From positions 736,001 through 800,000 of the forward strand of contig JBBCGK010000001.1 in NCBI GenBank assembly GCA_037200965.1: a stretch of 64,000 bases of DNA. The letters are read 5' to 3'. The translations under genes were made by a program, and so were the position numbers. Positions 1 to 64,000 of the stretch are shown here, one piece after another. The first letter of the stretch is position 1; every line of letters starts with the position of its first letter. Source of the stretch: a bacterium (GTDB lineage: Bacteria > Patescibacteriota > Minisyncoccia > Phycocordibacterales > Phycocordibacteraceae). The notes below the pieces were generated by a model. It saw only the letters and a program-made list of their open reading frames with translations, was not told where the DNA came from and searched no databases.

Positions 1-940
1 GCTCCTGTGCCTCGCGATCTTCTGGCCGTACGCGGGCGTGATCACGGTCTCCGCGGCGCTTGCGGTCGCGCTCTCGCCGGTATTCCGCTGGTTCGACAGG
101 CGCGTGACCCGCGGCATCCGCTGGCTCTCCTCGCTCCTTACCGTCCTCGCGTTTGCCCTGATCCTCGGCGTCCCGCTCGTGTTTCTCGGCACGATGATAT
201 TTGCGCAGGCCGAAGGCCTTTTCACCGCCCTCGTCCACGGCGGTTCCCCGGCCTGGCTCGATTCGCTCATCCCGGCGCTCAAGGGCCTTAACATCGGGGA
301 TTATGTCGGCGAGATCGCGTCATTTCTTCTGGGACACGCGGTGAGCATATCGGCATCGACCCTGGGCCTCCTATTCTCGCTCCTCCTTGCGCTCCTTTCG
401 CTTTTCTTCTTCCTCAAGGACGGCAGGGCCTTTATCGAATATCTCTCCGTGCTCTCCCCGCTTACGGAAGTCCAAAGCCGCAAGATATTCGACCAGCTTG
501 CCGCATCGATCGACGGCGTAATGCGGGGCTATATCATCATCGGCCTCGTGCAGGGAATCCTCGCGGGCGTCGGGCTGTGGCTGTTCGGGGTGCCAAACGC
601 GCTGTTGTGGGGATTCGTGGCGGCCTTCGCTTCGATGATACCGACGATCGGCACGGCGACGATATCCGTACCGGCCATTCTCTATCTCTTCGCGGTGGGG
701 GAGACGGTGTCGGCCATCGGCCTTGCGGCCTGGGCGGTCGTGGTCGTCGGGACGGTGGATAATTTCCTCAATCCCCTCATCGTCGGGAACCGGCTCGCCC
801 TTCCGCCGCTTGCCGTGCTCTTCGCGGTACTTGGCGGCATCGCGCTCCTCGGTCCCGTCGGGATACTCGAGGGGCCGATCGTCGTGAGCCTCCTCCATAC
901 CCTCGTCGTGATTTATAAGGAGGACTTCAAGCCCGCATGA
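1..940 (+). CDS. AI-2E family transporter (PerM/UPF0118-like permease), 5' end truncated by window edge
   Basis: The reading frame is open from nt 2 (LLCLAIFWPYAGVITVSAAL...). It encodes a multi-TM hydrophobic protein with the typical AI-2E family C-terminal half. The stop overlaps the next ORF's start as ATGA. Confidence 0.6.
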   Translation, partial: LLCLAIFWPYAGVITVSAALAVALSPVFRWFDRRVTRGIRWLSSLLTVLAFALILGVPLVFLGTMIFAQAEGLFTALVHGGSPAWLDSLIPALKGLNIGDYVGEIASFLLGHAVSISASTLGLLFSLLLALLSLFFFLKDGRAFIEYLSVLSPLTEVQSRKIFDQLAASIDGVMRGYIIIGLVQGILAGVGLWLFGVPNALLWGFVAAFASMIPTIGTATISVPAILYLFAVGETVSAIGLAAWAVVVVGTVDNFLNPLIVGNRLALPPLAVLFAVLGGIALLGPVGILEGPIVVSLLHTLVVIYKEDFKPA

Positions 941-1455
941 AGAAGATACGCCTCAAGATAGCGTCGCTTGACGCCGTATTCGACCCGCTTGATCCGGAAG
1001 CGATACCGAACCGAAGGCTCTCCGCCGACTGGCTCGAATATGTGTTCGAGATGATGGAAGAGCGCGACCGCGAGTTCGGCGGCCTCTCGCTCGTCATCCC
1101 GCCGGACGTGCTCGGTCCGCGCGCTCCGCAGGAGATCGTCGACGACATGAAGCGCCAGCTCATCGCGCACGACGAGTCGCTCCGGGTGAAGCTCAAGAAG
1201 AATTTCCGCACCGGAAGGGTGACGCTCCTCCTTGCGCTCGTCGTGCTCGCGGTATTCGAAAGCCTCTCGGTCCTTTCGGGCGACTTCAATCTGGGACCGT
1301 TCCAGCAGACCTTCTCCGAAGGGTTTCTCATCATCGGCTGGGTCGCGCTCTGGCGGCCCGTCGAAATACTCCTCTACGATTGGTGGCCGATCGTCGACGA
1401 GCGCCGGAAAGTCCGCAAGCTTCTTAACGGGAAGATCGAGGTCGTAAGCCCGTAG
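937..1455 (+). CDS. hypothetical membrane protein (2 C-terminal TM helices)
   Basis: ATGA overlap with the upstream gene and coding-like composition. No recognisable family. Confidence 0.45.
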   Translation: MKKIRLKIASLDAVFDPLDPEAIPNRRLSADWLEYVFEMMEERDREFGGLSLVIPPDVLGPRAPQEIVDDMKRQLIAHDESLRVKLKKNFRTGRVTLLLALVVLAVFESLSVLSGDFNLGPFQQTFSEGFLIIGWVALWRPVEILLYDWWPIVDERRKVRKLLNGKIEVVSP

Positions 1456-1861
1456 GGTCGCACTTTTCGCACCGGCAGCCGTGCGGCTTGATGTGCTCGT
1501 CCCAGTATTCTTTTCCATAGTCGTACGTGAGTTCCTCGCCTTCGCGTATCGCGCGTATCGATTCGATGAACACATGCCCGCGGACCGTATGCGGCTCGCA
1601 GTTCGGGCGGCAGGAGTGGTTTATGTATCCGGCCGTATTGACGCGCGGCTTTCCGTCTATCGTCTTGCGTTTGTTCACCTCGAAGAGATATTTGCTCCGG
1701 CTCGTATAGGTTTCCGCTTCCGAAAGGGTGCGGCCGACGTATTCGATGATGCGCTCTCCTTTTTTGAACGGGCGAAGGGCGAAGAGCCCGAGGCCCGCGC
1801 TTGAGCGCCGGACTGCGAGACCGTCCGAAGGGTGTTTCTTATCCCGCTTCCTGGATTTCAT
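1424..1861 (-). CDS. SET-domain protein (putative protein-lysine methyltransferase)
   Basis: Motifs GLGLFALRPFKKGERIIEYVG, NHSCRPNCEP and EELTYDYG, followed by a post-SET Cys cluster (CRCEKC). Confidence 0.75.
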   Translation of the reverse strand: MKSRKRDKKHPSDGLAVRRSSAGLGLFALRPFKKGERIIEYVGRTLSEAETYTSRSKYLFEVNKRKTIDGKPRVNTAGYINHSCRPNCEPHTVRGHVFIESIRAIREGEELTYDYGKEYWDEHIKPHGCRCEKCDPTGLRPRSSR

Positions 1862-1885
1862 CCCGTTCTTTATACCGCACGCCGC

Positions 1886-2380
1886 TCAGTTGAGCATCCA
1901 GATCGCGTAGTTGAGGTATGCGGCGAAACTTACCCACAGCACATACGGGAGGAGAAGATACGCGGCACCCTTCGAAACTTTGCAGAACGCGGCGACGGTC
2001 GCGAGGATCGCGAGCCAGAGGAGGACGATCTCGATAAGCGCCCCGGCGGGATTATGGAAGCCGAAGAATATGACGGACCACAGCGTATTGAGGACAAGCT
2101 GGACTGCGAAAATAGAAAGCGTGGTGCGTACGCGTCTTCGGGCGAGCCCTTCGTTCCATATGAGAAACGCGGCGACGCCCATGAGCGCGAACAGGATGGT
2201 CCAGACCGGAGCGAAGATCCAAGAAGGCGGCGCGAACGCGGGCAGGACAAGCGTTGCATACCAGGTCGGGATCGCGGGGATGGTGAACAGGGAACCGATA
2301 ACGCCCGCGAGTTCGGAGACGGCAATTGCGATGACGAGCTTAAGCCAAGATGAGATGTTCATGCGGATAGTGTAGCGCAT
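1886..2380 (-). CDS. tspO: TspO/MBR family tryptophan-rich sensory protein
   Basis: Five-TM, Trp-rich protein of 164 aa with the TspO signature (…WYATL…PSWIFAPVWTILFALMGVAAFLIW…). Confidence 0.8.
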   Translation of the reverse strand: MRYTIRMNISSWLKLVIAIAVSELAGVIGSLFTIPAIPTWYATLVLPAFAPPSWIFAPVWTILFALMGVAAFLIWNEGLARRRVRTTLSIFAVQLVLNTLWSVIFFGFHNPAGALIEIVLLWLAILATVAAFCKVSKGAAYLLLPYVLWVSFAAYLNYAIWMLN

Positions 2381-2424
2381 CGTTATCAGCTAGTTTCACT
2401 GCACGCCGCGTGCGGAGAGTCTTC

Positions 2425-2454
2425 TTGCAAAATTCATACGCCTGCGGTTATAGT
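2425..2454 (+). promoter_or_regulatory. candidate sigma70-like promoter (TTGCAA-18-TATAGT)
   Basis: -35 TTGCAA at 2425-2430 and -10 TATAGT at 2449-2454, immediately upstream of the structured RNA. Confidence 0.35.
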
Positions 2455-2460
2455 CTATTG

Positions 2461-2549
2461 GTGCCTGTGGGCGCAAGCCCCGTTCGGCGATGGTACACCC
2501 AAGCTGAAGAGCAGGCACAACAAAGGAGCCGCCTCGCGCGGCTTTTTTG
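2461..2549 (+). ncRNA. candidate small structured RNA (unknown family) ending in an intrinsic terminator
   Basis: GUGCCUG…CAGGCAC closing helix with an internal GGGC-GCAA-GCCC tetraloop hairpin. It is followed by a GC stem (AGCCGC/GCGGCU) plus a U6 tract at 2527-2549. No + strand ORF precedes the terminator. Confidence 0.35.
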
Positions 2550-2555
2550 TTGTGC

Positions 2556-3017
2556 CTATTCGGGATCGGCTTTTGCCAAATAGTCCGGGGCCCTGAACGG
2601 CATCACGCTGTAGAAATTAAGGGCGCCGTTTCCGATTTTCCGTACGACGACTTTAAGCTCGATGTTGACTCCCGGACGAGAAGCAATGAGTGCGACGAAA
2701 CACCAGTCCTCGATTACCTTGGCTATCCTGAAGCCGTCACCTTTGGGTCTTCCGATCGGCCCAAAATATCTCCGATGCTGTTGTACGGTTCCGGCTTTCT
2801 TGAGCACGTACGGAGCAAGCGGAAATGTCCTGTATCTTCTGATCTGGGCTTTTTTCGAACGTTCCGAACCCGCGGTGTTGTATTGGAAGTGATGGAAACC
2901 GTCCGAATTGAAACCGACATCCTGGTTAAAGTACGGACAAAATACTTTCTTGGTGCTTTCATACAGGGCCCTGGTCTGCGCTTTAAGCTGAGCACAGCAT
3001 TCGTTTTCCGTAGCCAT
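2556..3017 (-). CDS. hypothetical protein (lower-GC segment)
   Basis: Its composition is more protein-like than the overlapping + strand ORF. No family recognised. Confidence 0.3.
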   Translation of the reverse strand: MATENECCAQLKAQTRALYESTKKVFCPYFNQDVGFNSDGFHHFQYNTAGSERSKKAQIRRYRTFPLAPYVLKKAGTVQQHRRYFGPIGRPKGDGFRIAKVIEDWCFVALIASRPGVNIELKVVVRKIGNGALNFYSVMPFRAPDYLAKADPE

Positions 3018-3077
3018 AGCGACATGGTACGTATGAAGTATAAGAAGTTTATAAAATTACGTATCGGTAGTTAGCGG

Positions 3078-3701
3078 TCAATGCGCGAGCGCGACGGGAA
3101 GAACGCGCTTCGCGCCCGCATCAAGAAGTGCGTCCGCGGCGGAGCCAAGCGTTGCTCCCGTCGTCACGACATCGTCAAGGAGGATATAGGTATAGGAAGG
3201 ATCGATAGGATTTGTTGCCGCGAAAGCCCCGCGAAGATTCTCCCTGCGTCCGGCTCCCGTAAGGGTGGTCTGCGGCGCAGTATCGCGGGTACGCGCGAGG
3301 ATATCGGCGCGAACCTCAATTCCGGCATGTTTCGCGGCCCGAAGCGCGATTGCTTCGGCCTGATTGTAGCCGCGGGAGCGAAGGCGCTCGCGCGAAAGGG
3401 GGATAGGAACGAGAACGGCCTTGCCAAAGCTCTCCTCGCTTCCCAGGTCAAGAAGATACTCGCCAAGCACTTCGCCAAGAAGCCCGAAGGCCCTCCGTCT
3501 CCCGTGATATTTCGCTTCGTGCACGAGTGCCCGGACGCGCTCGTTACCAAACGGAAGGAGTCCCGTCACAACGGGCTTGGTGCCGGGAACAAGCACTGGC
3601 TTTACAAGCCCTGCCAACAGCTCCTCGGAAACCCCGCGCACCACCCGTTCGTCGACGCGGGGAGGGAAAAGAAGATCAAGGAGCGAAGCGAACACCGGCA
3701 T
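3078..3701 (-). CDS. comFC: ComF family phosphoribosyltransferase-domain competence protein (ComFC-like)
   Basis: C-terminal PRTase motif ILLDDVVTTGATL plus a RGYNQAE motif. The rest of the 588-aa ORF is an R-rich antisense artefact of pilM. Confidence 0.6.
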   Translation of the reverse strand: MPVFASLLDLLFPPRVDERVVRGVSEELLAGLVKPVLVPGTKPVVTGLLPFGNERVRALVHEAKYHGRRRAFGLLGEVLGEYLLDLGSEESFGKAVLVPIPLSRERLRSRGYNQAEAIALRAAKHAGIEVRADILARTRDTAPQTTLTGAGRRENLRGAFAATNPIDPSYTYILLDDVVTTGATLGSAADALLDAGAKRVLPVALAH

Positions 3702-3734
3702 GTTCCACAGGATAGCGCATGCTAAAATGAGCCC

Positions 3735-4823
3735 ATGAGTTTCTGGAGTTCGCTTTTCGGCGGAAAGAAAGGCACGAGCGTGCTTGGCGTCGACATCGGC
3801 TCGTCTTCGCTCAAGGTCGTGCAGCTGCGCTCCGATAACGGCGTCGCCGTGCTTGAGACCTATGGCGAACTCGCGCTTGGCCCGTACGGCGGGTTCGAAG
3901 TCGGTCAGGCGACCAACCTCCCGGCGGATAAGATCGCGGAGACGCTCCGGGATCTCCTTCGCGAAGCGAACGTAACGACGAAAGACTGCGGCGTCTCGAT
4001 CCCGTTCTCCCGCTCGCTTCTCACGCTCGTCACGCTCCCCAAGCGCGAGGATCAGGCCGAGCAAAAGACGGTCATCGAGCTCGAAGCCCGCAAATACATT
4101 CCCGTGCCGGTTTCCGAAGTGCAGCTTGACTGGTTCATCGTTCCCGAAAACGACCCGGCGGGTTCCGCGAACAAGACGCAGGTGGACGTGCTTCTGGTCG
4201 CCGTGCATAACGATGAGCTCAAACTGCTTGAAGCGGTCGTTAAGGGCGCGGAACTTGCCGCGTCGTTTTATGAGATAGAGATATTCAGCACGATACGTTC
4301 CGTCGTCGACGAGCCCGTAAAGCCGATTCTCGTGCTCGACATCGGCGCGTCCGCTACCAAAGCATATGTGGTCGAGCACGGCATCGTCGCGTTCTCGCAC
4401 AACATCACGAACGGCGGACAGGATGTCACCCAGGCCATCGCGAGCGCGCACGATCTTCCGATAGCGAAAGCGGAGGAGCTTAAGAAAGCGCACGGTTTCA
4501 CCCCGAGCACGGATGCCAAATACGGGCGCGAGTCGATCGAGCTCGTCTTCTCCCGTATTTTCTCCGAAGCGCGCCGCGTCCTGGTGCAGTATGAAACCGC
4601 GCACGAGAAATCCGTTTCCGCGATCGTCCTTACCGGCGGCGGGGGAGTCACCAAAGAGCTCGGCGCGTACGCGGGCACCTTCTTCTCGATGCCGGTGCGC
4701 GTGGCCGACCCGTTCGCGAAAACGGAAGCGCCGCAATTCATGCGGCCTATCCTCGAGGCCATAGGGCCGGAGTTCGCGGTCGCGGTCGGCGTGGCGATGA
4801 GGAAACTCGAGGAACTGCGCTGA
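3735..4823 (+). CDS. pilM: type IV pilus assembly protein PilM (actin-like ATPase fold)
   Basis: N-terminal LGVDIGSSSLKVVQL motif. Its length and position at the head of the pilMNO-B operon fit PilM. Confidence 0.8.
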   Translation: MSFWSSLFGGKKGTSVLGVDIGSSSLKVVQLRSDNGVAVLETYGELALGPYGGFEVGQATNLPADKIAETLRDLLREANVTTKDCGVSIPFSRSLLTLVTLPKREDQAEQKTVIELEARKYIPVPVSEVQLDWFIVPENDPAGSANKTQVDVLLVAVHNDELKLLEAVVKGAELAASFYEIEIFSTIRSVVDEPVKPILVLDIGASATKAYVVEHGIVAFSHNITNGGQDVTQAIASAHDLPIAKAEELKKAHGFTPSTDAKYGRESIELVFSRIFSEARRVLVQYETAHEKSVSAIVLTGGGGVTKELGAYAGTFFSMPVRVADPFAKTEAPQFMRPILEAIGPEFAVAVGVAMRKLEELR

Positions 4824-4888
4824 TGCGCCGTCCGTTATACACACGAACGCAAGGGATGGCGAGCGCGTAGGCTATACTCAAGACAGCG

Positions 4889-5560
4889 ATGCCTCCAACG
4901 ATTCCAACCTCATTCGTTCCCAAGCAGCCGGTACGCTCCGGCAGCAGCCGACCGACCGGATTCAACCTCCAGGGGCTTTTTCTCCTCGTCTCGCTCGTGC
5001 TTCTTGGCCTGTCGCTTGCGGCGTCCGCGGGCGTCTTCGCCTACGGGCGCTATCTTGAGGGTCAGGCGAGCGCCAAGTCCGAAGAGCTCGCCCGTGCCCG
5101 GGCAAGCACGAGCGAGAGTACGGTCGAGGAATTCCTTCGGCTCCGGAACCGCCTCTCCGCAAGCGAAGGCCTTCTTGACCGGCACGTGACCCTCTCCTCT
5201 TTCTTTTCGCTCTTCGAGAGCCTTACCATAGAACGGGTCCGCTTCACGGCTCTCAACCTCGCCGTGAAGGACGACCAGACGGCGATGCTCCAGGCGAACG
5301 GCCAGGCGGCGAACTTCAACGCGCTCGCCGCCGAGTCGCATGAATTCTCGGGAAGCCCGCACGTGAAGAACGCCATTTTCGGCAACTTTACCAATGAGAA
5401 GAACGGCGCCGTTAATTTCGCGCTCACGGCGACGATACTTCCGGGAGCGATCGCCGCGTTTTCGGCGGCGTCTTTCGCTGCTCCGGTTCAGGAAACCCCC
5501 GTTGCGGCCACTTCGACGGCAAGCACGACGCCAAGGGCGGCCACAACCACTTCGCTATGA
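4889..5560 (+). CDS. pilN: PilN-like pilus assembly protein (single TM + coiled coil)
   Basis: Single N-terminal TM then a coiled-coil periplasmic region, sitting directly after pilM. Confidence 0.55.
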   Translation: MPPTIPTSFVPKQPVRSGSSRPTGFNLQGLFLLVSLVLLGLSLAASAGVFAYGRYLEGQASAKSEELARARASTSESTVEEFLRLRNRLSASEGLLDRHVTLSSFFSLFESLTIERVRFTALNLAVKDDQTAMLQANGQAANFNALAAESHEFSGSPHVKNAIFGNFTNEKNGAVNFALTATILPGAIAAFSAASFAAPVQETPVAATSTASTTPRAATTTSL

Positions 5561-6096
5561 CCAGAAGCCCGCTCGTACCCATAGCGCTCATCCTCATCGC
5601 GACGGGGATATTTTTCCTGTATGTCCGCCCGACCTATAACGGTTCGGTTGCCGCGATGCAGGCTCAGATCGCCGGGTACGACGACGCGCTTACCGCCGCC
5701 GCGGCATACTCGGCCAAAGCGAACGAGCTTGCCGCCGCGAGAAACTCCATTCCTCCCGAAAACCTCAAGCGGCTCGAGACATTCCTTCCCGACGGCGCGG
5801 ATAATGTCCAGATCATCCTCGATCTCGACGCGCTCGCGGCGCGCTCGGGCCTTTCGCTCGCGGACTTCACGACGAGCGCGCCCCGGGCCGAAGACGCGAA
5901 CGCGCCCACGGGGAACCAGATCGAACCCGTGGACCTTACGGTAACCGCGACCGGAACGTACGGGGCGCTGCGCACCTTCATGGCCGGGGTCGAGAAGAGC
6001 CTCCGGCTTATCGACATCATGAACCTGACCGTAAAGCAGGCCGATTCCGGCGTGTACACGTACCAGCTGGGACTGCGCTTCTATTCCCTCCACTGA
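5557..6096 (+). CDS. pilO: PilO-like pilus assembly protein
   Basis: ATGA overlap with pilN. N-terminal TM, then coiled coil and a C-terminal domain, in the gene order expected for pilO. Confidence 0.55.
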   Translation: MTRSPLVPIALILIATGIFFLYVRPTYNGSVAAMQAQIAGYDDALTAAAAYSAKANELAAARNSIPPENLKRLETFLPDGADNVQIILDLDALAARSGLSLADFTTSAPRAEDANAPTGNQIEPVDLTVTATGTYGALRTFMAGVEKSLRLIDIMNLTVKQADSGVYTYQLGLRFYSLH

Positions 6097-6097
6097 T

Positions 6098-6421
6098 ATG
6101 AACCTCAAACTTCCAAACAACGGAGCCGCGATCATAGGATTCATCGTCGTACTCGTGCTTGGCGGCGGGTATCTGTTCTTTTTCAGTACTCCCGCGGATG
6201 CGCCGCTCTCCGAGACGAACGTCGCTGGAAACGAAGCAGAGCAGCGCTTCGCTTCGCTTGTCACGCAACTCACCTCCATCAGTTTCGATACGCGTATTTT
6301 CTCCGACCCGCGTTTCGGCGCGCTCACCGACATGACGACGCCGGTAACCCCGGAAGCGGCCGGGCGGGCCGACCCGTTCGCCCCGTTCCCGGGAGCTTCC
6401 CGCACGACGACGGGACCGTAG
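6098..6421 (+). CDS. small membrane protein in pilus operon (PilP-like position)
   Basis: It starts 2 nt after the pilO stop. It has an N-terminal TM and a Pro-rich tail. Confidence 0.4.
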   Translation: MNLKLPNNGAAIIGFIVVLVLGGGYLFFFSTPADAPLSETNVAGNEAEQRFASLVTQLTSISFDTRIFSDPRFGALTDMTTPVTPEAAGRADPFAPFPGASRTTTGP

Positions 6422-6425
6422 CCGC

Positions 6426-8189
6426 ATGAATCTCGTACCGCTTCTCGTCGAGAAGGGACTTCTGAAGCCGGGCGACAGCGCGGCGGTACTCGAAGAATCC
6501 AAGGACGGCACTCCCATCGAGCGCGTGCTTGAAAAGCACGGCGTTCAGACCTCGGACGTCCTTAAGGCGCTCGGCGAGCACTACGAGCTCCCGGTGCGCA
6601 CCTTTTCGGAAGCGCCGCTTGACCAGTCGGCGCTCGCCTATATTCCCGAAGAATCGGCCAGGCACTACGGATTCGCGCCGCTTGGCGTTGCCGACGGAGC
6701 GCTCGAAGTCGGCGTCGTCGACCCCGACAATATCGAGGCCCTCGACGCGCTTCATTTCATTTCGACCAAGATCGGGATGCCGTACAAGCTGTTCGTCATC
6801 TCCCAAAACGATTTCGACCAGGTGATGCAGGAATACCGTAACCTCACCGGAGAAGTCGGGCAGGCGCTCTCCGAACTCGACGACGCGCCCGTCGGAAGGA
6901 AGCGCGGCGTGCCCGAAACCCCGCTCTCGGCGCCCGAGGAAGCGGTGCCGACCGAAGAGAACGGAGCGATCAAGGCTGACGCGCCGGTGACGAAGATCGT
7001 CGCGACGATACTCCGGTATGCGGTCGAGGGCGGCGCTTCCGATATCCATATCGAGCCGACACGGGAGAAAACGCGGGTGCGCTTCCGCATGGACGGCGAT
7101 CTCCACACGTCGCTCGAGCTTCCGCTCAAAGTGCACCCGTCGGTCGTCGCGCGCATCAAAATACTTTCGTCCTTGCGGCTTGACGAGAAGAGGAAGCCCC
7201 AGGACGGGCGCTTCTCGGCGAAAGTCGAAAAGCGGCAGATCGACTTCCGCGTGTCGACCTTCCCGACGGAATACGGCGAAAAGGTCGTGATGCGTATTCT
7301 CGACCGCTCGAAATCGACCGCGACCCTCGACACCGTGGGCCTTTCTCCCGACCATCTCGCGTCGATCCGCGAAATGCTCAAGACCCCATACGGCATCATC
7401 CTCCTCTCGGGCCCGACGGGCTCCGGAAAATCGACGACTCTCTTCGCCATGCTCTCGGAAGTCGACCGCGAGACGCAGAACGTCGTGTCGCTTGAAGATC
7501 CGGTCGAGTACGAGATCGCGGGCGTCGCGCAGTCGCAGGTGAAGGAGGATATCGGCTACACCTTCGCTTCGGGGCTCCGCTCGATACTCCGCCAGGACCC
7601 GGACGTGATCATGGTGGGAGAGATCCGCGACAAGGAGACCGCGCAGCTCGCGATCCAGGCCGCGCTCACGGGACACCTGGTGCTCTCGACGATCCACACC
7701 AATACCGCTTCGGGCGTCGTCCCGCGCCTCATCGACATGGGCGTCGATCCGTATCTCATCGCGCCGACGCTTATCGCCGCCGTGGGGCAGCGCCTGGTGA
7801 GGAAGCTCTGCCCCGGGGCAGGAGAGCCGATGCCTATTTCCGAAAGCATCCAGGGCCTTCTCACCCGGGAATTCGCGGACCTTCCGGAGCAGTTCCGGTC
7901 GAAGATACCGGAATTCAGGCAGTTCTATAAGGCGGTGCCGACGCCGGACTGTCCGAACGGAACGCGGGGCCGCACCGCCGTGTTCGAGATCCTCAAGATG
8001 GACAAGGACCTTGAGCACGTCGTCCTCACCGAGCCCGTCGAGGAGAAAGTGTATGCCGCCGCGCGCGCGAAAGGGCTCATCACCATGCGCGAGGATGGTA
8101 TACTCAAAGCGCTTGCCGGAGAGATCCCGTTCGAGGAGGTGAACACGCTCGGGGGAGAACTCTTTTTCGATAGCGAAGCCGAAACCTAA
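6426..8189 (+). CDS. pilB: type IV pilus assembly ATPase PilB (GspE family)
   Basis: N-terminal T2SS-E N domain, Walker A LSGPTGSGKST, and His/Asp boxes. Confidence 0.9.
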   Translation: MNLVPLLVEKGLLKPGDSAAVLEESKDGTPIERVLEKHGVQTSDVLKALGEHYELPVRTFSEAPLDQSALAYIPEESARHYGFAPLGVADGALEVGVVDPDNIEALDALHFISTKIGMPYKLFVISQNDFDQVMQEYRNLTGEVGQALSELDDAPVGRKRGVPETPLSAPEEAVPTEENGAIKADAPVTKIVATILRYAVEGGASDIHIEPTREKTRVRFRMDGDLHTSLELPLKVHPSVVARIKILSSLRLDEKRKPQDGRFSAKVEKRQIDFRVSTFPTEYGEKVVMRILDRSKSTATLDTVGLSPDHLASIREMLKTPYGIILLSGPTGSGKSTTLFAMLSEVDRETQNVVSLEDPVEYEIAGVAQSQVKEDIGYTFASGLRSILRQDPDVIMVGEIRDKETAQLAIQAALTGHLVLSTIHTNTASGVVPRLIDMGVDPYLIAPTLIAAVGQRLVRKLCPGAGEPMPISESIQGLLTREFADLPEQFRSKIPEFRQFYKAVPTPDCPNGTRGRTAVFEILKMDKDLEHVVLTEPVEEKVYAAARAKGLITMREDGILKALAGEIPFEEVNTLGGELFFDSEAET

Positions 8190-8195
8190 CACACT

Positions 8196-8579
8196 ATGGC
8201 GAAAACGTACCGAATCTATCTCACCGACGACGACCGCTTCCTGCTTGATATGTATGCGGTCAAGTTCAAAGGCGCGGGACACGATGTAAGCGCGTTTCAG
8301 GGCGGCGAGCCGCTGCTCGGGCAGCTGCGCTCCGCTCCTCCTCCCGACGCGATCCTCCTCGACATCGTCATGCCCGGCATGGACGGCTTTCAGGTGCTTG
8401 AGGCCATCAAGAAGGAGAATCTCGCGCCGGGGGCGAAAGTGATCATCCTTTCGAACCAGGGGCAGGACAGCGATATCGAGCGCGCGAAGGCGCTCGGGGC
8501 CGCGGGCTATATCGTGAAAGCTTCGGCTATCCCGTCCGAAGTTCTCGCGGAGACGATCGCGATACTCGAGAAACAATAA
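8196..8579 (+). CDS. single-domain response regulator (CheY-like receiver)
   Basis: Receiver-domain motifs: DDD…, LLDIVMPGMDGF, and a conserved K. Confidence 0.8.
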   Translation: MAKTYRIYLTDDDRFLLDMYAVKFKGAGHDVSAFQGGEPLLGQLRSAPPPDAILLDIVMPGMDGFQVLEAIKKENLAPGAKVIILSNQGQDSDIERAKALGAAGYIVKASAIPSEVLAETIAILEKQ

Positions 8580-8586
8580 CGCCGCC

Positions 8587-9645
8587 ATGCCTACCACTCA
8601 CATGAAGGAATTGCTCGACACCGTCATCGACGAAGGCGGTTCCGACCTGCACATCTCGGCGGGGAACCATCCGGTGCTCCGGATCGCGGGCGCGCTCGTT
8701 CCCCTGATGCAGCGGCCGGTCCTTACGGCCGCGGACACCGACGCCCTGCTTGCGGAAATACTTCCTCCCGAGCGCCTCGCGGCTTTCAAGGAGCATCAGA
8801 GCATCGACTTTTCATACGCGCACGGGACCAAGGGACGCTTCCGCGTGAACGGCTACGTCGTCGCGGGGACGACCGCTATCGCACTCCGGCTTATTCCGCA
8901 CACGATCCGCACCTTCACGGAACTTAACCTGCCGCCCATCCTCGAGGTGTTCGCGCAGCGCCAGCAGGGCTTCTTCCTCGTCGTCGGACCCGTGGGGCAG
9001 GGGAAGTCGACCACGCTCGCGGCCATGATCGAGCGCATCAACGAGACGCGCGCCGAGCACATCGTCACGATCGAGGATCCGGTCGAGTACATTTTCGAAC
9101 CGAAGAAATCGCTTATCCACCAAAGAGAGGTGCGCGTCGACACGCCGAATTTTCCGACCGCGCTCACGGCCGCCTTCCGCGAGGACGTGAACGTGCTCAT
9201 GGTGGGGGAGATGCGCGGGCACGAGACCATTTCCGCCGCCGTCACCGCCGCCGAGACCGGGCACCTCGTCTTCTCGACGCTCCATACGAACGACGCGGCC
9301 CAGACGGTCGACCGCATCATCGACATGTTCCCGGCGAACCAGCAGGGGCAGGTGCGCGTGCAGCTTGCGGGATCCCTCGCGGGCATCTTTTCCCAGCGCC
9401 TCGTGCCGCGGATCTCCGGGGGCCTCGTCCCAGCCTTCGAGCTTCTCATAAACAACAGCGCGGTTTCGAACCTGATCCGCGACGGGCGTACCCACGAGAT
9501 CAGCACCGTGATCCAGACTTCTTCCCAGGAGGGAATGATCGACATGGACCGCTCGCTCGCCGAACTCGTCCGCAAGGGCGAAGTCACCGTCGAGCATGCG
9601 TACGAGCGCGCGCTCGATCCGAAGACGTTCGAACGGTATCTCTAA
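8587..9645 (+). CDS. pilT: twitching motility ATPase PilT
   Basis: Walker A GPVGQGKSTT, a length of 352 aa, and PilT family C-terminal motifs. Confidence 0.9.
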   Translation: MPTTHMKELLDTVIDEGGSDLHISAGNHPVLRIAGALVPLMQRPVLTAADTDALLAEILPPERLAAFKEHQSIDFSYAHGTKGRFRVNGYVVAGTTAIALRLIPHTIRTFTELNLPPILEVFAQRQQGFFLVVGPVGQGKSTTLAAMIERINETRAEHIVTIEDPVEYIFEPKKSLIHQREVRVDTPNFPTALTAAFREDVNVLMVGEMRGHETISAAVTAAETGHLVFSTLHTNDAAQTVDRIIDMFPANQQGQVRVQLAGSLAGIFSQRLVPRISGGLVPAFELLINNSAVSNLIRDGRTHEISTVIQTSSQEGMIDMDRSLAELVRKGEVTVEHAYERALDPKTFERYL

Positions 9646-9648
9646 ACC

Positions 9649-10854
9649 ATGCTTTTTAACTACCACGCACTCGACAAGGACGGGCACGAACGGGAGGGGA
9701 CCATCGAAGCCCTCTCGATGGATGTCGCGGTTTCCGCGCTCCAGCGCCGGAGCCTTATCGTCTCCTCGATAGCCCCCATAGAGAACAAAGGGATCCTCGG
9801 TGTCGAGATATCTTTTTTCAAGGGCGTCTCGAACAAGGATGTCGTGATTCTCTCGCGGCAGATCGCGACCTTGTTTGAGGCGCAGGTATCGGCGCTCCGC
9901 GTTTTCCGGCTCATCGCTTCCGAGGTCGATAACAAATATCTCGGCGAGGTGCTGACCCAGGTCGCGGACGATCTGCAGGGCGGAAGCCCGATCTCCCGGG
10001 CGCTCGCGCGCCATCCGAAGGTCTTCAGTCTTTTCTACGTGAACATGGTGCGCGCGGGCGAGGAGTCCGGGAAGCTCTCCGACACGTTCGTGTATCTCGC
10101 CGACTACCTCGACCGCAACTACGCCGTCGTCTCGAAGGCGAAGAACGCCCTTATCTATCCGGCGTTCGTCATCGCGACCTTCATCGCGGTGATGTCGCTC
10201 ATGCTCACGCTCGTGATCCCGAAAATCAGCGCCATTCTCGTCGATTCGGGGCAGCCGATCCCTATCTATACGAAGATCGTGATCGGGCTCTCGGACGCGA
10301 TCACGCACTACGGCATCATCCTGCTTCTTATAATCGCGGCCGCCGTATTTTTCGCATACCGCTCGATCCAGACGCCGGAAGGGCGGTTGTTCTTCAACCA
10401 GCTGCTCCTCTCGGTTCCGTATCTCGGCGGGCTCTATAAGAAGCTCTATCTCTCGCGCATCGCGGACAACCTCTCGACCATGCTTCTCTCGGGCGTTCCC
10501 ATCATCGAGGTGGTCGAGATCACGGGCTCGGTCGTCGGAAGCGCCGTGTACGAGGATATCCTCAAGCAAGTTGCGACCGACGTGAAGGGCGGAGCCTCGC
10601 TTTCTGAAGCGCTCGGAAAGCACCCGGAGATCCCGGGCATCATGATCGCCATGATCCGGGTCGGCGAGGAGACGGGCGAGCTCGGCAATATCCTCACGAC
10701 TCTCGCCAAATTCTACGAGCGCGAGGTGACGACCGCGGTCGATACGCTCGTCGATCTCATCGAACCGATCATGATCGTGATGCTCGGCCTTGGCGTCGGA
10801 ACGCTTTTGGCCGCCGTGCTCATCCCGATCTATAATCTCGCGGGCAGCTACTAG
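9649..10854 (+). CDS. pilC: type IV pilus platform protein PilC (GspF family)
   Basis: Two T2SS-F repeats and multi-TM topology. Confidence 0.85.
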   Translation: MLFNYHALDKDGHEREGTIEALSMDVAVSALQRRSLIVSSIAPIENKGILGVEISFFKGVSNKDVVILSRQIATLFEAQVSALRVFRLIASEVDNKYLGEVLTQVADDLQGGSPISRALARHPKVFSLFYVNMVRAGEESGKLSDTFVYLADYLDRNYAVVSKAKNALIYPAFVIATFIAVMSLMLTLVIPKISAILVDSGQPIPIYTKIVIGLSDAITHYGIILLLIIAAAVFFAYRSIQTPEGRLFFNQLLLSVPYLGGLYKKLYLSRIADNLSTMLLSGVPIIEVVEITGSVVGSAVYEDILKQVATDVKGGASLSEALGKHPEIPGIMIAMIRVGEETGELGNILTTLAKFYEREVTTAVDTLVDLIEPIMIVMLGLGVGTLLAAVLIPIYNLAGSY

Positions 10855-10953
10855 GCTTTTTATCCACAGGGTGCTTACTTATTTGCGCCGCGCTCTGTAC
10901 AATGATGGGAACGGCCATTCTTATTACTAAGCCGCATATCCATTTTTATCACC

Positions 10954-11430
10954 ATGACCAATTCCCGTACACTCGCGCTCCGGGGCTTCACCCTCATCGA
11001 GCTTCTCGTCGTGATCGCCATCATCGGCATTCTCTCTGCGGTGGTGCTCGCTTCCCTTAACACCGCGAGAAGCAAGGGGAACGATGCGGCGGTGAAATCG
11101 AACCTGGTGACCGTCCAAACCCAGGCCGAGCTCTTCTACGACAGCAACGGCAGCAAATACAATACGGACGGCTCGACCGGCGTTGCGGTTGCGACCTGTC
11201 CGACAACCGGCGCGACGATGTTCGCCGCGGACCCGACTATAAAGGCGGCAATCGCGGCCGCGACAAGCGCAGGCGGCACGGCGGTCTGCTATATGAAAAC
11301 GGACGGCCAGGCGTATGCGATCCAGGTTCCACTTAAGGCAGTCGCGAACACGTATTGGTGCGTCGACAGCACGGGCCAGGGCAAGCAGGAGGGCGCGGCG
11401 ATGGCAACCGGTGCGACCGCCTGTCTCTAG
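10954..11430 (+). CDS. type IV major pilin (PilA-like), class III signal peptide
   Basis: N-terminal …RG|FTLIELLVVIAIIGIL with E5, four Cys, and a strong terminator immediately downstream. Confidence 0.85.
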   Translation: MTNSRTLALRGFTLIELLVVIAIIGILSAVVLASLNTARSKGNDAAVKSNLVTVQTQAELFYDSNGSKYNTDGSTGVAVATCPTTGATMFAADPTIKAAIAAATSAGGTAVCYMKTDGQAYAIQVPLKAVANTYWCVDSTGQGKQEGAAMATGATACL

Positions 11431-11450
11431 CATTTCTTAAAGAAAAGAGC

Positions 11451-11480
11451 AGCAAACGGCCTCAAGAGAGGCCGTTTGCG
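11451..11480 (+). terminator. hairpin terminator after pilin gene
   Basis: Stem CAAACGGCCUC-aaga-GAGGCCGUUUG directly after the pilin stop. The T-tract is weak. Confidence 0.45.
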
Positions 11481-11496
11481 CGTTATACTTGACTCC

Positions 11497-12267
11497 GTGG
11501 AAGTTCTTCTCCCCATCTTTTTCTTCTGTCTCGGCGCGATCATCGCGAGCTTTATGGGCGTTGTCGTCGAGCGGATCAATACCGGGGGATCGTGGGTCGG
11601 CGGCCGTTCCCGCTGCGATGCGTGCGGGAAAACGCTTCGTGCGTTCGATATCGTTCCGGTTCTTTCGTACGCTGCGGCGCGCGGGCGCTGCCGGATGTGC
11701 GGCACGCGCGTTTCCTGGTACGGAAGCGCATCCGAAATAGTTCTCGGAACGCTGTTCGTTCTCGCATATCTCAAGCTCGGCCTCTCAAACGGACTTCCGG
11801 TCTTCCTGTTCCTTCTTTCGTCCCTGCTCGCGACCGTGCTCTATGACCTCCGTCATATGTTCGTCCCGCGGCCGTTTTTCCTCGCGGTAGCGGGAAGCGC
11901 GCTCGTATTCGCCGTACTGGTTGCGCCTTCAGCCATGATGCTTGGCGCATGGCTTCTTGGCGCGACCGCCATCGGTCTCGCGTTCTTCCTCCTGTTCTTC
12001 CTTTCCGGCGGGCGCGCCATGGGGCTCGGGGACGCACCGATAGCGCTTTCGCTCTCGCTTGCGGCCGGTTCCGCAGCGCTTTCCGGCCTCATCTTTTCCT
12101 TCTGGATCGGCGCGGTTGTCGGCATAGGGCTCTTGGTGCTTGTGCCGCGTACGCGTAGAATGGGGGTCGAGGTGCCTTTCGTCCCGTTTCTCGCCGCCGG
12201 CTTCCTCCTCGCCTACTTCACCACATGGGAACCCTTTTCGATCATCGCGTCGTTGCTCGGTACGTAA
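11497..12267 (+). CDS. pilD: prepilin peptidase PilD (A24 family)
   Basis: CDAC…CRMCG tetracysteine motif and multi-TM topology. A GTG start is chosen downstream of the pilin terminator; an alternative TTG at 11476 exists. Confidence 0.8.
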   Translation: MEVLLPIFFFCLGAIIASFMGVVVERINTGGSWVGGRSRCDACGKTLRAFDIVPVLSYAAARGRCRMCGTRVSWYGSASEIVLGTLFVLAYLKLGLSNGLPVFLFLLSSLLATVLYDLRHMFVPRPFFLAVAGSALVFAVLVAPSAMMLGAWLLGATAIGLAFFLLFFLSGGRAMGLGDAPIALSLSLAAGSAALSGLIFSFWIGAVVGIGLLVLVPRTRRMGVEVPFVPFLAAGFLLAYFTTWEPFSIIASLLGT

Positions 12268-12950
12268 CCGGCATAGCCCGTGCCCGCGGCTTCACGCTGA
12301 TCGAGATGCTCGCGGTGCTCGCGATCATCGTCATCATCACCGCGATCGCGTTTACCGGCCAGAGCATCTTCAACCGGACGCTTACGCTCGCGAACACCGC
12401 TTATAACGTCGCGCTTTCGATACGCCAGGCGGAAAACTACGGCATCGCGAGCCGCACGTTCGGGTCGGTGCGAAACGCGGGGTACGGCGTGCGCTTTGAG
12501 GCGGCGGTCAAAAACGCGTACTATTTCTATGCCGACGTGAATCCGGTCCCGGGCATCTCCGGCAACTGCCACTGCGCGGACACGAATTGCGCCGCGCTCC
12601 CGGACGCGAAGCCCGGGAACTGCGTCTATGACGCGTCGTACGGGACGCCCGTAAGAAGCGAACTCGTGAGCCAGTATACCTTCGGTTCCGGCATCAGCGT
12701 CAAGGACTTCTGCGGCACGGCCGCAAGCGGCGGCGCAACACACTGCGCGGCGGCGGCTCCAAACGACCTCCGGGCGCTCGATATCGTCTTCGTGCGGCCG
12801 AACACGCAGGTGACGCTTACCGCGACCCAGAATAACGGCACCCGCCTGCCGCTCTCGCAGGCAACCGTTTACCTTGGCGCCGGTACCGGGCAGCGCTGCG
12901 TGACCGTGAGCGCGATCGGCCAGGTGTCGGTGCCTCTTGCCTGCCCATGA
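12225..12950 (+). CDS. minor pilin / pseudopilin (prepilin-type N-terminus)
   Basis: …ARG|FTLIEMLAVLAIIVIIT N-terminal motif. It overlaps the 3' end of pilD. Confidence 0.65.
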   Translation: MGTLFDHRVVARYVTGIARARGFTLIEMLAVLAIIVIITAIAFTGQSIFNRTLTLANTAYNVALSIRQAENYGIASRTFGSVRNAGYGVRFEAAVKNAYYFYADVNPVPGISGNCHCADTNCAALPDAKPGNCVYDASYGTPVRSELVSQYTFGSGISVKDFCGTAASGGATHCAAAAPNDLRALDIVFVRPNTQVTLTATQNNGTRLPLSQATVYLGAGTGQRCVTVSAIGQVSVPLACP

Positions 12951-13471
12951 TGACTTCCCGCACCCGGGGCTACACGCTCCTTGAAATGATCGTCGCCGTC
13001 GCGATTTTCGCGGTGGTGATGCTTCTTGCAAGCGGCGCGTACTACACCCTTATCGCGCTCGCGCGCGACGCGCGCGCGACCACGAACGCCGTCAACACGC
13101 TCTATTTCGCGGTCGAGGACATGACCCGCTCGATACGCACGGGCACCCAGTACTGCACGACGGGCTGCTTTCCCTCCTCCTTTTCTTTCGTCGACGACGA
13201 GAACCGGACCGTCACGTACAGCAAGAACGGGACGACCTTGTACCGGAGCGTCGCGGGAGCGGGCGGGACGGCGCTCACCGGCGTACTTACCGATCCCAAC
13301 GTGACGATTACCAAACTCGATTTCAGCCTTGCGAACCTGGGCGCGTTCCCGCAGCCGAGAGTCCGCATCATCATCCAGGGATCGGTCGAGACGGGTCCGG
13401 GAAAGACGCAGTCCTTTTCGCTTGAGACAAGCGCGACCCAGCGCACGCTTGAGGCCGGCAGCGGACTATAG
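12947..13471 (+). CDS. minor pilin / pseudopilin
   Basis: RG|YTLLEMIVAVAIFAVV prepilin motif and ATGA coupling. Confidence 0.65.
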   Translation: MMTSRTRGYTLLEMIVAVAIFAVVMLLASGAYYTLIALARDARATTNAVNTLYFAVEDMTRSIRTGTQYCTTGCFPSSFSFVDDENRTVTYSKNGTTLYRSVAGAGGTALTGVLTDPNVTITKLDFSLANLGAFPQPRVRIIIQGSVETGPGKTQSFSLETSATQRTLEAGSGL

Positions 13472-13473
13472 CC

Positions 13474-13964
13474 ATGAAAGCCTTCACGCTCGTCGAAACC
13501 CTGGTCGCCGTCACCATTCTCACGATCGCCATCGTGGGCCCGTACTCGTCCGCCCAGCATTCGCTCATCGCCGCGCTTGCCGCGCGGGATCAACTGACGG
13601 GCTCGACGCTCGCGGAAGAGGGGGTCGAATACGTGCGCAGCGTCCGCGACAGCAACTATTTCCTCGGCGAGCCGTGGCTTGAAAACCTCGACGCCTGCAC
13701 GCCGGGGCCCTGCGTGATCGATCCCACCGACAACACGGAAAGCGGGGTCATAAAGCCTTTGACACTTGACGCGAACGGCGTCTACAGCCAGCGTGCGGTC
13801 TCGGCGGCGAACAAGGCGACGATCTTCACGCGGACCGTGAGCCTTACGCCGATACCCGACGACGCCGAGAATCCGACGGAGGTGCTCGTCACGGTTACGG
13901 TAAGCTGGAAGGAGCACGGCACGCCCTTTAGTGCGAAGATATTCGCGCACCTCACGAACTGGCA

Positions 13965-13968
<4 letters not shown>
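13474..13968 (+). CDS. minor pilin / pseudopilin (PilV/GspI-like)
   Basis: MKAFTLVETLVAVTILTIAI prepilin-like N-terminus. Confidence 0.6.
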
Positions 13969-16500
<2,532 letters not shown>

Positions 16501-16576
16501 TACTGTTTTGACGAACCTTTCCCGAAAGGGCATACTGCCTGCGGGTTGAATATCGGCGCAACAGAGGGAGTTACCG

Positions 16577-17089
16577 ATGAATATCGCTACCATCATCCGC
16601 GTTAGCGGGGTCGTGCTTCCGGATGTCGTCGACCTGATCGGTCGCGGCACGGATTTCTGGAAAGGACCGCTCGATGGCGACGGCCGCGACGGGGACTACG
16701 TCCGCGACCTGATCGCGTGCGACCTCGCCGAGATCGATACGCTTAAGCTTACCCATGACACGTTCTTGGTCGCCCGCGAAACGGCGATGACGGGTCTCGA
16801 GCGCTTGCAGCGTCTCGAAGCGCTCCGGCACAAGGGCTGGTTCATTCCCGGCGCGGCGCTCGCTCTCGCGTTCAAAGAGCGCCCATCGCTGTATCCGTCG
16901 CTCTGGAAAGAACCCGTGCACGGATCCGCGCTGGTCATTTCCTTCGACGGGCAGGTGTTCCGGAGCGTCACGGGCAAGCCTTGCACGATCCATTCGCACT
17001 GGGACGGAAGGCGCGTCAATCTCCATTATTCCTCCCTTCTCGCGGAACGCGGCAGGCGCAATCCTTCCGCGCTTCTCAAGGCCTCGTGA
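16577..17089 (+). CDS. hypothetical protein
   Basis: Coding-like ORF that is better supported than the antisense alternatives. No family recognised. Confidence 0.4.
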   Translation: MNIATIIRVSGVVLPDVVDLIGRGTDFWKGPLDGDGRDGDYVRDLIACDLAEIDTLKLTHDTFLVARETAMTGLERLQRLEALRHKGWFIPGAALALAFKERPSLYPSLWKEPVHGSALVISFDGQVFRSVTGKPCTIHSHWDGRRVNLHYSSLLAERGRRNPSALLKAS

Positions 17090-17176
17090 TCCCGAAACAT
17101 CGTTATGGGCCTCGTACCGGCAGCGGTGCGGGGCTCATAATCTTTACCCGCACCGGACACGTGATAGAGTGGCGCT

Positions 17177-17470
17177 ATGGCGACGAAGGAAGACGTGCAA
17201 AAGCTCGCAAGCCTTGCCCGCATCAGGGTGGTCGAGGAGGAACTTCAGAAATTCACCGAAGAATTCGACTCCATTCTCGCGTACGTGGGGAAGCTCGAGG
17301 AGCTTGCGATCGATACGAAAGGGGCGCAGGGGCTTCCGGCGCTCCGGAACGTATTTCGCGAAGACGGCGAACCGCACGAGTCCGGGGCGTACACCGGAAA
17401 GCTTGTCGAGGCATTTCCCGGGAAGGAGGGCAATCTGCTTTCCGTAAAGCAGATCATCACGCATGACTAA
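17177..17470 (+). CDS. gatC: Asp/Glu-tRNA amidotransferase subunit C
   Basis: 97 aa with a LARIRV…EEL…ILAYV motif. It overlaps gatA by 8 nt. Confidence 0.8.
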   Translation: MATKEDVQKLASLARIRVVEEELQKFTEEFDSILAYVGKLEELAIDTKGAQGLPALRNVFREDGEPHESGAYTGKLVEAFPGKEGNLLSVKQIITHD

Positions 17471-18884
17471 GCCGAACGAACTTTCGATAACGGAAGCCGC
17501 GCGCGCTTTGCGCGCCGGGGAATTCTCCGTGCGCGAACTCTGGGATGCGTGCGCCTTAGCCGCGCGCGAAAGGAACCCGGAGCTCAATGCCTATCTCGAA
17601 TTGTTTGAAGCGGACGAGGAAGCGATAGCGTCCGCGCAAAAGCGCATCGACGAAGAAGGGGATGGGGCGCCCATGCTCTGCGGCATTCCGCTTGCGATCA
17701 AAGACAACATCATGATCGAGGGCAGGGTCGCGAGCGCCGCCTCGAAGATGCTTGAGAATCACCGGGCGGCGTATGACGCGACTGTTATCAAAAAGCTTAA
17801 GGAGGCGGGCGCGCTCTTCGTCGGCCGCACGAACCTCGATGAATTCGCGATGGGAAGCTCGACCGAGAGTTCCGCATTCGGCCCTTCAAGAAATCCCTAT
17901 GACACCTCGAGAGTTCCCGGCGGTTCTTCCGGCGGCTCGGCGAGCGCAGTCGCCGCGCATATGGCGCTCGGCGCGCTTGGGACCGACACTGGCGGATCCA
18001 TCCGGCAACCCGCGGCGCACACGGGCCTTGTCGGCCTCAAGCCGACTTACGGTGCCGTTTCCCGTTCCGGCCTCATCGCGCTCGGCAGCAGCCTCGACCA
18101 GGCCGGGCCTCTTGCGAAAACCGTTGCCGACGCGAAAGCGATCTTTGACGCGATTCGCGGCGCGGATCCGCTTGATGCGACCAGTGTCCCGAACGGACTG
18201 TATGCGCCGCGAGCGCTTAGCCAAACGCTTCGCATCGGCGTGCCGCGCCATCTGCTTGAATCGGGCATCGACGAAGACGTAAAGGCTTCTTTTGAGGCCG
18301 CCCTTGCCGTTCTCCAGAAAGCCGGGCATCAAATCGTCGACGTGTCGCTTCCGACGAGCTCCTATGCGCTTCCCGTGTATTACGTCATCATGCCAGCTGA
18401 GGCGTCGACCAATCTCGCCCGCTACGACGGCATACGGTACGGTCTTGCGAAACGCGGCGAGACGCTGCTTTCGGACTATATCGAAAGCCGGTCAAAAGGG
18501 TTCGGTCCCGAAACGCGCCGCCGCATTCTTCTTGGCACCTTCGTACTTTCTTCCGGTTATATCGACGCGTATTACCGCAAGGCGCATGCGGCACGCACGC
18601 TTCTGACTTCCGAATACGGCGCGGCGTTCGAGGCGTGCGATGTGATCGCGTTTCCGACGACGCCATCCCCGGCATTCAAATTCGGCGAGAAGAGCGATCC
18701 GGTTTCCATGTACCTTGAAGATATCTTTACGGTCACGGCGAACCTTACAGGCATGCCGGCAATTTCCGTCCCTATGGGGACCGTGGAGCGGGATGGAAAG
18801 GCCCTTCCGGTCGGCATCCAGTTCACCGCACCCAAGGGCGGGGAAGACTCCTTGTTTACAATCGGCGCGGCTGTGACCACATAG
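17463..18884 (+). CDS. gatA: Asp/Glu-tRNA amidotransferase subunit A (amidase family)
   Basis: Amidase signature GGSSGGSASAVAA and a length of 473 aa. Confidence 0.9.
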   Translation: MTKPNELSITEAARALRAGEFSVRELWDACALAARERNPELNAYLELFEADEEAIASAQKRIDEEGDGAPMLCGIPLAIKDNIMIEGRVASAASKMLENHRAAYDATVIKKLKEAGALFVGRTNLDEFAMGSSTESSAFGPSRNPYDTSRVPGGSSGGSASAVAAHMALGALGTDTGGSIRQPAAHTGLVGLKPTYGAVSRSGLIALGSSLDQAGPLAKTVADAKAIFDAIRGADPLDATSVPNGLYAPRALSQTLRIGVPRHLLESGIDEDVKASFEAALAVLQKAGHQIVDVSLPTSSYALPVYYVIMPAEASTNLARYDGIRYGLAKRGETLLSDYIESRSKGFGPETRRRILLGTFVLSSGYIDAYYRKAHAARTLLTSEYGAAFEACDVIAFPTTPSPAFKFGEKSDPVSMYLEDIFTVTANLTGMPAISVPMGTVERDGKALPVGIQFTAPKGGEDSLFTIGAAVTT

Positions 18885-18900
18885 CGGTTATACTTAGGGA

Positions 18901-19482
18901 ATGCAAACCACGGGCGACGTCAACTTTCTCAACCTCGAGTGGTGGTTCCGCCTCATCTACGAACTTGCGTTCGGCTCCCATTCCTTCTCGTCCGCCGGTT
19001 TCGGCGCCTTCCTTTCGCGGGTGTGGCTGTGGGTGACGGTCGTCGGCTCGATCGTCGCGGTTCTCTCGCTCGTCGTAATCGCGTATTGCATCATGCGGCT
19101 CTTCGAACTCCGGAAGAAGGAATCCGAAGCGCTCGGGCCCGTTATCCATCTCGCAAAAGATAACGGTGCGAATCCTCGCTGGGTCCATATACAGTCGCTC
19201 ATGGACGGCGCGAATCCGAGCCAGTGGAGAGAAGCGATACTCGAAGCCGACATCCTGCTTGAGGATATGCTTAAGGAGCAGCGCTATACGGGCGCCGGAG
19301 TGGGGGAGATGCTTAAACAGGTTGAGCGCTCGGATTTCAATACGCTCGACGCGGCGTGGGAGGCACACCGGGTCAGAAACGACATCGCGCACCGCGGCTC
19401 TACGATCGAGCTCACCGAACAGCTCGCCCGGCGTACCATCGCCAAGTATGAATCCGTATTCAGGGAGTTCGACATGATTTAG
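18901..19482 (+). CDS. hypothetical membrane protein
   Basis: One TM helix and coding-like composition. Confidence 0.4.
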   Translation: MQTTGDVNFLNLEWWFRLIYELAFGSHSFSSAGFGAFLSRVWLWVTVVGSIVAVLSLVVIAYCIMRLFELRKKESEALGPVIHLAKDNGANPRWVHIQSLMDGANPSQWREAILEADILLEDMLKEQRYTGAGVGEMLKQVERSDFNTLDAAWEAHRVRNDIAHRGSTIELTEQLARRTIAKYESVFREFDMI

Positions 19483-19580
19483 GGCGGCGGGTTGCAAAGC
19501 CCATTTTAGAGGTGTAGTCTTGGTGTATAGCGGAACAGATGAGTAGCTATTCCGTGGGGAAGAAATCAGCGTGTGCCTAC

Positions 19581-19872
19581 TCAAAAAGACAGCGGGGTAG
19601 AGGAGTGGTACCTCGGGAGGCTTGAATTATTCGGGCGTGCGCGCGAGCAATTGCGCGTAAGATCATCTGCCAAATTCGGTGAAACCCTCCTGCGCGAAAG
19701 CACAGACGGCAACGCCGAGCCAAGCCCTAAGAGCAATCGAAGGGAAGGTGTAGAGACTAGACGGTAGACATCCCGCAGGGGATGAAGGCATAGTCCAGAC
19801 CACAAATCATTCGTGCGAGAGCGGCGAAAGCCGTAGTGGTAGGCATAACCTCCAGACTCGGGTTCGAATCCC
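19581..19872 (+). tRNA. split tRNA(CAU) (Met or Ile2) gene. Exon 1 is 19581-19612, exon 2 is 19834-19872. The CCA end is not encoded
   Basis: Exon 1 supplies the acceptor strand AGCGGGG, U8, D-arm GAGG/AGUGGUA/CCUC, anticodon-stem strand GGAGG and loop CU. Exon 2 supplies CAUAA, anticodon-stem strand CCUCC, T-arm UCGGG-UUCGAAU-CCCGA and acceptor strand CCCCGCA + A73. Joining the exons gives a canonical cloverleaf with anticodon loop CU-CAU-AA. Confidence 0.75.
19613..19833 (+). ncRNA. group I self-splicing intron (IC3-like, Azoarcus tRNA-Ile intron-like) in the anticodon loop
   Basis: The intron follows a U and ends with G. It contains CAAAUUCGGUGAAACC, GGCAACGCCGAGCCAAGC and AAGGUGUAGAGACUAGACGG, recalled from memory as near-identical to the Azoarcus group I ribozyme. 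A P2-like hairpin GCGCGAGCAAUUGCGCG is present. Confidence 0.7.
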
Positions 19873-19946
19873 GACCCCGCAACAAGCTTGTGATAGTGGA
19901 ACCCAGACCGGTGCGCCTGCAAAAGCAGTTCAGTATCGGTCCGGAT

Positions 19947-19975
19947 CAAAAACAGAAAAGACGCCCACGGGCGTC
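19947..19975 (+). terminator. rho-independent terminator downstream of intron-tRNA
   Basis: Stem AAAAGACGCCC-acg-GGCGUCUUUU followed by a U-tract. Confidence 0.7.
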
Positions 19976-20054
19976 TTTTCTGTTGGAATATAAATAAAAG
20001 GAGCATATAAACGACAAGGCCCCGATATACATCGGAGCCTCTAGGCGTCGCACT

Positions 20055-20471
20055 TTATGCAGACTTTCGTCTACGATACGCTGGAATATTCAATCCGCCA
20101 TACATCTTGCGGTACTCGGCTGTATCCACTTCGGGATCGCGGTCAAGTCGCTCGTAAATAACGGACGAGAGAAAATACGCCACTACTTTGCGGAGACACT
20201 CCACAGGCGAACTCCAAGTCTTCGCAAACTCAATCATTTCCTGTGGAAGAACCATAAACGCTTCGTCTTGTTCGAGCGCTCCCATGATTTTGCCCAGGGT
20301 TTCCGGGCTCATCTTGGCAACGTCACCTGCGAGCAGGCCAGGAAAAATCTGGTGGAGAAACAAATGGCGCTTGCCAAGCTGATAATCCTCCGGGTAAGGC
20401 TGATCGTAGACTTGGTCGAAGCGATTGCGACGAATCAGGTCGTTGGTGAGGTCTTCAATGTACTTCCTCAT
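20055..20471 (-). CDS. hypothetical protein (low-GC islet)
   Basis: 138-aa ORF in an AT-richer segment between the tRNA and the IS. Confidence 0.4.
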   Translation of the reverse strand: MRKYIEDLTNDLIRRNRFDQVYDQPYPEDYQLGKRHLFLHQIFPGLLAGDVAKMSPETLGKIMGALEQDEAFMVLPQEMIEFAKTWSSPVECLRKVVAYFLSSVIYERLDRDPEVDTAEYRKMYGGLNIPAYRRRKSA

Positions 20472-20640
20472 TTTTATCTCCTTTCAGAGATTTCCCGCGC
20501 CCGAAAATTCGGTTCGCACTAGCCGGAAATCCGGCACAGCGAAGGGAAGCAGAGGGGCTTCCTGGGCGGTCCGACGGGTCATGCCTGTCGATATTTACTA
20601 TATACCATGCCATGACACTATAGTCAATAGCCGATGGTGG

Positions 20641-21482
20641 GGCATTCAGACTCAGTTGGCACAGCTCCCATACCATGGAAGCTATGTACACTCTCAAACA
20701 GATACCGAGCGAAGCGCAGATTCGGAAGTTCTTGCGCCGTACGCTCTTCGGCAAGAACGTGTTCTGTCCTTCGTGCCGGTCACGAAGGATCGAAAAGCAA
20801 CAGGAGCGGTATCGGTGCCGCACGTGCCGCATCCGCTTCTCCCTCACCTCGCACACCTGGCTCTCGAATCTGAAGCTCCCCCTCGAGCAGTGGTGGGTGC
20901 TGCTCTGGTGCTGGACCATACAAGAGCCGGTACGCCAAGCCGTCACGCTCTCTGGCCTTCCGGAACGCACGGTCAGGCGTTGGTATGCCACCTTCAGGCT
21001 CCATTTGCCCCAGGAAACCCATGTGCTCGAACGTATCGTCCAAATGGACGAAGCGTACTTCAAAAACGCCGCGCTCGTCATGGCCAAGCAGAAAGGTACG
21101 AGAAAGCTCGCCTTCGAGGTATTCCACGGCAGGTACCCAACCAAGACTGATGCCGTCTCATTCCTGTTCGAGCATGTGGCGCCGGGAAGCGAGCTCTGGA
21201 CCGATGGCGGGTCGATATACAAGAACATCAGCCAACGCTGGCCGGTGTCGCACCAGCGAGATATTCACTCCAAATTCGAGTTCGAGCACACCTCTGAGAT
21301 CGAGGGAATGTTCGGGGTATACCGCACCTTCGTGCGCAGGATGTATCATCATCACTGGAGCGAGAACTTGGAGGAATACGTGAGGGAATTCTGCTTCAGA
21401 TTTTCCTCGCCGGAAATCTTCAATTCGCCCCGTATTTACTTAACGAAATCACTCACGCTTGTGCCAACTTGTTCTTAATACC
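20641..21482 (+). mobile_element. IS1595-family insertion sequence (~842 bp) with ~25-bp imperfect terminal inverted repeats and 10-bp flanking direct repeat CCGATGGTGG
   Basis: The left end GGCATTCAGACTCAGTTGGCACAG matches the reverse complement of the right end (GGTATTAAGAACAAGTTGGCACAAG). Direct repeats lie at 20631-20640 and 21483-21492. Confidence 0.7.
20675..21478 (+). CDS. IS1595 family transposase (ISXO2-like DDE, N-terminal zinc ribbon)
   Basis: N-terminal CPSC…CRTC zinc ribbon. Length and layout match the ISXO2-like transposase domain. Confidence 0.75.
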   Translation: MEAMYTLKQIPSEAQIRKFLRRTLFGKNVFCPSCRSRRIEKQQERYRCRTCRIRFSLTSHTWLSNLKLPLEQWWVLLWCWTIQEPVRQAVTLSGLPERTVRRWYATFRLHLPQETHVLERIVQMDEAYFKNAALVMAKQKGTRKLAFEVFHGRYPTKTDAVSFLFEHVAPGSELWTDGGSIYKNISQRWPVSHQRDIHSKFEFEHTSEIEGMFGVYRTFVRRMYHHHWSENLEEYVREFCFRFSSPEIFNSPRIYLTKSLTLVPTCS

Positions 21483-21580
21483 CCGATGGTGGTTCCATAC
21501 CGGCCCGTCTCGGTCGTCTGCAAAGAGATCGAAGGTCTTCTGGAAGGCAGGTAGCTTCATATGTTGAACAGTGGGCGGAA

Positions 21581-21608
21581 GAGCGGCACACAGAGTGCCG
21601 CTCTTTTC
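21581..21608 (+). terminator. rho-independent terminator
   Basis: Stem GAGCGGCAC-acaga-GUGCCGCUC followed by UUUU. Confidence 0.55.
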
Positions 21609-21830
21609 CTTTGCATGTCGTCACTAAGCCAGGGGACATGACATCAAGGGGAGCCCCTCTCTCGTTTTTCGAGCATCCTGTGCGTTGGCACAGAACAGAG
21701 CATCAAGACAGGGCATTCCTGAAAAGGGTATCTGTGGCGTATACTGTGGCTACTTAATGCGGGTGCGTTAAGGGCCGGGTTGCGACGGCGTGGAAGCCGT
21801 TATTCACGTTAGCAACTTACCTTCTGCACT

Positions 21831-22289
21831 ATGAACGATTCCATGGGGATGATGGTCGGCGGCGCCATGATGCTGCCCTCCAAGAATATCGTCGAGAATG
21901 CGATGATGGCGAACAACGTCACGACGCTCGTCGCCGCCGTCAAAGCGGCGGGGCTCGCCGAGACGCTTTCCGGTGCCGGGCCCTTTACCGTCTTTGCTCC
22001 CACAAACGATGCGTTCGCGAAACTGCCCGCGGGTACCGTCGAAACGCTGCTCATGCCGGAAAACAAGGAACGGCTGGTTGGCATTCTAACGTACCATGTC
22101 GTGCCGGGCTCCTGGATGGCGGGCTCCCTTGCCGAAGGGGAACAGAAAGTCAAAACGGTGAACGGCAAGGAGCTCACGATCACCAAAAAGGGCGGGACAG
22201 TGTGGGTAAACGAAGCGATGGTAGAGATGGCGGACATCGTTTCTTCAAACGGCGTTACCCACCTTATCGACACGGTTCTGATGCCGTAA
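21831..22289 (+). CDS. fasciclin (FAS1) domain protein
   Basis: FAS1 motifs …TVFAPTNDAF…LTYHVVPG…THLIDTVLMP. Confidence 0.8.
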   Translation: MNDSMGMMVGGAMMLPSKNIVENAMMANNVTTLVAAVKAAGLAETLSGAGPFTVFAPTNDAFAKLPAGTVETLLMPENKERLVGILTYHVVPGSWMAGSLAEGEQKVKTVNGKELTITKKGGTVWVNEAMVEMADIVSSNGVTHLIDTVLMP

Positions 22290-22314
22290 CTTTCCGGCTC
22301 GTCCTCCGGATACC

Positions 22315-22342
22315 GCGAAACCGCCGTCAGGCGGTTTCGTCG
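22315..22342. terminator. bidirectional hairpin terminator between convergent genes
   Basis: Stem GAAACCGCC-guca-GGCGGUUUC. Confidence 0.5.
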
Positions 22343-22433
22343 CGTTACGAAAGAGCCGCTATCGCTTTCACTGCAATCCCGTACGGATATGCCCCGTACC
22401 AGGCATCTGTCTGATAGATGGTCATACGCATAT

Positions 22434-24401
22434 TTACTTTCGATCAGGGAACCGTATCCGCATTCTCGTGCCTTCGCCGAGCTCGCTTTCGACGGCGATC
22501 GATCCGCCCTGCTGTTCGATGATGCGCTTCGCGAACGCGAGACCGAGGCCGGTGCCTCGCGCGTCATAGGGTGTGTTCTTGCCGCGGTAAAAGCGCTCGA
22601 AAACGCGTTCCCGGTCCTCCGGCAGGATGCCGATGCCCGTATCGGATATGGAGAGCTCGGTTCCGCCGTCTGCCCGCGCGAGCGCGATCCGTATTTCTTT
22701 ACGGCCTTCGGCGCGCATGTACTTGACCGCGTTGCTCGCGATGTTCATGACCGCCTCGCGCAGCCGTTTTGCGTTTCCGCGGACGACGATGCCGGGCTCG
22801 ATGGCGCTCGTGACCTCTATGCCGCGCGGCGCGGCGATGATAACGAGTTCCTCCGCGATCTCCGCGCACAACTGCGTAAGCGGGACGTCTTCCGTCCCCT
22901 CGCTTGCGGCCTGGTCGAGGTTCGCGAGCGACAGGAGGTCGTAGATGAAGTTCGAGAGCGCCGAGAGCGACTGCTCGAAGCCCGCAACCTCGCCGTCGTT
23001 CACGAGAATGCGCTTCAGCCGTTCGATCTTGGTCTGGAAAATGGCGAGCGGGGTCTGGAGATTATGGGAAATATCGTTAAGCATCTGCCGCTGGCTTTCC
23101 TGCGCCCGGCGCAGTTCCTCGGTACGCTCCGCGACTTTTTGCTCGAGCTCTTCGGCATGCCGCTTGACCTGCTCGTACAGGCGGGCGCGCGAAAGCGCGG
23201 TCGCGGCCTGGTACGCGAACGTGGCGAGCAGTTTGGCGTCCTCGCTCGTGTACGCGTCTCCCGATCGTTTCTCGCCGATGCGTATGGCGCCGACGGTCGC
23301 GCCTTCGAACGCTATCGGCACGTACATCGTTCTTCCGCTCGGGTCTTCTTCATCCGCGTCCGAATCGGGAACGGAGATGCGGACGGACGATGCGCGGAAG
23401 ATGGTAATAAGCGCGGCCTCGGCCCTGGCGGTGAGTTCGCCGAAGTCGACGCTCGTGTAGAGCACCTCGCTCAGGTTCCGGAGCGCCTCGGCATAGTCGT
23501 AGGTGTCCTTGAAGAAAATCCTGTCGGTCATCCTGCGGAAGCAGCGCTCAATGAGGGGAGCGCTGAAGATGCCGACCGCGGCCGTGACGGTGCCGCCAAG
23601 GAATGCGGCGGTACCCGACTGCGCCCCGAGCGAGCCGAATGCGGTGATGGCCACGAGATAGAACCCGGTGATAAGACCGAGAAGCGCGCTGTAGATAAGA
23701 CCGCGCTGGATGACGACGCGGATATCCATGAGCTGATGCCGGACGATGGCGTAGGCCGTAAGGGCGACGAACGCGATCGAGGAGGCCGGTCCAAGCAGGT
23801 TGAGCTGGTACATGCCGAGATACGGGAAAATGAGATCGAACACGATGAAGCTTCCGGCAAAAATGAATATGCCGACCGCGAGGTAGAGGATCTGCATCCG
23901 CTGCTTCCCGCGCGCAACGGAGAGATTCCGGCTCAAAAACCACAGCGTCGCGGACACGTGTCCGATATTGGCGAGCGCGTAGACGGGAAAGAGGGGCCCG
24001 AGAATCGCGTGGATGATACCGTTTTCGTCGACGACGATGCCGAGTATGTAGAGGCCGAACGGCAGAAGGAGCGCCGTACACGCAAGCGGAAGGAAGAACC
24101 AGGCGAATCGGAATGATACGGGTTCCCGGGAAGCGAAGGTCCGCGCGAAGAGCGTCATGCCAAAGAGCATCACGATCCCGCCGCCAAGCGCCATCTTGTC
24201 GAACGCGAAGTTGTGCGTGACATAGAGAAGCGAAATACCGGACATCCAGAGCGCCGTGCCAAGCACGAACGCGAAGAAGGACATGTTCACGACGTTTTTC
24301 GGGTTCTTGGAGAGCACGAGCGCGCCGATAGAGAGATTGACCGCGGCGATGGCGAACAGGATCGCCTGTTCAAGACCGAGCGTAATCACGGGCAGATGCA
24401 T
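22434..24401 (-). CDS. sensor histidine kinase with N-terminal multi-TM sensor region
   Basis: HisKA block (…LSHNLQTPLA…) and a C-terminal HATPase_c (ISDTGIGI…GTGLGLA). The start is chosen at MHLPVITL; a longer ORF runs to 24467. Confidence 0.8.
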   Translation of the reverse strand: MHLPVITLGLEQAILFAIAAVNLSIGALVLSKNPKNVVNMSFFAFVLGTALWMSGISLLYVTHNFAFDKMALGGGIVMLFGMTLFARTFASREPVSFRFAWFFLPLACTALLLPFGLYILGIVVDENGIIHAILGPLFPVYALANIGHVSATLWFLSRNLSVARGKQRMQILYLAVGIFIFAGSFIVFDLIFPYLGMYQLNLLGPASSIAFVALTAYAIVRHQLMDIRVVIQRGLIYSALLGLITGFYLVAITAFGSLGAQSGTAAFLGGTVTAAVGIFSAPLIERCFRRMTDRIFFKDTYDYAEALRNLSEVLYTSVDFGELTARAEAALITIFRASSVRISVPDSDADEEDPSGRTMYVPIAFEGATVGAIRIGEKRSGDAYTSEDAKLLATFAYQAATALSRARLYEQVKRHAEELEQKVAERTEELRRAQESQRQMLNDISHNLQTPLAIFQTKIERLKRILVNDGEVAGFEQSLSALSNFIYDLLSLANLDQAASEGTEDVPLTQLCAEIAEELVIIAAPRGIEVTSAIEPGIVVRGNAKRLREAVMNIASNAVKYMRAEGRKEIRIALARADGGTELSISDTGIGILPEDRERVFERFYRGKNTPYDARGTGLGLAFAKRIIEQQGGSIAVESELGEGTRMRIRFPDRK

Positions 24402-24479
24402 ATGGTTCTTATATATTCGCACGCTTTGAGGCAAAAAAATGCGCCCCGGGAATCTCCGTGGGCGCAAGTACGCATGTGG

Positions 24480-25034
24480 TTATTCCCCGAACGCCTGCCG
24501 GAGTTCCATGAGATAGAGCGTCGGCACGGGAGGCTCGGTGAAGTAGAGCATCCCCGCTTCGCCGACCATGGCAAGCACTTCGTCCGCGCGGAGCCGGGCA
24601 TTCCCGATTTCCCGGCAGACGATGCCAAGTTCGCCAAGACGCTTGACGCTGTACGGCTTCGCTTCGATGAGCATGTGCCGCTTGCCAAGCTCGTACGCGA
24701 CGCGCATGGCCGTACGGACCAGGAGATTCGATACTCCCGGCGCCGTCGCGATCCATCTCGTCCCCTGCACGATGTACGGACGGTCGAAGGGATACGGCGC
24801 GTCCTTCGGATCGAATGCGTAACGGCCTTCGATAGGGAAGGGAGAAGCGTCGGCCATTCCTTCAAGCACGATACTTCCGACGATCGCGCCCTTGGCGCGG
24901 GCAATGAAGATAAGCCCGCGCGTCGGGGGAGGCTCGCATTTAAAGCGCTCGCGCATCACCGGCTCGATATAGCCGATCGCTTCGAGGCGCTCCGTTTCGG
25001 AAAGGGCGAGGGAGACTTCAGCGCCGGACTGCAC
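24480..25034 (-). CDS. hypothetical protein (downstream of E1-like gene, overlapping stop/start)
   Basis: 184 aa with coding-like composition. The overlapping + ORF is R-rich antisense. No family recognised. Confidence 0.45.
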   Translation of the reverse strand: MQSGAEVSLALSETERLEAIGYIEPVMRERFKCEPPPTRGLIFIARAKGAIVGSIVLEGMADASPFPIEGRYAFDPKDAPYPFDRPYIVQGTRWIATAPGVSNLLVRTAMRVAYELGKRHMLIEAKPYSVKRLGELGIVCREIGNARLRADEVLAMVGEAGMLYFTEPPVPTLYLMELRQAFGE

Positions 25035-26016
25035 GGGGCACCCACCCTTCCGAGACGACCTTCGCCTGCATGGTTGCGGCGTCGAACTGCATATATCCGG
25101 CCATCGGAGGTACGTGCGCGATGTTGCGCCTGACGCCCGAATTCCGGAGCAAATGCAGGAGGACGCGGTTCGCGAGAAAACCCGCCGCCATTATCGGATT
25201 CGTAGCGATGATCGGCGCTTTCCCTTCCTCGAAGATCCGGCGGTAGAAGGCCGCGGCGTTCGCTTCCGCTGTCTCCGGGCTGTATTCCGGAAGATCCGGA
25301 ACCACCGCTCCGAGAATCGCTTCCGCGATCATGCGCCCCGCCTCCGTATCGCCCGCGCCAGCGCTCGCGCGCAGCCGCTTCGCTTCTTCGTAGCCGAATC
25401 CGACCGCTTCTTCCATCGTCATGCTCTGCGGCGTGTAGAGGAAGAGGTTAGTGCAGAATCCGACCGTGTTGCAGTTGAAGAGCGGTACACCCTCCGCCCT
25501 TCCCCGCTCATGGAGCAGGATGCGCGCGTCAAGCGTGAGGAGCTCGATCTCGTCGAGCACCACGTCGCAGCCCGCAAGGAAGTGATCGACGGTCGTCTCG
25601 TCGATTCCCTGCGGATAGACGACGACCGTCGTGTCGTCGGTGACTTCGCGCGCATCGCGCGCGGTCGTGAGCGCCTTCGACATGCCGACCGTCCGGCGCT
25701 TCGCGCCGAACTGCCGGTTGATATTCGAGACATCGAACGTCTCGCAATCGGCCGTACGCACTTCGCCGACGCCCGCCCGCAGGAAGGCTGGCAGAAGCAG
25801 CCCTCCCATCCCCCCGCAGCCGGCGATGCCGACGACGGCGTCCTGGAGCATGGCCTGCTCGTTTCTCGTGATCCAACCCCAGTTCCGGTCGGTGCGGTTG
25901 CGGTAGTACTCTTCGTCTGCGTCTTTCGGAAGCAGCCGAAGCACGCTTGCTTGCGGCAGATCTTCCGGGATGTCCATCCCCTCGATAACCGTAAGCGAAT
26001 TGTGTTGCCCAGACAT
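25018..26016 (-). CDS. E1-like / ThiF-MoeB family adenylyltransferase with ~65-aa N-terminal extension
   Basis: Rossmann motif GIAGCGGMGG at aa ~60-70 and ThiF-family core. GGAG RBS 7 nt upstream of ATG 26016. Confidence 0.7.
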   Translation of the reverse strand: MSGQHNSLTVIEGMDIPEDLPQASVLRLLPKDADEEYYRNRTDRNWGWITRNEQAMLQDAVVGIAGCGGMGGLLLPAFLRAGVGEVRTADCETFDVSNINRQFGAKRRTVGMSKALTTARDAREVTDDTTVVVYPQGIDETTVDHFLAGCDVVLDEIELLTLDARILLHERGRAEGVPLFNCNTVGFCTNLFLYTPQSMTMEEAVGFGYEEAKRLRASAGAGDTEAGRMIAEAILGAVVPDLPEYSPETAEANAAAFYRRIFEEGKAPIIATNPIMAAGFLANRVLLHLLRNSGVRRNIAHVPPMAGYMQFDAATMQAKVVSEGWVPRAVRR

Positions 26017-26152
26017 CAGATAGCTCCTTAGGTTTGCGATACGGCCCTGACAGAACAAGACCGCTCCCGATCATAGGAAGCGCGCGCTTCACGCCCGTTC
26101 AAGCGCCGCTCACGTTCCGCTTCGCTTGAAGTGAACGGTGGATGATTCGTGC

Positions 26153-26182
26153 ATAAAAATGCGTCCCGCCGAAGCGGGACGC
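26153..26182 (-). terminator. rho-independent terminator (minus strand) after methyltransferase gene
   Basis: Stem GCGUCCCGC-uucg-GCGGGACGC followed by AUUUUUA on the minus strand. Confidence 0.65.
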
Positions 26183-26200
26183 AAAGAAGGGCGTATGCGG

Positions 26201-26896
26201 TCATTTCGTTCCGGTAACGATAAGCGCATACGGCTGGACGCTTGCCATCCGCAGAATCGCGACTTCGTCCTCGTCGCGTGCGGTTTCGAGCAGGCTGGTG
26301 AGCGCGCTTCGCGGCGCGGTTACGGGAAGAGCGCGTGCGTTTAAGAAGCCGCATGCGCCGAAGAGTTTTTCAAGACTCTCTTTCGGACGCGGGTAAAGCC
26401 GAAACGCTTCCCCGAGCGTCGAGAACGTTAGCCCGCCCGGCACTTCGTTCAAAGCGAAGAAGCATGCGGCAAGGACCGTACCTCCGGGGCGTAGCACGCG
26501 CCACTGCTCCGCAACCGCGGCTCCTTGTTCCTCGTACGGCAGGTAGTTGAGCGAATGGAAAGAAACCGCCGCATCGAAGGACTGGTCGGCATAGGGAAGC
26601 GCGAGCATCGAACCTTCCATAAGCGGGAGCCCGCGCGCCGTTCCGCGCGCGATGAAGCTTGGCGAGAGGTCGATGCCGCGGCAGATGGCCCCCGTTTTTT
26701 CGAGCGCCTCGACGAGACCGCCCGAACCGCAGCCGACATCGAGCAACGTTTTTCCGGCAAGCGAACCGAGCCGTTCCGTAAGCATGGCCGCGATATCCGG
26801 ATACGCGATCCTGTCCTTGAACGCCGCGGTCTGCCGGTCGTAGCGTTCTCCCGCGCGCTCGTAGGCATCAAGCGCGTCTTGTTCATATGCACGCAT
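26201..26896 (-). CDS. class I SAM-dependent methyltransferase
   Basis: Motif I LLDVGCGSGGL and post I/II motifs (…LRPGGTVL…). Confidence 0.8.
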   Translation of the reverse strand: MRAYEQDALDAYERAGERYDRQTAAFKDRIAYPDIAAMLTERLGSLAGKTLLDVGCGSGGLVEALEKTGAICRGIDLSPSFIARGTARGLPLMEGSMLALPYADQSFDAAVSFHSLNYLPYEEQGAAVAEQWRVLRPGGTVLAACFFALNEVPGGLTFSTLGEAFRLYPRPKESLEKLFGACGFLNARALPVTAPRSALTSLLETARDEDEVAILRMASVQPYALIVTGTK

Positions 26897-27007
26897 CGCA
26901 CATCACTCCTCAGGTTTGGATGGTGAACAATCTGCTCCAAGCCTATGCAGTGCGGCATGAAGAAAACGTGCGCTTCGAATGAGGCGTGCGTAAAGTTCCG
27001 TTCAATA

Positions 27008-27679
27008 TCAGCGCGCTTCGATCTTGTAGCCTCTGCCGGGCACGGTGCGGATGAGCCGGTCCTTTCCGGTGTCGCCGATTTTCTTCCGGAGGCTCAGGAT
27101 GTGCGATTCGATGGTGTTCGAGAAGATGTCGATATTCATGTCCCAGACATGCTCGAGGATCATGCCGCGGGAGAGCACGATGCCTTCGTTTTTCATGAGG
27201 TATTCGAGCAGCATAAACTCCTTGCGCGTGAGGGTGATCGATTTCTTCCCGCGCGTCACCGTGCAGCCCTTGGTGTCGAGCGTCAGGTCTTCCACCCTGA
27301 GGACTTCCTTTTCGATGGCCGCCGGACGCCGCAGAAGCGCGCGGATACGGGCTAGAAGTTCCTCGAGCGCGAAAGGCTTTGCGAGATAATCGTCCGCCCC
27401 GGCATTCAGAAGGGCGATTTTCCGGGTCGTGTCGGTTTTGACCGAGACCACGAGTATCGGCATGGTCTTGCCGCTCGCGCGTATCTCGGTGCATACCTGG
27501 AGCCCTTCCTTCTTCGGCAGCATGTTGTCGAGCACGACGAGATCGTAGTCGTTTATCCGGCCGAGATACGAACCTTTCTCGCCGTCTTCGGCGATGTCGA
27601 CCGCGAAATACTCGGACTCGAGCGAGTCCTTGAGAAAGCGGGCTATTTTCGGTTCATCTTCGACAACGAGTATTCTCAT
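27008..27679 (-). CDS. OmpR/PhoB-family response regulator
   Basis: Receiver domain (ILVVEDEP…) plus a winged-helix C-terminal domain (…RTVPGRGYKI). Confidence 0.85.
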   Translation of the reverse strand: MRILVVEDEPKIARFLKDSLESEYFAVDIAEDGEKGSYLGRINDYDLVVLDNMLPKKEGLQVCTEIRASGKTMPILVVSVKTDTTRKIALLNAGADDYLAKPFALEELLARIRALLRRPAAIEKEVLRVEDLTLDTKGCTVTRGKKSITLTRKEFMLLEYLMKNEGIVLSRGMILEHVWDMNIDIFSNTIESHILSLRKKIGDTGKDRLIRTVPGRGYKIEAR

Positions 27680-28025
27680 GCCAGGAGGTAGTTAGGTCCC
27701 GTCTTCCTCTTTATCTCGCCATCATCAGACATTGGATAGTATTTTATCACGGCGACGGTACGCTTCATATCGCCCGCTGCGTTTACGCCTCGTTTATGCG
27801 CTGATACCGGGCTCGCTCGCGCAACACCTGCCTCGAAAGAGGACGGATAGAAGCGAGCCCGATATCACCGCGCAAGCGACGCATACTCGTACCATATAGT
27901 CCGCGTTCTCCTATGGCAACTCTTAATGGTGTGGACTCGCGTATTCGCGCTCGCCGTCCTGCTATACTGAAAACCGTTCTGGTGTTGCGTACCAGCTCTA
28001 TTCCGGAGAACGGCATCCGTCGTTC

Positions 28026-31000
28026 ATGCTCTTCCTCCTTGTACGCACACTCATAAGACCGCATACGTCCCTTCGCGCCTTTCCTTCCTTGGCAGGGAAG
28101 GGCTTCCTGTTCTTGTTCGTGCTTTGGTCCTGTTCGATAAGCGCGCTGCCTGCATACGCGGCATGGGACGGACAGCCCTATGCGCCGGGCGCAACGCTTG
28201 ACCCGGAGTGCGGGCCGAGCGACTCTAATTGCAAGACGCTTGCGAGCGCGGACGCGACGACGCTTGAAGGCAGGTCCGGAAGCTATTACCTTGCCAACTC
28301 CTTCTCGACGACCTCGGCCGCGTATTTCCTTTCTGACAATCCGGGGCTCTCGTTCGCGACCACCAGTTCTGACTATTGGCTCGCGCATCGGTCCACGTCC
28401 GACCTTCCGGAAGGCTCGCGCCTCTACTACACCGATGCCCGCGCGGACGCGCGCATTCTTGCGACAACTACTCTTGCGAATATCATCTCGCTTCCGGGCT
28501 TGTCTTTGTCCGCGTCGCAGCTTACTGGCTTCGGTATTCCTTTCTACAATTTCTTTCACGCGACGACGACCGATGCGCTCGCGGAAGGTTCCCTGCATCG
28601 CTACTACAGCGACGTGCTCGCCCGCGGAGCGCTTGGCGTATCTGCCGGGGCTCTCGCGTATGACAGCGGCACGGGAATCCTTTCGGTTGCGGGCGGATAT
28701 ACGATTCCTTTATCAGCGTCCACGACGGAGTGGGGCGAGGCATATGACAACCGCATCACGTCGGCCTCGGCGCCTCTCACGATCGCGAACCGCGAGATAA
28801 GCCTCGGCATTGTTGATGCGGGGCACGGCGGCACCGGCCTCGCCTCGTACAATCCGGGCGCACTTCTGTATGCCGATGCCGACGGAAACCTCACGACGCT
28901 TTCGCCCGGTTCTTCCGGTACCGTGCTTAAGATCGCGGGCGGCGTCCCGACCTGGGGCACGGATCTTTCAAGCGGCGGCGGGGGAGGAGCCGTAGCCTGG
29001 GCGACGACATCCGACAGCCTCGCGATCTATCCGATGGACAGCACGAACGTCGTCATCGTGGGCGCAAGCGCGACATCGTCGGCGACGAGCGTCTTTGAAG
29101 TGCACGGGAGGTCGTATTTCACGACCAATGTCGGCATCGGCACGACTTCTCCGCTCTCGGCGCTTTCCGTCGCGGGGAGCGGCTTCTTCACCGGCAACCT
29201 GACTTCGGCCAATATCACCGCCACCGGAACGCTTTCAGTCTCGGGTGCTGGCACGTCGACGTTTGCCGGGCCGTTCTTAGCAGGGAATCTTGCGGTCGCC
29301 GGACTTCCCGCGGGCCTTATAAAGGCCGGGGCGGGCGGGTATCTCCGGGGCGCCGTCGCGGGAACGGATTATTTCGATCCTGCCGCGTTCGGTTCAACTT
29401 TCTATTCTTTTTTTCACGCGACGACGACCGATGCGCTTGCCGAAGGTTCGGTGCATAAGTATTGGAGCGATACGCTCTTCGACAACCGCCTCTCCGCGAC
29501 CACGTCGCTTCCGGGCCTCTCTTCCATCGGTTCGTATACCGGGCTCATCGGCGCGAACAACGGTTCCATGTACCAAATCGCCACTTCGACCAACTTCGTG
29601 ACATCGATCGCGGCCGCATACCCGCTCTCCGTTTCCGGACCAGCCGGGGCGGTGACAATCTCGACCGCGCTCGCTACCACCACATTCCAGCACTCATACG
29701 GTTCCGCGCAGATCGGACAAATCATCCTTGCCACTTCAAGCGCGGCAACGAGTAACGGCATCACGGTGGGGCAGACCATCACGAACTCCGGCGGCGTCTT
29801 CACGTTCGCTCCGGCGGTATCCGTATCGAACATCCCCAATGCCGCCCTGCAGAATTCCGCCGTCACCGTCAACGGCACCCTGATCCCGCTTGGCGGCTCG
29901 GGTACTGTCGCCGCCGCTTCTTCCACGCTCCTTGGAGATAACAATACTTTCTCGGGCGGCAATACGTTTTTGAGCACCATCACCGGCTCCGTTTCTGGCA
30001 ATGCCGGCACCGTTACGAACGGCGTATACACGACTACTTTCGGCGGCCTTTTCGACAACCGCCTCTCCGCGACCACGTCGCTTCCGGGCCTTACGGCGGT
30101 TTCGTCCGGCCTCACGGGCGTCCTTAAGGCGGCGGCGGGCTCTCTCTCGGCGGCGGCACCGGGGATCGATTTCGAAAATCCGCTTTCGTTCCTCTATCCG
30201 CTCGCGCGCACCGCAAACAGCGTAAGCCTTGCCTTCGGGACGACAACTTCAAACACTTGGGGAGGAACCCAGACTTTCACCAACAACCCGATACTCGGCA
30301 CTCTCACCGGTCTCTTCTACGGAAACAACGGATCGCTTGCGGCGACGGCGACATCCTCCGTCACCAGCGGCACCGGCATCGGCTTTTCAGGCACGCCGGG
30401 AGCGCTTGTCGGCGGTACTCCGCTTACGATTACGAATACCGGCGTGACGTCGAATATTGCCGGGACCGGCATCAGCGTCTCGGGCGCGACCGGCGCCGTT
30501 ACGATAAGCGCGGCGAACGTGCCGAACAGCGCGCTTGAGAACTCGACGATCGGGCTTGCTTCGGGCGACTCCTCCCTTACGGTTTCCGGCTCGCCCGCCT
30601 CTCTTGGAGGCTCGCTTTCCGCCTCCCTTAACACCGCGCATCCGAATACGTTCACCGCGCTTCAGCAATTCAGCGCAAATGCGTCGACGACGGGAATCTC
30701 TTCTTCGTATGCGTCCTCGACCAAAGCCTTCCTTGGAAGCCTGTCGATAGGGAATCTGACCGGCATCCTGCGCGCGGCCGGGGGTGCCGTATCGGCCTCG
30801 CTCGTGTCCCTCGCTTCCGACGTGACCGGAGTGCTCGGCGTTATAAACGGCGGGACGGGATGGGATTCGATACAGTCCGGCAGCATCCCGTACGGAAACG
30901 GCGCCGGGGCGCTCGCCACCACGAGCCCGGGAACCAACGGGCAGACGCTCGCGCTTGTCGCCGGAGTTCCGGCCTGGATCGCGACGACAACCGCGGGCAC

Positions 31001-34000
31001 CGGCCTTACGTATTCCGGCGGCAGCTTCAATGTGAATACGGCGCAGAATGTCGCGAAGCTTTCGAACCTCACGGGGAACGGATTCGTCAAAACTATAAAC
31101 GGCGACGGCACGCTTTCGGTCGATACCAATACCTACCTCGCCTCCATTGGTCCCGCAGGACAAAGCCAGAGCGGTCCTGCGGTCGCCATTGCCTCCTCGA
31201 CCGATTCTGCGACCGGCCTTATCTCGGGCGTCGTGATAACCGGAAGCGCGAATACGCTTACCTGGAAGGCCGTGCTCTCCGGCGTCTTGAGTGCCGCAAA
31301 CGGCGGCACCGGATCGACGACGCTTTCGGGAATCCTCAAAGGAAACGGCACGGGAGTGCTTATGACCGCGGTTCCGGGAACCGACTATCAGGCGGCGGGG
31401 AACTATCTCACCGCGCTTACCGGTGACATCTCCGCGTCGGGTCCGGGTTCCGCCGCCGCGACGCTCGCGACCGTGAACGCGGATACGGGGTCGTTCGGGG
31501 GTTCGACCGCCATCCCGACTTTTGTCGTAAACGGGAAAGGGCTCGTCACATCCGCGGGCACCGCGGCGGTTATCGCGCCCGCGGGAACGCTCACCGGAAC
31601 CGTACTTGCTTCGAACATCCTCGCTTCTTCGCTTACATCCGTCGGAACGCTCGGCACGCTCTCCGTTTCCGGCCAGGCTTCGCTTGCGGGCGCGAGCTCG
31701 ACCGCCTTTTCCTCGTCCTATGCGTCTTCGACCAGTGCGTTCTTCGGAAACCTGTCCGTCGGAAGTCTTTCGGGAATACTGCGCGCGACCGCCGGAGCGG
31801 TCTCCGCGGGCGCGGTGAATCTTGCCTCGGAAATATCCGGGATGCTCGGCGTCGCAAACGGCGGCACGGGCGCGGGCTCGTTTGCGGCAGGCTCCCTCAT
31901 CTACGGAAACGGTACGGGCCCGCTTCAGAGCGCCGCGACCTCGTCCGTTTCAAACGGCGCTGGCATCTCGGTCTCGGGCGCCGCCGCCGTGGTCGGGAGC
32001 GGGGGACTCACCATCACCAACACGGGCATCACGTCCGTCACGCCGCAATTCGGTGCGGCCATCAGTAACGGCGGGCTAACCGTCGCGTCCTCGACGGCGG
32101 GCACCGACTTTTCGATAACCGGATCGGGAAGCACGATCACGTTCAATCTTCCGACCGCGTCTGCCGCAAACCGCGGCTTGCTTTCCTCCGCCGACTGGAG
32201 CGCCTTCAGCGCCAAGCAGGGCGCGCTTACGTTCGCGTATCCGCTCCAGAATAGCGCGAATACCGTATCGCTCGCCTTCGGGACGACGACCGCGAATACC
32301 TGGGGACCGGTGCAAACTTTCACGAACGTTCCCGTGCTCGGCACTCTTTCGGGAATCATTTATGGGAATAACGGATCGCTTGCCGCGACCGCCACTTCGA
32401 CGCTTGGCGTCGCGCTTGCGGACACTACGGGCTCGCTCCCGGTCGACCGGGGAGGCACCGGATCGACGACGCTCGGCGGCATTTTGAAGGGAAACGGAAC
32501 TTCCGGCATCGCGACCGCCGTCCCCGGCATCGATTATCAGCCCGCCGGGAGCTATCTCACCGGCAACCAGACGGTTACGCTTTCGGGCGACGTCTCGGGA
32601 AGCGGCGCCACTTCGATCACGACCGCGATCGGGGCGGGGAAGGTGACGAATGCGATGCTCCTGGGCGCTATTGCCGCCGCGAAGCTCATCGGAACCGATA
32701 TCACGACCGTCGGGACGATCGTAAGCGGCGTGTGGCAGGGCTCCGTGATCGGATCAGCCTACGGCGGGGCGGGAGCCGTAAGCGGAATACTCAAAGCGAA
32801 CGGTTCCGGCAACGTCTCCGCCGCCTCCGCCGGAACCGACTACGTCGCTCCGAACTCCTCGCCCACATTTGCGGGCCTCACGCTCCTAAGCGCGCTTCCC
32901 GTCGCAAGCGGCGGGACGGGCTGGAGCGCGATACAGTCCGGCAGCATCCCGTACGGAAACGGTTCCGGTGCCCTCGCGACTACCTCGAGCGGGGCGGCGG
33001 GGAGCGTGCTCGCGCTTGTCGCCGGAGTTCCGGCCTGGGTCGCGACGACCACGTTCTCCACGGGCCTTACGTATACGGCCGGAAGCGTGACCGTGAACAC
33101 CGCACAGAGCATCGCGAAGCTTTCGAACCTGACAAGCAATGGATTCGTCAAAACTATAAACGGCGACGGCACGCTCTCGGTCGATACGAACACCTACCTC
33201 GCCTCCATTGGTCCCGCAGGACAAAGCCAGAGCGGCCCCGCAATTACGATCGCAACTTCGACCGCGGGAACCGACATATCGGTGACGGCTTCCGGCAATA
33301 CGATCACGTTCAACCTCCCGACCGCATCTGCCGCAAACCGCGGCTTGCTTTCCTCGTCCGATTGGACGACATTCAACGGCAAAGTGTCGACCGGCGCGTT
33401 CACATCCTCCGGCCTCACCCTTTCGACCGGTAAGCTTCTCGGAAGAAGTTTGGACGGTACGGGAGCGGCCGAAGAGATAACGGTCGGGAGCGGCCTCTCT
33501 CTTTCTGGCGGGACTCTCTCCGCGTCTGGGAGCGGCATCAGCGCACTTGGTCCTTCGGGACAAACCCAAAGCGGTGCGACGGTCACCATTGCCACCTCGA
33601 CAAGCCTTGCAAACGGCGTCACGTCCGCGCTTGTGGTCGTGGGTTCTTCGAACACGCTTATGTTCACTCCTTCCGTTTCCGGCGTGCTCACGGTTCCTGG
33701 GGGAGGCACCGGTGCCGGTACGCTCACGGGACTCGTTTCGGGAAACGGCACGAACGCTTTCACCGCGACCGCGAACGGCGCAAACGGCCAGGTGCTTGCT
33801 ATGTCCGCCGGAGCGCCGACCTGGGTCGCAACGACCACGTTCTCGACCGGACTTACGTACACGGCGGGCACGGTGACGGTCAACACGGTGCAAAGCGTCA
33901 CGAAGCTTTCGAATCTCGCCACGAACGGATTCGTGAAAACGATCAACGCCGACGGCACGCTCTCGATCGACACCAACACCTATCTCACCTCTGCCCTCAC

Positions 34001-35105
34001 CTCAATAGGTCCCGCCGGTCAGGTACAGAACGGCCCGGCTATCGTTATCGCCACCTCGACGACCGCATTTAACGGCATTACGGTGGGCGACACGATAACC
34101 GGTTCGGGGAACACGCTTACGTGGAAGCCCAGCTGGAGCGGTTCGCTCAGCGTCCCTGGCGGCGGCACGGGGGCGACTTCGTTCGGGCAGGGCTGGATAT
34201 TCTCAAGCGGCGGCACGGGTGCCCTTGCTGCCTCGACAAGCCCGACCGTGAACTATCTTATCGCCACCTCGACGACCGCCGCTTCGATCTTCAATTACCG
34301 CGTCGGCATCGGTACGAACGCCCCCGCAACCGCGCTTGACGTGAACGGCGATATCACGATCGAGACCTTGACCTGCAACACATCGCTCGTCGGACTGGGC
34401 ACCGACGCGAACGGCAAGATCTATTGCAAGAGCGTCGTAGGTTCCGATGAGCGGCTTAAGTCGAATATCGAAAGTCTCGGCGACGAAAATGGCCTTGCTC
34501 TCATAGACTCGCTGCGCCCTGTCTCCTATGACTGGAAGGACCCGAACGTGTATGGCGGCATGTCCGGCCTCCAGTACGGGTTCATCGCGCAGCAGGCGCT
34601 TTCTGCCGCGCCGACTCTCGTCGGCACGACGTCGCCGACAGAACTGACGCCCGACGTCACGTACACGTTCAACTATTTCGGCCTCATCGCGCCCCTCGTG
34701 AAAGCGACACAGCAGCTTGACGCGCGGTTCGGCGCGATTGCTTCAACGAGCGCGGATGCGTCTCCGACGTCTTTTGCTCAGGCATTCTTTGGCCGTCTTC
34801 GGGAATGGTTCGCCGACGCGGCAAACGGAATCGAGGACTTCTATGCGAATCGTGTCCATACTTCGCAACTATGCTTAGCAGTCTCCGGCGGGGAAGAGGA
34901 ATGCTTTACGGGCGACGAGCTGAAAGCCCTTAAGGAGAAAGCCGGACAGCATGACAAGGTTCCGCCGCCCGGCATCGGGCCTGTCATCATCGAGGATGTT
35001 CCGCCGCCGGACACCACTGCCTCATCGTCCGAGCCGGAATCAGAAGCCGCTGCGGCTATGCCAGTGCCTCCCGATCCCGCTACTGACTTACCCGCGCCCG
35101 AGTAA
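28026..35105 (+). CDS. giant (2359 aa) secreted surface protein, Gly/Thr/Ser-rich repeat region, C-terminal intramolecular-chaperone (peptidase S74-like) domain and Pro-rich tail
   Basis: Signal-peptide-like N-terminus, then an AAWDGQPYAPGATLDPECGPSDSNCK module. Long near-identical internal repeats. C-terminal VVGSDERLKSNIESL…LRPVSYDWK…GFIAQQ resembles the autoproteolytic tail-fibre chaperone domain, followed by a PPPG/PPPD tail. Confidence 0.8.
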   Translation: MLFLLVRTLIRPHTSLRAFPSLAGKGFLFLFVLWSCSISALPAYAAWDGQPYAPGATLDPECGPSDSNCKTLASADATTLEGRSGSYYLANSFSTTSAAYFLSDNPGLSFATTSSDYWLAHRSTSDLPEGSRLYYTDARADARILATTTLANIISLPGLSLSASQLTGFGIPFYNFFHATTTDALAEGSLHRYYSDVLARGALGVSAGALAYDSGTGILSVAGGYTIPLSASTTEWGEAYDNRITSASAPLTIANREISLGIVDAGHGGTGLASYNPGALLYADADGNLTTLSPGSSGTVLKIAGGVPTWGTDLSSGGGGGAVAWATTSDSLAIYPMDSTNVVIVGASATSSATSVFEVHGRSYFTTNVGIGTTSPLSALSVAGSGFFTGNLTSANITATGTLSVSGAGTSTFAGPFLAGNLAVAGLPAGLIKAGAGGYLRGAVAGTDYFDPAAFGSTFYSFFHATTTDALAEGSVHKYWSDTLFDNRLSATTSLPGLSSIGSYTGLIGANNGSMYQIATSTNFVTSIAAAYPLSVSGPAGAVTISTALATTTFQHSYGSAQIGQIILATSSAATSNGITVGQTITNSGGVFTFAPAVSVSNIPNAALQNSAVTVNGTLIPLGGSGTVAAASSTLLGDNNTFSGGNTFLSTITGSVSGNAGTVTNGVYTTTFGGLFDNRLSATTSLPGLTAVSSGLTGVLKAAAGSLSAAAPGIDFENPLSFLYPLARTANSVSLAFGTTTSNTWGGTQTFTNNPILGTLTGLFYGNNGSLAATATSSVTSGTGIGFSGTPGALVGGTPLTITNTGVTSNIAGTGISVSGATGAVTISAANVPNSALENSTIGLASGDSSLTVSGSPASLGGSLSASLNTAHPNTFTALQQFSANASTTGISSSYASSTKAFLGSLSIGNLTGILRAAGGAVSASLVSLASDVTGVLGVINGGTGWDSIQSGSIPYGNGAGALATTSPGTNGQTLALVAGVPAWIATTTAGTGLTYSGGSFNVNTAQNVAKLSNLTGNGFVKTINGDGTLSVDTNTYLASIGPAGQSQSGPAVAIASSTDSATGLISGVVITGSANTLTWKAVLSGVLSAANGGTGSTTLSGILKGNGTGVLMTAVPGTDYQAAGNYLTALTGDISASGPGSAAATLATVNADTGSFGGSTAIPTFVVNGKGLVTSAGTAAVIAPAGTLTGTVLASNILASSLTSVGTLGTLSVSGQASLAGASSTAFSSSYASSTSAFFGNLSVGSLSGILRATAGAVSAGAVNLASEISGMLGVANGGTGAGSFAAGSLIYGNGTGPLQSAATSSVSNGAGISVSGAAAVVGSGGLTITNTGITSVTPQFGAAISNGGLTVASSTAGTDFSITGSGSTITFNLPTASAANRGLLSSADWSAFSAKQGALTFAYPLQNSANTVSLAFGTTTANTWGPVQTFTNVPVLGTLSGIIYGNNGSLAATATSTLGVALADTTGSLPVDRGGTGSTTLGGILKGNGTSGIATAVPGIDYQPAGSYLTGNQTVTLSGDVSGSGATSITTAIGAGKVTNAMLLGAIAAAKLIGTDITTVGTIVSGVWQGSVIGSAYGGAGAVSGILKANGSGNVSAASAGTDYVAPNSSPTFAGLTLLSALPVASGGTGWSAIQSGSIPYGNGSGALATTSSGAAGSVLALVAGVPAWVATTTFSTGLTYTAGSVTVNTAQSIAKLSNLTSNGFVKTINGDGTLSVDTNTYLASIGPAGQSQSGPAITIATSTAGTDISVTASGNTITFNLPTASAANRGLLSSSDWTTFNGKVSTGAFTSSGLTLSTGKLLGRSLDGTGAAEEITVGSGLSLSGGTLSASGSGISALGPSGQTQSGATVTIATSTSLANGVTSALVVVGSSNTLMFTPSVSGVLTVPGGGTGAGTLTGLVSGNGTNAFTATANGANGQVLAMSAGAPTWVATTTFSTGLTYTAGTVTVNTVQSVTKLSNLATNGFVKTINADGTLSIDTNTYLTSALTSIGPAGQVQNGPAIVIATSTTAFNGITVGDTITGSGNTLTWKPSWSGSLSVPGGGTGATSFGQGWIFSSGGTGALAASTSPTVNYLIATSTTAASIFNYRVGIGTNAPATALDVNGDITIETLTCNTSLVGLGTDANGKIYCKSVVGSDERLKSNIESLGDENGLALIDSLRPVSYDWKDPNVYGGMSGLQYGFIAQQALSAAPTLVGTTSPTELTPDVTYTFNYFGLIAPLVKATQQLDARFGAIASTSADASPTSFAQAFFGRLREWFADAANGIEDFYANRVHTSQLCLAVSGGEEECFTGDELKALKEKAGQHDKVPPPGIGPVIIEDVPPPDTTASSSEPESEAAAAMPVPPDPATDLPAPE

Positions 35106-36162
35106 GGGGGCCGAAGTATCCTGCGGCCGGAGCTATACCGTTTGCGACCTGATATTCCGCAAGCGCGGCCTGCGTGACCGGGCCGAAGTATCCCGTCGCT
35201 CCGGCTGCCGCGAGCGCGCGGGCTCCCGGCCCGCTGTTTTTCCCTATGAGAAATGCCTGAAGCGCGGTCACGTCGCTTCCGCGCGCGCCGACGATCAGGT
35301 CGCGATAGAAAGTTGAGGTGGTCACCGCCGTGTTTCCCGCTGCTTCAAGCGCGTCATCGATCGCGGAGGGAAGGTTCATGCCAAGCGCGAGCGCTCCGAG
35401 GAAGGTTCCGCGATAGTTTCGCACGAGCATTTCGGCATCCTCGTCTTCGTCTTCGTCATCGGCATCCTTAAGCGCGTCTTCGACCGCATCGATGCGCTCG
35501 TCGAGCGTGAATTCGCGGGCTAGGCGAGGGAACGGATCGGTCGCCGTCCTTCCGTGGCGTATCTCGAAATGGAGATGGGTTACTCCGCCTTTCGCGTCCC
35601 CGGTGTCTCCCACATACCCGATGAGGTCGCCTTTCTTGAGCACCGAGCCTCTCTTAAGCCCTTCGGCGAATTTGTCGAGATGCATGTACGCGAATGTCTC
35701 GTCCCCGGGATTCGCCGTATAGACATAGTTTCCGGCGCTCGAGCCCGTGCCCATGCTCGTCACCACCGCGTCGGTGGGGGAGACGATGTAGTCGTCCTTG
35801 GGCGCAAGGATGTCCTCGCCCTCGTGCTTGCGCGCCCCGCCGTCGCGCGGGTCGCCGAAGTTCGGCGTGATGTCCACGAGCGAAACGCCAAGCAGCACGG
35901 GTATCGGAAGGTTCTTGACGGGATCGTCGTCAAGCGCGTCGATGGCCTTCTGCGCCGCGGAAGATATGCCGCGGCGGGACGTCGCGCGTTCGATCGTCTC
36001 CTGGCTCGCGCTCCCTTCCGAGGAATTGCGCCAATAGTCGTATGTTCTCGAATACTGCGGCCGTGTCGCCGCCTGTGCGGCCGGCGGGCAAGCGGCCGCG
36101 AAGACGAACGCGCTGATAAAGGAAACGGCAAGCACCGCCCGTGCCCGGTAAGCGTATGTCAT
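35080..36162 (-). CDS. M23 family metallopeptidase with C-terminal peptidoglycan-binding repeats
   Basis: Signal peptide, LytM motifs HEGEDI…GDTGDAKGGVTHLHFEI, and two PG_binding_1-like repeats (…TALQAFLI…GYFGPVTQAAL…). Confidence 0.8.
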   Translation of the reverse strand: MTYAYRARAVLAVSFISAFVFAAACPPAAQAATRPQYSRTYDYWRNSSEGSASQETIERATSRRGISSAAQKAIDALDDDPVKNLPIPVLLGVSLVDITPNFGDPRDGGARKHEGEDILAPKDDYIVSPTDAVVTSMGTGSSAGNYVYTANPGDETFAYMHLDKFAEGLKRGSVLKKGDLIGYVGDTGDAKGGVTHLHFEIRHGRTATDPFPRLAREFTLDERIDAVEDALKDADDEDEDEDAEMLVRNYRGTFLGALALGMNLPSAIDDALEAAGNTAVTTSTFYRDLIVGARGSDVTALQAFLIGKNSGPGARALAAAGATGYFGPVTQAALAEYQVANGIAPAAGYFGPLTRARVSQ

Positions 36163-36214
36163 GCGCGAAGTATAGCCCGGATCTCCGTGAGATATGCGTG
36201 AAGAAAAGGGGAGC

Positions 36215-36745
36215 TTACCGCAATTTTTTAAATTCCCGGATTATCGGAGTATGCTCGCCTCGCGTTTCAGCACGTTTCAACTGTTGTAATTCGCCTATAT
36301 CGAAGACGCTGTCGAATCCGTCTTCAACCACAGGAGGAGTACGGATAAGCATATTGTGCATGCGCCTGATCGCGTGTTCGGGAACCATAGGTTCACGTAA
36401 ACGATTACGTTCGAGGGCGACCTCCATGGGAACGGCGGCCACCATGCCTTGCACCTTGCTTGCGCCATGTTCGCGGGCGAAGCGAATAAACTCCTTGCGT
36501 TCGAAGTCTTTGGCGAATGTCGCATCGAATACGACCGTCTCCCCGCGCCGCAACGCATCGGCGGTTCTTCGATGTGCTTCTTCCCACACTTCCTTGTTTT
36601 TTGACTGCTCAGTCGCATCGCCAAGCATTTCGAATCGTATATCATCGGGGGAGATGTAGGTATAGGAATTTTCTTCCGCAAAAGGTTTCAGAATTGTCGT
36701 TTTCCCGGAACCGGGAACGCCGATGCCCATAATAAGCTTTGCCAT
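36215..36745 (-). CDS. P-loop ATPase/kinase (AAA_33 / polynucleotide-kinase-like)
   Basis: Walker A GIGVPGSGKTT near the N-terminus and Walker B VVFDATF. The start is chosen at MAKLIMG; a longer ORF runs to 36823. Confidence 0.65.
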   Translation of the reverse strand: MAKLIMGIGVPGSGKTTILKPFAEENSYTYISPDDIRFEMLGDATEQSKNKEVWEEAHRRTADALRRGETVVFDATFAKDFERKEFIRFAREHGASKVQGMVAAVPMEVALERNRLREPMVPEHAIRRMHNMLIRTPPVVEDGFDSVFDIGELQQLKRAETRGEHTPIIREFKKLR

Positions 36746-36960
36746 GTTCTTAAGTATACCTGTGGTCAAAGTCTTATCCCCACGCGAATCATAGGAGGCC
36801 GCGCGCCTGCGGCTATACTTCAAGTACCACGGTGTTGCGCACCGAGTCTCTCCGGACCCGAAAGGGAGTGGTCCGCGTCATGCGCACCCAAACGCTCAAG
36901 CGATTCAGTCTTTATAAACATATCTCCGCGAAGCGGGGCTAACTTCATATATACCGGCGT

Positions 36961-37500
36961 ATGCGCCGCACTCGTCCTATGGCAGCTAAGAATGAAAAGA
37001 TGGATATAGATGTCTCCGAGCCAGTGCCCGAAGCGCCGTGGCCTCCGGCCGCGCCGGGACCAAGGAACGGGCGCAGGATGCGGCGCGGATGGTCCAAGAT
37101 TCTCGCCGCGCTCATCCTGGTCCTCGTCCTCGCCGCGCTTGCGTACTATTTTGTGCAATACCAGCGCCTCAGCCGCGACCCGGCGGTGGTCGCGCGGGCC
37201 GAAGACGCGAAAGTCATACAGGAACTTTCGAAGGTGATGGTGGTCCCGAACGATCCGAGCCCCGTCATTGCGACCGTGTCCGACAAAAGCAAGCTTGCCG
37301 ACCAGCCTTTCTTCGCGCAGGCGCAAAACGGCGACCAGGTCATCATCTTCCCGGTTTCGATGAAAGCCGTGCTCTATCGTCCGTCGGCCCGAAAAATAAT
37401 CGACATCGCGCCGCTTGCAACCGGTGCCTCGGCGTCTGCCGCCGCCCCGTCTCCCGTACCCGCAAAGGCGAAGGCGGCCGCGACGAGCACGACTCCTTAA
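36961..37500 (+). CDS. hypothetical membrane-anchored protein (first gene of a 5-gene + strand operon)
   Basis: One TM helix and an Ala/Pro-rich C-terminus. The antisense ORF is R-rich. Confidence 0.45.
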   Translation: MRRTRPMAAKNEKMDIDVSEPVPEAPWPPAAPGPRNGRRMRRGWSKILAALILVLVLAALAYYFVQYQRLSRDPAVVARAEDAKVIQELSKVMVVPNDPSPVIATVSDKSKLADQPFFAQAQNGDQVIIFPVSMKAVLYRPSARKIIDIAPLATGASASAAAPSPVPAKAKAAATSTTP

Positions 37501-37504
37501 ACGC

Positions 37505-38689
37505 ATGAATATCCGACTCGGCACCATTTCGCTCGTCGCACTCATTTTCTTTTCCTTCGCGCTTCCCGCGTTCGCGTCGGAAACATCCGGAACGGTGCTC
37601 GATTCGCAGAAGTTCGGATGGGGCGACAAGATCGGGTGGATCAATTTCGCACCGACCGACGGCTCCGAGTACGTCGGCCTCGTGATCACCGACAGCGCGG
37701 TGACGGGCTTCGCGTGGAGCAGGGATTTCGGATGGATACGGTTCGATCCGCCGAATTCCGGACAGGGGGTTACGAACACGCCGGAAGGCGTTCTTGGCGG
37801 TTCCGCATGGGTCGCGTCGCTCGGATGGATATCGATGGAGGGCGTAACGATAAATCAAAACGGCGAGTTCACGGGCATCGCCGGAGTCGCTGGCACCGAT
37901 ACCGCGCGTATTTCCTTCGATTGCTCGCGGTGCGGCGTGCAGACTGACTGGCGCCCGGCATCCGTGCGAGGCGGCGGCGGAAACAACGGGGGAGGCAGCG
38001 GCAACAACGGGCGTTCCGGCAGTTCCGTTCCGGACGCATCCTCGCCAGAACCCTCCTCAAGCGGTGGCGGGATCGGTATCGTGCCGTTCTTTCAGAACTT
38101 ATTTACGGGCATCTTCGGCGCAGCTCCCGGGACGAACGCCGGTACCGCTGGCGCGGCGGGCGCTGCCGTTCCGAACAGCCTGTTCGACATTTCGCTCGCG
38201 CTTGAAAAGAGCGTCGTGCCCGCAGGCGAGCCGCTCGTCGCGCTCGTCTCGTTCGCGAACTTCGGAAAGGTTACTACCGCGGCCGACCTCGCCTTCTCCA
38301 TCGTCAACGGCGAGGGAACCGTATTCGCGACATCGACCGCGCGCACGAGCGTCGAAACCGAGAACCTCGTGCGGCAGACGTTTGCTACGACGGCATTCTC
38401 TCCCGGAACGTACTGGATAAAGCTCAGGGTCACGTACGGTTCGCCCGTCATCACCGAAGACTTCAACCAGCAGTTCACAATCACGGCCGCGCAGACGTTC
38501 GCCGGGCGGTGCGGGTTCCCGTGGCCGCTGTCGTATGCCGTGGATCACATCGCGTTCCTCGCCTGGTTCGGCTGTGTATTCCCGTGGATCATCATTATCG
38601 TCACGATACTGATGATCGTCGCTCTCTTCTATTATCTTGTTCATCCGCGTGGAAAGGACCGGCATGCGGCCCGCGCTTTCTCCCGATGA
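37505..38689 (+). CDS. secreted protein with triplicated GW-containing repeats, Gly/Ser-rich linker and C-terminal TM anchor
   Basis: Signal peptide MNIRLGTISLVALIFFSFALPAFA. Repeats FGWGDKIGWINF / FAWSRDFGWIRF / SAWVASLGWISMEG. The C-terminal TM segment is hydrophobic. Confidence 0.6.
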   Translation: MNIRLGTISLVALIFFSFALPAFASETSGTVLDSQKFGWGDKIGWINFAPTDGSEYVGLVITDSAVTGFAWSRDFGWIRFDPPNSGQGVTNTPEGVLGGSAWVASLGWISMEGVTINQNGEFTGIAGVAGTDTARISFDCSRCGVQTDWRPASVRGGGGNNGGGSGNNGRSGSSVPDASSPEPSSSGGGIGIVPFFQNLFTGIFGAAPGTNAGTAGAAGAAVPNSLFDISLALEKSVVPAGEPLVALVSFANFGKVTTAADLAFSIVNGEGTVFATSTARTSVETENLVRQTFATTAFSPGTYWIKLRVTYGSPVITEDFNQQFTITAAQTFAGRCGFPWPLSYAVDHIAFLAWFGCVFPWIIIIVTILMIVALFYYLVHPRGKDRHAARAFSR

Positions 38690-39693
38690 AGTACCTGCGC
38701 ATCACGATAACGGCAGGACTTCTGTTTCGCGGTCTTGCGCTCCTGCTCGTCATTCTCGCGGTCTCGCTTACGATCCACGAGTGGGCGCTCATGGCCGAGC
38801 GGGACCACCTGTACCAAGCGGCCGCGAACGAAGCCCTCGATGAGCGGCTCGAGTCTGTCGGCGACGGGCTCACGGAGGTTTTCGCGAGCGCTCGTGAAGG
38901 GCTCCGGTCGCTTTCGTCCGTACTCGCGGTCTATTCGGGAGTATCTGACGGCCGCGCGGGCGCCGAACAGGCGCTCCGCATCGCGCGGGACGCCCACCCC
39001 GAGTATTATTTCGTTCGTTATATAGGCGCGGACGGGTCCGCGTTCGTCACGCTTTCGCCGCCCGGCATGTCGGTGGGGGACGAGACGGTATTCGATGCCG
39101 GATTCGACGGCCTCCTGCAGGACGCGCAAAATTCAATCACCGGGGACATTCTCGTGTCGGGGCTCTCGTGGTATCCCGTCATCGGCGGCACGAAGATTCC
39201 GCTCGTGTATGCAATTACGCCGGTTGTGGCGGCAGGGAAAACGTACGGATATCTCGAAGTGGCGCTTGATATACGCAACTCGTTCACGGCGGTGACGCAG
39301 GCGCAGCGCGCCGAAGACGTCCTGTTCCTTCTGGATAGCGAAGGGAAATACCTTGTCGCGCCGCACGGTACGCCAGTTCCGGAAGATACGGTCACGAGCC
39401 GGTATCCAAAAGAGGTGGTTGACCACCTGTACGGGCCGGACACAGTCGGTGCCTTCACGTACGGCGATCGGGTCTTCGCGTATGAGCACTTGCGGACGAC
39501 CGGCGTCGGCATGCGGTCGGGTGATCCCGAATTTTGGGTGCTCGTCAGCGTGTCCGATACCCGCTCCGTCTTCAGCGCGGCGCGGCGCGCGAGAAACGAA
39601 TCGGTCTTTTCCCTGGCCGTGTTCCTTCTGCTTGCGGGTCTCGCCGGCCTCTTGGTGTACCGCCTGCGCATGATGCTGCACACTCATCTATGA
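38686..39693 (+). CDS. membrane protein with periplasmic Cache-like sensor domain and no output domain
   Basis: ATGA coupling. An N-terminal TM and a C-terminal TM bracket a ~270-aa extracytoplasmic domain. Confidence 0.5.
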   Translation: MKYLRITITAGLLFRGLALLLVILAVSLTIHEWALMAERDHLYQAAANEALDERLESVGDGLTEVFASAREGLRSLSSVLAVYSGVSDGRAGAEQALRIARDAHPEYYFVRYIGADGSAFVTLSPPGMSVGDETVFDAGFDGLLQDAQNSITGDILVSGLSWYPVIGGTKIPLVYAITPVVAAGKTYGYLEVALDIRNSFTAVTQAQRAEDVLFLLDSEGKYLVAPHGTPVPEDTVTSRYPKEVVDHLYGPDTVGAFTYGDRVFAYEHLRTTGVGMRSGDPEFWVLVSVSDTRSVFSAARRARNESVFSLAVFLLLAGLAGLLVYRLRMMLHTHL

Positions 39694-40187
39694 AGCGGAT
39701 CCTGAAGCTGTCGGCGGGCCTGGGTGCGGTCCTGCTGTGCGCGGGTATCGTTCCAGCATCCGTACATGCGGCGAGCGTGGCGCTTTCCATCCCCGACCGG
39801 TACGCGCAAGTGGATCCCGACGACCGTTTTTACTACCAGCTTAACGTCCTGTATCCGGAAAACGTCCAGCGGAGGGACCTCACCGTCACTTACCGCGTCG
39901 AGGAGGGGCAGGCGACGATCGTCAGCGGCCAGTACCTGCGGGCAGTCGAGACGCAGGCATCCTTCTCCGATTACATCGTCATTCCGACCGACGCCCGGGA
40001 AGGCCTCCATACGATAGAGATCGCGGTCACCGACGGCGACAAGCCGCTCGCGCAGGTGAGCGGAAGCTTCCAGGTCAATCCGCAGGAAGACTGGGTCATG
40101 ATCTACTTCTCGATACTTCTTGCCGCCGTGCTGCTGGTCGGCGTCGGCCTGTTCGTCGAGATCCTTATCGTGTCCCGCCGCGCATGA
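39690..40187 (+). CDS. secreted hypothetical protein with C-terminal TM anchor
   Basis: ATGA coupling and signal peptide MKRILKLSAGLGAVLLCAGIVPASVHA. Confidence 0.5.
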   Translation: MKRILKLSAGLGAVLLCAGIVPASVHAASVALSIPDRYAQVDPDDRFYYQLNVLYPENVQRRDLTVTYRVEEGQATIVSGQYLRAVETQASFSDYIVIPTDAREGLHTIEIAVTDGDKPLAQVSGSFQVNPQEDWVMIYFSILLAAVLLVGVGLFVEILIVSRRA

Positions 40188-40291
40188 CTTGTCCACACCG
40201 CGAATGCTTGAACGGGACAGGTGCTGCTAGACTCAAGAGTGTTCCGGTGTTGCGCACCGCATCTGTCCCGGGGACGATTAATTCTCGTCTC

Positions 40292-43282
40292 ATGCGCACC
40301 ATCTTCACCTCTCCTTTGCTAGCGTTCGCGGGACGCTTCACCGCGGTTTTCTTTTTCGTATTTGCAGCAAACGGTATCGTCGGTTTTCCCGCCGCGCATG
40401 CGGCATGGGACGGTAATCCGTACGAGCCCGAGGAAACACTCGATCCGGAATGCTCGCCGAATCAGGGGCAGTGCCGTATCACGCAGCCCGTCAGCGCCGG
40501 AGAGAGCGTACCGGCAGGCTCGCTTCTCTATACCGACGGTACGGATTCATGGACGACGCTTCCCATCGGCAGCGACGGCAAGGTGCTCAAGATAAGCGGC
40601 GGTTCGGTCGTCTGGGGAGACGATAACGGCGGCATCTCGTACAGCGCATCCGAACAGGGGCTGCACCTTGATGCGGGCACGCACGTGCTCTCTATCACGC
40701 TTGACGGCTCGACGCTCTCCGCGTCCGGAAGCGGACTCCGGCTTGCGGCCGCCTATCCCGGTCAGGCATCCATTACGACGCTCGGTACCATTACGACCGG
40801 CACGTGGCATGGTTCCGCAGTAGCTCCGGCCTATGGCGGTACGGGCGCGTCGTCAGCTCCCGCAAACGGCCAGCTTCTCATCGGCAACGGATCGACGTAT
40901 ACGGTCGCGAACGCGAGCGGCTCGGGCGGCATACAAATCACGAACGGTTCGGGATCGCTTGGCATCGGCCTTTCCATAAGCGGATTGTCGGCAGTCTCAA
41001 GCGCCGCGAACGGCGATTATCTCGCGCTCTACGATGACAGCGCGGGGGCGAACAGGAAGATCAGCATCAGCGACCTGTTCGCGAACGTTATCGGCTCTCT
41101 TAATTTCCAAGGCACGTGGGATGCGGATGCGAACAGCCCGTCCCTTTCCGACGGCATGTGCACGGCAAGCGAAAACGGATACTTCTATATCGTCGGCACG
41201 TCCGGAGCGACGACTCTGGGCGGCGTGTCCTCATGGGACGTGGGCGACTGGCTTATCTGCGACGGCACGGGCTGGGGCAAGGTCGCGGATACGAGCGCCA
41301 TCGCGAGTGTGTTCGGGCGCACCGGCGCGGTCACTGCTCAGAGCGGGGACTATACCGGCGACCAGATCATCAATGTCGCGGCGGGCACGATCGCCTCGAC
41401 GAACGTGCAGGGCGCCATTAACGAGCTCGCAAGCGAGAAAGAAGCGGCGATAGCGTCGGGCCTTACGACCCAGTACTGGCGCGGCGACAAGACGTGGCAG
41501 ACCTTGAATACGCTCGCGGTGGCCGAGAATCCCGCCCACCTCTATTACACCGACGCCCGCGCGAGAAACGCGTTTTCTTCGGGCAGTGCATCGCTTTCGT
41601 ACGATTCCTCGACCGGCGTCATCGCCGTTACGGGCGGATACAGCATTCCGGAATCGGGGACCATCGAAGGGGATACGCTCGTCTGGGACGGATCGAACTG
41701 GGTTCCGACCGAGGGCGCGATGTCGTTCTCTTTGTCCACCGGCCTTCTCTCGATCGATGGCACCGCCTCGTCTACCGACCTTTATATCGCGGATGATGCC
41801 ATCATAGCCTCCGCCGATATCGGATCGCTTTCCGCCGATTCGCTCTCGCTTTCCGCCGCCCTTGGCGCAGGGTCAGGCGGTACCGGCATCACGAGTCCTG
41901 TCTCGGCCGGAATTCTTATCGGTACGCAGGGAGGCGGAGCGTGGCAGCAGGTCGCGACCTCGACGCTCCGCATCGCGCTTGCCGATACGACCGGAACCCT
42001 TTCGGTCGTCAAGGGCGGTCTTGGTCTCACTGCCGCGCCTTCGTTCGGGAATCTCCTCATGGGTAACGGTTCGGGCGGCTATACTTCGGTCGCGACTTCT
42101 TCGCTCGGCCTTACGTTCTCTTCGATCGCGGGGACGCTCGGGGTTTCCGCGGGAGGAACCGGCGTAGTTTCCGCGCCTTCATTCGGGGAGCTCCTGCTTG
42201 GAAACGGCTCAGGAGGATATGCGCTCGCCGCCACCTCGACTCTCGGTCTCAATCTCTCCTCGCTTACCGGAACCCTTGGCGTCGCCGCAGGCGGTACCGG
42301 AGCGGCGAGTCTTGGCCAAGGATGGCTCTATTCGACCGGCGGCGGCATCGCGCTCTCCGCGTCCACGTCGCCGACCGTGAACTACCTTCTCGCCACCTCG
42401 ACGACGCAAGCATCCGCGATTGCCTACCGTCTCGGCGTCGGGAGTACGACGCCGCTTGCGACCCTTGCGGTTAAGGGTGCGGGAACCGGCGCGGGCGTCA
42501 CGCTTCAGACGACCGACAGCGCCGACATCGCGGGCCTTACGGTTCTCGACAAGGGATTCGTCGGCATAGGCACGACATCTCCGGTGGCTGCGCTTGCGGT
42601 GAGCGCGGCGGCCGGCGTCGCGCCGTTCGCGGTGGGTTCGTCGACGGGGGGAATCAAGCTCACCGTCGCCGCGAACGGCTTCGTCGGCGTCGGCACCTCA
42701 AGCCCTACGTATCCGCTCGACGTGCGGGGAGATGTCGGCGGAACGGTCGCGCGTTTCCAGACTACGACAAATTCGCTCTTCTGCCTCCTCTCCTCGATTA
42801 CCGGGCTTTTGAGTTGCGCATCGGACGAGCGGCTCAAGAAGGACATTACGCCGCTTGACGCGTCGACGCTCGACCAGGTCCTCGCGCTCAAGCCGGTTTC
42901 GTACCACTGGAAGACCGATGATTCTTCCGCCGGACTCAAGTATGGATTCATCGCGCAGGATGTCGAGAAGATATTTCCCGAACTCGTTTCCGCCGATCCC
43001 ACCACCGGCTACAAGTCCCTTTCCACCGGCGGCATGATGCCATACGTCGTGAAAGCTCTTCAAGAGCAGCAAGTCGAAATCGAGGATCTCAAGGCGCAGA
43101 TAGCGGTGCTTGCCGCTCATCTTCCGCATGTGTCCGGAGATGACGAAACTCCCGCACCGGTTCCTCCTTCCGGGCCCGAAGAGGAGGAAGGAAGCGTGAC
43201 CCCTCCTGTTCCTGAGGAGGAAGTTCCGGCTCCCGTACCGCCGACCGTGAATACTGACGATGCTCCGGTCGCAACTCCGTAG
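40292..43282 (+). CDS. giant (~1000 aa) secreted surface protein, paralogous architecture to 28026-35105 (shared N-terminal module, C-terminal S74-like chaperone domain, Pro-rich tail)
   Basis: Signal peptide MRTIFTSPLLAFA…AAHA|AWDGNPYEPEETLDPECSPNQGQC. C-terminal CASDERLKKDITPL…LKPVSYHWK…GFIAQD, a coiled coil, then PAPVPP repeats. An alternative ATGA-coupled start lies at 40184. Confidence 0.8.
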   Translation: MRTIFTSPLLAFAGRFTAVFFFVFAANGIVGFPAAHAAWDGNPYEPEETLDPECSPNQGQCRITQPVSAGESVPAGSLLYTDGTDSWTTLPIGSDGKVLKISGGSVVWGDDNGGISYSASEQGLHLDAGTHVLSITLDGSTLSASGSGLRLAAAYPGQASITTLGTITTGTWHGSAVAPAYGGTGASSAPANGQLLIGNGSTYTVANASGSGGIQITNGSGSLGIGLSISGLSAVSSAANGDYLALYDDSAGANRKISISDLFANVIGSLNFQGTWDADANSPSLSDGMCTASENGYFYIVGTSGATTLGGVSSWDVGDWLICDGTGWGKVADTSAIASVFGRTGAVTAQSGDYTGDQIINVAAGTIASTNVQGAINELASEKEAAIASGLTTQYWRGDKTWQTLNTLAVAENPAHLYYTDARARNAFSSGSASLSYDSSTGVIAVTGGYSIPESGTIEGDTLVWDGSNWVPTEGAMSFSLSTGLLSIDGTASSTDLYIADDAIIASADIGSLSADSLSLSAALGAGSGGTGITSPVSAGILIGTQGGGAWQQVATSTLRIALADTTGTLSVVKGGLGLTAAPSFGNLLMGNGSGGYTSVATSSLGLTFSSIAGTLGVSAGGTGVVSAPSFGELLLGNGSGGYALAATSTLGLNLSSLTGTLGVAAGGTGAASLGQGWLYSTGGGIALSASTSPTVNYLLATSTTQASAIAYRLGVGSTTPLATLAVKGAGTGAGVTLQTTDSADIAGLTVLDKGFVGIGTTSPVAALAVSAAAGVAPFAVGSSTGGIKLTVAANGFVGVGTSSPTYPLDVRGDVGGTVARFQTTTNSLFCLLSSITGLLSCASDERLKKDITPLDASTLDQVLALKPVSYHWKTDDSSAGLKYGFIAQDVEKIFPELVSADPTTGYKSLSTGGMMPYVVKALQEQQVEIEDLKAQIAVLAAHLPHVSGDDETPAPVPPSGPEEEEGSVTPPVPEEEVPAPVPPTVNTDDAPVATP

Positions 43283-43288
43283 CAGGTC

Positions 43289-44122
43289 TTGGTTTGGGAG
43301 CAGCGCGCCACGCTATTCATGAGATTGTCGTTCCCCATTCGTTTTTTGTTTGTTCTGCTCGCAGCGGCAGTCCTGTCGGGGCTGTCGGTTCCTATGGAGC
43401 GGGCTTTTGGCGCGAACCAGGAAGACGGTATCCGGGCGACAGCCGCGAGCCTCGTATCCCGCGTGGCGCCCGGCGGGACGCTCTCGTTCTCGCTCACGCT
43501 TCTTAACTTCGGCACGGCGCGCCGGGCCGATGTCGTCATCACATACCGGATACTCGATGCGGCGGGCGCCGAAGCCTATTCGCAGCAGGAGACCGTCGCG
43601 GTCGACACGACCGCGAGCGTTGTGCGGCACGTGGAAGTGCCGGGGACCCTCGCGCCCGGACGCTATACGCTCGAAAGCGAAGCGCGCTATCCCTTTCAGG
43701 AAGCGCCCGCCGTCTCCCGCTTCTCGTTCACCGTCGAGCGCGCGTATCTGGGCGTCTATATCACGGACTGGCTCCGATACGGCGGCCTCGCCCTTCTTCT
43801 GGCGCTCGCGTCGTTTATCGGCGGCCGGCTCCTCATCCGGGCCAGGGCCCGCCGCGCCGTGCTCCATGACTACGCGGACAAGCCCAAAGACGAACGCATC
43901 TATTACGAAATCATAAGCGACACCGTAAGCCAGATGCGCCAGCGGGCGGGCGACCGGGCGCTTGAGATCGCGGCGAAAACGAAGGGTCTTTCCATCGATT
44001 CCGATACCGGCAAAGTTCTCAAAATCACGGAGAACCCCGCGCAAGTCGTCGCGGCGCTCGTGTCCGGGTACGAAGCGGCGCTCGGGAAGAAGGTGAGCTT
44101 CGCGCTCAGAAAGAACGGCTGA
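43289..44122 (+). CDS. hypothetical secreted/membrane protein
   Basis: Signal-like N-terminus (MRLSFPIRFLFVLLAAAVL, internal start possible at 43319) and a TM segment. Confidence 0.45.
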   Translation: MVWEQRATLFMRLSFPIRFLFVLLAAAVLSGLSVPMERAFGANQEDGIRATAASLVSRVAPGGTLSFSLTLLNFGTARRADVVITYRILDAAGAEAYSQQETVAVDTTASVVRHVEVPGTLAPGRYTLESEARYPFQEAPAVSRFSFTVERAYLGVYITDWLRYGGLALLLALASFIGGRLLIRARARRAVLHDYADKPKDERIYYEIISDTVSQMRQRAGDRALEIAAKTKGLSIDSDTGKVLKITENPAQVVAALVSGYEAALGKKVSFALRKNG

Positions 44123-44140
44123 TCACGTAATCCATATTCT

Positions 44141-44524
44141 ATGAACCAAAAAACCATACTCATCGTCGAAGACGAAAAAGATATCAGGGAAGCGCTTCGG
44201 GACATGCTCGCCGACAAGGGATACCGCGTCCTTGAGGCCGGAAACGGGCGGGAAGGCGCGGCAAGCGCTCTTGCCGAGCACCCCGACCTCATCCTTCTCG
44301 ATCTCCTCATGCCCGAAGTGGATGGCATGACAGCGCTCGGACAGATCCGGGAGGATTCGTGGGGGAAGGGCGCATCCGTCATGATCCTCACGAACGTGAA
44401 CGCGAGCAGCGAACAGGTCGTCAAGGATATCGTGACGCACAAGCCGCTTGAATACCTCATCAAGTCGGACTGGAAGATCGCCGATGTCCTGAGGAAAGTC
44501 GAGCGGGTGCTCGCGGGGAAGTAG
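44141..44524 (+). CDS. single-domain response regulator (CheY-like receiver)
   Basis: ILIVEDE…ILLDLLMPEVDG… It is a paralogue of 8196-8579. Confidence 0.8.
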   Translation: MNQKTILIVEDEKDIREALRDMLADKGYRVLEAGNGREGAASALAEHPDLILLDLLMPEVDGMTALGQIREDSWGKGASVMILTNVNASSEQVVKDIVTHKPLEYLIKSDWKIADVLRKVERVLAGK

Positions 44525-44565
44525 CTTCCGCCATGGCGCCGTTTCTTGCTCGTTTCGGCCGCACC

Positions 44566-44606
44566 TATACGACAACGGACTCCGTGCGGAGTCCGTTGTC
44601 GTATAG
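44566..44606. terminator. 19-bp perfect inverted repeat hairpin between convergent genes
   Basis: UAUACGACAACGGACUCCG-ugc-CGGAGUCCGUUGUCGUAUA. Confidence 0.5.
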
Positions 44607-44631
44607 AGTCCTCTTAGAGAAAACGATCTGA

Positions 44632-45096
44632 CTATTGATAGTCCGACGCCGTGCGTTGAGGATTCGAGAGCGCCGCGACGCCAAGCGCTACGATCGCGAG
44701 GAGCACGATGAGGGAGAGCCAGAGGAGCGGGGAAGAGAAGTCCCAGAAAGATACCGGAACATTCGCCGCGTTCGTGGTTTCCGGTATCGTCGCGTCGTTC
44801 GTGTATTCGATGACGGCCGGGGCCGCTGCCGCAGGGGCGGTCGTGTCTATCGCTCCTGGAGCCGGATAATCCTCTGCCGCAGTGTCGGCCGCTACGACGT
44901 TTCCGGTCGCGCCGTAATCGGCCGTGAGAGCCCCTCCCGCGCCGGTCGCGAGCCCCTGCGTGTATGCGTATCCCGTCTCATATCCGGTCGTGTCCGCAGC
45001 CGCGGGGCTCGCGAAGAGCAGCCCGCTTACCGCGAGAAGGCCAAGCGCGCTTATCGCCGCGCCGCTTCCGACTGCTATGCGTTTGACTGCTTGCAT
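44632..45096 (-). CDS. secreted Ala/Thr-rich protein with C-terminal TM anchor
   Basis: Signal peptide MQAVKRIAVGSGAAISALGLLAVSGLLFASPAAA. The start is chosen at the internal Met. Confidence 0.45.
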   Translation of the reverse strand: MQAVKRIAVGSGAAISALGLLAVSGLLFASPAAADTTGYETGYAYTQGLATGAGGALTADYGATGNVVAADTAAEDYPAPGAIDTTAPAAAAPAVIEYTNDATIPETTNAANVPVSFWDFSSPLLWLSLIVLLAIVALGVAALSNPQRTASDYQ

Positions 45097-45221
45097 ATGG
45101 GTGTTAGGCGTTAGGCTTCTAAACCGCTGCCGTGTGGCCCTTATGTGGCCCTGGCTAATCGGTGCGCCTAGTATGCGAAACACGCCATGAACGGTGTGTG
45201 AAAGATGGTTTGTATACTAAT

Positions 45222-46388
45222 CTATACAAACTTCGGGCTGACTGCCCGCCTAAAAAATACAGTGAAAAGCCTGTTCGAGAGGATGCCAAGCGTATTGAAC
45301 ATGCGTTTGGCGAAGGGCCCGTATTCCTTCCTGACGGCATTTGCTCGCGGGAGCGAGTTTTTGATTACCACGTCCTGGAGCGCATAAAGCTGCTCCACTC
45401 TTTTATTGCGTGCCCGGGAAAACTCCTCAAGCAGAATTTCTATGCGCCCGCTCCACGAGTCGCCATCAAGCTGATTCAGGGATCTGGCCAAATAAAAAGC
45501 ATCTTCCGTAGCGAGCGTCGTGCCGACGCCAAGCACCGGCAATCTCCCGTGCGCGGCATCTCCGAGCAGGATCATCCTATTGGCATGAGAGTTCGGGACA
45601 TGCACGTCTTTTAATTCGAATACTCTCGTGGTTCCCCGGTATACCGGCCTGCACTGCGGCCCGTAGATGCGGACAAGCATCTTCTCCAAGCCTTCTCGCA
45701 TCACGTCTCTTTGGGCCGCATACTCCGGTTCTTTCGCGAAAAAGAAATGCGCGATCATGGCGCTCGTCGGCGAGGTCATTAGGACCCCCGTCATGTTATT
45801 GATGCCGAAGACGACGTTTTCTCCCTCGAGCATCGGGATTCGTTCGATTTCCGCATATTCGACCGCGTAATCCGAAGGTGAGATCCCGACGCCCTCGAAA
45901 CAGCCGCTCCGAGTTAGCGAGCTGATGCCTTCGGCCACAACGACCAGGTCGTACGCATCGTTTTGACCGGTGCTGAGTGTCACTATATGCTTTCCGTCCC
46001 TGACCACCGTGGAAGGGATAGCCGTGTCGAGAATCATGCGTCCTTCCATATTCCGCGCTTCGGCGAGGAGCATATCGTGAAACGCTTCCCGATCAACGAT
46101 GTATCCGAGATCCTTCAAGGAATACAAGCTTTCGGGGAAAGTCGACTCGTTGAGCATGAGGGTTCTCTTGAGCTTGATGAAGCGATTCTCATATGCGCCG
46201 CGCCGCATCAGCGTTCTCTTTAGGAGATCATAGCCACAGCTCCAAATCGTGATCGCATATCCAACCGAGCGGAATTGCTCGCCTTTTTCGATCAGTGTCA
46301 TCTCGTATTTACTCCGGTCCAGGTAGATGTAGGTAAGTAATCCGGCTATCCCGGCTCCCGAGATCAGAACTTTCTTCTTAGAAGTCAT
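45222..46388 (-). CDS. FAD-dependent monooxygenase (UbiH/aromatic-ring hydroxylase-like)
   Basis: N-terminal dinucleotide-binding motif VLISGAGIAGL plus …DAAH…G.G FAD-binding fingerprints. Lower-GC block. Confidence 0.7.
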   Translation of the reverse strand: MTSKKKVLISGAGIAGLLTYIYLDRSKYEMTLIEKGEQFRSVGYAITIWSCGYDLLKRTLMRRGAYENRFIKLKRTLMLNESTFPESLYSLKDLGYIVDREAFHDMLLAEARNMEGRMILDTAIPSTVVRDGKHIVTLSTGQNDAYDLVVVAEGISSLTRSGCFEGVGISPSDYAVEYAEIERIPMLEGENVVFGINNMTGVLMTSPTSAMIAHFFFAKEPEYAAQRDVMREGLEKMLVRIYGPQCRPVYRGTTRVFELKDVHVPNSHANRMILLGDAAHGRLPVLGVGTTLATEDAFYLARSLNQLDGDSWSGRIEILLEEFSRARNKRVEQLYALQDVVIKNSLPRANAVRKEYGPFAKRMFNTLGILSNRLFTVFFRRAVSPKFV

Positions 46389-46461
46389 GCGAACGAAGGA
46401 TAGCACGATCACTCAACTCCAAAGCGGACCCTTGAAAACTTCGCGTATGGATGAGTGTTCA

Positions 46462-47514
46462 CTACTTAAGCGAGCCGTATACACTCGGAATTTCAAGGCC
46501 AAGCGTCCAGAGCGAAACGCCGCGGAGCCCGTGGCTCTTCGCGAGCGCGACCTTCACTGCGACGCTCCGCGCGTTTTCATACCAAATCGTGTACCCGGTG
46601 GGGCCGTTGAAATAATGAAGGTACGGAGCCTGTGCCGTTTCGTCATAGATCATGAACGCGTCGTTCGGGTGATTCTTAAATACGTTCTGTATGCCCTCGT
46701 TCCCCCCGATGCCGACCAGCTTTCCGGTCATGTCGTTCCATTGCCAGTAGTAGAGAGGGATGCCAAGCGAGAGTTTTTCGGGTGGGATATGCGCGAGCGC
46801 GTAGTCAAGGACGCGCGTAAGCCAGGGATAGGGAGCGATAGCGCCTTTCGAGTCCGGCGCGTCATAGGACATGAGGCTTATGAAATCCGCGGAGCGCGCA
46901 AGGGCGTCGTAGTCATAAACGCCGATGAGCTTGTTCCAGAGGTCGTTCTTATAGTCGCTTGGCGTATCGGACACTTTTGAAATGACGGCGACCGAAAGCA
47001 TAAGGCCGTGCGCATGGAGCGCTTTCGCCGTTTTGGCGACGAAGGCGGAAAATCCATCCTTGTCGGCAAGTTCCATCTGCTCGAAATCTATCTGCCAGCC
47101 GATATAGCCCCGATCTTTCGCTTCGGTTATGAGCGCGCTTATGGCGGTGTCCTGCTTTTTTATATCGGTGAGGAGCGCTTTGTACGCGGCGGGGCTGAAG
47201 CTTCCGTTCGTTACGAGCGGCATCACTTGGATATTATTCTTCTTCGCGAAATCGAGTATGTCCTGATCGAGGGTTCCCGAAAGCGTGCCGTCTTCGTTTA
47301 TCGCGTACACTTGCGGCGCGAAAATGTCGATCGAGTCCGCGTGCGCGAAGAAAGACTGTTTCGCGAGCTCGCCGTCGCGATAATAGAAGAGGCGTTCGTA
47401 GTGGGGTGCGGCCGGGGTTGCTGCTAGGGCAGGTAAAGGAAGGTATACCGCTCCAAAAAACGATACAAGCACAAGGAGAACGGCCGTACGCTGCATGAGA
47501 GAGAGGGTAATCAT
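46462..47514 (-). CDS. secreted glycoside hydrolase family 18-like protein
   Basis: Signal peptide and a catalytic-region motif GYIGWQIDFEQME (DxxDxDxE variant). Confidence 0.6.
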   Translation of the reverse strand: MITLSLMQRTAVLLVLVSFFGAVYLPLPALAATPAAPHYERLFYYRDGELAKQSFFAHADSIDIFAPQVYAINEDGTLSGTLDQDILDFAKKNNIQVMPLVTNGSFSPAAYKALLTDIKKQDTAISALITEAKDRGYIGWQIDFEQMELADKDGFSAFVAKTAKALHAHGLMLSVAVISKVSDTPSDYKNDLWNKLIGVYDYDALARSADFISLMSYDAPDSKGAIAPYPWLTRVLDYALAHIPPEKLSLGIPLYYWQWNDMTGKLVGIGGNEGIQNVFKNHPNDAFMIYDETAQAPYLHYFNGPTGYTIWYENARSVAVKVALAKSHGLRGVSLWTLGLEIPSVYGSLK

Positions 47515-47609
47515 ATTTGTAGTATACGCCCTGCATATCTGTTTGTATTGCTTTCGAAATGAATTCCGGATGAGGACGTAGTATTAGTCATACGATTCAC
47601 CCGTTCTTC

Positions 47610-48374
47610 ATGAAGAATTTTGCTCGCTCTCGGAAAAGATTTCATACCATGGCCGCATGTTCGGTCCTCGCCTTCGGGGCTTTTCTTTTTATCCAAAGCT
47701 TCGTTCCTGCGGCATTTGCCGCTCCGCTGGCTGCCCTTAACAGCGCCGCCGGTCCCGGTGTTTCTCATAACTGGGCCGGATACGCGGCGACCGACGGAAC
47801 CTATACTGCCGTGCGTGGGAGCTGGATCGTCCCCGAATCTCGGGCTACGGAGGCCGTTTCCGGCGATTCAACCTGGGTTGGTATCGGCGGGGCCGAATCG
47901 ACGGATCTCATACAAGCCGGGACAGAGGCCATCACCGACTCCAAAGGGAGGATGCGGTATTTCGCGTGGTACGAGCTTTTGCCGGAGACCGCAAAGCGCA
48001 TTTCCTCGCTTTCCGTGCGTCCGGGCGACGAGATCAGCGTATCGGTCGGGAAGCAGTCCGGAAACGACTGGCTCATCCGCATCGAAAACCGTACGACGGG
48101 CGATACGTTCGAGAAAAACGTCTCCTATGAATCCTCGCTATCTTCGGTGGAGTGGATACAGGAACGCCCGACGGGAAAAGATAGGCTTGTGGCACTCAAT
48201 GATTTCGGCGATGTGACTTTCAGCGCCGCAGGAGCCGTAGCGGACGGGGAAGAGGCGACAATAGAGGAAGCGGGCGCCAAACCCCTGTCGCTTATCGGAG
48301 AGCGTAAAGAGTCCCTGGCCATGCCTTCCGCTCTCAGCGCTTCAAAATCGGGGTTTACCGTTTCCCGCCGATAA
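47610..48374 (+). CDS. secreted peptidase G1 (eqolisin / scytalidoglutamic peptidase)-like protein
   Basis: Signal peptide, then …SHNWAGYAA…GSWIVPE… typical of G1/A4-family peptidases. Confidence 0.55.
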   Translation: MKNFARSRKRFHTMAACSVLAFGAFLFIQSFVPAAFAAPLAALNSAAGPGVSHNWAGYAATDGTYTAVRGSWIVPESRATEAVSGDSTWVGIGGAESTDLIQAGTEAITDSKGRMRYFAWYELLPETAKRISSLSVRPGDEISVSVGKQSGNDWLIRIENRTTGDTFEKNVSYESSLSSVEWIQERPTGKDRLVALNDFGDVTFSAAGAVADGEEATIEEAGAKPLSLIGERKESLAMPSALSASKSGFTVSRR

Positions 48375-48511
48375 TAAGCGAGGACTAAAGGAACTGCTTG
48401 CGTTACAGACATATATATGTTATAGTCAGGCCTGGTAGGCACGCGGAGGAATTCGTTTGCCGTGAACCGTATAAATAGGCCCCTCGCGGCCTTACGAAAG
48501 GAAAGCGCCTC

Positions 48512-49063
48512 ATGACGCACTGGTATAGCCGGTTCTCCGGCTGGCTGGTCCGCCATCGGGTGCGGATCAAGACAATAGGTACGGGGTTGTTTCTCTATGA
48601 ATCCTACAACGTCCTATACGACTATGGGTTCTATGCGTTCGCGATCCTTCAGTGGGGGCTCGTGATCGGCAGCATCATCGCCACGCTCGGGTCGCTCATT
48701 CAGAACGGACTTATGTTCTGGCTCTATGACCGGCAGGGGATCGACTGGCTCGGGGCTCATATACTCCGCGAACTCGAAGCAAAGGAGAATAAAAATCGCT
48801 TTGAGCGCCTTGCCGTCTGGCTCGGCAAAGCGGAAAAGACGCGAGCGGAGGTGGTTCTCGCTGCTGTCGCGTTCGTCGGCCTCCTCTGGCGCGTCGATCC
48901 ACTTATCGTTGCGGTTCATTTCCGCCGGGAGCATTTCCGAGGGCTCACGGCCAAAGACTGGGGCATTCTTCTGGCAGCAGTCGCCGTGGGGAATGCCTGG
49001 TCAATTCTTGAAATGGGAATCATCGTCGAGACCTTTCGTTTCGGCTGGGAGGCGGTCTTCTGA
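48512..49063 (+). CDS. hypothetical multi-TM membrane protein
   Basis: Four predicted TM helices and coding-like composition. Confidence 0.45.
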   Translation: MTHWYSRFSGWLVRHRVRIKTIGTGLFLYESYNVLYDYGFYAFAILQWGLVIGSIIATLGSLIQNGLMFWLYDRQGIDWLGAHILRELEAKENKNRFERLAVWLGKAEKTRAEVVLAAVAFVGLLWRVDPLIVAVHFRREHFRGLTAKDWGILLAAVAVGNAWSILEMGIIVETFRFGWEAVF

Positions 49064-49131
49064 TCGGCGGCAACGCATACGTTGCCGCCGAATTTTTATC
49101 TTTACTCAAATAAATATGGTATAACTTTTAT

Positions 49132-49500
49132 ATGGAGAATCCCCCGAAGCAGCCTGTTCCTTGGCTTGCGTGGCTGCTTCTTCTTTCAGTGCTCGTGGGC
49201 TTCGGCGTCAGCATCTATAGATACGACATCGCGAAGAATTATTCTCTTTTTGTGGAAGCCCCTTGCGATCCTCTCACTAACGAATGCTATGTCCGGGATT
49301 GTGATAACGACGGTTGTCCGCCAAACGATCTCGCGGTATATCGAACATTTACTTTGCCAGCTCAGGAATTCGCGCATTGCACCGATAATTCGTGTCTCAG
49401 TATTTGTCCGTCGGAAGCGCACTCTTGCACGGAAATTATGTGTTCTGATCAAGACGACGTTTCATGCGAAGGCCCTGGCGCGGTATCTGGTGCCGAATAA
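49132..49500 (+). CDS. small Cys-rich membrane-anchored secreted protein (12 Cys)
   Basis: N-terminal TM/signal anchor, then CDPLTNECYVRDCDNDGCP…CTDNSCLSICPSEAHSCTEIMCSDQDDVSCEG. Confidence 0.5.
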   Translation: MENPPKQPVPWLAWLLLLSVLVGFGVSIYRYDIAKNYSLFVEAPCDPLTNECYVRDCDNDGCPPNDLAVYRTFTLPAQEFAHCTDNSCLSICPSEAHSCTEIMCSDQDDVSCEGPGAVSGAE

Positions 49501-49505
49501 TTGAA

Positions 49506-50336
49506 ATGAAAACGAACAAGCAAACGATCGACGACGTGAAGTATTCTATAAACGGGGTCATTCGCTTCGATGCGTTTGATTATTTCCATACCGAACCGCG
49601 CATGGCCTTATGGGAGCTCGCTCAGCGTAGGAAAGAATCAGGACTTAAAGAAAAAGTGCGGCAAACACTTGGCTCTACTGCCGAGACCATATTGAAGAAG
49701 TTTATTCAGCCCCGGGCGGTACTCTTCCGCCAGGTAGCAACGCCGACGCATGAGATCATCCGTTTTTTGCGGCTAGCGAAGCATATGAAGCTCAAGCCGC
49801 TCATACTTGAGTACCATGGCGATAAGTTTGTGAGCTCAGACAACCGCTATAAGCGTTCCTTGGGCAAAATGCCCATCTATGAACATACCGGTTCCGACGG
49901 CCGCGACATGGTTCGATACGAAACAGTATGCGACTTCAATACGTCGACCGGCAAGCCGTTTACCGACATACAGTGCCTTCATGGGGAATCCCTTATCGCA
50001 TTCCATCACCGCCTCTTTCGCGCCATAACGGGTCTTAATCCAAAAACGCATTGTGTCGATGCGACGCATTGGTTCGATGCGAACGGAAGGAAGGCGGTCG
50101 ATTACTACGAACATCTCCTTACCTTATTCGTGCGCGACGGCATTTTGTTCGAAAACTACTTCACTACCAAGAGCGAAGGGCCGTTCGTGACCGAATCGGT
50201 CCTCCCCGCGTTCAAGCGTATTCAGCAAACATACGGATATTCGCCGCTCATTGTCCGGCTGTTGCCAAGCAACGAGGAACTTAGGCTCTTTTGGGATGCG
50301 TATCCGAAGAAGGTACGGCGCGCCCTCGCGCGATAG
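49506..50336 (+). CDS. hypothetical protein
   Basis: 277 aa from MKTNKQT; a longer ORF starts at 49464. No family recognised. Confidence 0.4.
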   Translation: MKTNKQTIDDVKYSINGVIRFDAFDYFHTEPRMALWELAQRRKESGLKEKVRQTLGSTAETILKKFIQPRAVLFRQVATPTHEIIRFLRLAKHMKLKPLILEYHGDKFVSSDNRYKRSLGKMPIYEHTGSDGRDMVRYETVCDFNTSTGKPFTDIQCLHGESLIAFHHRLFRAITGLNPKTHCVDATHWFDANGRKAVDYYEHLLTLFVRDGILFENYFTTKSEGPFVTESVLPAFKRIQQTYGYSPLIVRLLPSNEELRLFWDAYPKKVRRALAR

Positions 50337-50349
50337 TATACTTATCCGC

Positions 50350-51978
50350 ATGGACATCAATACCTGCTTCGCTACGACAAGCGCATTTCGTGAACTGGCC
50401 CTCTATTCCCACCTCGTTCCAGGGGTTGCGAGCCTTATTCTCGGAGCAGTTGCCTATTTCAATGCGCCGAATAGGTACAAAGCCGTTTTCTTCTTCGGTT
50501 TTACCATTGCGTTCGCTCTCTGGCTCGGCGGAGACTTAATCAATTGGGTGGCGAATGACTATCATCTCGTCGCGGCCACCTGGGCGCCGCTCGACTATAT
50601 CAATATCGTATTTTTCGCGCTCCTCTTCGGTTTTGTCTATACTGACCTGTCTTCGCGCCCGATGCCGGTGTGGCTCTCGGGACTTCTGATTCTCTCCGCC
50701 GTTGTGCCTTTTTTCCTTACGGTAACCGGTCAGGCCGTCTTTCAGCTGAACCAGCCGCAATGCGAAATGGTCGATAACGAATTTCTTGCGAACTACAAGG
50801 CGATATTTGAAGCCCTGATTTTGGGAGCGACGCTCCTGTTCGGTATATATCGAATGATACAGTCATGGAAAAATCGCCGTGAACGGATTCGCGTACTGCT
50901 TGTCGTTGGCTCCATCGTTTTGTTCATGGGCATTTTTGCCGGAGCAGAATACGTGTCGACAGCGACTTCCATATTCGAAATAACCTTGTATTCACTCTTC
51001 GCTCTTCCGTTTTTCATCCTTTTCCTGACTATTGCGATTACCAATTACGAAACATTCAAGATCGGCGATAAGGGAGTCCAGGTACTTTTCTACATATTCA
51101 TTCTGATCGGCGGCGCTGAGTTCTTCTTCGTTCAAAATCCTACCGATCTTCTCCTGACCATTTTAGGATTTGCCGTAACCCTCGGATTCGGTGCACTCCT
51201 TTTTCAGTCGGCCAAGCGAGAGATACGCAACAGGCACGAGATCGAAGAACTGGCTGGGAATTTGGAGGCCGCGAACGCGCGGCTCAAGGAGCTCGACCAG
51301 CTCAAGAGCGAATTCCTTTCGATCGCGTCGCACCAGCTGCGCGCCCCGCTTACCGCTATTCGCGGCTACGCCTCTCTCGTTGTCCAGGGCGACTACGGGA
51401 CTGTTCCGGAGGCCCTCAAAGAGCCGCTGGATCGCATTGCCGAGTCTTCGCGCGTCATGGCGTCCTCTATTGAGGATTATCTGAATATCTCCCGCATCGA
51501 GCAGGGAAGGCTCAAGTACGAAATGGCGCCCGTCGCGCTTGGCGACCTCGCGCGCAAAGTCACCGACGAGCTGCGACCCGTCGCGACGGAACACGGACTT
51601 GCGCTCACTTATCTCGCTCCTCCTCAGGAAGTCACGGTGACGGCGGATGTTGGGAAGGTAAAACAGGTTATCACCAACCTCGTCGACAACGCGATCAAGT
51701 ACACGCCCGCCGGAAGCGTATCGGTCGCCGTTGAAAGGGCTGGTGTCGGCGCCCGCGTCACCGTTTCCGATACGGGCATCGGCATCGGGAAAGATGAGAT
51801 CGGCGGGCTCTTCGAGAAATTCAAGCGCGCCCGCGACGCGAACAAGGTGAACACGACCGGAACCGGGCTCGGGCTCTATGTCGCCAAGCAGCTGGTCGAG
51901 GGTCATAAGGGGAAGATATGGATCGAGTCCGAAGGCACAGGCAAGGGCACGAAGTTTATCGTTGAGCTTCCGGCGTAG
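50350..51978 (+). CDS. sensor histidine kinase with N-terminal multi-TM domain
   Basis: HisKA LKSEFLSIASHQLRAPLTAI and HATPase_c (…VSDTGIGI…GTGLGLYVAK…). Confidence 0.85.
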   Translation: MDINTCFATTSAFRELALYSHLVPGVASLILGAVAYFNAPNRYKAVFFFGFTIAFALWLGGDLINWVANDYHLVAATWAPLDYINIVFFALLFGFVYTDLSSRPMPVWLSGLLILSAVVPFFLTVTGQAVFQLNQPQCEMVDNEFLANYKAIFEALILGATLLFGIYRMIQSWKNRRERIRVLLVVGSIVLFMGIFAGAEYVSTATSIFEITLYSLFALPFFILFLTIAITNYETFKIGDKGVQVLFYIFILIGGAEFFFVQNPTDLLLTILGFAVTLGFGALLFQSAKREIRNRHEIEELAGNLEAANARLKELDQLKSEFLSIASHQLRAPLTAIRGYASLVVQGDYGTVPEALKEPLDRIAESSRVMASSIEDYLNISRIEQGRLKYEMAPVALGDLARKVTDELRPVATEHGLALTYLAPPQEVTVTADVGKVKQVITNLVDNAIKYTPAGSVSVAVERAGVGARVTVSDTGIGIGKDEIGGLFEKFKRARDANKVNTTGTGLGLYVAKQLVEGHKGKIWIESEGTGKGTKFIVELPA

Positions 51979-52060
51979 TGTAATAATCCCCCCCATCTCT
52001 TTTTCTCCAGCTGTGGAGAAAAGTACTTTAGTTATATAGAATCGAGGTTACTATATACCT

Positions 52061-52735
52061 ATGGCTAAGAGCGATAGAAAACAAGAAGCAAGGCGACTTC
52101 GCGCCCGCGGACTTATGTTTGCTGAGATTGCAAAGCGGTTGAATATTTCAAAGTCCACGGCGGGGCTTTGGTGTAAAGATTTGAAGCTCACTTCGATCGC
52201 TTTAGCAAAGCTTGCAAAAAAAGCTGGAGACGGACGCCAAAGAGGAAGGCTACTCGGTTCTCAAGCGATCAAGCGGGCAAGACTCGAAAGAGTGAATCAG
52301 GCAGAAACAGAGGCCAGGAAACTCATTGGAATGATCAATGCCCGCGATTTACTGGTAGCAGGTGCTGCGTTGTATTGGGGTGAAGGAAGTAAAGATAGAA
52401 AGCTAACTTTTACCAACACCAATCCTCACATGTTGCGATTTGTTCTTAAGTGGTTTTTCGATTCCTTGAACGTTGCTCATGAGGACATTCGTGTCTGGAT
52501 ATACATTAATTCTACTCACGCGGATAGAAGCACCCAGATTTTCCGTTTTTGGAGACGCGAACTGGGATTGCCAGCTGCTCAATTTGCCAATCCGGTTTTA
52601 CTTAAAGCAAGACAAGGAAAGGTTTACGAAAAACGCGAAACGTATTATGGTGTAGTATCGCTTCGGATAAAGAAAAGTACCGAATTGCAGTACAAGATTC
52701 TTGGTCTTATAAAAGCGATGCAATTGCCGGCGTAG
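52061..52735 (+). CDS. HTH + LAGLIDADG-like (I-CreI-like single-motif) putative homing-endonuclease-family protein
   Basis: Low-GC ORF with an N-terminal HTH (MFAEIAKRLNISKSTAGLW), then LLVAGAALYWGEGSK and LTFTNTNPHMLRFVLKWFFDSL. These resemble the I-CreI LAGLIDADG and following strands. The stop codon lies inside the next tRNA. Confidence 0.45.
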   Translation: MAKSDRKQEARRLRARGLMFAEIAKRLNISKSTAGLWCKDLKLTSIALAKLAKKAGDGRQRGRLLGSQAIKRARLERVNQAETEARKLIGMINARDLLVAGAALYWGEGSKDRKLTFTNTNPHMLRFVLKWFFDSLNVAHEDIRVWIYINSTHADRSTQIFRFWRRELGLPAAQFANPVLLKARQGKVYEKRETYYGVVSLRIKKSTELQYKILGLIKAMQLPA

Positions 52736-52800
52736 TTCAAGGGTTAGAACGAGACACTCATAAAGTCTAGACGGTGGCTCGACTCCACCCGCCGGCACCA
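52726..52800 (+). tRNA. tRNA(CAU) (Met/Ile2) with genomically encoded CCA
   Basis: Acceptor GCCGGCG/CGCCGGC, D-arm GUUC…GAAC, anticodon loop CU-CAU-AA, T-arm GGUGG-CUCGACU-CCACC, then A-CCA. The T-loop is non-canonical and positions 31-39 form an A·A mismatch. Confidence 0.6.
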
Positions 52801-52833
52801 AGATTCGGGCAGGACACGGTATACTGGGGGTGA

Positions 52834-53088
52834 ATGGACATACCTCTCCTCATCATCGGCACGATCGGCGCAGCAGTCCTTCTTGCGGCGTTCGCGCTTG
52901 AGCAAACGGGCGTGATTACTGACAAATCCTATGCCTACGACTGTGCCAATGTCATCGGTTCGGGGCTTTTGGGCTGGTATGCGTTCGTGGGCCACGTCTA
53001 CCCATTCGTCGTGCTTGAGGTGGTATGGGCTACGGTTGCCCTATACTACATCCTCGGCCGTCTTGCCGGGAAGGGCAAAGGCGGGTAA
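52834..53088 (+). CDS. small 2-TM membrane protein
   Basis: 84 aa, hydrophobic, with a GKGKGG tail. Confidence 0.45.
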   Translation: MDIPLLIIGTIGAAVLLAAFALEQTGVITDKSYAYDCANVIGSGLLGWYAFVGHVYPFVVLEVVWATVALYYILGRLAGKGKGG

Positions 53089-53150
53089 AGTATCGAAGCT
53101 GCGAGAACGCGATGCCCGCGTCGTCTCGCGGCATAAGCTGGTTTTCAATT

Positions 53151-53222
53151 GCGGCTGTAGCTCAACGGTAGAGCGCCGCCCTGTCACGGCGGAGGCCGTG
53201 GGGTCAGCACCCATCAGCCGCG
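53151..53222 (+). tRNA. tRNA-Asp(GUC) with atypical T-loop (GUCAGCA)
   Basis: Acceptor GCGGCUG/CAGCCGC, D-arm GCUC-AACGGUA-GAGC, anticodon stem-loop CCGCC-CUGUCAC-GGCGG. The T-arm is GUGGG…CCCAU with a G·U pair. Confidence 0.6.
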
Positions 53223-53266
53223 CAAAATGAATGAGCCCCGTACGGGGCTCATTCATTTTGCGCGGC
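53221..53266. terminator. ~20-bp perfect palindrome hairpin (bidirectional terminator)
   Basis: GCGCAAAAUGAAUGAGCCCC-guac-GGGGCUCAUUCAUUUUGCGC. It lies between the tRNA-Asp and a convergent minus-strand gene. Confidence 0.65.
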
Positions 53267-53281
53267 GCTTAGCAGCAAACG

Positions 53282-53662
53282 CTACGCCCCTCTCCTGTGC
53301 CGCTGTGCGTCGAGTTCCCGGAGTTCCTTGAATTCCTCCTGGAGCACGTCGAGCGCCTTATCCTCAAGATCCTCCGCATCGATAAATGAGTTGCGCGCGG
53401 GCTTGATAGCGCGGATGACCTCGTCAAGCTTCAGGTGTATCGCATGCGCGTCGCGGTTCTGCGTATTTTGGATGAGAAAGACCATGAGGAAGGTGAGGAT
53501 GGTCGTTCCCGTGTTAATGACGAGCTGCCAGGTGTCCGAGAAGCCGAAGACAGGTCCTGTTGCTCCCCAGACGACGATCGCAAGCACGGCGACGACAAAA
53601 GCTCCCGGCGAGCCGGTAGCCTTGCTGGTCCAGTGCGCGATGCGCCTGAAGAGGCTGCTCAT
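53282..53662 (-). CDS. low-affinity iron permease family protein
   Basis: …GSPGAFVVAVLAIVVWGATGPVFGFSDTWQLVINTGTTILTFLMVFLIQNTQNRD…HLKLDEVIRA matches the conserved core of this family. Confidence 0.7.
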   Translation of the reverse strand: MSSLFRRIAHWTSKATGSPGAFVVAVLAIVVWGATGPVFGFSDTWQLVINTGTTILTFLMVFLIQNTQNRDAHAIHLKLDEVIRAIKPARNSFIDAEDLEDKALDVLQEEFKELRELDAQRHRRGA

Positions 53663-53678
53663 GAATATCGCTGGCAGC

Positions 53679-53906
53679 CTACGACCACTTCGCCCCCTGG
53701 TGGTTTTCCTTGCAGCACTTGCAGCCTCCGAGCTTTACGGCGCCGATGACGATGAGAAGGACCGGCCAGATAACGGCAACGGCTCCCATGGTGAGGATAT
53801 CCCAAGTCTGAAGTAGGAATGCGAGACCGATGAGAATGATGGCGACCGGCACGACCTTGTGGTGCGGGCACTTGCAGACTTTCATTTCCATATGATTGTT
53901 TTCCAT
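53679..53906 (-). CDS. small 2-TM protein with CxC…HH and CKCC motifs
   Basis: 75 aa. A Cys/His cluster flanks two TM helices. It lies just upstream of the iron permease on the same strand. Confidence 0.4.
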   Translation of the reverse strand: MENNHMEMKVCKCPHHKVVPVAIILIGLAFLLQTWDILTMGAVAVIWPVLLIVIGAVKLGGCKCCKENHQGAKWS

Positions 53907-54037
53907 GCGGTACGGTTACGGTTTATAAGCAACGCTTTAAGGATAGCACGTGGGCTTTAGGCGCCAGCGGGCCGGGTGCGTTACTTTGGCTTCACTGCGT
54001 TACGTGCTAGCATCGGCTAGTTCCTTTCGGGGAACAT

Positions 54038-54110
54038 GCCGATGTAGCTCAGCTGGTAGAGCAACTCCATGGTAAGGAGTAGGTCCCCGGTTCAAATCCG
54101 GGCATCGGCT
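54038..54110 (+). tRNA. tRNA-Thr(GGU)
   Basis: Canonical cloverleaf: acceptor GCCGAUG/CAUCGGC, D-arm GCUC-AGCUGGUA-GAGC, anticodon loop AU-GGU-AA, T-arm CCCGG-UUCAAAU-CCGGG. Confidence 0.9.
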
Positions 54111-54180
54111 CAGAGGTAAAAAGCACTCGTAGTCCAGCTCACTGTTGTGAGAGTGCGTTCTGTGGTAAAAATCTAGGTAC

Positions 54181-54253
54181 GCCGGAGTAGCTCAGTTGGT
54201 AGAGCACGTCATTCGTAATGACGGGGTCGTCGGTTCAATCCCGACCTCCGGCT
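54181..54253 (+). tRNA. tRNA-Thr(CGU)
   Basis: Acceptor GCCGGAG/CUCCGGC, anticodon stem-loop CGUCA-UUCGUAA-UGACG, T-arm GUCGG-UUCAAUC-CCGAC. Confidence 0.9.
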
Positions 54254-54260
54254 CAAGCAC

Positions 54261-54293
54261 AAAAGGCGCAGCTCTTTTAGCTGCGCCTTTTGT
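54261..54293 (+). terminator. rho-independent terminator after tRNA-Thr pair
   Basis: 9-bp stem GGCGCAGCU/AGCUGCGCC followed by a U-tract. Confidence 0.7.
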
Positions 54294-54305
54294 TATACTC
54301 GGCAG

Positions 54306-55184
54306 ATGACGGACGGCGAGAAACGGCTTGCGGAACTCGAAGCGCTCATGGCCTCGGGCGATTTCTGGCTTGATAAGGAGAAGGCGCAGGCTTTGGTGCG
54401 CGAATACCAGATTCTTAAGGAAAGCGGCGGAGAAGAGGGGCATGACGGAGGGGGTGCGACCCTTGCGGTTCTTGCGGGCGCCGGGGGCGACGATGCGGAG
54501 GATTTCGCGCGCATGCTTTTGCATATGTATCGCGGATACGCGGCCGCGAAGGACTGGGGCGTAAAGCTTCTCGATGATACTGAAAACGACAATGGCGGAT
54601 ACCGCAGCGCGCTTCTTGAGATAAGCGGCAAGGGCGCATACGGACGCCTCAAGCATGAAGCGGGCGTGCACCGGCTCGTACGGCAGTCCCCGTTCAATTC
54701 CCAGGCAAAGCGGCAGACCAGCTTCGCGCTCGTTGAAGTGCTTCCCAAGCTCGCACCTTCGGAAGGAATAGTCTTTTCTCCGGACGACATCGAAATACAG
54801 TTCGCCAAATCAGGCGGAGCGGGCGGACAAAATGTGAACAAGCGCGAGACCGCGGTGCGCATCCTCCACAAAGCATCAGGTATTTCAGTACATGTTTCAA
54901 GCGAACGCAGCCAGCAGGCAAACCGCGAGAAGGCACTCGAACTCCTGCGCGCCAAACTCTTCACGGCCCAGGAAGAGCAGGCCAAGGCCGAGAAGGAAGG
55001 CCGCTCCATCGCGAAGACGACCGCGAACGAGTGGGGAAGCCAGATACGCTCCTACGTGCTCCATCCGTACAAGCTCGTGAAGGATCACAGGACGAATCAT
55101 GAGTCGCATGATCCCGAGCGGGTACTTGAGGGGGATTTGGACGGATTCATAGACGCGGTTGCGAATCTACAGCCCGGGGAGTAA
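54306..55184 (+). CDS. prfB: peptide chain release factor 2 (short form, no programmed +1 frameshift site apparent)
   Basis: SPF tripeptide (RQSPFNSQ) and GGQ motif ([11 protein letters not shown]). The protein is 292 aa and begins at a position equivalent to ~aa 30 of E. coli RF2, directly after a terminator. Confidence 0.85.
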
Positions 55185-55806
55185 CCTGCGCTGCAGGCGA
55201 ATGATCACAGGAGATGACCCGTGGCAACACAAAGCACTGTTTTTACCGTTACCCAGTACGCAAAAAGACCGCGCTTCCGTCAGGGCGAGCTGAATCCCAT
55301 CCATGTCGATTGCCTCCTCCCGTTCGTGCTTGGTGCCGGCGCGCGCGTTCGGATCATCCGGAATCATTTGATGTTCGATACCGGCTCGGTTCGGTGGGAA
55401 GGCGGAATCGGCGGTCGGCGCAACTTTTGCGGGCTGGGCAAGCTCTTCGACGCGCTCCCGGATTCGTGCGCCGTGATCAAAACGACGCGGCTTGCCCCGA
55501 TGCTCGCGGCGGAATGGTTCGAGCCGGATGACGTCGTCAAGCTCGAGATCTCGCCCGCTGCTTTCAGAGCACACTATCACGCGGAGCCCGGGCGTTGGCG
55601 GATGTAGGAGCGCAAACTATTTAACCGGCAGGCGGCCTAGTGCCGCCTGCTTTCTTTTGTCGGGTATCCGCGCGACTTTACGTATACGAAGCGCTCAGCG
55701 AAGCCGACAGTCGGGCAACGCTTTCTTTATCCCCACCTCGGCCCGTGCGTTTCCTTCATGTTTCTAGACGAGCGGTTTTCGAATAGGGTACAATGGTACG
55801 AACGGC

Positions 55807-56487
55807 ATGATTTACTTCGACAAGGTCACCAAGATCTATAACGGCAGCGAACCCGCGCTTGAGGACATAACTCTCTCCATCGCCCCCAAGGAATTCGTTT
55901 CCATCGTCGGGCACTCGGGCGCGGGGAAGACAACGCTCCTCAAGATGCTCCTTGCGGAAGAGAAGCCCACCGACGGCTCGATATTCTTCGAATCGATCGA
56001 CGTGCATGCTCTTCCTTCCGCGGCGCTTCACCACTACCGCCGCAAGATCGGCGTCGTATTCCAGGATTTCCGGCTCATCCCGACGAAGACCGCGTACGAG
56101 AACATCGCCTTCGCGATGGAGGCCGCGGGACGCCCCGACGACGAGATCGCCTCCGATGTACCGTATATCCTCGAGCTCGTCGATCTCGCGAATAAAGCGA
56201 ACCATTTCCCTTCGCAGCTCTCGGGCGGCGAGAAGCAGCGCGTGGCGATCGGAAGGGCGATCGTAAACCAGCCAGAGCTTATCGTTGCCGACGAGCCGAC
56301 GGGGAATCTCGATCCGATCAACACCTATGAGATCGTCGAGATACTCAAGAAGATCAACGAGCTTGGCACCACGGTCGTGATCACGACGCACAACAAGGGT
56401 GTCGTCGACGCCGTCGGAAAGCGGGTCGTGACTATGGACCGCGGGAAAGTGGTGCGCGATGATCCGCAAGGCGCCTACGTCTTATAA
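55807..56487 (+). CDS. ftsE: cell-division ABC ATPase FtsE
   Basis: Walker [10 protein letters not shown], signature LSGGEKQRV, Walker [13 protein letters not shown]. Confidence 0.9.
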
Positions 56488-56497
56488 CGATATTTCT

Positions 56498-57424
56498 ATG
56501 AACTGGACCAACATCCGCCGCATACTTTCCCAGGGAGCAACTACGTTCGTACGTAGCGGCTCGGTGTCCTTTGCGACCGTGCTCATCATGACGGTGACGC
56601 TCGGCATCATCGCGTTCCTCATTTTCCTCTCGGCGGTACTCAACTTCACGCTCGACTCGATCAAGGACAAGGTGGACGTGAACGTGTATTTCGTCACGAC
56701 CGCGGCCACAAGTGATATCAACGCGCTTAAGGATAAGCTCGAGAAGCTTCCCGAGGTGCGGGAAGTGACCTATACCTCCCGCGAGCAGGCGCTCGCCGAT
56801 TTCACCGCGCGCCACGCAAGCGATCAGCTCACGCTCCAGGCGCTTGATGAGCTTGGCGAGAATCCGCTCGGTGCGAACCTTGCCGTGAAGGCCAAAGATC
56901 CTTCGCAGTACGAGGGGATCGTCAGCTTCCTTGGCGGCCAGCCGGCGCTTTCCTCCGACGGCGCGTCGATCATCGACCGCATCAACTACCAGCAGAATAA
57001 GACCGTGATCGACCGCCTCACGGGCGCCATCGACGCGACGAGGAAGGTCGGCGTCGTGATCGTCCTTCTCTTCGCTCTTGCTTCGATCACGATCGCCTTC
57101 GCTACCATCCGCCTCGCCATCTACACCGCGCGAGACGAGATCGGCGTGATGCGGCTCGTCGGGGCTTCGAACTCCTATATCCGCTATCCGTTTGTCGTCG
57201 CGGGCATGATCGCGGGGCTTCTTGCCGCGCTTATCGTGCTCTTCATCCTCTATCCGGCTACCTGGTACGCCGCGAGCGCAACGACGACATGGCTTGGGGG
57301 CTTCAGCCTCTTCTCGTACTACGCGGGCAACTTCGCCGCGATCTTCTTCGCGCTTGTCGGTTCGGGAGTGATCCTCGGAGGCCTCGCGAGCTTCCTCGCG
57401 GTGCGCCGGTATCTCAAGATCTAG
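56498..57424 (+). CDS. ftsX: cell-division permease-like protein FtsX
   Basis: It follows ftsE. N-terminal TM, an extracellular domain, and three C-terminal TM helices. An alternative overlapping start lies at 56459. Confidence 0.8.
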   Translation: MNWTNIRRILSQGATTFVRSGSVSFATVLIMTVTLGIIAFLIFLSAVLNFTLDSIKDKVDVNVYFVTTAATSDINALKDKLEKLPEVREVTYTSREQALADFTARHASDQLTLQALDELGENPLGANLAVKAKDPSQYEGIVSFLGGQPALSSDGASIIDRINYQQNKTVIDRLTGAIDATRKVGVVIVLLFALASITIAFATIRLAIYTARDEIGVMRLVGASNSYIRYPFVVAGMIAGLLAALIVLFILYPATWYAASATTTWLGGFSLFSYYAGNFAAIFFALVGSGVILGGLASFLAVRRYLKI

Positions 57425-57425
57425 T

Positions 57426-59081
57426 ATGGCAAAGCAGCCGCACAAATACATCTTCGTCGTCGGCGGGGTGATGAGCGGCGTGGGGAAAGGCGTCGCGACC
57501 GCGTCGATCGGGAAGATACTTTCCTCGCGCGGCTTCAAGGTGAACCTCGTCAAGATCGATCCGTACCTCAATGTCGATGCGGGCACGATGAATCCGACCG
57601 AGCACGGCGAAGTGTTCGTGCTCGACTCGGGGCTCGAGACCGACCAGGACATGGGCAACTACGAGCGCTTCCTCGGCCGCGGGCTCGGGCCCGAGGACTA
57701 TATGACTTCCGGGATGGTATACAAGGCGGTCATCGAGCGCGAGCGGGCGCTCGGGTACAAAGGCAAGTTCGTCGAAGCCATCCCGCACGTGCGCGACGAG
57801 ATCATCGAGCGGCTCGAGCGGGCAAGCGAGGCTGCAGGTTCCGATGTATCGGTCATCGAGATCGGCGGCACCGTGGGGGACTTCCAGAACGCCCTTTTCA
57901 TCGAGGCCGGACGCGTCATGCACATGCGGGATCCCCGGGACGTGCTTTTTATCATGGTCTCCTATCTTCCGGTTCCGGGCACCATCGGGGAAATGAAGAC
58001 CAAACCGACCCAAAGCGCGATACGGGATTTGAACCGCTATGGCGTGCAGCCCGAGATCATCATCGCCCGCTCGACGCACGCGCTTGACGCGAAGCGCAAG
58101 GAAAAGCTCGCCGTCTGGTGCAACGTCCTTCCCGAGCGCGTGATCTCCGCGCCGGACGTCAAAAGCGTGTATGACGTGCCGACGAATTTCGAGCGCGACC
58201 GGCTCTCCGATATCCTCCTTAAGATACTCGACCTCAAGACCCGGAAGAGCGCGGACCTCAGGGAATGGGAGCAGTTCGCGAAGCGCGCGCATAACGGCAA
58301 GTCAGCGGTCAAGATCGCGATTGTCGGAAAGTATTTCGATACGGGCGACTTCGTCCTCTCCGACGCCTATCTGTCCGTCATCGAGGCCATCAAGTATTCG
58401 GCGTACGCGCTTGGCGTCCGGCCCGAGCTCCATTGGCTTTCCTCGCACGAGTTCGAGAAGGACCCGAAGGCGGTCGCGAAACTGAAGTCGTACGACGGCA
58501 TCATCGTTCCCGGGGGCTTCGGCGAAAGCGGGATAGAGGGGAAGATACACGTGATCCGCTACGCGCGGGAGAAGAAGATCCCGTATTTCGGCCTCTGCTA
58601 CGGCATGCAGCTCATGACCGTCGAGTTCGCGCGAAACGTCGCGGGCCTCAAGGGCGCGAACACGACCGAGATCAACAAGGATACGCCGCATCCGGTGATC
58701 GATATCCTTCCGGAGCAGAAGGAAAAGCTTGAAAAGAAAGACTATGGCGGCTCCATGCGCCTTGGCGCCTATCCCTGCTACCTGAAGCCCGCAACCATCG
58801 CCCGCGCGGCATACGGGAAGGAAATGGTCGCCGAGCGGCACCGCCACCGCTACGAGGTCAATCCCGACTACGTCTATCGATTGCAGAAGGCGGGCCTCGT
58901 CTTTTCCGGCGTCTCTTCCTTCGCGCACGGGGGCGACCTCATGGAAATCGCGGAGCTTCCGAAATCGAAGCACCCGTTCATGCTCGGCACGCAGTTCCAT
59001 CCCGAATTCAAGGCGCGTCCGCTCTCGCCGCACCCGCTCTTCACCGCGTTCATCAAGGCCGCAAAGGGAAAAAAGAAATAG
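57426..59081 (+). CDS. pyrG: CTP synthase
   Basis: N-terminal YIFVVGGVMSGVGKG synthetase domain, a C-terminal class I glutamine amidotransferase (GLCYGMQ…H…E), and a length of 551 aa. Confidence 0.95.
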   Translation: MAKQPHKYIFVVGGVMSGVGKGVATASIGKILSSRGFKVNLVKIDPYLNVDAGTMNPTEHGEVFVLDSGLETDQDMGNYERFLGRGLGPEDYMTSGMVYKAVIERERALGYKGKFVEAIPHVRDEIIERLERASEAAGSDVSVIEIGGTVGDFQNALFIEAGRVMHMRDPRDVLFIMVSYLPVPGTIGEMKTKPTQSAIRDLNRYGVQPEIIIARSTHALDAKRKEKLAVWCNVLPERVISAPDVKSVYDVPTNFERDRLSDILLKILDLKTRKSADLREWEQFAKRAHNGKSAVKIAIVGKYFDTGDFVLSDAYLSVIEAIKYSAYALGVRPELHWLSSHEFEKDPKAVAKLKSYDGIIVPGGFGESGIEGKIHVIRYAREKKIPYFGLCYGMQLMTVEFARNVAGLKGANTTEINKDTPHPVIDILPEQKEKLEKKDYGGSMRLGAYPCYLKPATIARAAYGKEMVAERHRHRYEVNPDYVYRLQKAGLVFSGVSSFAHGGDLMEIAELPKSKHPFMLGTQFHPEFKARPLSPHPLFTAFIKAAKGKKK

Positions 59082-59092
59082 GCTTGCGTGTG

Positions 59093-59139
59093 TAAAGCGA
59101 AGGGGCGGCACCGGGATGAAACCCGGCGCCGCCCGTTTC
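59093..59139. repeat. GC-rich hairpin repeat copy 1 (bidirectional terminator between pyrG and NDK-like gene)
   Basis: UAAAGCGAAGGGGCGGCACCGGG-augaaa-CCCGGCGCCGCCCG. A near-identical copy lies at 60246-60293. Confidence 0.6.
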
Positions 59140-59575
59140 AGAAGAATATCCTGATGTCGCGTATTGCCTCGTTTGCGTCACGCGGCCGATGCAGCGCGTT
59201 TCGCCAGTATTTCCGCCTGCCGCCGATGATATCGGCGTTCGGAATGCCGAACTGCCGGCGCAGCGTCGATTCATGGCATTTGCCCGGATTGGTTTCTTTT
59301 CCCGCGAGCGCGAAGAAACGACGTATCGCGTCTTTGCCCTCGAGGAGGAGGACCGGAGTCGCATGGCCGAGATAGTGGTCGACAGTCGCTTCCACGATCT
59401 CCTCGGGGCATCGCGGGTACATGCTCTGGATGGTGTTTAGCGCGTTGGCTCGGAAATCCCAGCGATATTCCCGCTGACCCACCACCATAAGTCCGATATT
59501 GGCGATACGGCGCCGTATTTCGGGCGCATACCGCACCGCCTCAGGTTTCAGCAGTGCAACAGTGTGTTCACGCAT
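59138..59575 (-). CDS. nucleoside diphosphate kinase family protein (divergent, catalytic His retained)
   Basis: It aligns to NDK: ALLKPEAV (≈FSIIKPNAV), VLLLEGKDAIRRF…TNP…TLRRQFG, and NALHRPRDANEAIRDIRIFF (≈[20 protein letters not shown]). There is a GGGAG RBS. Confidence 0.65.
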   Translation of the reverse strand: MREHTVALLKPEAVRYAPEIRRRIANIGLMVVGQREYRWDFRANALNTIQSMYPRCPEEIVEATVDHYLGHATPVLLLEGKDAIRRFFALAGKETNPGKCHESTLRRQFGIPNADIIGGRRKYWRNALHRPRDANEAIRDIRIFF

Positions 59576-59663
59576 GGTGTTCTCCCGGAACTGTCTCGGA
59601 TTGCATCGTAACTCGTATGTAAGTTCGTGTCAAGCTCTGCTTCGTGCTGTATACTCGTGCGTA

Positions 59664-60248
59664 ATGGAGGAGATAGAAGCTAAGTTTCTTGGGATAGATA
59701 CCGAGACCATCGAAAAGAGACTTCAGGAGTTAGGGGCGATATTCGAAAAGGAACGCCTCATGTACGCGATATCGTTCGATTTTCCGGGATTTCCGCTCGA
59801 CGCGAACTCCGCGTGGGTCCGGCTCCGCAACGAAGGGGATGTAATCAAAATCGCGTTCAAACAACGGCTTGGGGTAAAGGCCGACGGCGGGAACGACGAC
59901 GGCATGAGAGAAATAGAAACCGAAGCAGGGCACTTTGAGGACATGCGTCAGATATTGCTTGCGATCGGAATGGTGGAGAAGTTCGTTATGGAAAAGAAGC
60001 GCCGTTCCTGGGTTAAGGATGGTATCCGTTACGATATCGATTTCTGGCCGCGGCTCGATCCGTATCTTGAGATCGAGACTGACAGCTGGGACAGGCTCGA
60101 GGAAGCCGCCCGCGAACTGGGCCTCAAGCCCGAAGAGAAGAAGATTTTCTCCGCAAGCCAGATTTATAAAATGGCGGGAATCAACGACACCGACTATGTT
60201 CAGATGACTTTTGCAGAGTGGGTGCCGAGAGATCCGTCCGCTTCGTAA
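59664..60248 (+). CDS. CYTH-domain protein (triphosphate tunnel metalloenzyme; class IV adenylate cyclase / triphosphatase family)
   Basis: N-terminal EIEAKF (ExExK) motif and a later …E.E.E…W…D…E pattern. The start is taken at the internal Met because the upstream part of the ORF overlaps the convergent NDK-like gene. Confidence 0.6.
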   Translation: MEEIEAKFLGIDTETIEKRLQELGAIFEKERLMYAISFDFPGFPLDANSAWVRLRNEGDVIKIAFKQRLGVKADGGNDDGMREIETEAGHFEDMRQILLAIGMVEKFVMEKKRRSWVKDGIRYDIDFWPRLDPYLEIETDSWDRLEEAARELGLKPEEKKIFSASQIYKMAGINDTDYVQMTFAEWVPRDPSAS

Positions 60249-60293
60249 AGCGAAAGGGCGGCACCGGGATGAACCCAGTGCCGCCCCGTAACA
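60246..60293. repeat. GC-rich hairpin repeat copy 2 (bidirectional terminator)
   Basis: GUAAAGCGAAAGGGCGGCACCGGG-augaa-CCCAGUGCCGCCCCG. Confidence 0.6.
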
Positions 60294-60296
60294 TCT

Positions 60297-60740
60297 CTAC
60301 GCCCAACATTCGAAGAGCGACGCATCCCAGCGGGCTTCGTCCTGATTTGCCGGACGAAGAACGCCGTTCTTCCAGTATCGCAGGCCATCGCCGAGGTCGT
60401 CAGGGTGATGCACGCCGTACAGATAGCGGAGGGTACGTGTTCCGCATTCGCCAGGGCTCATCTGCGCGCCCGCAAGTTCGCGGAATCTTTCGATCGCATC
60501 GCGCCCGGTGATCAAGAGCATGGAGACGCGATAACCAAGAAAGCTTTGAACCGTCGCCTCGATGACATCGCCCGGGACGCGATACAGCAGATGACCCACG
60601 TATTCTTCGGTCTTCGCGCGGTTGTCGCAGTAAAAACTGGTTTCCCGCGAGATGGTCAGGCCGCTTACCGCGATGTTGCCGCGGATGGCAGGGAGGCGGC
60701 CGATAGCTTCCGGGCGGATAATGGCCACGGTGGATTGCAT
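60297..60740 (-). CDS. NDK-family paralogue with catalytic His replaced (NGVLRP), likely pseudo-enzyme
   Basis: Paralogous to 59138-59575 (AIIRPEAI…MLLITGRDAIERFRELAG…TLRYLYG…NGVLRPANQDEARWDASLF). There is a strong AAGGAG RBS. Confidence 0.6.
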   Translation of the reverse strand: MQSTVAIIRPEAIGRLPAIRGNIAVSGLTISRETSFYCDNRAKTEEYVGHLLYRVPGDVIEATVQSFLGYRVSMLLITGRDAIERFRELAGAQMSPGECGTRTLRYLYGVHHPDDLGDGLRYWKNGVLRPANQDEARWDASLFECWA

Positions 60741-60872
60741 GGGATACTCCTTACGCAGAGGAACTGTTGCGGTCCGTACCATACACCCCGCAGGAGTGGA
60801 TTGTCGAGCGGACGAAACCGATATCGTTTATGAAAAAAAGGACGGGCCCGAAAGCCCGCCCTCCATCTGCCT

Positions 60873-61508
60873 TTAGACCCTAGCAATCCGCGCCCAGAAC
60901 GTTTCACCGTCCTCCTCCGATCCCAGCTGCAAAGCAAACCCGCAAGCCGCAAGATGCGGAGTGAGGGTCTCCAGCGTCCAGTCGGTAACGAGCATCCTAT
61001 GCTCCGAAGGAATAAGGGGATTGTCGGCGCTCGTCAGTATCCGGTCACCCGTTCCTGACGAACCGATGATAATACCGGATGCCTCTGGCTTGAGGATCCG
61101 GCGGATGCTCGTAAGCGCGGCTTCTATGTTATGGCGCCGGATATGAGCCAACGAGAATGCCGCGACGAATCCGTCGCACCGTTCCGTGACGACCGATGCC
61201 AGATTAAGCACGTTTCCGATCCGGAAGTCGTTTTTCGGATAGCGGAAACGGGCGATAGCGACGAGTTCGGGGCAGGGATCCACCCCTATCGGGTGCCGTA
61301 TTCCGAGTTCGCCGAATGCTTCCATGGCGCCTCCGAACCCGCATCCGATATCCGCAACGACCGGATGCTCGGGTAGGGCATACCGCCAGTGCCATAAAAA
61401 CGAAGTGGCGGTCATGCGGTCGTCGAAGCTTGCGTAGGCAGCGGCCGTGGCGCCGTATGCGGCGAGTGTCGCCCGTTCCATTTCGTCCTGCGGTATGTGC
61501 GCGTTCAA
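60873..61508 (-). CDS. class I SAM-dependent methyltransferase
   Basis: Motif I VVADIGCGFGG. Confidence 0.7.
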   Translation of the reverse strand: MNAHIPQDEMERATLAAYGATAAAYASFDDRMTATSFLWHWRYALPEHPVVADIGCGFGGAMEAFGELGIRHPIGVDPCPELVAIARFRYPKNDFRIGNVLNLASVVTERCDGFVAAFSLAHIRRHNIEAALTSIRRILKPEASGIIIGSSGTGDRILTSADNPLIPSEHRMLVTDWTLETLTPHLAACGFALQLGSEEDGETFWARIARV

Positions 61509-61587
61509 GGGAACCTCCCCAATGTTTTTCCTGCCTCAATATAACTGTATATCTCTGTATGTCAAATAGCGACTCTTTGTCTGATTT

Positions 61588-62364
61588 CTATTGCCTCAGC
61601 CCAAGTCCTTTCTTTATGAAATACCAGTTGACGGCAAGGAGGATGCCCGCAAGCGCGACCAGAACTCCGGTCGAAGCGAAGATGGAGACGTCGGCAAAGC
61701 CGAGGAAGCCGTACCGGAATCCGTTCACGATATAGAAGATCGGATTGAAAAGCGTCGCTGTCTGCCACCAGTCCGGGAGCGTCCCGATCGAATAGAAGAC
61801 GCCGCCGAGATAGACGAGCGGGGTGAGGACGAAGGTCGGTACGATGGTGATGCCGTCGAAGTTCGTCGCATAGATGCCGTTTATGAGTCCGCCAAGGGCG
61901 AATACGAGGCTTGCGAGCACGAGGAAGAGAAGAACGATGAGCGGATGCGCGATCGAGGGGAGCGCGAAGAAAAGCGAAACCAGAAGCACGAGAATGCCGA
62001 CGAGGACGCCGCGGACGATGCCGCTCGCCACGTACCCGGCGATAAGCGTCACGGGAGAAGTGGGTGAGACAAGCACTTCGTCGATGTTGCGCGAGAAGAA
62101 CTTGGACGTGAAGAAGGTGGTCGCCACGTCGGTATACGCGTTCGTGATCACGGCGAGCATCACGAGTCCCGGGACGACGAAGAGGATATACGGCACGCCC
62201 TCGATGGTGCCGATCCGTGAGCCGAGGATCGCCCCGAAGACCGCGAAATAAAGCACGGACGTGACGAGCGAGGGAAGAAGCGTCTGCGACCAAATGCGGA
62301 TGATGCGCATCACGCCTTTGCGGAGGATCGTATAGAAGGAAACGAGCTGCTGGTCGAAGGGCAT
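61588..62364 (-). CDS. ABC-2 family transporter permease
   Basis: Six TM helices and the ABC-2 permease signature region. Confidence 0.8.
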   Translation of the reverse strand: MPFDQQLVSFYTILRKGVMRIIRIWSQTLLPSLVTSVLYFAVFGAILGSRIGTIEGVPYILFVVPGLVMLAVITNAYTDVATTFFTSKFFSRNIDEVLVSPTSPVTLIAGYVASGIVRGVLVGILVLLVSLFFALPSIAHPLIVLLFLVLASLVFALGGLINGIYATNFDGITIVPTFVLTPLVYLGGVFYSIGTLPDWWQTATLFNPIFYIVNGFRYGFLGFADVSIFASTGVLVALAGILLAVNWYFIKKGLGLRQ

Positions 62365-62365
62365 A

Positions 62366-63124
62366 TCAGTTCTGGGTGAGCTTCACGAAAATATCCTCGA
62401 GCTTGCCGCCGCCGTAGCCGCTCGCGGGCGCGCTGTCGTCGTGAAGCGCGAGGATTTCCTGCATCGTGCCCTTGGCGACGATCTCGCCCTTGTTGATGAT
62501 CGCCACGTGCTTCGCGAGCCGCTCCGCTTCCTCGAGATAATGGGTCGTGAGGAGGATGGTGATGCCTGCTTTGGTAAGGGTCGTGAGATAGTCCCACATG
62601 CTTCTTCGAAGTTCCACGTCGACGCCTGCCGTCGGCTCGTCGAGGATGAGGAATTTCGGCTCATGGATGAGCGCGCGGGCGATCATGAGCCTTCGCTTCA
62701 TGCCGCCCGAGAGCTTGAAGCCGATCTGGCCGAGCTTATCGGAGAGTCCCATGTCGGCGAGGAGCTTCTCGGCGCGCGGTATCGCGATCTTTCTCGGGAT
62801 ACCGTAGTACCCCGCCTGGTTTACGAGAATATCCAAAGGCTTCTCGAAGGGATTGAAGTTGATCTCCTGCCCGCAGACTCCGATCATGGTACGTGCCTTT
62901 CCTGAATCCGTATCGATATCGTGCCCGAAGACCTTCACGCCGCCGCCTGTCTTGTTCACGAGTCCCGTGACGATGCCGATGATGGTCGTCTTCCCGGCAC
63001 CGTTGGGGCCAAGGAGCGCAAAGAAGTCGCCTGCGGGGACGGTGAGGGAGACGCCCTTGAGGGCTTCGGTGCCGGTATCGTATTTCTTCTTGAGGTCGGT
63101 AAGGACGAGCGCGGGTTCCTGCAT
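62366..63124 (-). CDS. ABC transporter ATP-binding protein
   Basis: Walker A GPNGAGKTT, signature LSGGMKRRL, Walker B ILDEPTAGVD. Confidence 0.9.
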   Translation of the reverse strand: MQEPALVLTDLKKKYDTGTEALKGVSLTVPAGDFFALLGPNGAGKTTIIGIVTGLVNKTGGGVKVFGHDIDTDSGKARTMIGVCGQEINFNPFEKPLDILVNQAGYYGIPRKIAIPRAEKLLADMGLSDKLGQIGFKLSGGMKRRLMIARALIHEPKFLILDEPTAGVDVELRRSMWDYLTTLTKAGITILLTTHYLEEAERLAKHVAIINKGEIVAKGTMQEILALHDDSAPASGYGGGKLEDIFVKLTQN

Positions 63125-63310
63125 GAGGTTAGGAGTATAGCATATGCGACTTTTCCGGATTTTCTATGAATCTACGAAACGACCCTTGTTTCATAGGATG
63201 TGGAGAACTTTGCTTTCCGGGACCGGAAGAGTATAATAGAGGTCTAACAGCACCACCTCTGTCCTCACGGGCAGGGGTGGTTCTTTGTCTGGCTGGCTTA
63301 TAATTATCAA

Positions 63311-63603
63311 ATGGCGAAAGAACGAGTTGCGGTGTACATCGACGGAGGCAACACCTAGATGTAAAGATCGCCGTGGATGTGGTCATCGGAGCCGCCGACG
63401 ACCTGTACGATACGGCGATTATCGTCAGTTCCGATACGGACCTCATACCGGCAGTTAAATATGTGCGCAACGGGAAGAAGAAGGCGGTCGAATACGTTGG
63501 CTTTGCAGGCTCGCCCTCGCTCGGCATGATCAAGGAGTGTAATCAGCAACGCCTTCCGGCGAAGGAAGACTTGTTGCCCTTTCAATATACAAAAGAGTCG
63601 TAA
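63311..63603 (+). pseudogene. NYN/LabA-like (PIN-fold) domain gene remnant with internal deletion and frameshift
   Basis: The N-terminal fragment MAKERVAVYIDGGNT ends in a stop at 63356-63358. The C-terminal fragment …KIAVDVVIGAADDLYDTAIIVSSDTDLIPAVKYVRNGKKKAVEYVGF is in another frame. The central ~70 aa of the domain are missing. Confidence 0.55.
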
Positions 63604-63618
63604 ACGACCGAAGGCGTT

Positions 63619-64000
63619 TTAGAGCGTGCGAAGTTCCTCGGTAAGCCGGTCTACGTAGGAAAAGAATTCCGGAGAGCGCGGATTGCGCGGCCGGGGAAGA
63701 TCGATCGCGATGGTCTTCCGTACCATCCCCGGATGTGCGCCCATGATGAGTATCTCGTCGGAGAGCTCTATCGCGTCCGGAATCAGGTGGTTCACCATCA
63801 GTATCGTCATGCCGTACTGCTTCCAGAGCTTAAGGAGGTCGGCTTTGAGTTCCTCGGCGGTGATGGTATCGAGGTTCGAGAACGGCTCGTCCATAAGGAG
63901 AAGATCGGGCGAGACGGCGAGCGCCCGGGCAAGCCCGACCCTCTGGCGCTGGCCGCCCGAGAGCGCGCCTGGATAGTGGCGCTCGAGGTGCGGAAGACCT
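63619..64000 (-). CDS. ABC transporter ATP-binding protein (NitT/TauT-like), 5' end beyond window
   Basis: LSGGQRQRV signature and LLLMDEPFSNLD Walker B. The ORF is open to the window edge. Confidence 0.75.
   Translation of the reverse strand, partial: GLPHLERHYPGALSGGQRQRVGLARALAVSPDLLLMDEPFSNLDTITAEELKADLLKLWKQYGMTILMVNHLIPDAIELSDEILIMGAHPGMVRKTIAIDLPRPRNPRSPEFFSYVDRLTEELRTL

What the first reader, a model, noticed from the sequence alone, without database searches (positions are those of the whole stretch)
28157..28235. Shared N-terminal module (AAWDG-PY-P…TLDPEC-P…C) in both giant proteins, conserved even at nucleotide level
Right after the predicted signal peptidase site, both giants start with AAWDGQPYAPGATLDPECGPSDSNCK and AAWDGNPYEPEETLDPECSPNQGQCRI (nt 40401-40478). 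Each has two Cys positioned for a disulfide. Further shared blocks follow (…YYTDARA…, …YDSGTGILSVAGGYTIP…). This looks like a common anchoring or sorting domain (for example, docking to a basal structure) in otherwise different fibres.
Basis: seen in the sequence. Interest (0 to 1): 0.5.

Follow-up and report, generated by a model that had tools for sequence, protein, structure and literature searches.

The report
N-terminal handle of Patescibacteria surface fibres
Both giant proteins start, just after their export signal, with the same 25-residue two-cysteine loop. This loop is an undescribed, very widespread "handle" on secreted fibres of ultrasmall Patescibacteria that resemble phage tail fibres, and it most likely holds the fibre to the cell's own surface.

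Summary
Both giants (28026-35105 and 40292-43282) carry a Sec-type signal peptide ending in AxA, followed by AAWDG.PY.P..TLDPEC.P....C (16/26 residues identical; BLASTP E = 8e-10).

The conservation is at protein level. Nucleotide identity is 64%, and only 42% at third codon positions.

The module is not private to this genome. A profile search found 1,292 protein clusters, nearly always with the match at residues ~22-70. A DNA-pattern scan reached its 120-locus limit, almost entirely in Patescibacteria MAGs, and found nothing in 2.9 million viral contigs.

Core consensus: Y-x-P-G-[EQD]-T-L-[ND]-P-x-C-x-P-x4-C-x-V. It has no Pfam, NCBIfam, PHROG or PDB counterpart.

Carriers are fibre-like. 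23 of 41 have Peptidase_S74; others have YadA-head or lectin domains.

Paralogues within a genome share the N-terminal cassette but have unrelated bodies.

Neighbourhood is conserved. A secreted, envelope-anchored "GW-repeat" protein (window 37505-38689) lies on the same strand in 34 of 120 module loci. Giant 1, the 36961 operon and giant 2 share a leader motif, GGTGTTGCGYACC.

Best reading (about 0.4): a cell-proximal anchoring handle, possibly docking on the GW protein. A structural disulfide cap is the main rival. The "YYTDARA / YDSxTG" blocks are generic tail-fibre repeats.

The parts
28026..35105 (+). Giant 1 (2359 aa): secreted tail-fibre-like protein carrying the module.
   Evidence: ORF and translation. 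Peptidase_S74 at residues 2140-2199, E = 8.8e-14. Internal dispersed repeats.
28026..28160 (+). Predicted Sec signal peptide of giant 1 (M1-A45, cleavage AYA|A).
   Evidence: Basic n-region, hydrophobic core GFLFLFVLWSCSISAL and an AxA site, read from the translation. Inferred; no predictor was run.
28161..28235 (+). N-terminal Cys-loop module of giant 1 (AWDGQPYAPGATLDPECGPSDSNCK). This is the finding.
   Evidence: Matches the family consensus from 251 unique instances.
34443..34622 (+). Peptidase_S74 intramolecular-chaperone domain of giant 1, including SDERLK.
   Evidence: Pfam hit. The Ser..Lys motif is visible in the translation.
40292..43282 (+). Giant 2 (996 aa): secreted tail-fibre-like protein carrying the module.
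   Evidence: Identical to database protein P0001, 'tail fiber domain-containing protein'. Peptidase_S74, E = 1.3e-19. PHROG tail-fibre families match residues 168-943.
40292..40402 (+). Predicted signal peptide of giant 2 (M1-A37, cleavage AHA|A).
   Evidence: Translation. Inferred from sequence features.
40403..40477 (+). N-terminal Cys-loop module of giant 2 (AWDGNPYEPEETLDPECSPNQGQCR).
   Evidence: AF2 model pLDDT is about 77-81 over the first 30 residues.
42821..42988 (+). Peptidase_S74 domain of giant 2 (SDERLK).
37505..38689 (+). GW-repeat protein. Signal peptide, about 130-aa domain with three or more G[YF]AW....GWI.F hairpins ending F.C..C.V.TDWRP, Gly/Ser linker, beta-sandwich, C-terminal TM helix. 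Candidate envelope partner of the fibres.
   Evidence: Homologues lie in 34/120 module loci, all on the same strand. Homologues P0266-P0294. AF2 pLDDT 78, about 90 in the GW domain. No Pfam, NCBIfam or PHROG hit.
36961..37500 (+). Small single-pass membrane protein, first gene of the operon.
   Evidence: Homologues in 9 module loci, all on the same strand, and directly upstream of GW genes in L121, L202, L222 and L232.
38686..39693 (+). Two-TM protein with a Cache-like extracytoplasmic domain. Its start overlaps the GW stop by 4 nt.
   Evidence: Weak dCache_1 and HK_sensor hits. Same position in L121.
39690..40187 (+). Secreted beta-sandwich protein with a C-terminal TM helix. Its start overlaps the preceding stop by 4 nt.
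   Evidence: Translation. Clusters with 43289-44122 and with ORFs in 5 loci. Same position in L121.
43289..44122 (+). Second beta-sandwich plus TM protein, immediately after giant 2.
27981..27993 (+). Leader motif GGTGTTGCGTACC, 12 nt after a TATACT -10-like box (27963-27968), upstream of giant 1.
36831..36843 (+). Same leader motif GGTGTTGCGCACC after TATACT (36814-36819), upstream of the 36961 operon.
40246..40258 (+). Same leader motif GGTGTTGCGCACC after TAGACT (40228-40233), upstream of giant 2.
27008..27679 (-). OmpR-type response regulator, divergent from giant 1.
   Evidence: Pfam Response_reg plus Trans_reg_C. About 72% identical syntenic orthologue next to the GW and fibre genes in L065, a Paceibacterota MAG.
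44141..44524 (+). Stand-alone receiver-domain protein at the end of the cluster.
   Evidence: Pfam. Response regulators recur in 13 module loci.

Best explanation
The module is the conserved mature N-terminus (a 'handle') of a very large, Patescibacteria-specific family of Sec-exported fibrous surface proteins. These proteins are built from phage-tail-fibre parts.

Proposed mechanism, with shown and inferred steps marked:
1. The precursor is exported by its signal peptide and cut at the AxA site (inferred from sequence).
2. The C-terminal Peptidase_S74 intramolecular chaperone trimerises the chains, drives folding of the fibre and then cuts itself off at SDERLK. The domain is shown here; its behaviour is taken from what is known of endosialidase and tail-fibre S74 domains.
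3. The roughly 25-residue N-terminal loop is stiffened by a Cys-x-Pro-x4-Cys disulfide (inferred). It stays at the cell-proximal end and fastens the fibre to a constant component of the cell's own envelope.
4. The best candidate for that component is the membrane- or wall-anchored GW-repeat protein, which is encoded in the same co-regulated locus (inferred from synteny only).
5. The variable body and tip, with lectin-like and fibre repeats, would contact the host or prey cell.

In effect, the virion-attachment N-terminus of a phage tail fibre has been replaced by an export signal plus a cell-attachment plug.
For: 1. Position. In about 143 of the best 150 hits among 1,292 profile hits, and in about 117 of 123 DNA-pattern hits, the motif lies directly after a signal peptide. 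In 250 of 251 unique instances the Tyr lies 0-17 residues after the hydrophobic core.

2. Conservation. Positions not fixed by the search pattern are near-invariant across CPR lineages (G 97%, T 99%, L 95%, V 96%), while synonymous sites differ. This fits a self component as partner better than variable host receptors.

3. Carrier architecture. 23/41 have Peptidase_S74, 4 have YadA_head, and others have lectin-type domains. PHROG tail-fibre models cover giant 2 residues 168-943 but not the N-terminus.

4. Cellular origin.

5. Constant handle, variable body. For paralogue pairs within one genome, the signal peptide plus module is 0.49-1.00 identical (median about 0.76). The next 300 aa are about 0.34 identical, close to the random-pair value of 0.29. 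This is the pattern seen in tail fibres, whose N-termini bind the baseplate.

6. Neighbourhood. A GW-repeat gene lies in 34/120 module loci (each 8 kb or less). All 31 that were scored for orientation are on the same strand, and they are usually adjacent. L124 is arranged GW-fibre-GW-fibre, and L121 keeps the whole operon order. By contrast, response regulators in the same loci are on mixed strands.

7. The GW proteins are themselves envelope-tethered, by a TM helix, PG_binding_1, CarboxypepD_reg or dockerin tails.

8. Co-regulation. The motif GGTGTTGCGYACC occurs three times in 64 kb, exactly upstream of giant 1, the 36961 operon and giant 2 (0.12 expected). It is conserved in orthologous loci.
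Against: No direct evidence exists for binding, anchoring or a disulfide.

The GW association is partial. About 29% of module loci contain a GW gene. Only 9 of 115 GW loci (7 of 34 at 8 kb or longer) contain a module gene. GW genes also occur outside CPR and next to other protein classes. Giant 1 itself has no adjacent GW gene.

Adjacency could simply reflect a shared 'surface' regulon.

The aromatic hairpin repeats of the GW domain resemble glycan- or teichoic-acid-binding repeats. That would suggest a wall- or host-binding role rather than a socket for the fibres.

The orientation of the fibre on the cell is unknown. The Pro/Glu-rich C-terminal tails could be the wall-associated end.

The AF2 model of the module is only moderately confident and monomeric.
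Confidence: 0.4

Rival explanations
1. Structural cap or trimer staple. The two cysteines form intra- or inter-chain disulfides that lock the three N-termini of the trimeric fibre together. This would resemble the cystine knots of collagens and collectins. There would be no separate binding partner.
For: C-x-P-x4-C is invariant in all instances. Carriers have trimeric architectures, S74 and YadA_head. AF2 closes the segment into a compact loop, with a bridge between Tyr8 and residue 27. Folding nucleated at the C-terminal S74 domain leaves the N-terminal end most in need of a clamp (inference).
Against: Many non-Cys positions are equally invariant (Y, P-G, T-L, P, V), which is more than a staple needs. 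A staple does not explain the strict placement within a few residues of the signal-peptidase site. It also does not explain the conserved neighbourhood or the shared leader. Phage homologues of the same fibres do without it. This rival is not exclusive with the anchoring model.
Confidence: 0.25
2. Export or maturation signal. The motif just after the cleavage site is recognised by a processing, modification or sorting enzyme, such as a dedicated signal peptidase, a glycosyl- or acyl-transferase, or a wall-linking transpeptidase. This would be analogous to YSIRK signal peptides, lipoboxes or sortase signals.
For: The motif sits within 0-17 residues of the hydrophobic core in 250/251 instances. 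Paralogues in a genome keep the signal peptide and the module together as one cassette. The conserved Asp/Asn/Thr/Pro-rich sequence could be a modification site (inference).
Against: No candidate enzyme recurs in the neighbourhood. The recurring neighbours are the GW protein, small TM proteins, Cache and beta-sandwich TM proteins and regulators. There is no lipobox Cys at +1, no LPXTG and no prepilin motif. A disulfide loop is unusual for a linear recognition signal.
Confidence: 0.12
3. Recombination handle. The conserved 5' leader, signal peptide and module are kept alike within a genome mainly by gene conversion or cassette swapping. The shared 5' end would serve as the homology arm that lets variable fibre bodies be exchanged.
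For: Within-genome N-terminal cassettes reach 84-100% identity while the bodies are unrelated. The leader DNA is conserved between the two giants. Giant 1 contains dispersed internal repeats.
Against: In this window the module is only 64% identical at DNA level, with 42% identity at third codon positions. The peptide consensus also holds across phylum-level distances. Selection therefore acts on the peptide. Recombination may spread the module but does not explain why it exists.
Confidence: 0.1
4. Distal ligand-binding tip. The N-terminal loop is the far end of the fibre and binds a host-cell or environmental ligand, while the C-terminal Pro/Glu-rich tail holds the protein in the wall.
For: In Gram-positive surface proteins and trimeric autotransporters the N-terminus is distal. 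Many family members end in Pro/Glu/Thr-rich tails like wall-spanning regions. The acidic/amide-rich Cys loop could bind a cation or a sugar (inference).
Against: A host-binding tip should vary with the host. This is instead the most conserved part of the proteins across all CPR lineages. The variable, lectin-containing parts lie further along the chain. The S74 domain, with its Ser-Lys motif intact, is expected to cut off the C-terminal tail. No LPXTG or TM anchor is present at the C-terminus.
Confidence: 0.08

Closest known systems
Phage tail fibres and tailspikes with a C-terminal intramolecular chaperone (Pfam Peptidase_S74; e.g. K1F endosialidase, T5 L-shaped fibre, long-tail-fibre distal subunits)
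   Same: Both giants have a Peptidase_S74 domain with the SDERLK Ser-Lys motif. Giant 2 residues 168-943 match several PHROG tail-fibre families and a solved long-tail-fibre distal subunit (6f45). Shared fibre repeats such as YYTDAR..YDSxSG..GYxIP occur in phage-like proteins.
   Different: The context is a cellular genome with no phage genes nearby. The proteins carry a Sec signal peptide and the Cys-loop module in place of a virion-attachment N-terminus. The module was found in none of 2.9 million viral contigs, and no PHROG covers it.
Short conserved N-terminal attachment regions of fibres (adenovirus fibre tail motif FNPVYPY docking on penton base; constant N-terminal baseplate-binding part of tail fibres and R-type pyocin fibres). 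Recalled from general knowledge.
   Same: A short, Pro/Tyr-rich, highly conserved N-terminal segment sits on otherwise variable trimeric fibres. Within a genome the pattern is constant handle, variable body.
   Different: There is no sequence similarity. The module here contains a disulfide loop and follows a signal peptide. The partner is unknown; the GW protein is only a candidate from synteny.
Cysteine knots at the ends of trimeric fibrous proteins (FACIT collagen CxxxxC junction, collagen III, N-terminal Cys region of collectins). Recalled from general knowledge.
   Same: Two closely spaced invariant cysteines lie at one end of a probably trimeric fibre.
   Different: The spacing (C-x-P-x4-C) and surrounding consensus are unrelated. 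Inter-chain bonding was not tested. The proteins are bacterial and extracytoplasmic.
Signal-peptide-associated sorting motifs of monoderm surface proteins (YSIRK/GS signal peptides, KxYKxGKxW, lipobox, LPXTG/sortase)
   Same: A conserved motif is tied to the export signal of large surface proteins and is lineage-specific.
   Different: The motif lies after, not within, the signal peptide. There is no Cys at +1 and no C-terminal LPXTG/TM. No NCBIfam model matches.
Aromatic hairpin-repeat wall- or glycan-binding domains (choline-binding CW_binding_1 repeats, Listeria GW modules), as a comparison for the partner GW-repeat protein
   Same: Repeated roughly 20-residue Gly/Trp-rich beta-hairpins in a secreted, envelope-associated protein.
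   Different: There is no Pfam hit even at E up to 10 and no PDB sequence relative. Fold searches matched only its beta-sandwich domain. The resemblance is by motif pattern only.

Membership tests
Peptidase_S74 (intramolecular-chaperone) tail-fibre/tailspike proteins | C-terminal Peptidase_S74 domain above Pfam gathering score | tested here: met
   52 bits and 70.7 bits against a cut-off of 22. 23/41 other module carriers also match.
Peptidase_S74 (intramolecular-chaperone) tail-fibre/tailspike proteins | Catalytic Ser...Lys motif at the cleavage site | tested here: met
   SDERLK is present in both giants. Cleavage itself cannot be tested with these tools.
Peptidase_S74 (intramolecular-chaperone) tail-fibre/tailspike proteins | Part of a virion: phage or prophage gene context, N-terminus attaching to tail or baseplate | tested here: not met
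   Neighbours are two-component regulators, a methyltransferase, an M23 peptidase and membrane proteins. The N-terminus is a signal peptide plus the module. The module is absent from viral contigs.
Sec-dependent secreted proteins cleaved by signal peptidase I | n-h-c signal peptide with small residues at -3 and -1 | tested here: met
   AYA|A and AHA|A follow hydrophobic cores. Consensus F-A at -8/-7 relative to Tyr in 251 instances. Judged by inspection only; no SignalP was run.
Bacterial lipoproteins | Lipobox with Cys at +1 | tested here: not met
   No Cys at the cleavage site. The first Cys is 17-18 residues into the mature protein.
Sortase (LPXTG) anchored surface proteins | C-terminal LPXTG followed by a hydrophobic segment and a basic tail | tested here: not met
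   The C-termini are Pro/Glu-rich and end ...DLPAPE and ...DAPVATP, with no LPXTG or TM. The same holds for most family members.
Trimeric autotransporter adhesins (YadA type) | C-terminal YadA-like membrane anchor | tested here: not met
   Pfam found no YadA anchor in either giant. YadA_head repeats occur in 4/41 relatives.
Type IV pilins / pseudopilins | Class III signal peptide (G|F/M-T-L-x-E) and a hydrophobic N-terminal helix in the mature protein | tested here: not met
   The signal peptide ends AxA, and the mature N-terminus is polar, AWDG....
Any curated domain family covering the N-terminal module | Match to a Pfam-A, NCBIfam, PHROG or PDB sequence | tested here: not met
   No hit over the N-terminus at E up to 0.01. 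None for the isolated fragments at E up to 10. None in PHROGs. The only PDB profile hit is a chance match at E = 1.3.
Patescibacteria N-terminal Cys-loop fibre family (defined here) | Y-x-P-G/E-x-T-L-x-P-x-C-x-P-x4-C-x-V within about 20 residues of a signal peptide | tested here: met
   Both giants match. Giant 2 has E in place of G, and the residue after the second Cys plus one is T/I rather than V.

The most novel reading that the evidence does not exclude
Patescibacteria, and some other bacteria, may have a general 'plug-and-socket' system for mounting secreted fibres on the cell surface. Short conserved motifs at the mature N-terminus would act as plugs. At least three classes were seen next to GW genes: the Cys-loop class found here, a GSLxPPxxP..MYxLxxIY class, and a WTGPxxAPPxGNxxAPxNVG class. 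The envelope-anchored GW-repeat proteins would be the sockets. This would be a previously unrecognised surface-anchoring mechanism that lets these episymbionts display interchangeable host-binding fibres derived from phage tail fibres.
Probability: 0.2. Interest if true: 0.8.

Novelty: new variant of a known kind. Interest (0 to 1): 0.6.

Why it matters
Patescibacteria (CPR) are thought to live attached to other microbes, and how they recognise and hold their hosts is largely unknown beyond type IV pili. In the papers I could search, adhesins are mentioned only generically.

This module marks a very large, multi-copy, CPR-wide family of secreted proteins related to phage tail fibres. These proteins have hypervariable, lectin-bearing bodies, which makes them prime candidates for host-recognition fibres. 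The module therefore gives:
- a simple sequence tag for finding such proteins in any CPR genome;
- a testable hypothesis for how fibres that lack LPXTG, TM or lipid anchors are kept on a monoderm-like cell;
- a candidate partner (the GW-repeat protein) and a shared regulatory leader that define a surface-fibre regulon;
- an example of phage tail-fibre parts recruited by cells through replacement of the N-terminal attachment region.

If the module is only a structural cap, it is still a useful, undescribed family signature, but of modest interest.

Tried and rejected
1. The word-index protein search with a 47-aa alignment of the two N-termini found nothing, because the query was too short for the index. 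The exhaustive profile search replaced it.

2. Looking up P0001 in the contig index gave no record. The organism was therefore placed indirectly, through about 72% identical syntenic genes in a Paceibacterota MAG and the taxonomic spread of the DNA-pattern hits.

3. I checked whether the module could be a prophage or phage feature. This was rejected: the gene context is cellular and there are no hits in viral contigs.

4. I checked whether it is low complexity or chance. This was rejected by shuffles and by the positional consistency.

5. I checked whether it results from recent gene conversion between the two giants. This was rejected by the divergence at third codon positions.

6. The YYTDARA and YDSGTG blocks are not part of the module. 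They are not collinear and are widespread in proteins lacking a signal peptide.

8. AF2 of the module region gives a moderately confident compact loop.

9. The exact leader pattern was absent from the fetched loci. A mismatch-tolerant search then found it in orthologous loci.

10. Literature searches for CPR together with tail fibre, S74 or giant proteins found no description of this motif.
Full report

The window is 59% G+C cellular DNA. Two long + strand ORFs are present.
- Giant 1: 28026-35105, 2359 aa.
- Giant 2: listed from 40184, but its real start is 40292. From there it is 100% identical over its full 996 aa to a database protein named "tail fiber domain-containing protein [bacterium]", carried on a 960-kb contig.

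Each begins with a basic/hydrophobic signal peptide ending AYA|A or AHA|A. After it come AWDGQPYAPGATLDPECGPSDSNCK and AWDGNPYEPEETLDPECSPNQGQCR respectively.

BLASTP of the two proteins aligns this stretch on its own with 17/28 identities and E = 8e-10. A regular expression for the core matches only these two sites in the six-frame translation of the window, and matched none of 200 shuffles.

The codon-aligned stretches are 28158-28235 and 40400-40477.

At DNA level the stretch is 64% identical. Third codon positions are only 42% identical, and half of the conserved residues use different codons. The conservation is therefore on the peptide. What is conserved as DNA lies upstream, in the leader (section 5).

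The other shared blocks are real, but they sit at different positions in the two proteins. They also occur in many tail-fibre-like proteins that start without a signal peptide. They are ordinary fibre repeats.

**2. What are the two proteins?**

- Both end in a Pfam Peptidase_S74 domain, the intramolecular chaperone of endosialidases and tail fibres. E-values are 9e-14 and 1e-19, and the SDERLK Ser-Lys motif is present.
- PHROG tail-fibre families match giant 2 between residues 168 and 943. None covers the N-terminus.
- One solved long-tail-fibre distal subunit is a weak sequence relative.
- The neighbourhood is not phage-like. It contains histidine kinases, response regulators, a ThiF-like protein, a methyltransferase, an M23 peptidase and membrane proteins.

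**3. How widespread is the module?**

*Profile search.* From the homologues of giant 2 I extracted nine further variants and built a 41-position profile. An exhaustive HMMER search of 1.84 billion cluster representatives gave 1,292 hits at E up to 1e-3 and 67 at E up to 1e-10. In essentially all of the best 150, the match lies at residues ~22-70, straight after a signal peptide. The exceptions are three repetitive false positives and a few proteins with over-long predicted starts.

*DNA-pattern scan of genomes.* A back-translated pattern was scanned against one genome per prokaryotic species and stopped at its 120-locus limit. About 117 of 123 matches are true N-terminal modules. Nearly all records are Patescibacteria/CPR MAGs: Nomura-, Kaiser-, Adler-, Taylor-, Vogel-, Magasanik-, Shapiro-, Doudna- and Gracilibacteria, Paceibacterota and Saccharibacteria. 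A few records are vaguely or perhaps wrongly labelled.

*Viral contigs.* The same pattern has no match in 2.9 million viral contigs.

*Consensus.* From 251 unique instances, the core is Y-x-P-G-[EQD]-T-L-[ND]-P-x-C-x-P-[GT]-[D]-x-[ND]-C-x-V. The prefix is either "VW[DNS]G.[FP]", "APP[GT]SP", or almost nothing. The Tyr lies 0-17 residues after the hydrophobic core in 250 of 251 cases.

*Database status.* No Pfam, NCBIfam, PHROG or PDB sequence matches the module, even at permissive thresholds. I found no description of it in the searchable literature.

*This organism.* It is most likely a Paceibacterota-like member of Patescibacteria. A Paceibacterota MAG (L065) has a ~72% identical response regulator in the same arrangement with a GW gene and a module-bearing fibre.

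**4. What do the carriers have in common?**

Of 41 full-length carriers scanned with Pfam:
- 23 have Peptidase_S74;
- 4 have YadA-head repeats;
- single members have PA14, F5/8 type C, H-type lectin, GLEYA, or an endosialidase catalytic domain.

Many end in Pro/Glu/Thr-rich tails. They are therefore fibrous, probably trimeric, adhesin-like proteins.

Several genomes carry two or three copies. For paralogue pairs within one genome, the signal peptide plus module is 49-100% identical (median about 76%). The next 300 residues are about 34% identical, close to the 29% seen for random pairs. The two giants of this window follow the same rule: 48% against 32%. This is a constant handle on a variable body.

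**5. Neighbourhood and co-regulation**

*Forward test (from module genes).* I clustered all ORFs of the 120 module loci, each 8 kb or less. The largest non-fibre family is homologous to window gene 37505-38689. An HMM of its N-terminal domain finds it in 34 of the 120 loci and exactly once in the 64-kb window, between the two giants. In the 31 loci where orientation was scored, it is always on the same strand as the fibre gene, and it is usually the immediate neighbour. Response regulators in the same loci are on either strand.

*The GW protein.* Its parts, in order, are:
- a signal peptide;
- a ~130-residue domain of G[YF]AW....GWI.F hairpins, ending F.C..C.V.TDWRP;
- a Gly/Ser/Pro linker;
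- a variable envelope-tethering tail.

In this window the tail is a beta-sandwich plus a TM helix. Elsewhere it is PG_binding_1, CarboxypepD_reg with TM segments, or dockerin-like repeats. AF2 models the GW domain at pLDDT about 90. Fold searches matched only the beta-sandwich.

*Other recurrent neighbours.* These are the small TM protein 36961-37500 (9 loci), the beta-sandwich TM proteins 39690-40187 and 43289-44122 (5 loci), and response regulators (13 loci).

*Conserved gene order.*
- In L121 the order is: giant-1-like gene, small TM, GW, Cache-TM, beta-sandwich-TM, fibre.
- In L124 the order is GW-fibre-GW-fibre, and both fibres carry S74 and module variants.

*Reverse test (from GW genes).* Of 115 GW loci from metagenomes, 9 contain a module gene. 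Among loci of at least 8 kb the figure is 7 of 34. All are on the same strand. The link is therefore strong but not obligatory.

GW genes also sit beside two other classes of secreted proteins that have their own conserved post-signal-peptide motifs. Fifteen of the 34 long loci have one of the three classes.

*Shared leader.* GGTGTTGCGYACC lies 11-12 nt downstream of a TA(T/G)ACT box. It occurs three times in the window: upstream of giant 1, of the 36961 operon and of giant 2 (0.12 expected by chance). The same leader precedes the orthologous genes in L121 (twice), L122 and L012. It can form a small 5' hairpin with one covarying pair.

**6. Mechanism**

Shown:
- a signal-peptide-proximal, disulfide-capable, near-invariant peptide;
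- on fibre proteins derived from tail-fibre modules;
- in cellular genomes only;
- a constant N-terminus on a variable body;
- encoded with, and apparently co-regulated with, envelope-anchored proteins.

Inferred (confidence about 0.4): after export and S74-driven trimerisation, the module stays at the cell-proximal end and fastens the fibre to a constant self component. The GW-repeat protein is the leading candidate.

The argument for a self partner rests on three points.
- The conservation extends across lineages that presumably have different hosts.
- The pattern parallels tail fibres, whose conserved N-termini bind the baseplate.
- No other anchor is present (no LPXTG, TM or lipobox).

Rivals:
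- a purely structural disulfide cap or trimer staple (0.25; compatible with anchoring);
- a processing or modification signal (0.12);
- a recombination handle (0.10);
- a distal binding tip (0.08).

**7. Comparison with known systems and novelty**

The bodies and C-termini of these proteins belong to the S74 tail-fibre family by domain criteria, but they fail its virion-context criterion. The module belongs to no curated family.

Functionally, the closest analogies are the N-terminal attachment segments of viral fibres and the cysteine knots of trimeric collagen-like proteins. There is no homology to either.

I rate it a new variant of a known kind: an N-terminal attachment or capping element of a fibre. 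It is also a new and very large sequence family.

Interest is moderate to high for people working on CPR host attachment. It would be higher if the plug-and-socket idea proves right.

Noticed in passing
window 27959-28025, 36810-36882, 40224-40291; also L121:1438-1540, L121:4880-4965, L122:1705-1795, L012:6597-6700: Conserved promoter/leader. A TA(T/G)ACT box is followed 11-12 nt later by the invariant GGTGTTGCG(C/T)ACC, which can form a 5-6 bp 5' hairpin with one covarying closing pair. A variable hairpin then sits just before the start codon (GAACG/CGTTC, GACGA/TCGTC, GCGAAC/GTTCGC in different loci). The element marks three transcription units of the fibre locus and is conserved in other genomes. 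It may be a regulator site or an mRNA element.
   Followed up: partly
window 37505-38689 and loci L126-L245: The GW-repeat domain (G[YF]AW....GWI.F hairpins ending F.C..C.V.TDWRP) is itself an unannotated, widespread family. It has varied envelope-tethering tails and extends beyond CPR, for example to high-GC loci L142 and L227 and to giant proteins in L153 and L169.
   Followed up: partly
L135, L158, L187, L199, L219, L230, L233 (class C); L154, L169, L227 (class B): Two further conserved motifs occur directly after signal peptides in genes adjacent to GW genes, on the same strand. Class C is WTGPxxAPPxGNxxAPxNVGxxxQxKxG. Class B is GSLxPPxxP....MYxLxxIY. GW proteins may therefore pair with several classes of secreted proteins that carry an N-terminal motif.
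   Followed up: partly
window 34740-35105 (giant 1 C-terminus) and alignment A5: Downstream of the S74 domain, many family members share another two-Cys block (A.NGI...F.....T..LC.........C.....L..LL) followed by a Pro/Glu/Thr-rich tail. Giant 1 has it (TSQLCLAVSGGEEECFTGDELKALKEKA), but giant 2 has only the Pro-rich tail. Function unknown. The block would be released if S74 self-cleaves.
   Followed up: no
window 19591-19883 (+): The Rfam group I intron hit (19614-19815, 58.8 bits) lies inside a tRNA gene. The exact splice junction and tRNA identity are ambiguous.
   Followed up: partly
window 28530-34050 (within giant 1): Giant 1 contains several dispersed direct repeats of 78-257 nt at 63-85% identity (for example 30947-31203, 33008-33264 and 33794-34050). 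This is consistent with growth of the fibre by internal duplication.
   Followed up: no
window 38686-38689 and 39690-39693: Successive genes of the 36961 operon overlap by 4 nt (ATGA-type start/stop overlaps) between GW and Cache-TM, and between Cache-TM and beta-sandwich-TM. This suggests translational coupling.
   Followed up: no
L122:6474-14579: The relative that carries the closest homologue of giant 2 (P0002) encodes cytochrome oxidase subunits COX1-4, a UbiA-type prenyltransferase (PF01040) and haem biosynthesis genes next to the fibre gene. This is unusual for Patescibacteria, if that contig really belongs to one.
   Followed up: no
window 36880-36942: Right after the leader of the 36961 operon there is a short ORF, MRTQTLKRFSLYKHISAKRG. 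Its first codons (ATGCGCACC) resemble the start of giant 2 and of fibre genes in other loci. It could be a upstream ORF or a remnant of a fibre 5' end.
   Followed up: no

Follow-up and report, generated by a model that had tools for sequence, protein, structure and literature searches.

We asked whether the long internal repeats of a single giant bacterial gene mark a locus that is actively changing its length, or reflect the modular build of a very large fibre protein. All of the repeats are carried by one open reading frame of 2359 amino acids at positions 28026-35105 of the window, the 64,000-nucleotide stretch of DNA analysed here, and this frame is the NCBI entry MEJ0053947.1 ('MAG: tail fiber domain-containing protein'). 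All features described below lie on the forward strand. A sequence-only reading had regarded the repeats as near-identical blocks open to RecA-mediated expansion, contraction and antigenic variation. From the comparisons reported here, we consider it probable that they are dispersed in-frame structural modules of a giant fibre, probably trimeric and displayed at the surface, in which one pair of copies (A1 and A2) was duplicated and then patchily converted.

The giant frame has G+C contents of 0.54, 0.60 and 0.73 at codon positions 1, 2 and 3, and Gly, Ser, Thr and Ala together account for 54% of the residues of its product. Read by eye, the N-terminus (aa 1-45; 28026-28160) resembles a signal peptide, with basic residues and a hydrophobic stretch (GFLFLFVLWSCSISALP) followed by AYA|AW. 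The motif at the start of the putative mature protein, AWDGxPYxPxxTLDPECxPxxxxC, is common to the product of a paralogous fibre gene at 40184-43282 (1032 aa, likely start Met37), which also shares with the giant gene one module and the S74 domain. The giant protein is thus predicted to be secreted and tail-fibre-like, with a putative signal peptide. Its homologues are 1300-3900 aa long and nearly all from Parcubacteria/Paceibacterota; many giant homologues are found in Patescibacteria, where an N-terminal HTH and a membrane segment are often present. NCBIfam contains no family for the giant protein or the paralogous fibre, and no PHROG family matched the giant protein at E<1e-3. A look-up of other contigs encoding the protein found none on record. 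When genome contigs were scanned with its C-terminus, the best match was a Ca. Adlerbacteria contig at 39% and no close orthologue was found, so that no orthologue was available for a comparison of length.

The C-terminal part of the protein carries a Peptidase_S74 intramolecular-chaperone domain (PF13884, E 8.8e-14) at aa 2140-2199 (34443-34622), matched over profile positions 1-57 of 58 with a score of 52 bits (cutoff 22). The motif SDERLK includes Ser2140 (codon 34443-34445) and Lys2145 (codon 34458-34460), both invariant columns in a 23-sequence family alignment, and this Ser-x4-Lys pair (S-D-x-R-x-K) is what we take, from endoNF, to be the catalytic dyad at the cleavage site. In phmmer searches of the PDB the whole protein gave no match, whereas the C-terminus alone matched the tail fiber 8jov (E 9e-6). 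An AF2 model of aa 2080-2330 reached pLDDT 85-94 across the S74 core, and the high-probability Foldseek matches to it (0.87-1.00, ranks 1-11) were exclusively 7dc3 (E 1e-4), 3gw6 and 3gud (both E ~1e-2). The TM scores were modest (0.25-0.61), because a domain that is trimeric was modelled as a single chain. Profile match and predicted fold together place the protein among fibre proteins capped by a Peptidase_S74, or intramolecular chaperone (ICA), domain. An AF2 monomer model of part of the repeat region (aa 880-1110, from a 13-sequence alignment) had a pLDDT of 58 and a pTM of 0.24, too poor for a fold search and of no support to the trimeric-fibre reading of that region.

Three copies of the principal repeat were found within the gene: A1 (aa 937-1081; 30834-31268), A2 (aa 1624-1763; 32895-33314) and A3 (aa 1906-2053; 33741-34184), with the repeat family itself at 30947-31203, 33008-33264 and 33794-34050. 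Gapped self-BLASTN aligned A1 with A2 at 81% DNA identity over 363 nt (30845-31203 vs 32906-33264), A2 with A3 at 75% (33020-33262 vs 33806-34060) and A1 with A3 at 69% (30936-31271 vs 33783-34130). The copies are direct, in frame and dispersed, at spacings of 2061 and 786 nt that are both multiples of 3. The core of A1 (31078-31180), which encodes NGFVKTINGDGTLSVDTNTYLASIGPAGQSQSGPA, is ~95% identical to the core of A2 (33139-33241); the 5-6 differences are all synonymous, and the two cores share exact tracts of 35 nt (31080-31114 and 33141-33175) and 44 nt (31131-31174 and 33192-33235). The core of A3 (33925-34039), with NADGTLSIDTNTYLTSALTSIGPAGQVQNGPA, is ~75-80% identical to both, and A3 has a 4-codon insertion behind ...TNTYL.

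Other repeats are interleaved with these. Block D1 (32083-32215; ...STAGTDFSITGSGSTITFNLPTASAANRGLLSSADW...) is 79% identical to D2 (33250-33382) and shares with it a 29-nt exact tract; D2 directly abuts A2, giving a mosaic order of modules unlike that around copy 1. B1 (30181-30355; ...PLSFLYPLARTANSVSLAFGTTTSNTWGGTQTFTN...) is paired with B2 (32224-32398) at 71% identity, E1 (31302-31413; GGTGSTTLSGILKGNGT...PGTDYQ) with E2 (32451-32562) at 72%, and an N-terminal repeat encoding FGIPFYNFFHATTTDALAEGS... (28530-28619) with 29388-29477 at 77%. A 44-nt island encoding LFDNRLSATTSLPGL (29475-29518) is 98% identical, with 41 nt exact, to 30048-30091. At the protein level, repeats were detected by chunked BLASTP of the giant protein; whole-protein self-BLASTP gave the self-match only. 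The longest exact repeats, of 44, 41, 35, 34 and 31 nt, are the sole exact repeats of at least 30 nt in the window. The chance expectation for such repeats is, by our own estimate, ~1e-9, and the repeats of the giant gene are far beyond chance.

The earlier description was largely right about where the repeats lie and too generous about how alike they are. Repeats do occur at the positions it named, but their overall identity is ~70-80%, and the term 'near-identical' suits only ~100 nt of the A1-A2 pair against an overall divergence of 19-31%. The ~95% identity claimed for 31078-31180 and 33138-33240 holds over a 103-nt core, in a register of +2061 that pairs 31078 with 33139. The match between 32143-32200 and 33307-33364 is ~90% identical after a 3-nt shift (register +1167) and forms part of the 133-nt D repeat. 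A near-identical third copy was not borne out, as A3 is 63-75% identical overall. On alignment, the full-length repeats fall below 85% identity and the short cores alone lie above it. The repeat peptide that had been quoted is correct (aa 1011-1053), and the repeats do encode blocks of a fibre protein, although these blocks are ~120-145 aa long and not ~100.

The best-conserved core represents a ~51-aa module with the consensus TfsTGLT..nt.tVNtsQNI..LSNLTsNGfVKTsgg.GtLS.DT.tYL. A profile search found this module in at least 834 protein-cluster representatives at E<=1e-3, of which 324 reach E<=1e-10; each has 1-6 copies. The module is widespread in the giant proteins of Patescibacteria, and uncultivated phages carry it in proteins that resemble tail fibres. 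From 119 giant homologues the motif of the core had been judged rare and confined to the lineage, a view overturned by this exhaustive search. Some of the carriers match tail-fibre PHROGs. A scan of viral contigs with the consensus pattern found the module on 38 of them, where it occurs beside tail genes; a pattern taken from the alignment had been too specific to the giant gene, yielding 1 locus only, and the consensus was used in its place. A tblastn search against 50,697 GenBank phage records gave no match, and neither a Pfam model nor a structure solved for the module was found by sequence. Across the family, module copies are slightly closer within proteins (74% identity) than between them (66%), and 38 of 112 copies have their nearest neighbour in their own protein. 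In one copy (L012) the peptide is identical with nearly every third position changed.

The A1-A2 core has a pN of 0.03 and a pS of 0.32, compared with 0.18-0.25 and 0.39-0.47, respectively, in the flanks; for unrelated sequence, pS levels off at ~0.7. The module copies of the giant gene are 82% identical to one another in protein sequence and 80-84% identical to foreign copies. Since they are no closer mutually than to copies in unrelated proteins, the amino-acid identity of the core can be put down to purifying selection on a widespread module and not to recency. In A1-A2, identical tracts of 31-44 nt alternate with clusters of synonymous changes, a mosaic that fits intragenic duplication with patchy gene conversion and shows signs of short-patch recombination homogenising fibre modules. 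The conversion signal is drawn from ~360 nt and could partly represent regional heterogeneity of mutation or codon constraint. A further island of 35 nt, with 94% identity, connects the giant gene (34242-34276) to the paralogue (42371-42405). Exact internal repeats of at least 30 aa are present in half of 120 family members, the longest being 612 aa, and duplication is therefore active in the family. We suggest that intragenic duplication of a two-module block came first and patchy gene conversion afterwards, and that conversion would be most effective where purifying selection already holds the DNA similar. Each added block would lengthen the fibre shaft, and the S74 domain would drive trimer folding and then cleave itself at Ser2140.

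Could selection alone account for the similarity, with ancient module copies independently retained and the DNA kept alike by amino-acid constraint and codon bias, with no recombination? The equal distance of the gene's copies to one another and to foreign copies is in keeping with this, as are a peptide kept across saturated synonymous sites and pS values of 0.3-0.45, which indicate that the copies are not young. We nevertheless think it unlikely, because 65 of the 92 synonymous-capable codons of A1-A2 are identical, nearly twice the 36.2 expected from the codon usage of the gene, and the synonymous differences are strongly clumped, in 21 runs (0 of 20,000 shuffles gave as few). A Sawyer-type permutation of the longest concordant run gave p=0.003 for A1-A2 and p=0.004 for A2-A3; the longest run of identical codons alone was not significant (p=0.14). 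The similarity also extends over 363 nt that cover two adjacent modules in conserved order, and the 41-nt exact island at 29475-29518 lies between blocks that are otherwise only ~42% identical at the protein level. At the other extreme, the locus might be actively variable, with frequent RecA-mediated unequal recombination at the cores changing fibre length or antigenicity within the population; such an event would produce an in-frame change of 687 or 262 aa. RecA-type recombination in E. coli requires roughly 25-30 bp, and the exact tracts of 31-44 nt are at or above that. In favour of this reading, the repeats are direct, in frame and permissive in their exact tracts, and the conversion-like mosaic and the very recent large duplications in family members point the same way, but a divergence of 19-31% would strongly depress recombination. 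Unequal exchange should accordingly be rare, and there is no sign of present activity. TRF reported 0 tandem arrays at a score of at least 40, and the reading as a tandem-array or contingency gene was rejected, given copies 786-2061 nt apart at 69-81% identity. Silent cassettes and recombinase genes were absent among the neighbours scanned. Other assemblies do break in or at the giant gene: an independent Logan contig, which points to SRR28211700 and related runs and is 100% identical to the window over 33206-46162, has its end at 33206, at a depth of 30 nt within the exact 44-nt repeat (33192-33235), and a short-read MAG contig ends at 28314, within the gene. K-mer ambiguity alone suffices for such breaks, however, and the three assemblies of the population agree at 99.98-100% identity in their overlapping parts, none of which shows an alternative junction. 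We therefore hold active variation to be quite improbable. The assembly hazard raised previously is real in the form of fragmentation, with independent contigs ending inside the gene, and not as collapse. As to the contig end at 28314, further paralogues with GSYYLANSFSTTSA-encoding DNA may be a cause.

The S74 domain, typical of phage fibres and tailspikes, raises the question of whether the gene is simply the tail-fibre gene of an integrated phage and its repeats ordinary shaft repeats. The paralogue would agree with this, matching 15 PHROG families of which 10 are in the tail category (tail fibre, long tail fibre, tail protein), as would the module on viral contigs adjoining tail genes. Yet the gene sits among ordinary cellular genes on a small Kaiserbacteria-like Paceibacterota chromosome. 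Its neighbours include a response regulator, a methyltransferase, ThiF, histidine kinases, an M23 peptidase and a type IV pilus cluster, together with LigA, GatA, RF2, FtsX, PyrG and tRNAs. Kaiserbacteria/Paceibacterota sequences match PyrG at 74-77% identity, and in the closest relatives (P0274 and P0275 lineages) PyrG is 89-91% identical. A scan of ~30 neighbouring ORFs gave only cellular matches and no gene for phage structure, packaging or integration, and G+C does not shift across the giant gene. On these two grounds the prophage reading was rejected, and the signal-peptide-like N-terminus, in place of a virion-attachment domain, and the giant homologues of many Patescibacteria, often with HTH and membrane segment, leave it very improbable. 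Least probable of all is that mis-assembly created the repeats, or that they form the TR/VR pair of a diversity-generating retroelement (DGR), even though the gene is rich in repeats and other assemblies fragment there. Mis-assembly was rejected on the divergence of the copies, which differ at 19-31% of positions, on a 7-kb frame that stays open throughout and on the identical independent contig. For a DGR, the 83 mismatches would be expected to favour adenine, yet all four bases are affected (14 A, 18 T, 25 C and 26 G), and the ORFs scanned, which were part of those in the window, included no reverse transcriptase; this reading too was rejected.

The preferred reading, of structural modules duplicated and patchily converted within a giant fibre, leads to a broader proposal that we offer tentatively and hold to be possible without being likely. 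Paceibacterota may have taken over parts of phage tail fibres, namely the S74 cap and the ~51-aa module shared with phages, and turned them into Sec-exported giant surface fibres for contact with host cells. The modules would be shuffled and made more uniform by recombination inside single genes, by exchange between paralogues and possibly by exchange with phages, so that fibre length and specificity would evolve rapidly. Of wider interest is that giant fibres with an S74 cap, encoded in the chromosome, form a large and unstudied family in Patescibacteria, which are believed to live in attachment to other cells. Should the fibres act in host contact, their modular construction would offer a way into the host specificity of uncultured episymbionts. 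Also of wider interest are the very conserved module, which is uncurated in Pfam and known from hundreds of protein clusters as well as from viral contigs, and the signs that short-patch recombination homogenises such modules. The practical value lies in a documented point of assembly fragmentation; repeats in a giant fibre gene are themselves ordinary for this protein family.

Several known systems resemble parts of this picture. In repeat-rich adhesins such as Embp, the alpha C/Rib family and the stalks of trimeric autotransporters, in-frame modules set the length of the fibre and recombination can alter their copy number. Repeats of such adhesins are usually tandem and >90-95% identical at the DNA level, whereas in the giant gene other modules stand between the copies, which are dispersed and share 69-81% identity.

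Another likeness is to phage tail fibres and tailspikes, including the endosialidase endoNF (3gw6), the GA-1 neck appendage (3gud) and 8jov. Like these, the giant protein ends in an S74 domain with the Ser-x4-Lys dyad, the fold predicted for this domain agrees with the solved chaperone structures, the sequence upstream of it is long, repetitive and rich in Gly/Ser/Thr/Ala, and its module is found on viral contigs beside tail genes. Unlike them, the giant protein is the product of a cellular chromosome, starts with a signal-peptide-like segment and not a virion-attachment domain, is several times longer than typical phage fibres, and has a module without a GenBank phage match and a full-length sequence without a PHROG match. 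In structure, the C-terminal model came closest to the ICA domain of MyRF (7dc3; E 1.3e-4, TMt 0.61), which belongs to the same class of self-cleaving trimerisation domains. MyRF, however, is a membrane-bound transcription factor of eukaryotes; the identity is only 16-17%, and the flanking domains are unrelated.

In the literature searched, we found no paper on S74-containing or tail-fibre-like giant proteins in Patescibacteria. A parallel is Vampirococcus lugosii, which has giant membrane or surface proteins for which the authors propose a fibrous surface and a part in host recognition (PMC8080830). The two cases are alike in their very large predicted surface proteins and in a reduced genome with type IV pili (PMC8080830). 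The Vampirococcus proteins contain interaction domains of the WD40, TPR and PKD type (PMC8080830), whereas the present family is built of tail-fibre-like modules and often ends in S74.

We found that the giant gene, a single unbroken open reading frame at 28026-35105 (+) of the window encoding 2359 aa, is a mosaic of shuffled modules rather than a single segmental duplication. A repeat finder and self-BLASTN identified three copies of block A (A1, ~30834-31268; A2, ~32895-33314; A3, ~33741-34184), with self-BLASTN identities of 81% between A1 and A2 over 363 nt (30845-31203 vs 32906-33264), 75% between A2 and A3 (33020-33262 vs 33806-34060) and 69% between A1 and A3. The gene also carries, all on the plus strand, block B (30181-30355 and 32224-32398, 71% identical), block E (31302-31413 and 32451-32562, 72%), an N-terminal repeat pair (28530-28619 and 29388-29477, 77%) and a 44-nt island (29475-29518 and 30048-30091, 98%). 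These copies are dispersed, share one frame and are interleaved in differing orders, with offsets in the protein of +681, +337, +687, +383 and +389 aa. The longest exact repeats measure 44, 41, 35, 34 and 31 nt, and since these five are the only exact repeats of at least 30 nt in the 64-kb window, a chance origin is excluded.

The sequence-only reading had described long repeats within the gene as near-identical. For a 103-nt pair the figure of ~95% holds, with synonymous changes only, once the register is corrected to +2061 so that 31078 pairs with 33139. A 58-nt pair is ~90% identical after a 3-nt shift, but the 133-nt repeat in which it is embedded reaches just 79%, and A3, which had been counted as a third such copy, is clearly more diverged than A1 and A2. 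Antisense (-) ORFs of 258-335 aa also lie over the repeat region (30387-31163, 32886-33893 and 33194-33979). Codon-position G+C (GC3 of 0.73 in the plus frame of the giant gene) and all homology evidence favour the plus strand, and we take the antisense ORFs to be by-products of high G+C.

The repeat core proved to be a copy of a ~51-aa module, present at 30978-31193, 33039-33254 and 33825-34052. A set of 119 giant homologues had suggested that the core motif is rare, and this was overturned by an exhaustive search with a 72-aa block profile, which returned 834 cluster representatives at E<=1e-3, of which 324 pass E<=1e-10; these proteins are 125-2640 aa long and carry 1-6 copies each. The consensus from 205 copies is TfsTGLTr..nt.tVNtsQNI..LSNLTsNGfVKTsgg.GtLS.DT.tYLt, and mean identity is 66% between proteins and 74% within them. 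Over the 51-aa module, the three copies within the giant gene are 82% identical to one another, compared with 80-84% to copies in unrelated proteins, and one copy on a metagenome contig (L012) has an identical 20-aa peptide in which nearly every third codon position is changed. Strong purifying selection on this widespread module thus accounts for the amino-acid identity of the core. The L012 copy is the only one in another giant ORF (741-8321 (-), at least 2526 aa), which has lower G+C and differs in its C-terminus and, quite markedly, in its body.

No Pfam model covers the module, no PDB sequence matched the whole giant protein, and GenBank phages gave no match to the module. Some carriers match tail-fibre PHROGs, the motif is found on 38 IMG/VR contigs, and on one of these (L036) the carrier ORF is flanked by tail-spike-like and tail-fibre-assembly-like ORFs. 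The module looks like an uncurated domain family common to Patescibacteria giant proteins and uncultivated phages.

At the DNA level, there is more likeness between A1 and A2 than selection alone would give. Their pN rises from 0.03 in the core to 0.18-0.25 in the flanks, and pS from 0.32 to 0.39-0.47, where an unrelated alignment saturates near 0.7; the two copies are related by descent and are not young. Among degenerate codons for the same amino acid, 65 of 92 are identical, where the codon usage of the gene predicts 36. In addition, synonymous differences are clumped, with 21 runs (none of 20,000 shuffles gave as few), and in a Sawyer-type test the A1-A2 pair scored p=0.003 and the A2-A3 pair p=0.004. 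A 41-nt exact island (29478-29518 and 30051-30091) encodes FDNRLSATTSLPGL within blocks that are ~42% identical in protein, and may reflect short-patch conversion; many homologues also contain this peptide motif. A 35-nt island, 94% identical, is common to the giant gene (34242-34276) and its paralogue (42371-42405). A two-module block would thus have been duplicated within the gene, and patchy gene conversion, suggested by few sites, may have followed, favoured where constraint already holds the DNA similar.

The giant protein (NCBI MEJ0053947.1, on a 960-kb contig) begins with what looks by eye like a Sec signal peptide that ends in AYA|AW. Its body is 54% Gly/Ser/Thr/Ala with ~5% charged residues, and its sole Pfam match is Peptidase_S74 at aa 2140-2199. 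The SDERLK motif provides Ser2140 and Lys2145, both invariant in an alignment of 23 family C-termini, which also shows a conserved extension past S74, W[LF]xDAxNGIxxxFA...H...LCV...C[VI]T..QL.AL, in which two Cys are nearly invariant. For aa 2080-2330, an AF2 model predicts the S74 core confidently, and its only high-probability Foldseek matches (0.87-1.00) are the solved intramolecular-chaperone domains 7dc3 (E ~1e-4), 3gw6 and 3gud (both ~1e-2). The post-S74 region (34623-35105, aa 2200-2359) is modelled as helices and a small beta-hairpin, with a Pro/Ser/Thr-rich tail after the conserved part.

Homologues of 1300-3900 aa, nearly all from Parcubacteria/Paceibacterota, match only locally, and some have S74 plus DUF5011 at the C-terminus. 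In many of the homologues P0002-P0039, an N-terminal HTH_17 (PF12728) precedes a hydrophobic segment and the giant repetitive region; this arrangement oddly joins a putatively cytoplasmic HTH to an extracellular fibre. The N-terminus of the window protein is instead signal-peptide-like. The paralogue (40184-43282 (+), 1032 aa, S74-capped), 5 kb downstream, shares with the giant protein the post-signal-peptide AWDGxPYxPxxTLDPEC, one module (61% identity) and the S74 domain. It matches several tail-fibre PHROGs, and its segment GTWDA..N.P.L.DG...G.FY.V...G...........GDW..C.G.GW matches phrog_29238.

Several other explanations for the repeats were considered. A prophage gene is rejected on the cellular context: the hits among about 30 neighbouring ORFs scanned, and the surroundings in general, include LigA, GatA, two histidine kinases, a response regulator, ThiF, a methyltransferase, GH18, an M23 peptidase with a PG-binding domain, RF2, FtsX, PyrG and four tRNAs. 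These surroundings, the even G+C across the region, the homologues and a PyrG 74-77% identical to Kaiserbacteria/Paceibacterota sequences place this giant fibre gene on a Patescibacteria chromosome. A type IV pilus cluster (3735-13968 (+)) lies 14-24 kb upstream, encoding PilM, PilB-like and PilT-like T2SSE ATPases, PilC (T2SSF), a prepilin peptidase and several small ORFs, one bearing an N_methyl pilin motif. The RF2 homologue (54306-55184 (+)), starting 51 nt past tRNA-Thr (54181-54254), has just 292 aa and aligns to the prfB profile from position 113 on (327 bits, under the 370 cutoff); a short N-terminus seems typical of the lineage, since the versions on related contigs L052 and L053 have 292 and 287 aa. 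A DGR is rejected on mismatches without adenine bias, and a tandem contingency locus on the lack of tandem arrays.

Mis-assembly is rejected on the diverged copies, the intact frame and an identical independent contig. The proposed assembly hazard is borne out as fragmentation, with independent contigs of the same population breaking in or next to the gene, but not as collapse, since the 960-kb contig spans the region with distinct copies. Logan contig L055 (SRR28211700), which matches 33206-46162 at 100% identity, stops at 33206, exactly 30 nt (k-1) into a 44-nt exact repeat (33192-33235), as expected of a de Bruijn graph with k=31, the value that Logan assemblies use. In the short-read MAG GCA_015655515.1, contig L054 ends at 28314 within codons of the very common motif GSYYLANSFSTTSA, and the next known contig, L052, starts at ~39374 (~39.4 kb); this break may be due to genome paralogues sharing GSYYLANSFSTTSA-encoding DNA.

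The earlier observation is partly confirmed, and its interpretation partly supported. The 31-44-nt exact tracts, direct and in frame, could support unequal recombination with changes of 687 or 262 aa, which should be rare given 19-31% divergence. Three assemblies of the source population are 99.98-100% identical over their overlaps and give no sign of variation in length or antigenicity, and the searched collections contained no close orthologue of the giant gene. Two by-products outrank the repeats in interest: an unstudied family of S74-capped Patescibacteria fibres, and the 51-aa module, widespread and uncurated, that uncultivated phages share. The repeats themselves are ordinary for a giant fibre gene built from repeats. 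Internal duplication is common across the family, the median longest exact internal repeat being 31 aa in 120 proteins, with at least 100 aa in 15 of them and a maximum of 612 aa; by this measure the giant protein ranks 55th.

Follow-up and report, generated by a model that had tools for sequence, protein, structure and literature searches.

A CYTH gene between two divergent NDK-fold genes, one without the catalytic histidine, at a patescibacterial pyrG locus

Beside pyrG, within a 64-kb window (the whole stretch of DNA analysed), two divergent NDK-like genes, designated A and B, enclose a gene for a CYTH protein. On balance, A and CYTH probably represent a conserved CPR pair of an NDK-fold phospho-His phosphotransferase and a CYTH triphosphate-tunnel hydrolase, accompanied by a second NDK-like protein, B, without the nucleophile. 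According to this reading, A would move a terminal phosphate via phospho-His to an acceptor that probably differs from a standard NDP in its mode of binding, the CYTH protein would hydrolyse a triphosphate-bearing product or substrate, and the pair would control how much of a phosphorylated nucleotide or oligophosphate is present. B would at most bind a ligand or co-assemble with A.

The conserved anchor of the locus is pyrG, encoding CTP synthase (57426..59081, plus strand; Pfam CTP_synth_N 328 bits, GATase 130 bits) and convergent with NDK-like A (145 aa; 59138..59575, minus strand). Between A and CYTH lies a divergent promoter region (59576..59663), where the promoter scan found P_A (TTGACA-17-TACGAT, 59633..59605, minus strand) and P_CYTH (GTGTCA-17-TATACT, 59627..59655, plus strand) placed back-to-back with overlapping −35 hexamers. 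The CYTH gene (194 aa, CPR 'type 1'; 59664..60248, plus strand) begins with an ATG 8 nt past its own −10 hexamer, so its mRNA is probably leaderless; L032 likewise has TATACT immediately before the CYTH start. NDK-like B (147 aa; 60297..60740, minus strand) has a promoter and 5′UTR at 60741..60807 on the same strand, with TCGACA-18-TATGGT at 60807..60778 and the Shine-Dalgarno sequence AAGGAG. The motif ACAGTTCC occurs twice in the 64-kb window, at 59587-59594 in the 5′UTR of A and at 60760-60767 in that of B, in both cases exactly 10 nt past the −10 hexamer. Three observations place the start of B at 60740 and make a longer open reading frame up to 60782 unlikely: the position of the Shine-Dalgarno sequence, gene prediction, and the start ATGCAA, which is conserved in the orthologues. 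The outer bounds of the ensemble in the first-pass annotation (59093 and 60740) were correct, with the promoter and 5′UTR of B reaching to about 60807. A, CYTH and B are three separate transcription units; this lack of an operon counts against the proposed pair. No canonical ndk was found within the window.

Upstream of B on the same strand lies a class I SAM methyltransferase gene (60873-61508, minus strand; Pfam Methyltransf_25/11) with its own terminator at 60864..60837 (terminator scan). Its GC3 is 0.675, compared with 0.80-0.83 in the flanking housekeeping genes. The methyltransferase forms a low-GC3 block with A, CYTH and B, and is at most a candidate member of their module.

A 45-nt GC-rich hairpin is present in two copies, as had been noted earlier; the bounds differ from those first given (59093-59139 and 60246-60293). 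Each copy lies just downstream of a minus-strand NDK-fold gene. Copy 1 (59092..59136, stem 59103-59134) is common to the convergent pyrG and A, and copy 2 (60245..60289, stem 60255-60287) to the convergent CYTH and B, the CYTH stop codon TAA (60246-60248) falling within it. Identity between the copies is 82% ungapped, rising to about 87% when a single 1-nt gap is allowed. An exact 13-mer, GGGCGGCACCGGG, and a 17-mer flank, GTAAAGCGAANGGGCGG, are both confined to the two sites in the 64-kb window. Both copies form 13-14-bp stems. Folding energies lie between −31 and −36.5 kcal/mol, with z between −4.2 and −5.9; for the two hairpins as called terminators they are −33.4 and −36.5 kcal/mol (z < −5). 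The terminator scan assigned both hairpins to the minus strand: each has 13-14 pairs, of which 11-12 are GC, followed by a tail in which 8 bases include at least 5 T. In copy 1, the minus-strand RNA is fully paired, one of the pairs being G-U, and at that point the plus-strand RNA has A opposite C, a mismatch; in copy 2 the G-U lies at a different position and the minus-strand RNA is favoured again.

These features identify the hairpins as predicted shared terminators of the pairs pyrG/A and CYTH/B. A GC-rich stem-loop, a U tract and a gene 3′ end, as expected of an intrinsic terminator, were all found, the U tract being interrupted. The stem of 13-14 bp, the 5-6-nt loop, the convergent genes, the placement 2-10 nt from the stop codons (closest for A, whose stop codon is 3 bases from the stem) and the T-rich minus-strand tail resemble bidirectional intrinsic (Rho-independent) terminators. 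The differences are the interruption of the T tract (CTTCGCTTTAC) and the near-identity of the two copies (about 87% over about 45-60 nt), whereas orthologous terminators of sister genomes diverge. A dispersed REP- or MITE-like element was ruled out, just two copies being present in 64 kb, and neither the hairpin nor the 5′UTR matched Rfam, even at E up to 1.

A and B share 37% amino acid identity (BLASTP E = 4e-35), close to the first estimate of about 40%. Against the Pfam NDK model (cut-off 27), A scored 44.2 bits and B 24.8 bits, slightly under the cut-off (E = 2e-5). Scores against the NCBIfam Ndk equivalog NF001908 (threshold 155) were 36.6 and 20.2, respectively. The pLDDT was 98.2 in the AlphaFold2 model of A and 97.4 in that of B, and the top 50 Foldseek matches of both proteins in the PDB were all NDKs (E 1e-8 to 1e-10, TM 0.7-0.8). 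By these models both proteins have the NDK alpha/beta (ferredoxin-like) fold, in agreement with the original family assignment as far as the fold is concerned.

The nucleophilic His of NDKs is His117 in M. tuberculosis and His118 in human. A carries it as His129 in the motif N126-A-L-H129-R-P (context YW-R-N-A-L-H-R-P), together with Lys10, Tyr53, Arg106 and Asn126, the other residues of Ndk gamma-phosphate transfer, and all near-invariant residues of its clade. B has N-G-V-L128-R-P, with Leu in the His column in every alignment made; both motifs had been read correctly in the first-pass annotation. A merely shifted His was ruled out by the same alignments: no His lies within 15 residues of the catalytic column, and the nearest, H111 and H112, fall in a column commonly His clade-wide. 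The Leu128 codon CTT (plus strand 60357-60359) corresponds to CAT in the orthologues of L004 and L006. A sequencing or assembly error was ruled out, as B is identical in three assemblies, which represent one strain with 0-3 differences. B is therefore predicted to be unable to form phospho-His or to be autophosphorylated. Almost all positions invariant in the clade are intact in B (G28, G80, G92, P97, Cys, R106, N126 and R130-P131), the Lys10 column being occupied by Arg.

Alignments and profile scores place A and B outside canonical Ndk (NME group I, EC 2.7.4.6, PF00334), in a distinct clade with altered nucleotide-site residues; the earlier NDK-family assignment needs revision in this respect. 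An exhaustive profile search recovered 406 cluster representatives of the clade at E < 1e-3, and wherever an organism was named, among these representatives and at five genome loci, it was a member of the Patescibacteria. A word-indexed homologue search with A retrieved A alone. Members scored at least 155 bits against the family profile, compared with at most 79 bits for canonical NDKs, and a long stem parts the two in a neighbour-joining tree. We found no description of Ndk in Patescibacteria in the literature searched.

The residue table compared about 137 clade members with 55 canonical NDKs. Common to both groups are the fold, with TM values of 0.7-0.8, and Lys10, Tyr50, Arg104, Asn114, His117 and the Kpn-loop Pro (M. 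tuberculosis numbering), which are conserved in A and the clade. The catalytic column is His in 130 of 137 clade members and in 55/55 canonical NDKs; the His-less members (6-7 of about 137) include the pyrG-adjacent P0010. In the clade, base-stacking Phe58, present in 55/55 canonical sequences, is replaced by Leu, Ile or Val (118/137; Ile in A, Val in B), and phosphate-binding Arg86 is hydrophobic clade-wide, both equivalences being based on sequence alignment. His-Gly-Ser, with Gly118 in 53/55 and Ser119 in 54/55 canonical NDKs, becomes His-Arg/Cys-Pro/Ser/Ala, Gly118-Ser119 corresponding to Arg-Pro in both A and B. Further clade-specific features are Glu for Asp12, an extra invariant Cys 3 residues past the Kpn Pro, and an insertion of 7 residues with Tyr-[Tyr/Phe/Trp]-x-Asn at its end, modelled as a beta-hairpin rather than the helical Kpn loop. 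Scores far under the NCBIfam equivalog cut-offs, rapid evolution and the absence of His in B likewise set these proteins apart from canonical Ndk.

In M. tuberculosis Ndk, phosphate and ribose are bound by Lys10, Tyr50, Arg86, Thr92, Arg104 and Asn114 (PMC7554756). These six positions are conserved in 54-55 of the 55 canonical NDKs. A has K, Y, F, T, R and N, and B has R, Y (one column shifted), R, M, R and N; Thr92 is kept in 63 of 137 clade members.

Eukaryotic group II NME proteins (NME5, NME7, NME8/TXNDC3 and NME9/TXNDC6) are also divergent NDK-fold proteins. NDK7 chains ranked at the top of the family-profile search of the PDB, with per-domain scores of about 45 bits, and their second domains have His-Cys, resembling the 'HCP' variants of the clade. 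They differ in being eukaryotic, axoneme-associated and multi-domain, and in lacking both a CYTH partner and the Cys at the clade position; we do not claim that the clade belongs to group II.

The CYTH gene between A and B, which had been recognised from its ExExK motif, encodes a protein scoring 56.6 bits against Pfam CYTH (cut-off 23.2), with the motif at its N-terminus (MEEIEAKF). It has 227 relatives at E < 1e-10, and its closest PDB sequence is the Saci_0718 TTM. At least 119 of 120 relatives share E3, E5, R53, R55, K66, E83, E85, E110, R113, D124, D126, E136 and E138, and the type-2 CYTHs have the same tunnel residues except for a Lys in the R53 column in one of four. The protein thus keeps the full set of acidic and basic, metal- and triphosphate-binding tunnel residues. 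Known CYTH/TTM enzymes include the inorganic triphosphatases NeuTTM and E. coli YgiF, C. thermocellum CthTTM, Sulfolobus Saci_0718, the class IV adenylate cyclase CyaB and mammalian thiamine triphosphatase. The protein resembles them in its score above the Pfam cut-off, the ExExK motif, and the tunnel Arg/Lys and Glu/Asp residues; it differs in a clade-specific conserved insert, R68-L-G70 ... D78-G-M81. The name 'adenylate cyclase' given by databases is unsupported, since CYTH reached 32.9 bits against TIGR00318 (class IV adenylate cyclase, CyaB), below the cut-off of 57.95. With 68% identity where PyrG has 70%, CYTH is vertically inherited and conserved, evolving at a housekeeping pace.

NDK-like and CYTH genes are adjacent in 8-9 lineages (the window, L032/33, L009, L011, L012, L013, L017, L021 and L025), in four arrangements: the genes diverge, converge, or point the same way with either the NDK-like gene or CYTH first. 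The two genes are 5 nt apart in L013 and overlap by 17 nt in L025, and the pairs involve two CYTH subfamilies only 28% identical to each other. This recurrent adjacency supports the functional link suggested at the outset. The pairing recurs across CPR-type bacteria and seems undescribed; no paper on a CYTH/TTM–Ndk link or gene partnership was found in the literature searched. The context loci were retrieved via an NAIHRPK[NT] subset, so that sampling is biased to this sub-motif, and a genome-collection scan with the four closest sequences retrieved nothing. Counting against the proposed pair, type-1 CYTH lies away from NDK-like genes in three other lineages, and, where the flanks are long enough to judge, roughly half of the NDK-like loci have no CYTH.

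The logic proposed for the pair may extend to other hydrolases, represented by NDK-like+HD fusions, an operon with HD_4, NUDIX and RelA_SpoT, and single Ham1 and NUDIX neighbours. Genetic coupling of a phosphotransferase to a phosphohydrolase is known from RelA/SpoT synthetase with HD hydrolase, from PPK/PPX and from plant TTM1/2, in which a P-loop kinase-like domain is fused to CYTH. The partner of the clade is CYTH, HD (fused), HD_4, NUDIX or Ham1; the phosphotransferase fold differs from those of the known pairs, and the resemblance is in logic only.

Evolution of the NDK-like gene outpaces that of its neighbours 6-10 times: its identity is 40-44%, theirs 86-93%, and its dN is 0.48-0.61 compared with 0.055-0.10 in the adjacent pyrG, ftsX and ftsE. 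As dS is saturated (at least 1.2), only dN ratios are usable, and selection on B lies beyond the reach of dN/dS. B groups with P0003 and P0004, to which it is closest (also in the neighbour-joining tree), and has its promoter, 5′UTR and start codon in common with the single gene beside pyrG in sister genomes, the block TATGGTAC..CCGCAAC..AGGAGTA.CCCATGC, from promoter to start codon, being conserved with L004 and L006. We therefore identify B as the positional orthologue of that single gene. Its catalytic difference from the His-bearing orthologues is essentially one base, CAT>CTT.

The direct-repeat hairpins bracket a 1153-bp A+CYTH unit that sister genomes lack; the sister genomes seem to have arisen by deletion between repeats of this kind. 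Identity between the hairpins (about 87%) far exceeds that between A and B (37% at the amino acid level), and the hairpins also resemble each other more than they do the orthologous terminator of L004. These data imply that the non-coding ends were probably copied recently or underwent gene conversion, rather than deriving from one old module duplication. The simple duplication of a terminator plus NDK gene put forward earlier fits less well with this picture, in which B is the resident orthologue and the hairpins delimit A+CYTH.

The first-pass annotation also proposed that B is a regulatory pseudo-enzyme. On this view B would be maintained either as a non-catalytic subunit co-assembling with A or as a ligand sensor modulating A and/or CYTH. 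We consider this possible, short of probable. It is consistent with the confident NDK fold and clade-invariant positions of B, its own promoter and terminator, the identical placement of ACAGTTCC in A and B, and the other His-less members of the clade. L011 provides an independent second case of two tandem NDK-like paralogues with CYTH; there, however, both paralogues keep His. The best PDB profile matches were group II NME proteins; NDP kinase activity is low or absent in several of these, and they offer a precedent for non-catalytic, structural roles. Against the proposal, the Leu-bearing B is known from one strain (three assemblies), its dS is saturated, and it stands one base away from an active-site-competent state. 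A young loss-of-function allele, tolerated thanks to A, is as possible as a regulatory role.

Doubtful in our view is the explanation that A is a housekeeping Ndk supplying UTP/CTP beside pyrG, B a redundant and functionless duplicate inactivated by a recent point mutation, and CYTH an unrelated neighbour. The retained Lys, Tyr, Arg, Asn and His of A, its NCBI name 'nucleoside-diphosphate kinase', and the convergence of an NDK-like gene with pyrG in at least six related lineages, as well as its position next to adk in L010, agree with such a role; pyrG adjacency together with intact catalytic residues also weighs against the preferred pair. Loss of His by a single CAT>CTT change would suit a redundant B, whose Arg at the Lys position and shifted Tyr also occur in P0004, an orthologue that keeps His, and the frequent location of type-1 CYTH elsewhere in the genome would suit an unrelated neighbour. 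However, housekeeping Ndk is slow-evolving and usually treated as uniform, in contrast to the dN of the NDK-like gene. Phe, Arg86 and Gly-Ser, present in 53-55 of 55 canonical sequences, are replaced clade-wide, His-less members recur, one of them adjacent to pyrG, and L012 has an NDK-like remnant. The recurrence of CYTH adjacency with two subfamilies and four arrangements, and the intact open reading frame, promoter, Shine-Dalgarno sequence and terminator of B, likewise argue against this explanation.

A bolder version of the preferred pair, which we rate as unlikely, would have the clade act not as an NDP kinase but as a Patescibacteria-specific phospho-His phosphotransferase making a small molecule bearing a triphosphate or oligophosphate, which the CYTH, HD or NUDIX partner removes. 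Its acceptor site would be a remodelled one, without the base-stacking Phe and Arg86 and with an extra Arg beside His and an invariant Cys. Candidate products would be inorganic triphosphate, thiamine triphosphate, or a 3′-phosphorylated or otherwise modified nucleotide. The genes would then form an unrecognised synthetase/hydrolase pair in signalling or conflict, with His-less paralogues such as B as regulatory subunits and hypervariability reflecting an arms race or retuning of specificity.

Least probable is an accessory system of conflict or defence directed at nucleotide signals, with or without CYTH, which would explain the hypervariability and would suit the low-GC3 block, the L005 operon of an NDK-like gene with RelA_SpoT, TIR-NUDIX and HD_4 (two of which match PADLOC candidate defence models), the TIR-HAD neighbour in L018 and the end of synteny just beyond the NDK-like gene, beside a tRNA gene, in L004 and L006, but is opposed by the housekeeping pace and vertical inheritance of CYTH, the stable pyrG-adjacent position across lineages and the absence of adjacent mobile-element genes. 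Membership of A, B and CYTH in a known defence system was ruled out by the absence of PADLOC-DB 2.0 matches at E of 0.01 or better, and a phage, plasmid or viral origin by the absence of clade matches in the phage, plasmid and viral collections searched.

The clade thus keeps the residues of phospho-His chemistry, rebuilds the substrate site, evolves fast and is repeatedly coupled to phosphohydrolases, CYTH above all. Even if A were a plain Ndk, the analysis would correct the sub-threshold database names 'class IV adenylate cyclase' and 'nucleoside-diphosphate kinase'. The naturally His-less B beside an intact A offers a ready-made test of non-catalytic roles of bacterial NDK-fold proteins. 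The reduced-genome hosts live on scavenged nucleotides, and to our knowledge the physiological substrates of bacterial CYTH proteins are largely unknown. If A and CYTH act on a common molecule, the pair would provide a handle on the cellular role of small stand-alone CYTH enzymes and on the management of nucleotide and oligophosphate pools in Patescibacteria.

The locus comprises, in order, pyrG (57426-59081, plus strand), hairpin 1 (59092-59136), the first NDK-like gene, A (59138-59575, minus strand), a divergent promoter region of 88 bp (59576-59663), a CYTH gene of the triphosphate-tunnel type (59664-60248, plus strand), hairpin 2 (60245-60289) and the second NDK-like gene, B (60297-60740, minus strand). 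The promoter of B, on the minus strand, extends to about 60807 and is followed by a SAM methyltransferase gene with its own terminator (60837-61508, minus strand). This arrangement confirmed the first-pass annotation, which had described a hairpin occurring twice, each time with a minus-strand NDK-like gene, and a CYTH gene in between.

The hairpins are direct repeats with a start-to-start spacing of 1153 nt and an identity of 82% without gaps, or about 87% with one 1-nt gap. Within the 64-kb window no further copies of the 13-mer core and its 17-nt flank were found, and no Rfam family matched. Folding gave a GC-rich stem of 13-14 bp in both. Each contains one position, not the same in the two hairpins, that forms a G-U pair in minus-strand RNA and an A-C mismatch in plus-strand RNA; the hairpins therefore best fit minus-strand transcripts. 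They are best fitted as terminators of the NDK-like genes and are predicted also to close the convergent plus-strand genes.

GC3 was 0.65-0.70 in A, CYTH, B and the methyltransferase gene (59138-61508) and 0.80-0.83 in the flanking pyrG, ftsX and ABC transporter genes (55807-59081 and 61588-63124), marking a compositionally distinct block where synteny with the sister genomes breaks. In the window (59650-59666) and in the related locus L032 (about 3650-3670), the CYTH gene starts 6-8 nt past a conserved TATACT -10-like hexamer, and no Shine-Dalgarno sequence precedes it in either, which suggests a leaderless CYTH mRNA.

Elsewhere in the window, at 19594-19885 on the plus strand, two tRNA-like halves (5' GCGGGGTAGAGGAGTGGTA..., 3' ...TCGGGTTCGAATCCCGACCCCGCA) flank a group I intron (Rfam RF00028, 58.8 bits, 19614-19815). 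ARAGORN called no tRNA in this interval; the feature looks like a tRNA gene interrupted by the intron. About 0.8 kb downstream, an IS1595-family transposase (DDE_Tnp_IS1595 plus zinc ribbon) is encoded at 20675-21478 (plus strand). Two further plus-strand genes, 28026-35105 and 40184-43282, encode predicted proteins of 2359 and 1032 aa, each with a C-terminal Peptidase_S74 (endosialidase chaperone) domain. The former gene carries repeated CGGCGGCACCGG-like DNA motifs, and both products are candidate giant surface proteins or tail-fibre-like proteins.

A word-indexed homologue search with A returned no match besides A itself, and an exhaustive profile search recovered 406 cluster representatives at E<1e-3. 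With an 80-member profile, members of this NDK-like clade scored at least 155 bits and canonical NDKs at most 79 bits; in the NJ tree, a long stem parted the clade from canonical NDKs. Nameable genome loci all belonged to Patescibacteria (Zambryskibacteria, Nomurabacteria, Saccharibacteria and the Parcubacteria group), and the phage, plasmid and viral collections searched yielded no clade members.

Residues were compared between about 137 clade members and 55 canonical NDKs in M. tuberculosis numbering, with roles taken from a review of NDPK structures (PMC7554756). Lys10, Tyr50, Arg104, Asn114, His117 and the Kpn-loop Pro are conserved in both groups. In contrast, base-stacking Phe58 (55/55 canonical sequences) is Leu, Ile or Val in the clade, phosphate-binding Arg86 (54/55) is hydrophobic, Gly118 (53/55) is Arg or Cys, Ser119 (54/55) is Pro, Ser or Ala, and Asp12 (55/55) is mostly Glu. 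Further clade features are an invariant Cys (Cys100 in A) and a 7-residue insertion ending in Tyr-[Tyr/Phe/Trp]-x-Asn, modelled as a beta-hairpin where canonical NDKs have a helical Kpn loop. The clade is not an ordinary Ndk. Since the catalytic residues are kept and those of the nucleotide site replaced, the phosphotransfer chemistry has probably been retained and the acceptor site rebuilt; oligomer contacts have probably been rebuilt as well. The main competing explanation makes A no more than the housekeeping Ndk, encoded next to pyrG, and CYTH a bystander. It is favoured by the catalytic residues of A and by the synteny with pyrG; however, the rebuilt nucleotide site argues against it.

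A and B are 37% identical, close to the ≈40% estimated in the first-pass annotation. A scored over the Pfam NDK threshold and B slightly under it. AlphaFold2 models made from the 80-sequence family alignment reached pLDDT values of 98.2 (A) and 97.4 (B), and for both proteins the top 50 Foldseek matches in the PDB were NDKs only (TM 0.7-0.8), supporting the NDK fold in each. In every alignment made, N-A-L-H-R-P of A and N-G-V-L-R-P of B fell in the same column; the histidine of B is replaced by leucine, as had been proposed, and not merely shifted. B encodes this Leu by CTT (60357-60359 of the plus strand), whereas CAT occupies the matching codon in the positional orthologues of two sister genomes, so the nucleophile was lost by a single A>T change. 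An assembly error as the source of CTT was ruled out, the sequence being identical in three independent assemblies. In B, Arg also stands in for the Lys, and the Tyr is displaced by one column; both features recur in its His-bearing orthologue P0004, so the catalytic defect of B lies mainly in the His substitution. Unlike its orthologues, B lacks Thr at both positions that could correspond to canonical Thr92 and carries Met. From its sequence, B is predicted to be unable to form phospho-His.

L004 and L006, two metagenomic contigs whose source organisms are closely related to that of the window, allowed a three-genome comparison. Amino-acid identities were 89-91% for PyrG (dN 0.061-0.071), 86-89% for FtsX (dN 0.074-0.102) and 92-93% for FtsE (dN 0.055-0.059), and 40-46% (dN 0.48-0.61) for the NDK-like proteins, both between B and its orthologues and between the orthologues; dS was saturated in all these comparisons. 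Such rapid evolution is at odds with a housekeeping Ndk. L004 and L006 have one NDK-like gene each, convergent with pyrG. B and the L004/L006 genes share a conserved block (TATGGTAC..CCGCAAC..AGGAGTA.CCCATGC) that runs from the -10 hexamer to the start codon, and B clusters with those genes, not with A, by pairwise identity and in the tree. The shared upstream block and this grouping point to B as the resident positional orthologue of the pyrG-adjacent gene in L004 and L006.

In the more distant L032 (PyrG 70% identical), pyrG, a convergent NDK-like gene and a divergent CYTH gene match pyrG, A and CYTH of the window. CYTH is 68% identical between the two loci and the NDK-like proteins only 34-36%, which, set against PyrG, argues that CYTH is a conserved, vertically inherited neighbour and its NDK-like partner hypervariable. 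Two further clade members are pyrG-adjacent, and one of them, P0010, carries Tyr for His; recurrent His loss in the clade likewise counts against a housekeeping role.

The hairpin repeats exactly bracket an A+CYTH unit that L004 and L006 are without. Recombination between the repeats of a window-type arrangement would yield the L004/L006 arrangement; alternatively, A+CYTH may have been inserted with duplication of the terminator. The two hairpins resemble each other more than either resembles the orthologous L004 terminator. In addition, A and B have ACAGTTCC in common, exactly 10 nt past each -10 hexamer; this 8-mer has no third occurrence within the window, and L004 and L006 lack it at the corresponding place. 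The alike hairpins and shared ACAGTTCC suggest either that the non-coding ends of A and B were copied or homogenised within the genome, or that the genes share a regulator. A tRNA gene lies directly upstream of the NDK-like promoter in L004 (about 6130-6215) and L006 (1-45), where the window has the methyltransferase gene and its terminator; this position may be a recombination hotspot.

Counting non-redundant loci (L009 = L014/15/22; L013 = L028/29), CYTH and NDK-like genes are no more than a few hundred bases apart in the window and at L032/33, L009, L011, L012, L013, L017, L021 and L025, and no CYTH gene accompanies the NDK-like gene at seven adequately flanked loci (L004, L005, L010, L018, L023, L026 and L027). 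The pair is divergent in the window and L032 and convergent in L011; the NDK-like gene precedes CYTH in L009, L017 and L012 and follows it in L013 (5-nt gap) and L025 (17-nt overlap). This recurrent adjacency speaks against CYTH as a bystander of a housekeeping Ndk.

Two CYTH subfamilies, only 28% identical to each other, pair with NDK-like genes. Type 1, that of the window, has 227 close relatives in Parcubacteria-like genomes and, outside the window, often lies away from any NDK-like gene; type 2 is the usual neighbour. Both occur together in one Zambryskibacteria genome (L009, L037). The ExExK/R glutamates and the tunnel Arg, Lys, Glu and Asp are kept in both types, which are therefore predicted to be active. 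The window CYTH scores under the cut-off of the class IV adenylate cyclase model.

The Parcubacteria locus L011 (6968-8702) is an independent second instance of two NDK-like genes with a CYTH gene: tandem paralogues, both keeping His (one His-Arg-Pro, one His-Cys-Pro, the second broken by a run of N), are followed by convergent CYTH. In the Saccharibacteria locus L012 (6995-7780), a C-terminal NDK-like remnant of the last ~25 residues (…YFLNAIHRPKTPDEV…) lies upstream of, and in frame with, an intact type-2 CYTH, an apparent decay of the kinase-like partner. A gene of ~400 aa with a radical-SAM-like CxxxCxxC motif (CKWQCAYC) is conserved just downstream of NDK-like/CYTH in three related lineages (L009, 8097-9314, as two ORFs; L016, 4521-4829, where CYTH is missing; L017, 5135-6358); it had no Pfam match at E up to 0.01.

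Besides CYTH, the clade has other phosphohydrolase partners (HD, HD_4, NUDIX and Ham1). The NDK-like domain is fused to an HD phosphohydrolase in P0125 and P0139 (343-345 aa), and a Ham1 gene and a NUDIX gene each occur as a neighbour of the clade. P0009 (L010, 1079-2329), encoded beside adk and secY, is a fusion of a TauD/TfdA-like dioxygenase and an NDK-like domain. At L005 (1604-6095), overlapping or abutting genes form an operon encoding a RelA_SpoT-like protein (362 aa), TIR+NUDIX (630 aa), HD_4 (178 aa), the NDK-like P0067 (145 aa) and a 177-aa protein. The first two match the PADLOC candidate systems PDC-S33 and PDC-S07, and the operon may represent a conflict system, based on alarmones or NAD, into which the NDK-like clade is recruited. 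In a context unlike all others, the NDK-like gene of L027 (1323-4429) shares 11 nt with the end of two radical SAM genes, whose products carry a SPASM domain in one case and a B12-binding domain in the other.

The NDK fold, CYTH and the intrinsic terminator are known kinds. The literature searched described no NDK-like clade that is specific to Patescibacteria and has a signature of its own, and reported neither its hypervariability, nor recurrent pairing with CYTH and other phosphohydrolases, nor a naturally His-less NDK-like copy next to an intact one. Residue conservation and the recurrent genetic coupling of the clade to phosphohydrolases suggest, as the most likely mechanism, one in which A would act as a phospho-His phosphotransferase, its acceptor probably held otherwise than a standard NDP, and CYTH as a metal-dependent triphosphate hydrolase. 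B would be either a retained non-catalytic partner or a young null allele covered by A. Jointly, A and CYTH would control how much of a triphosphate-bearing nucleotide or oligophosphate is present.
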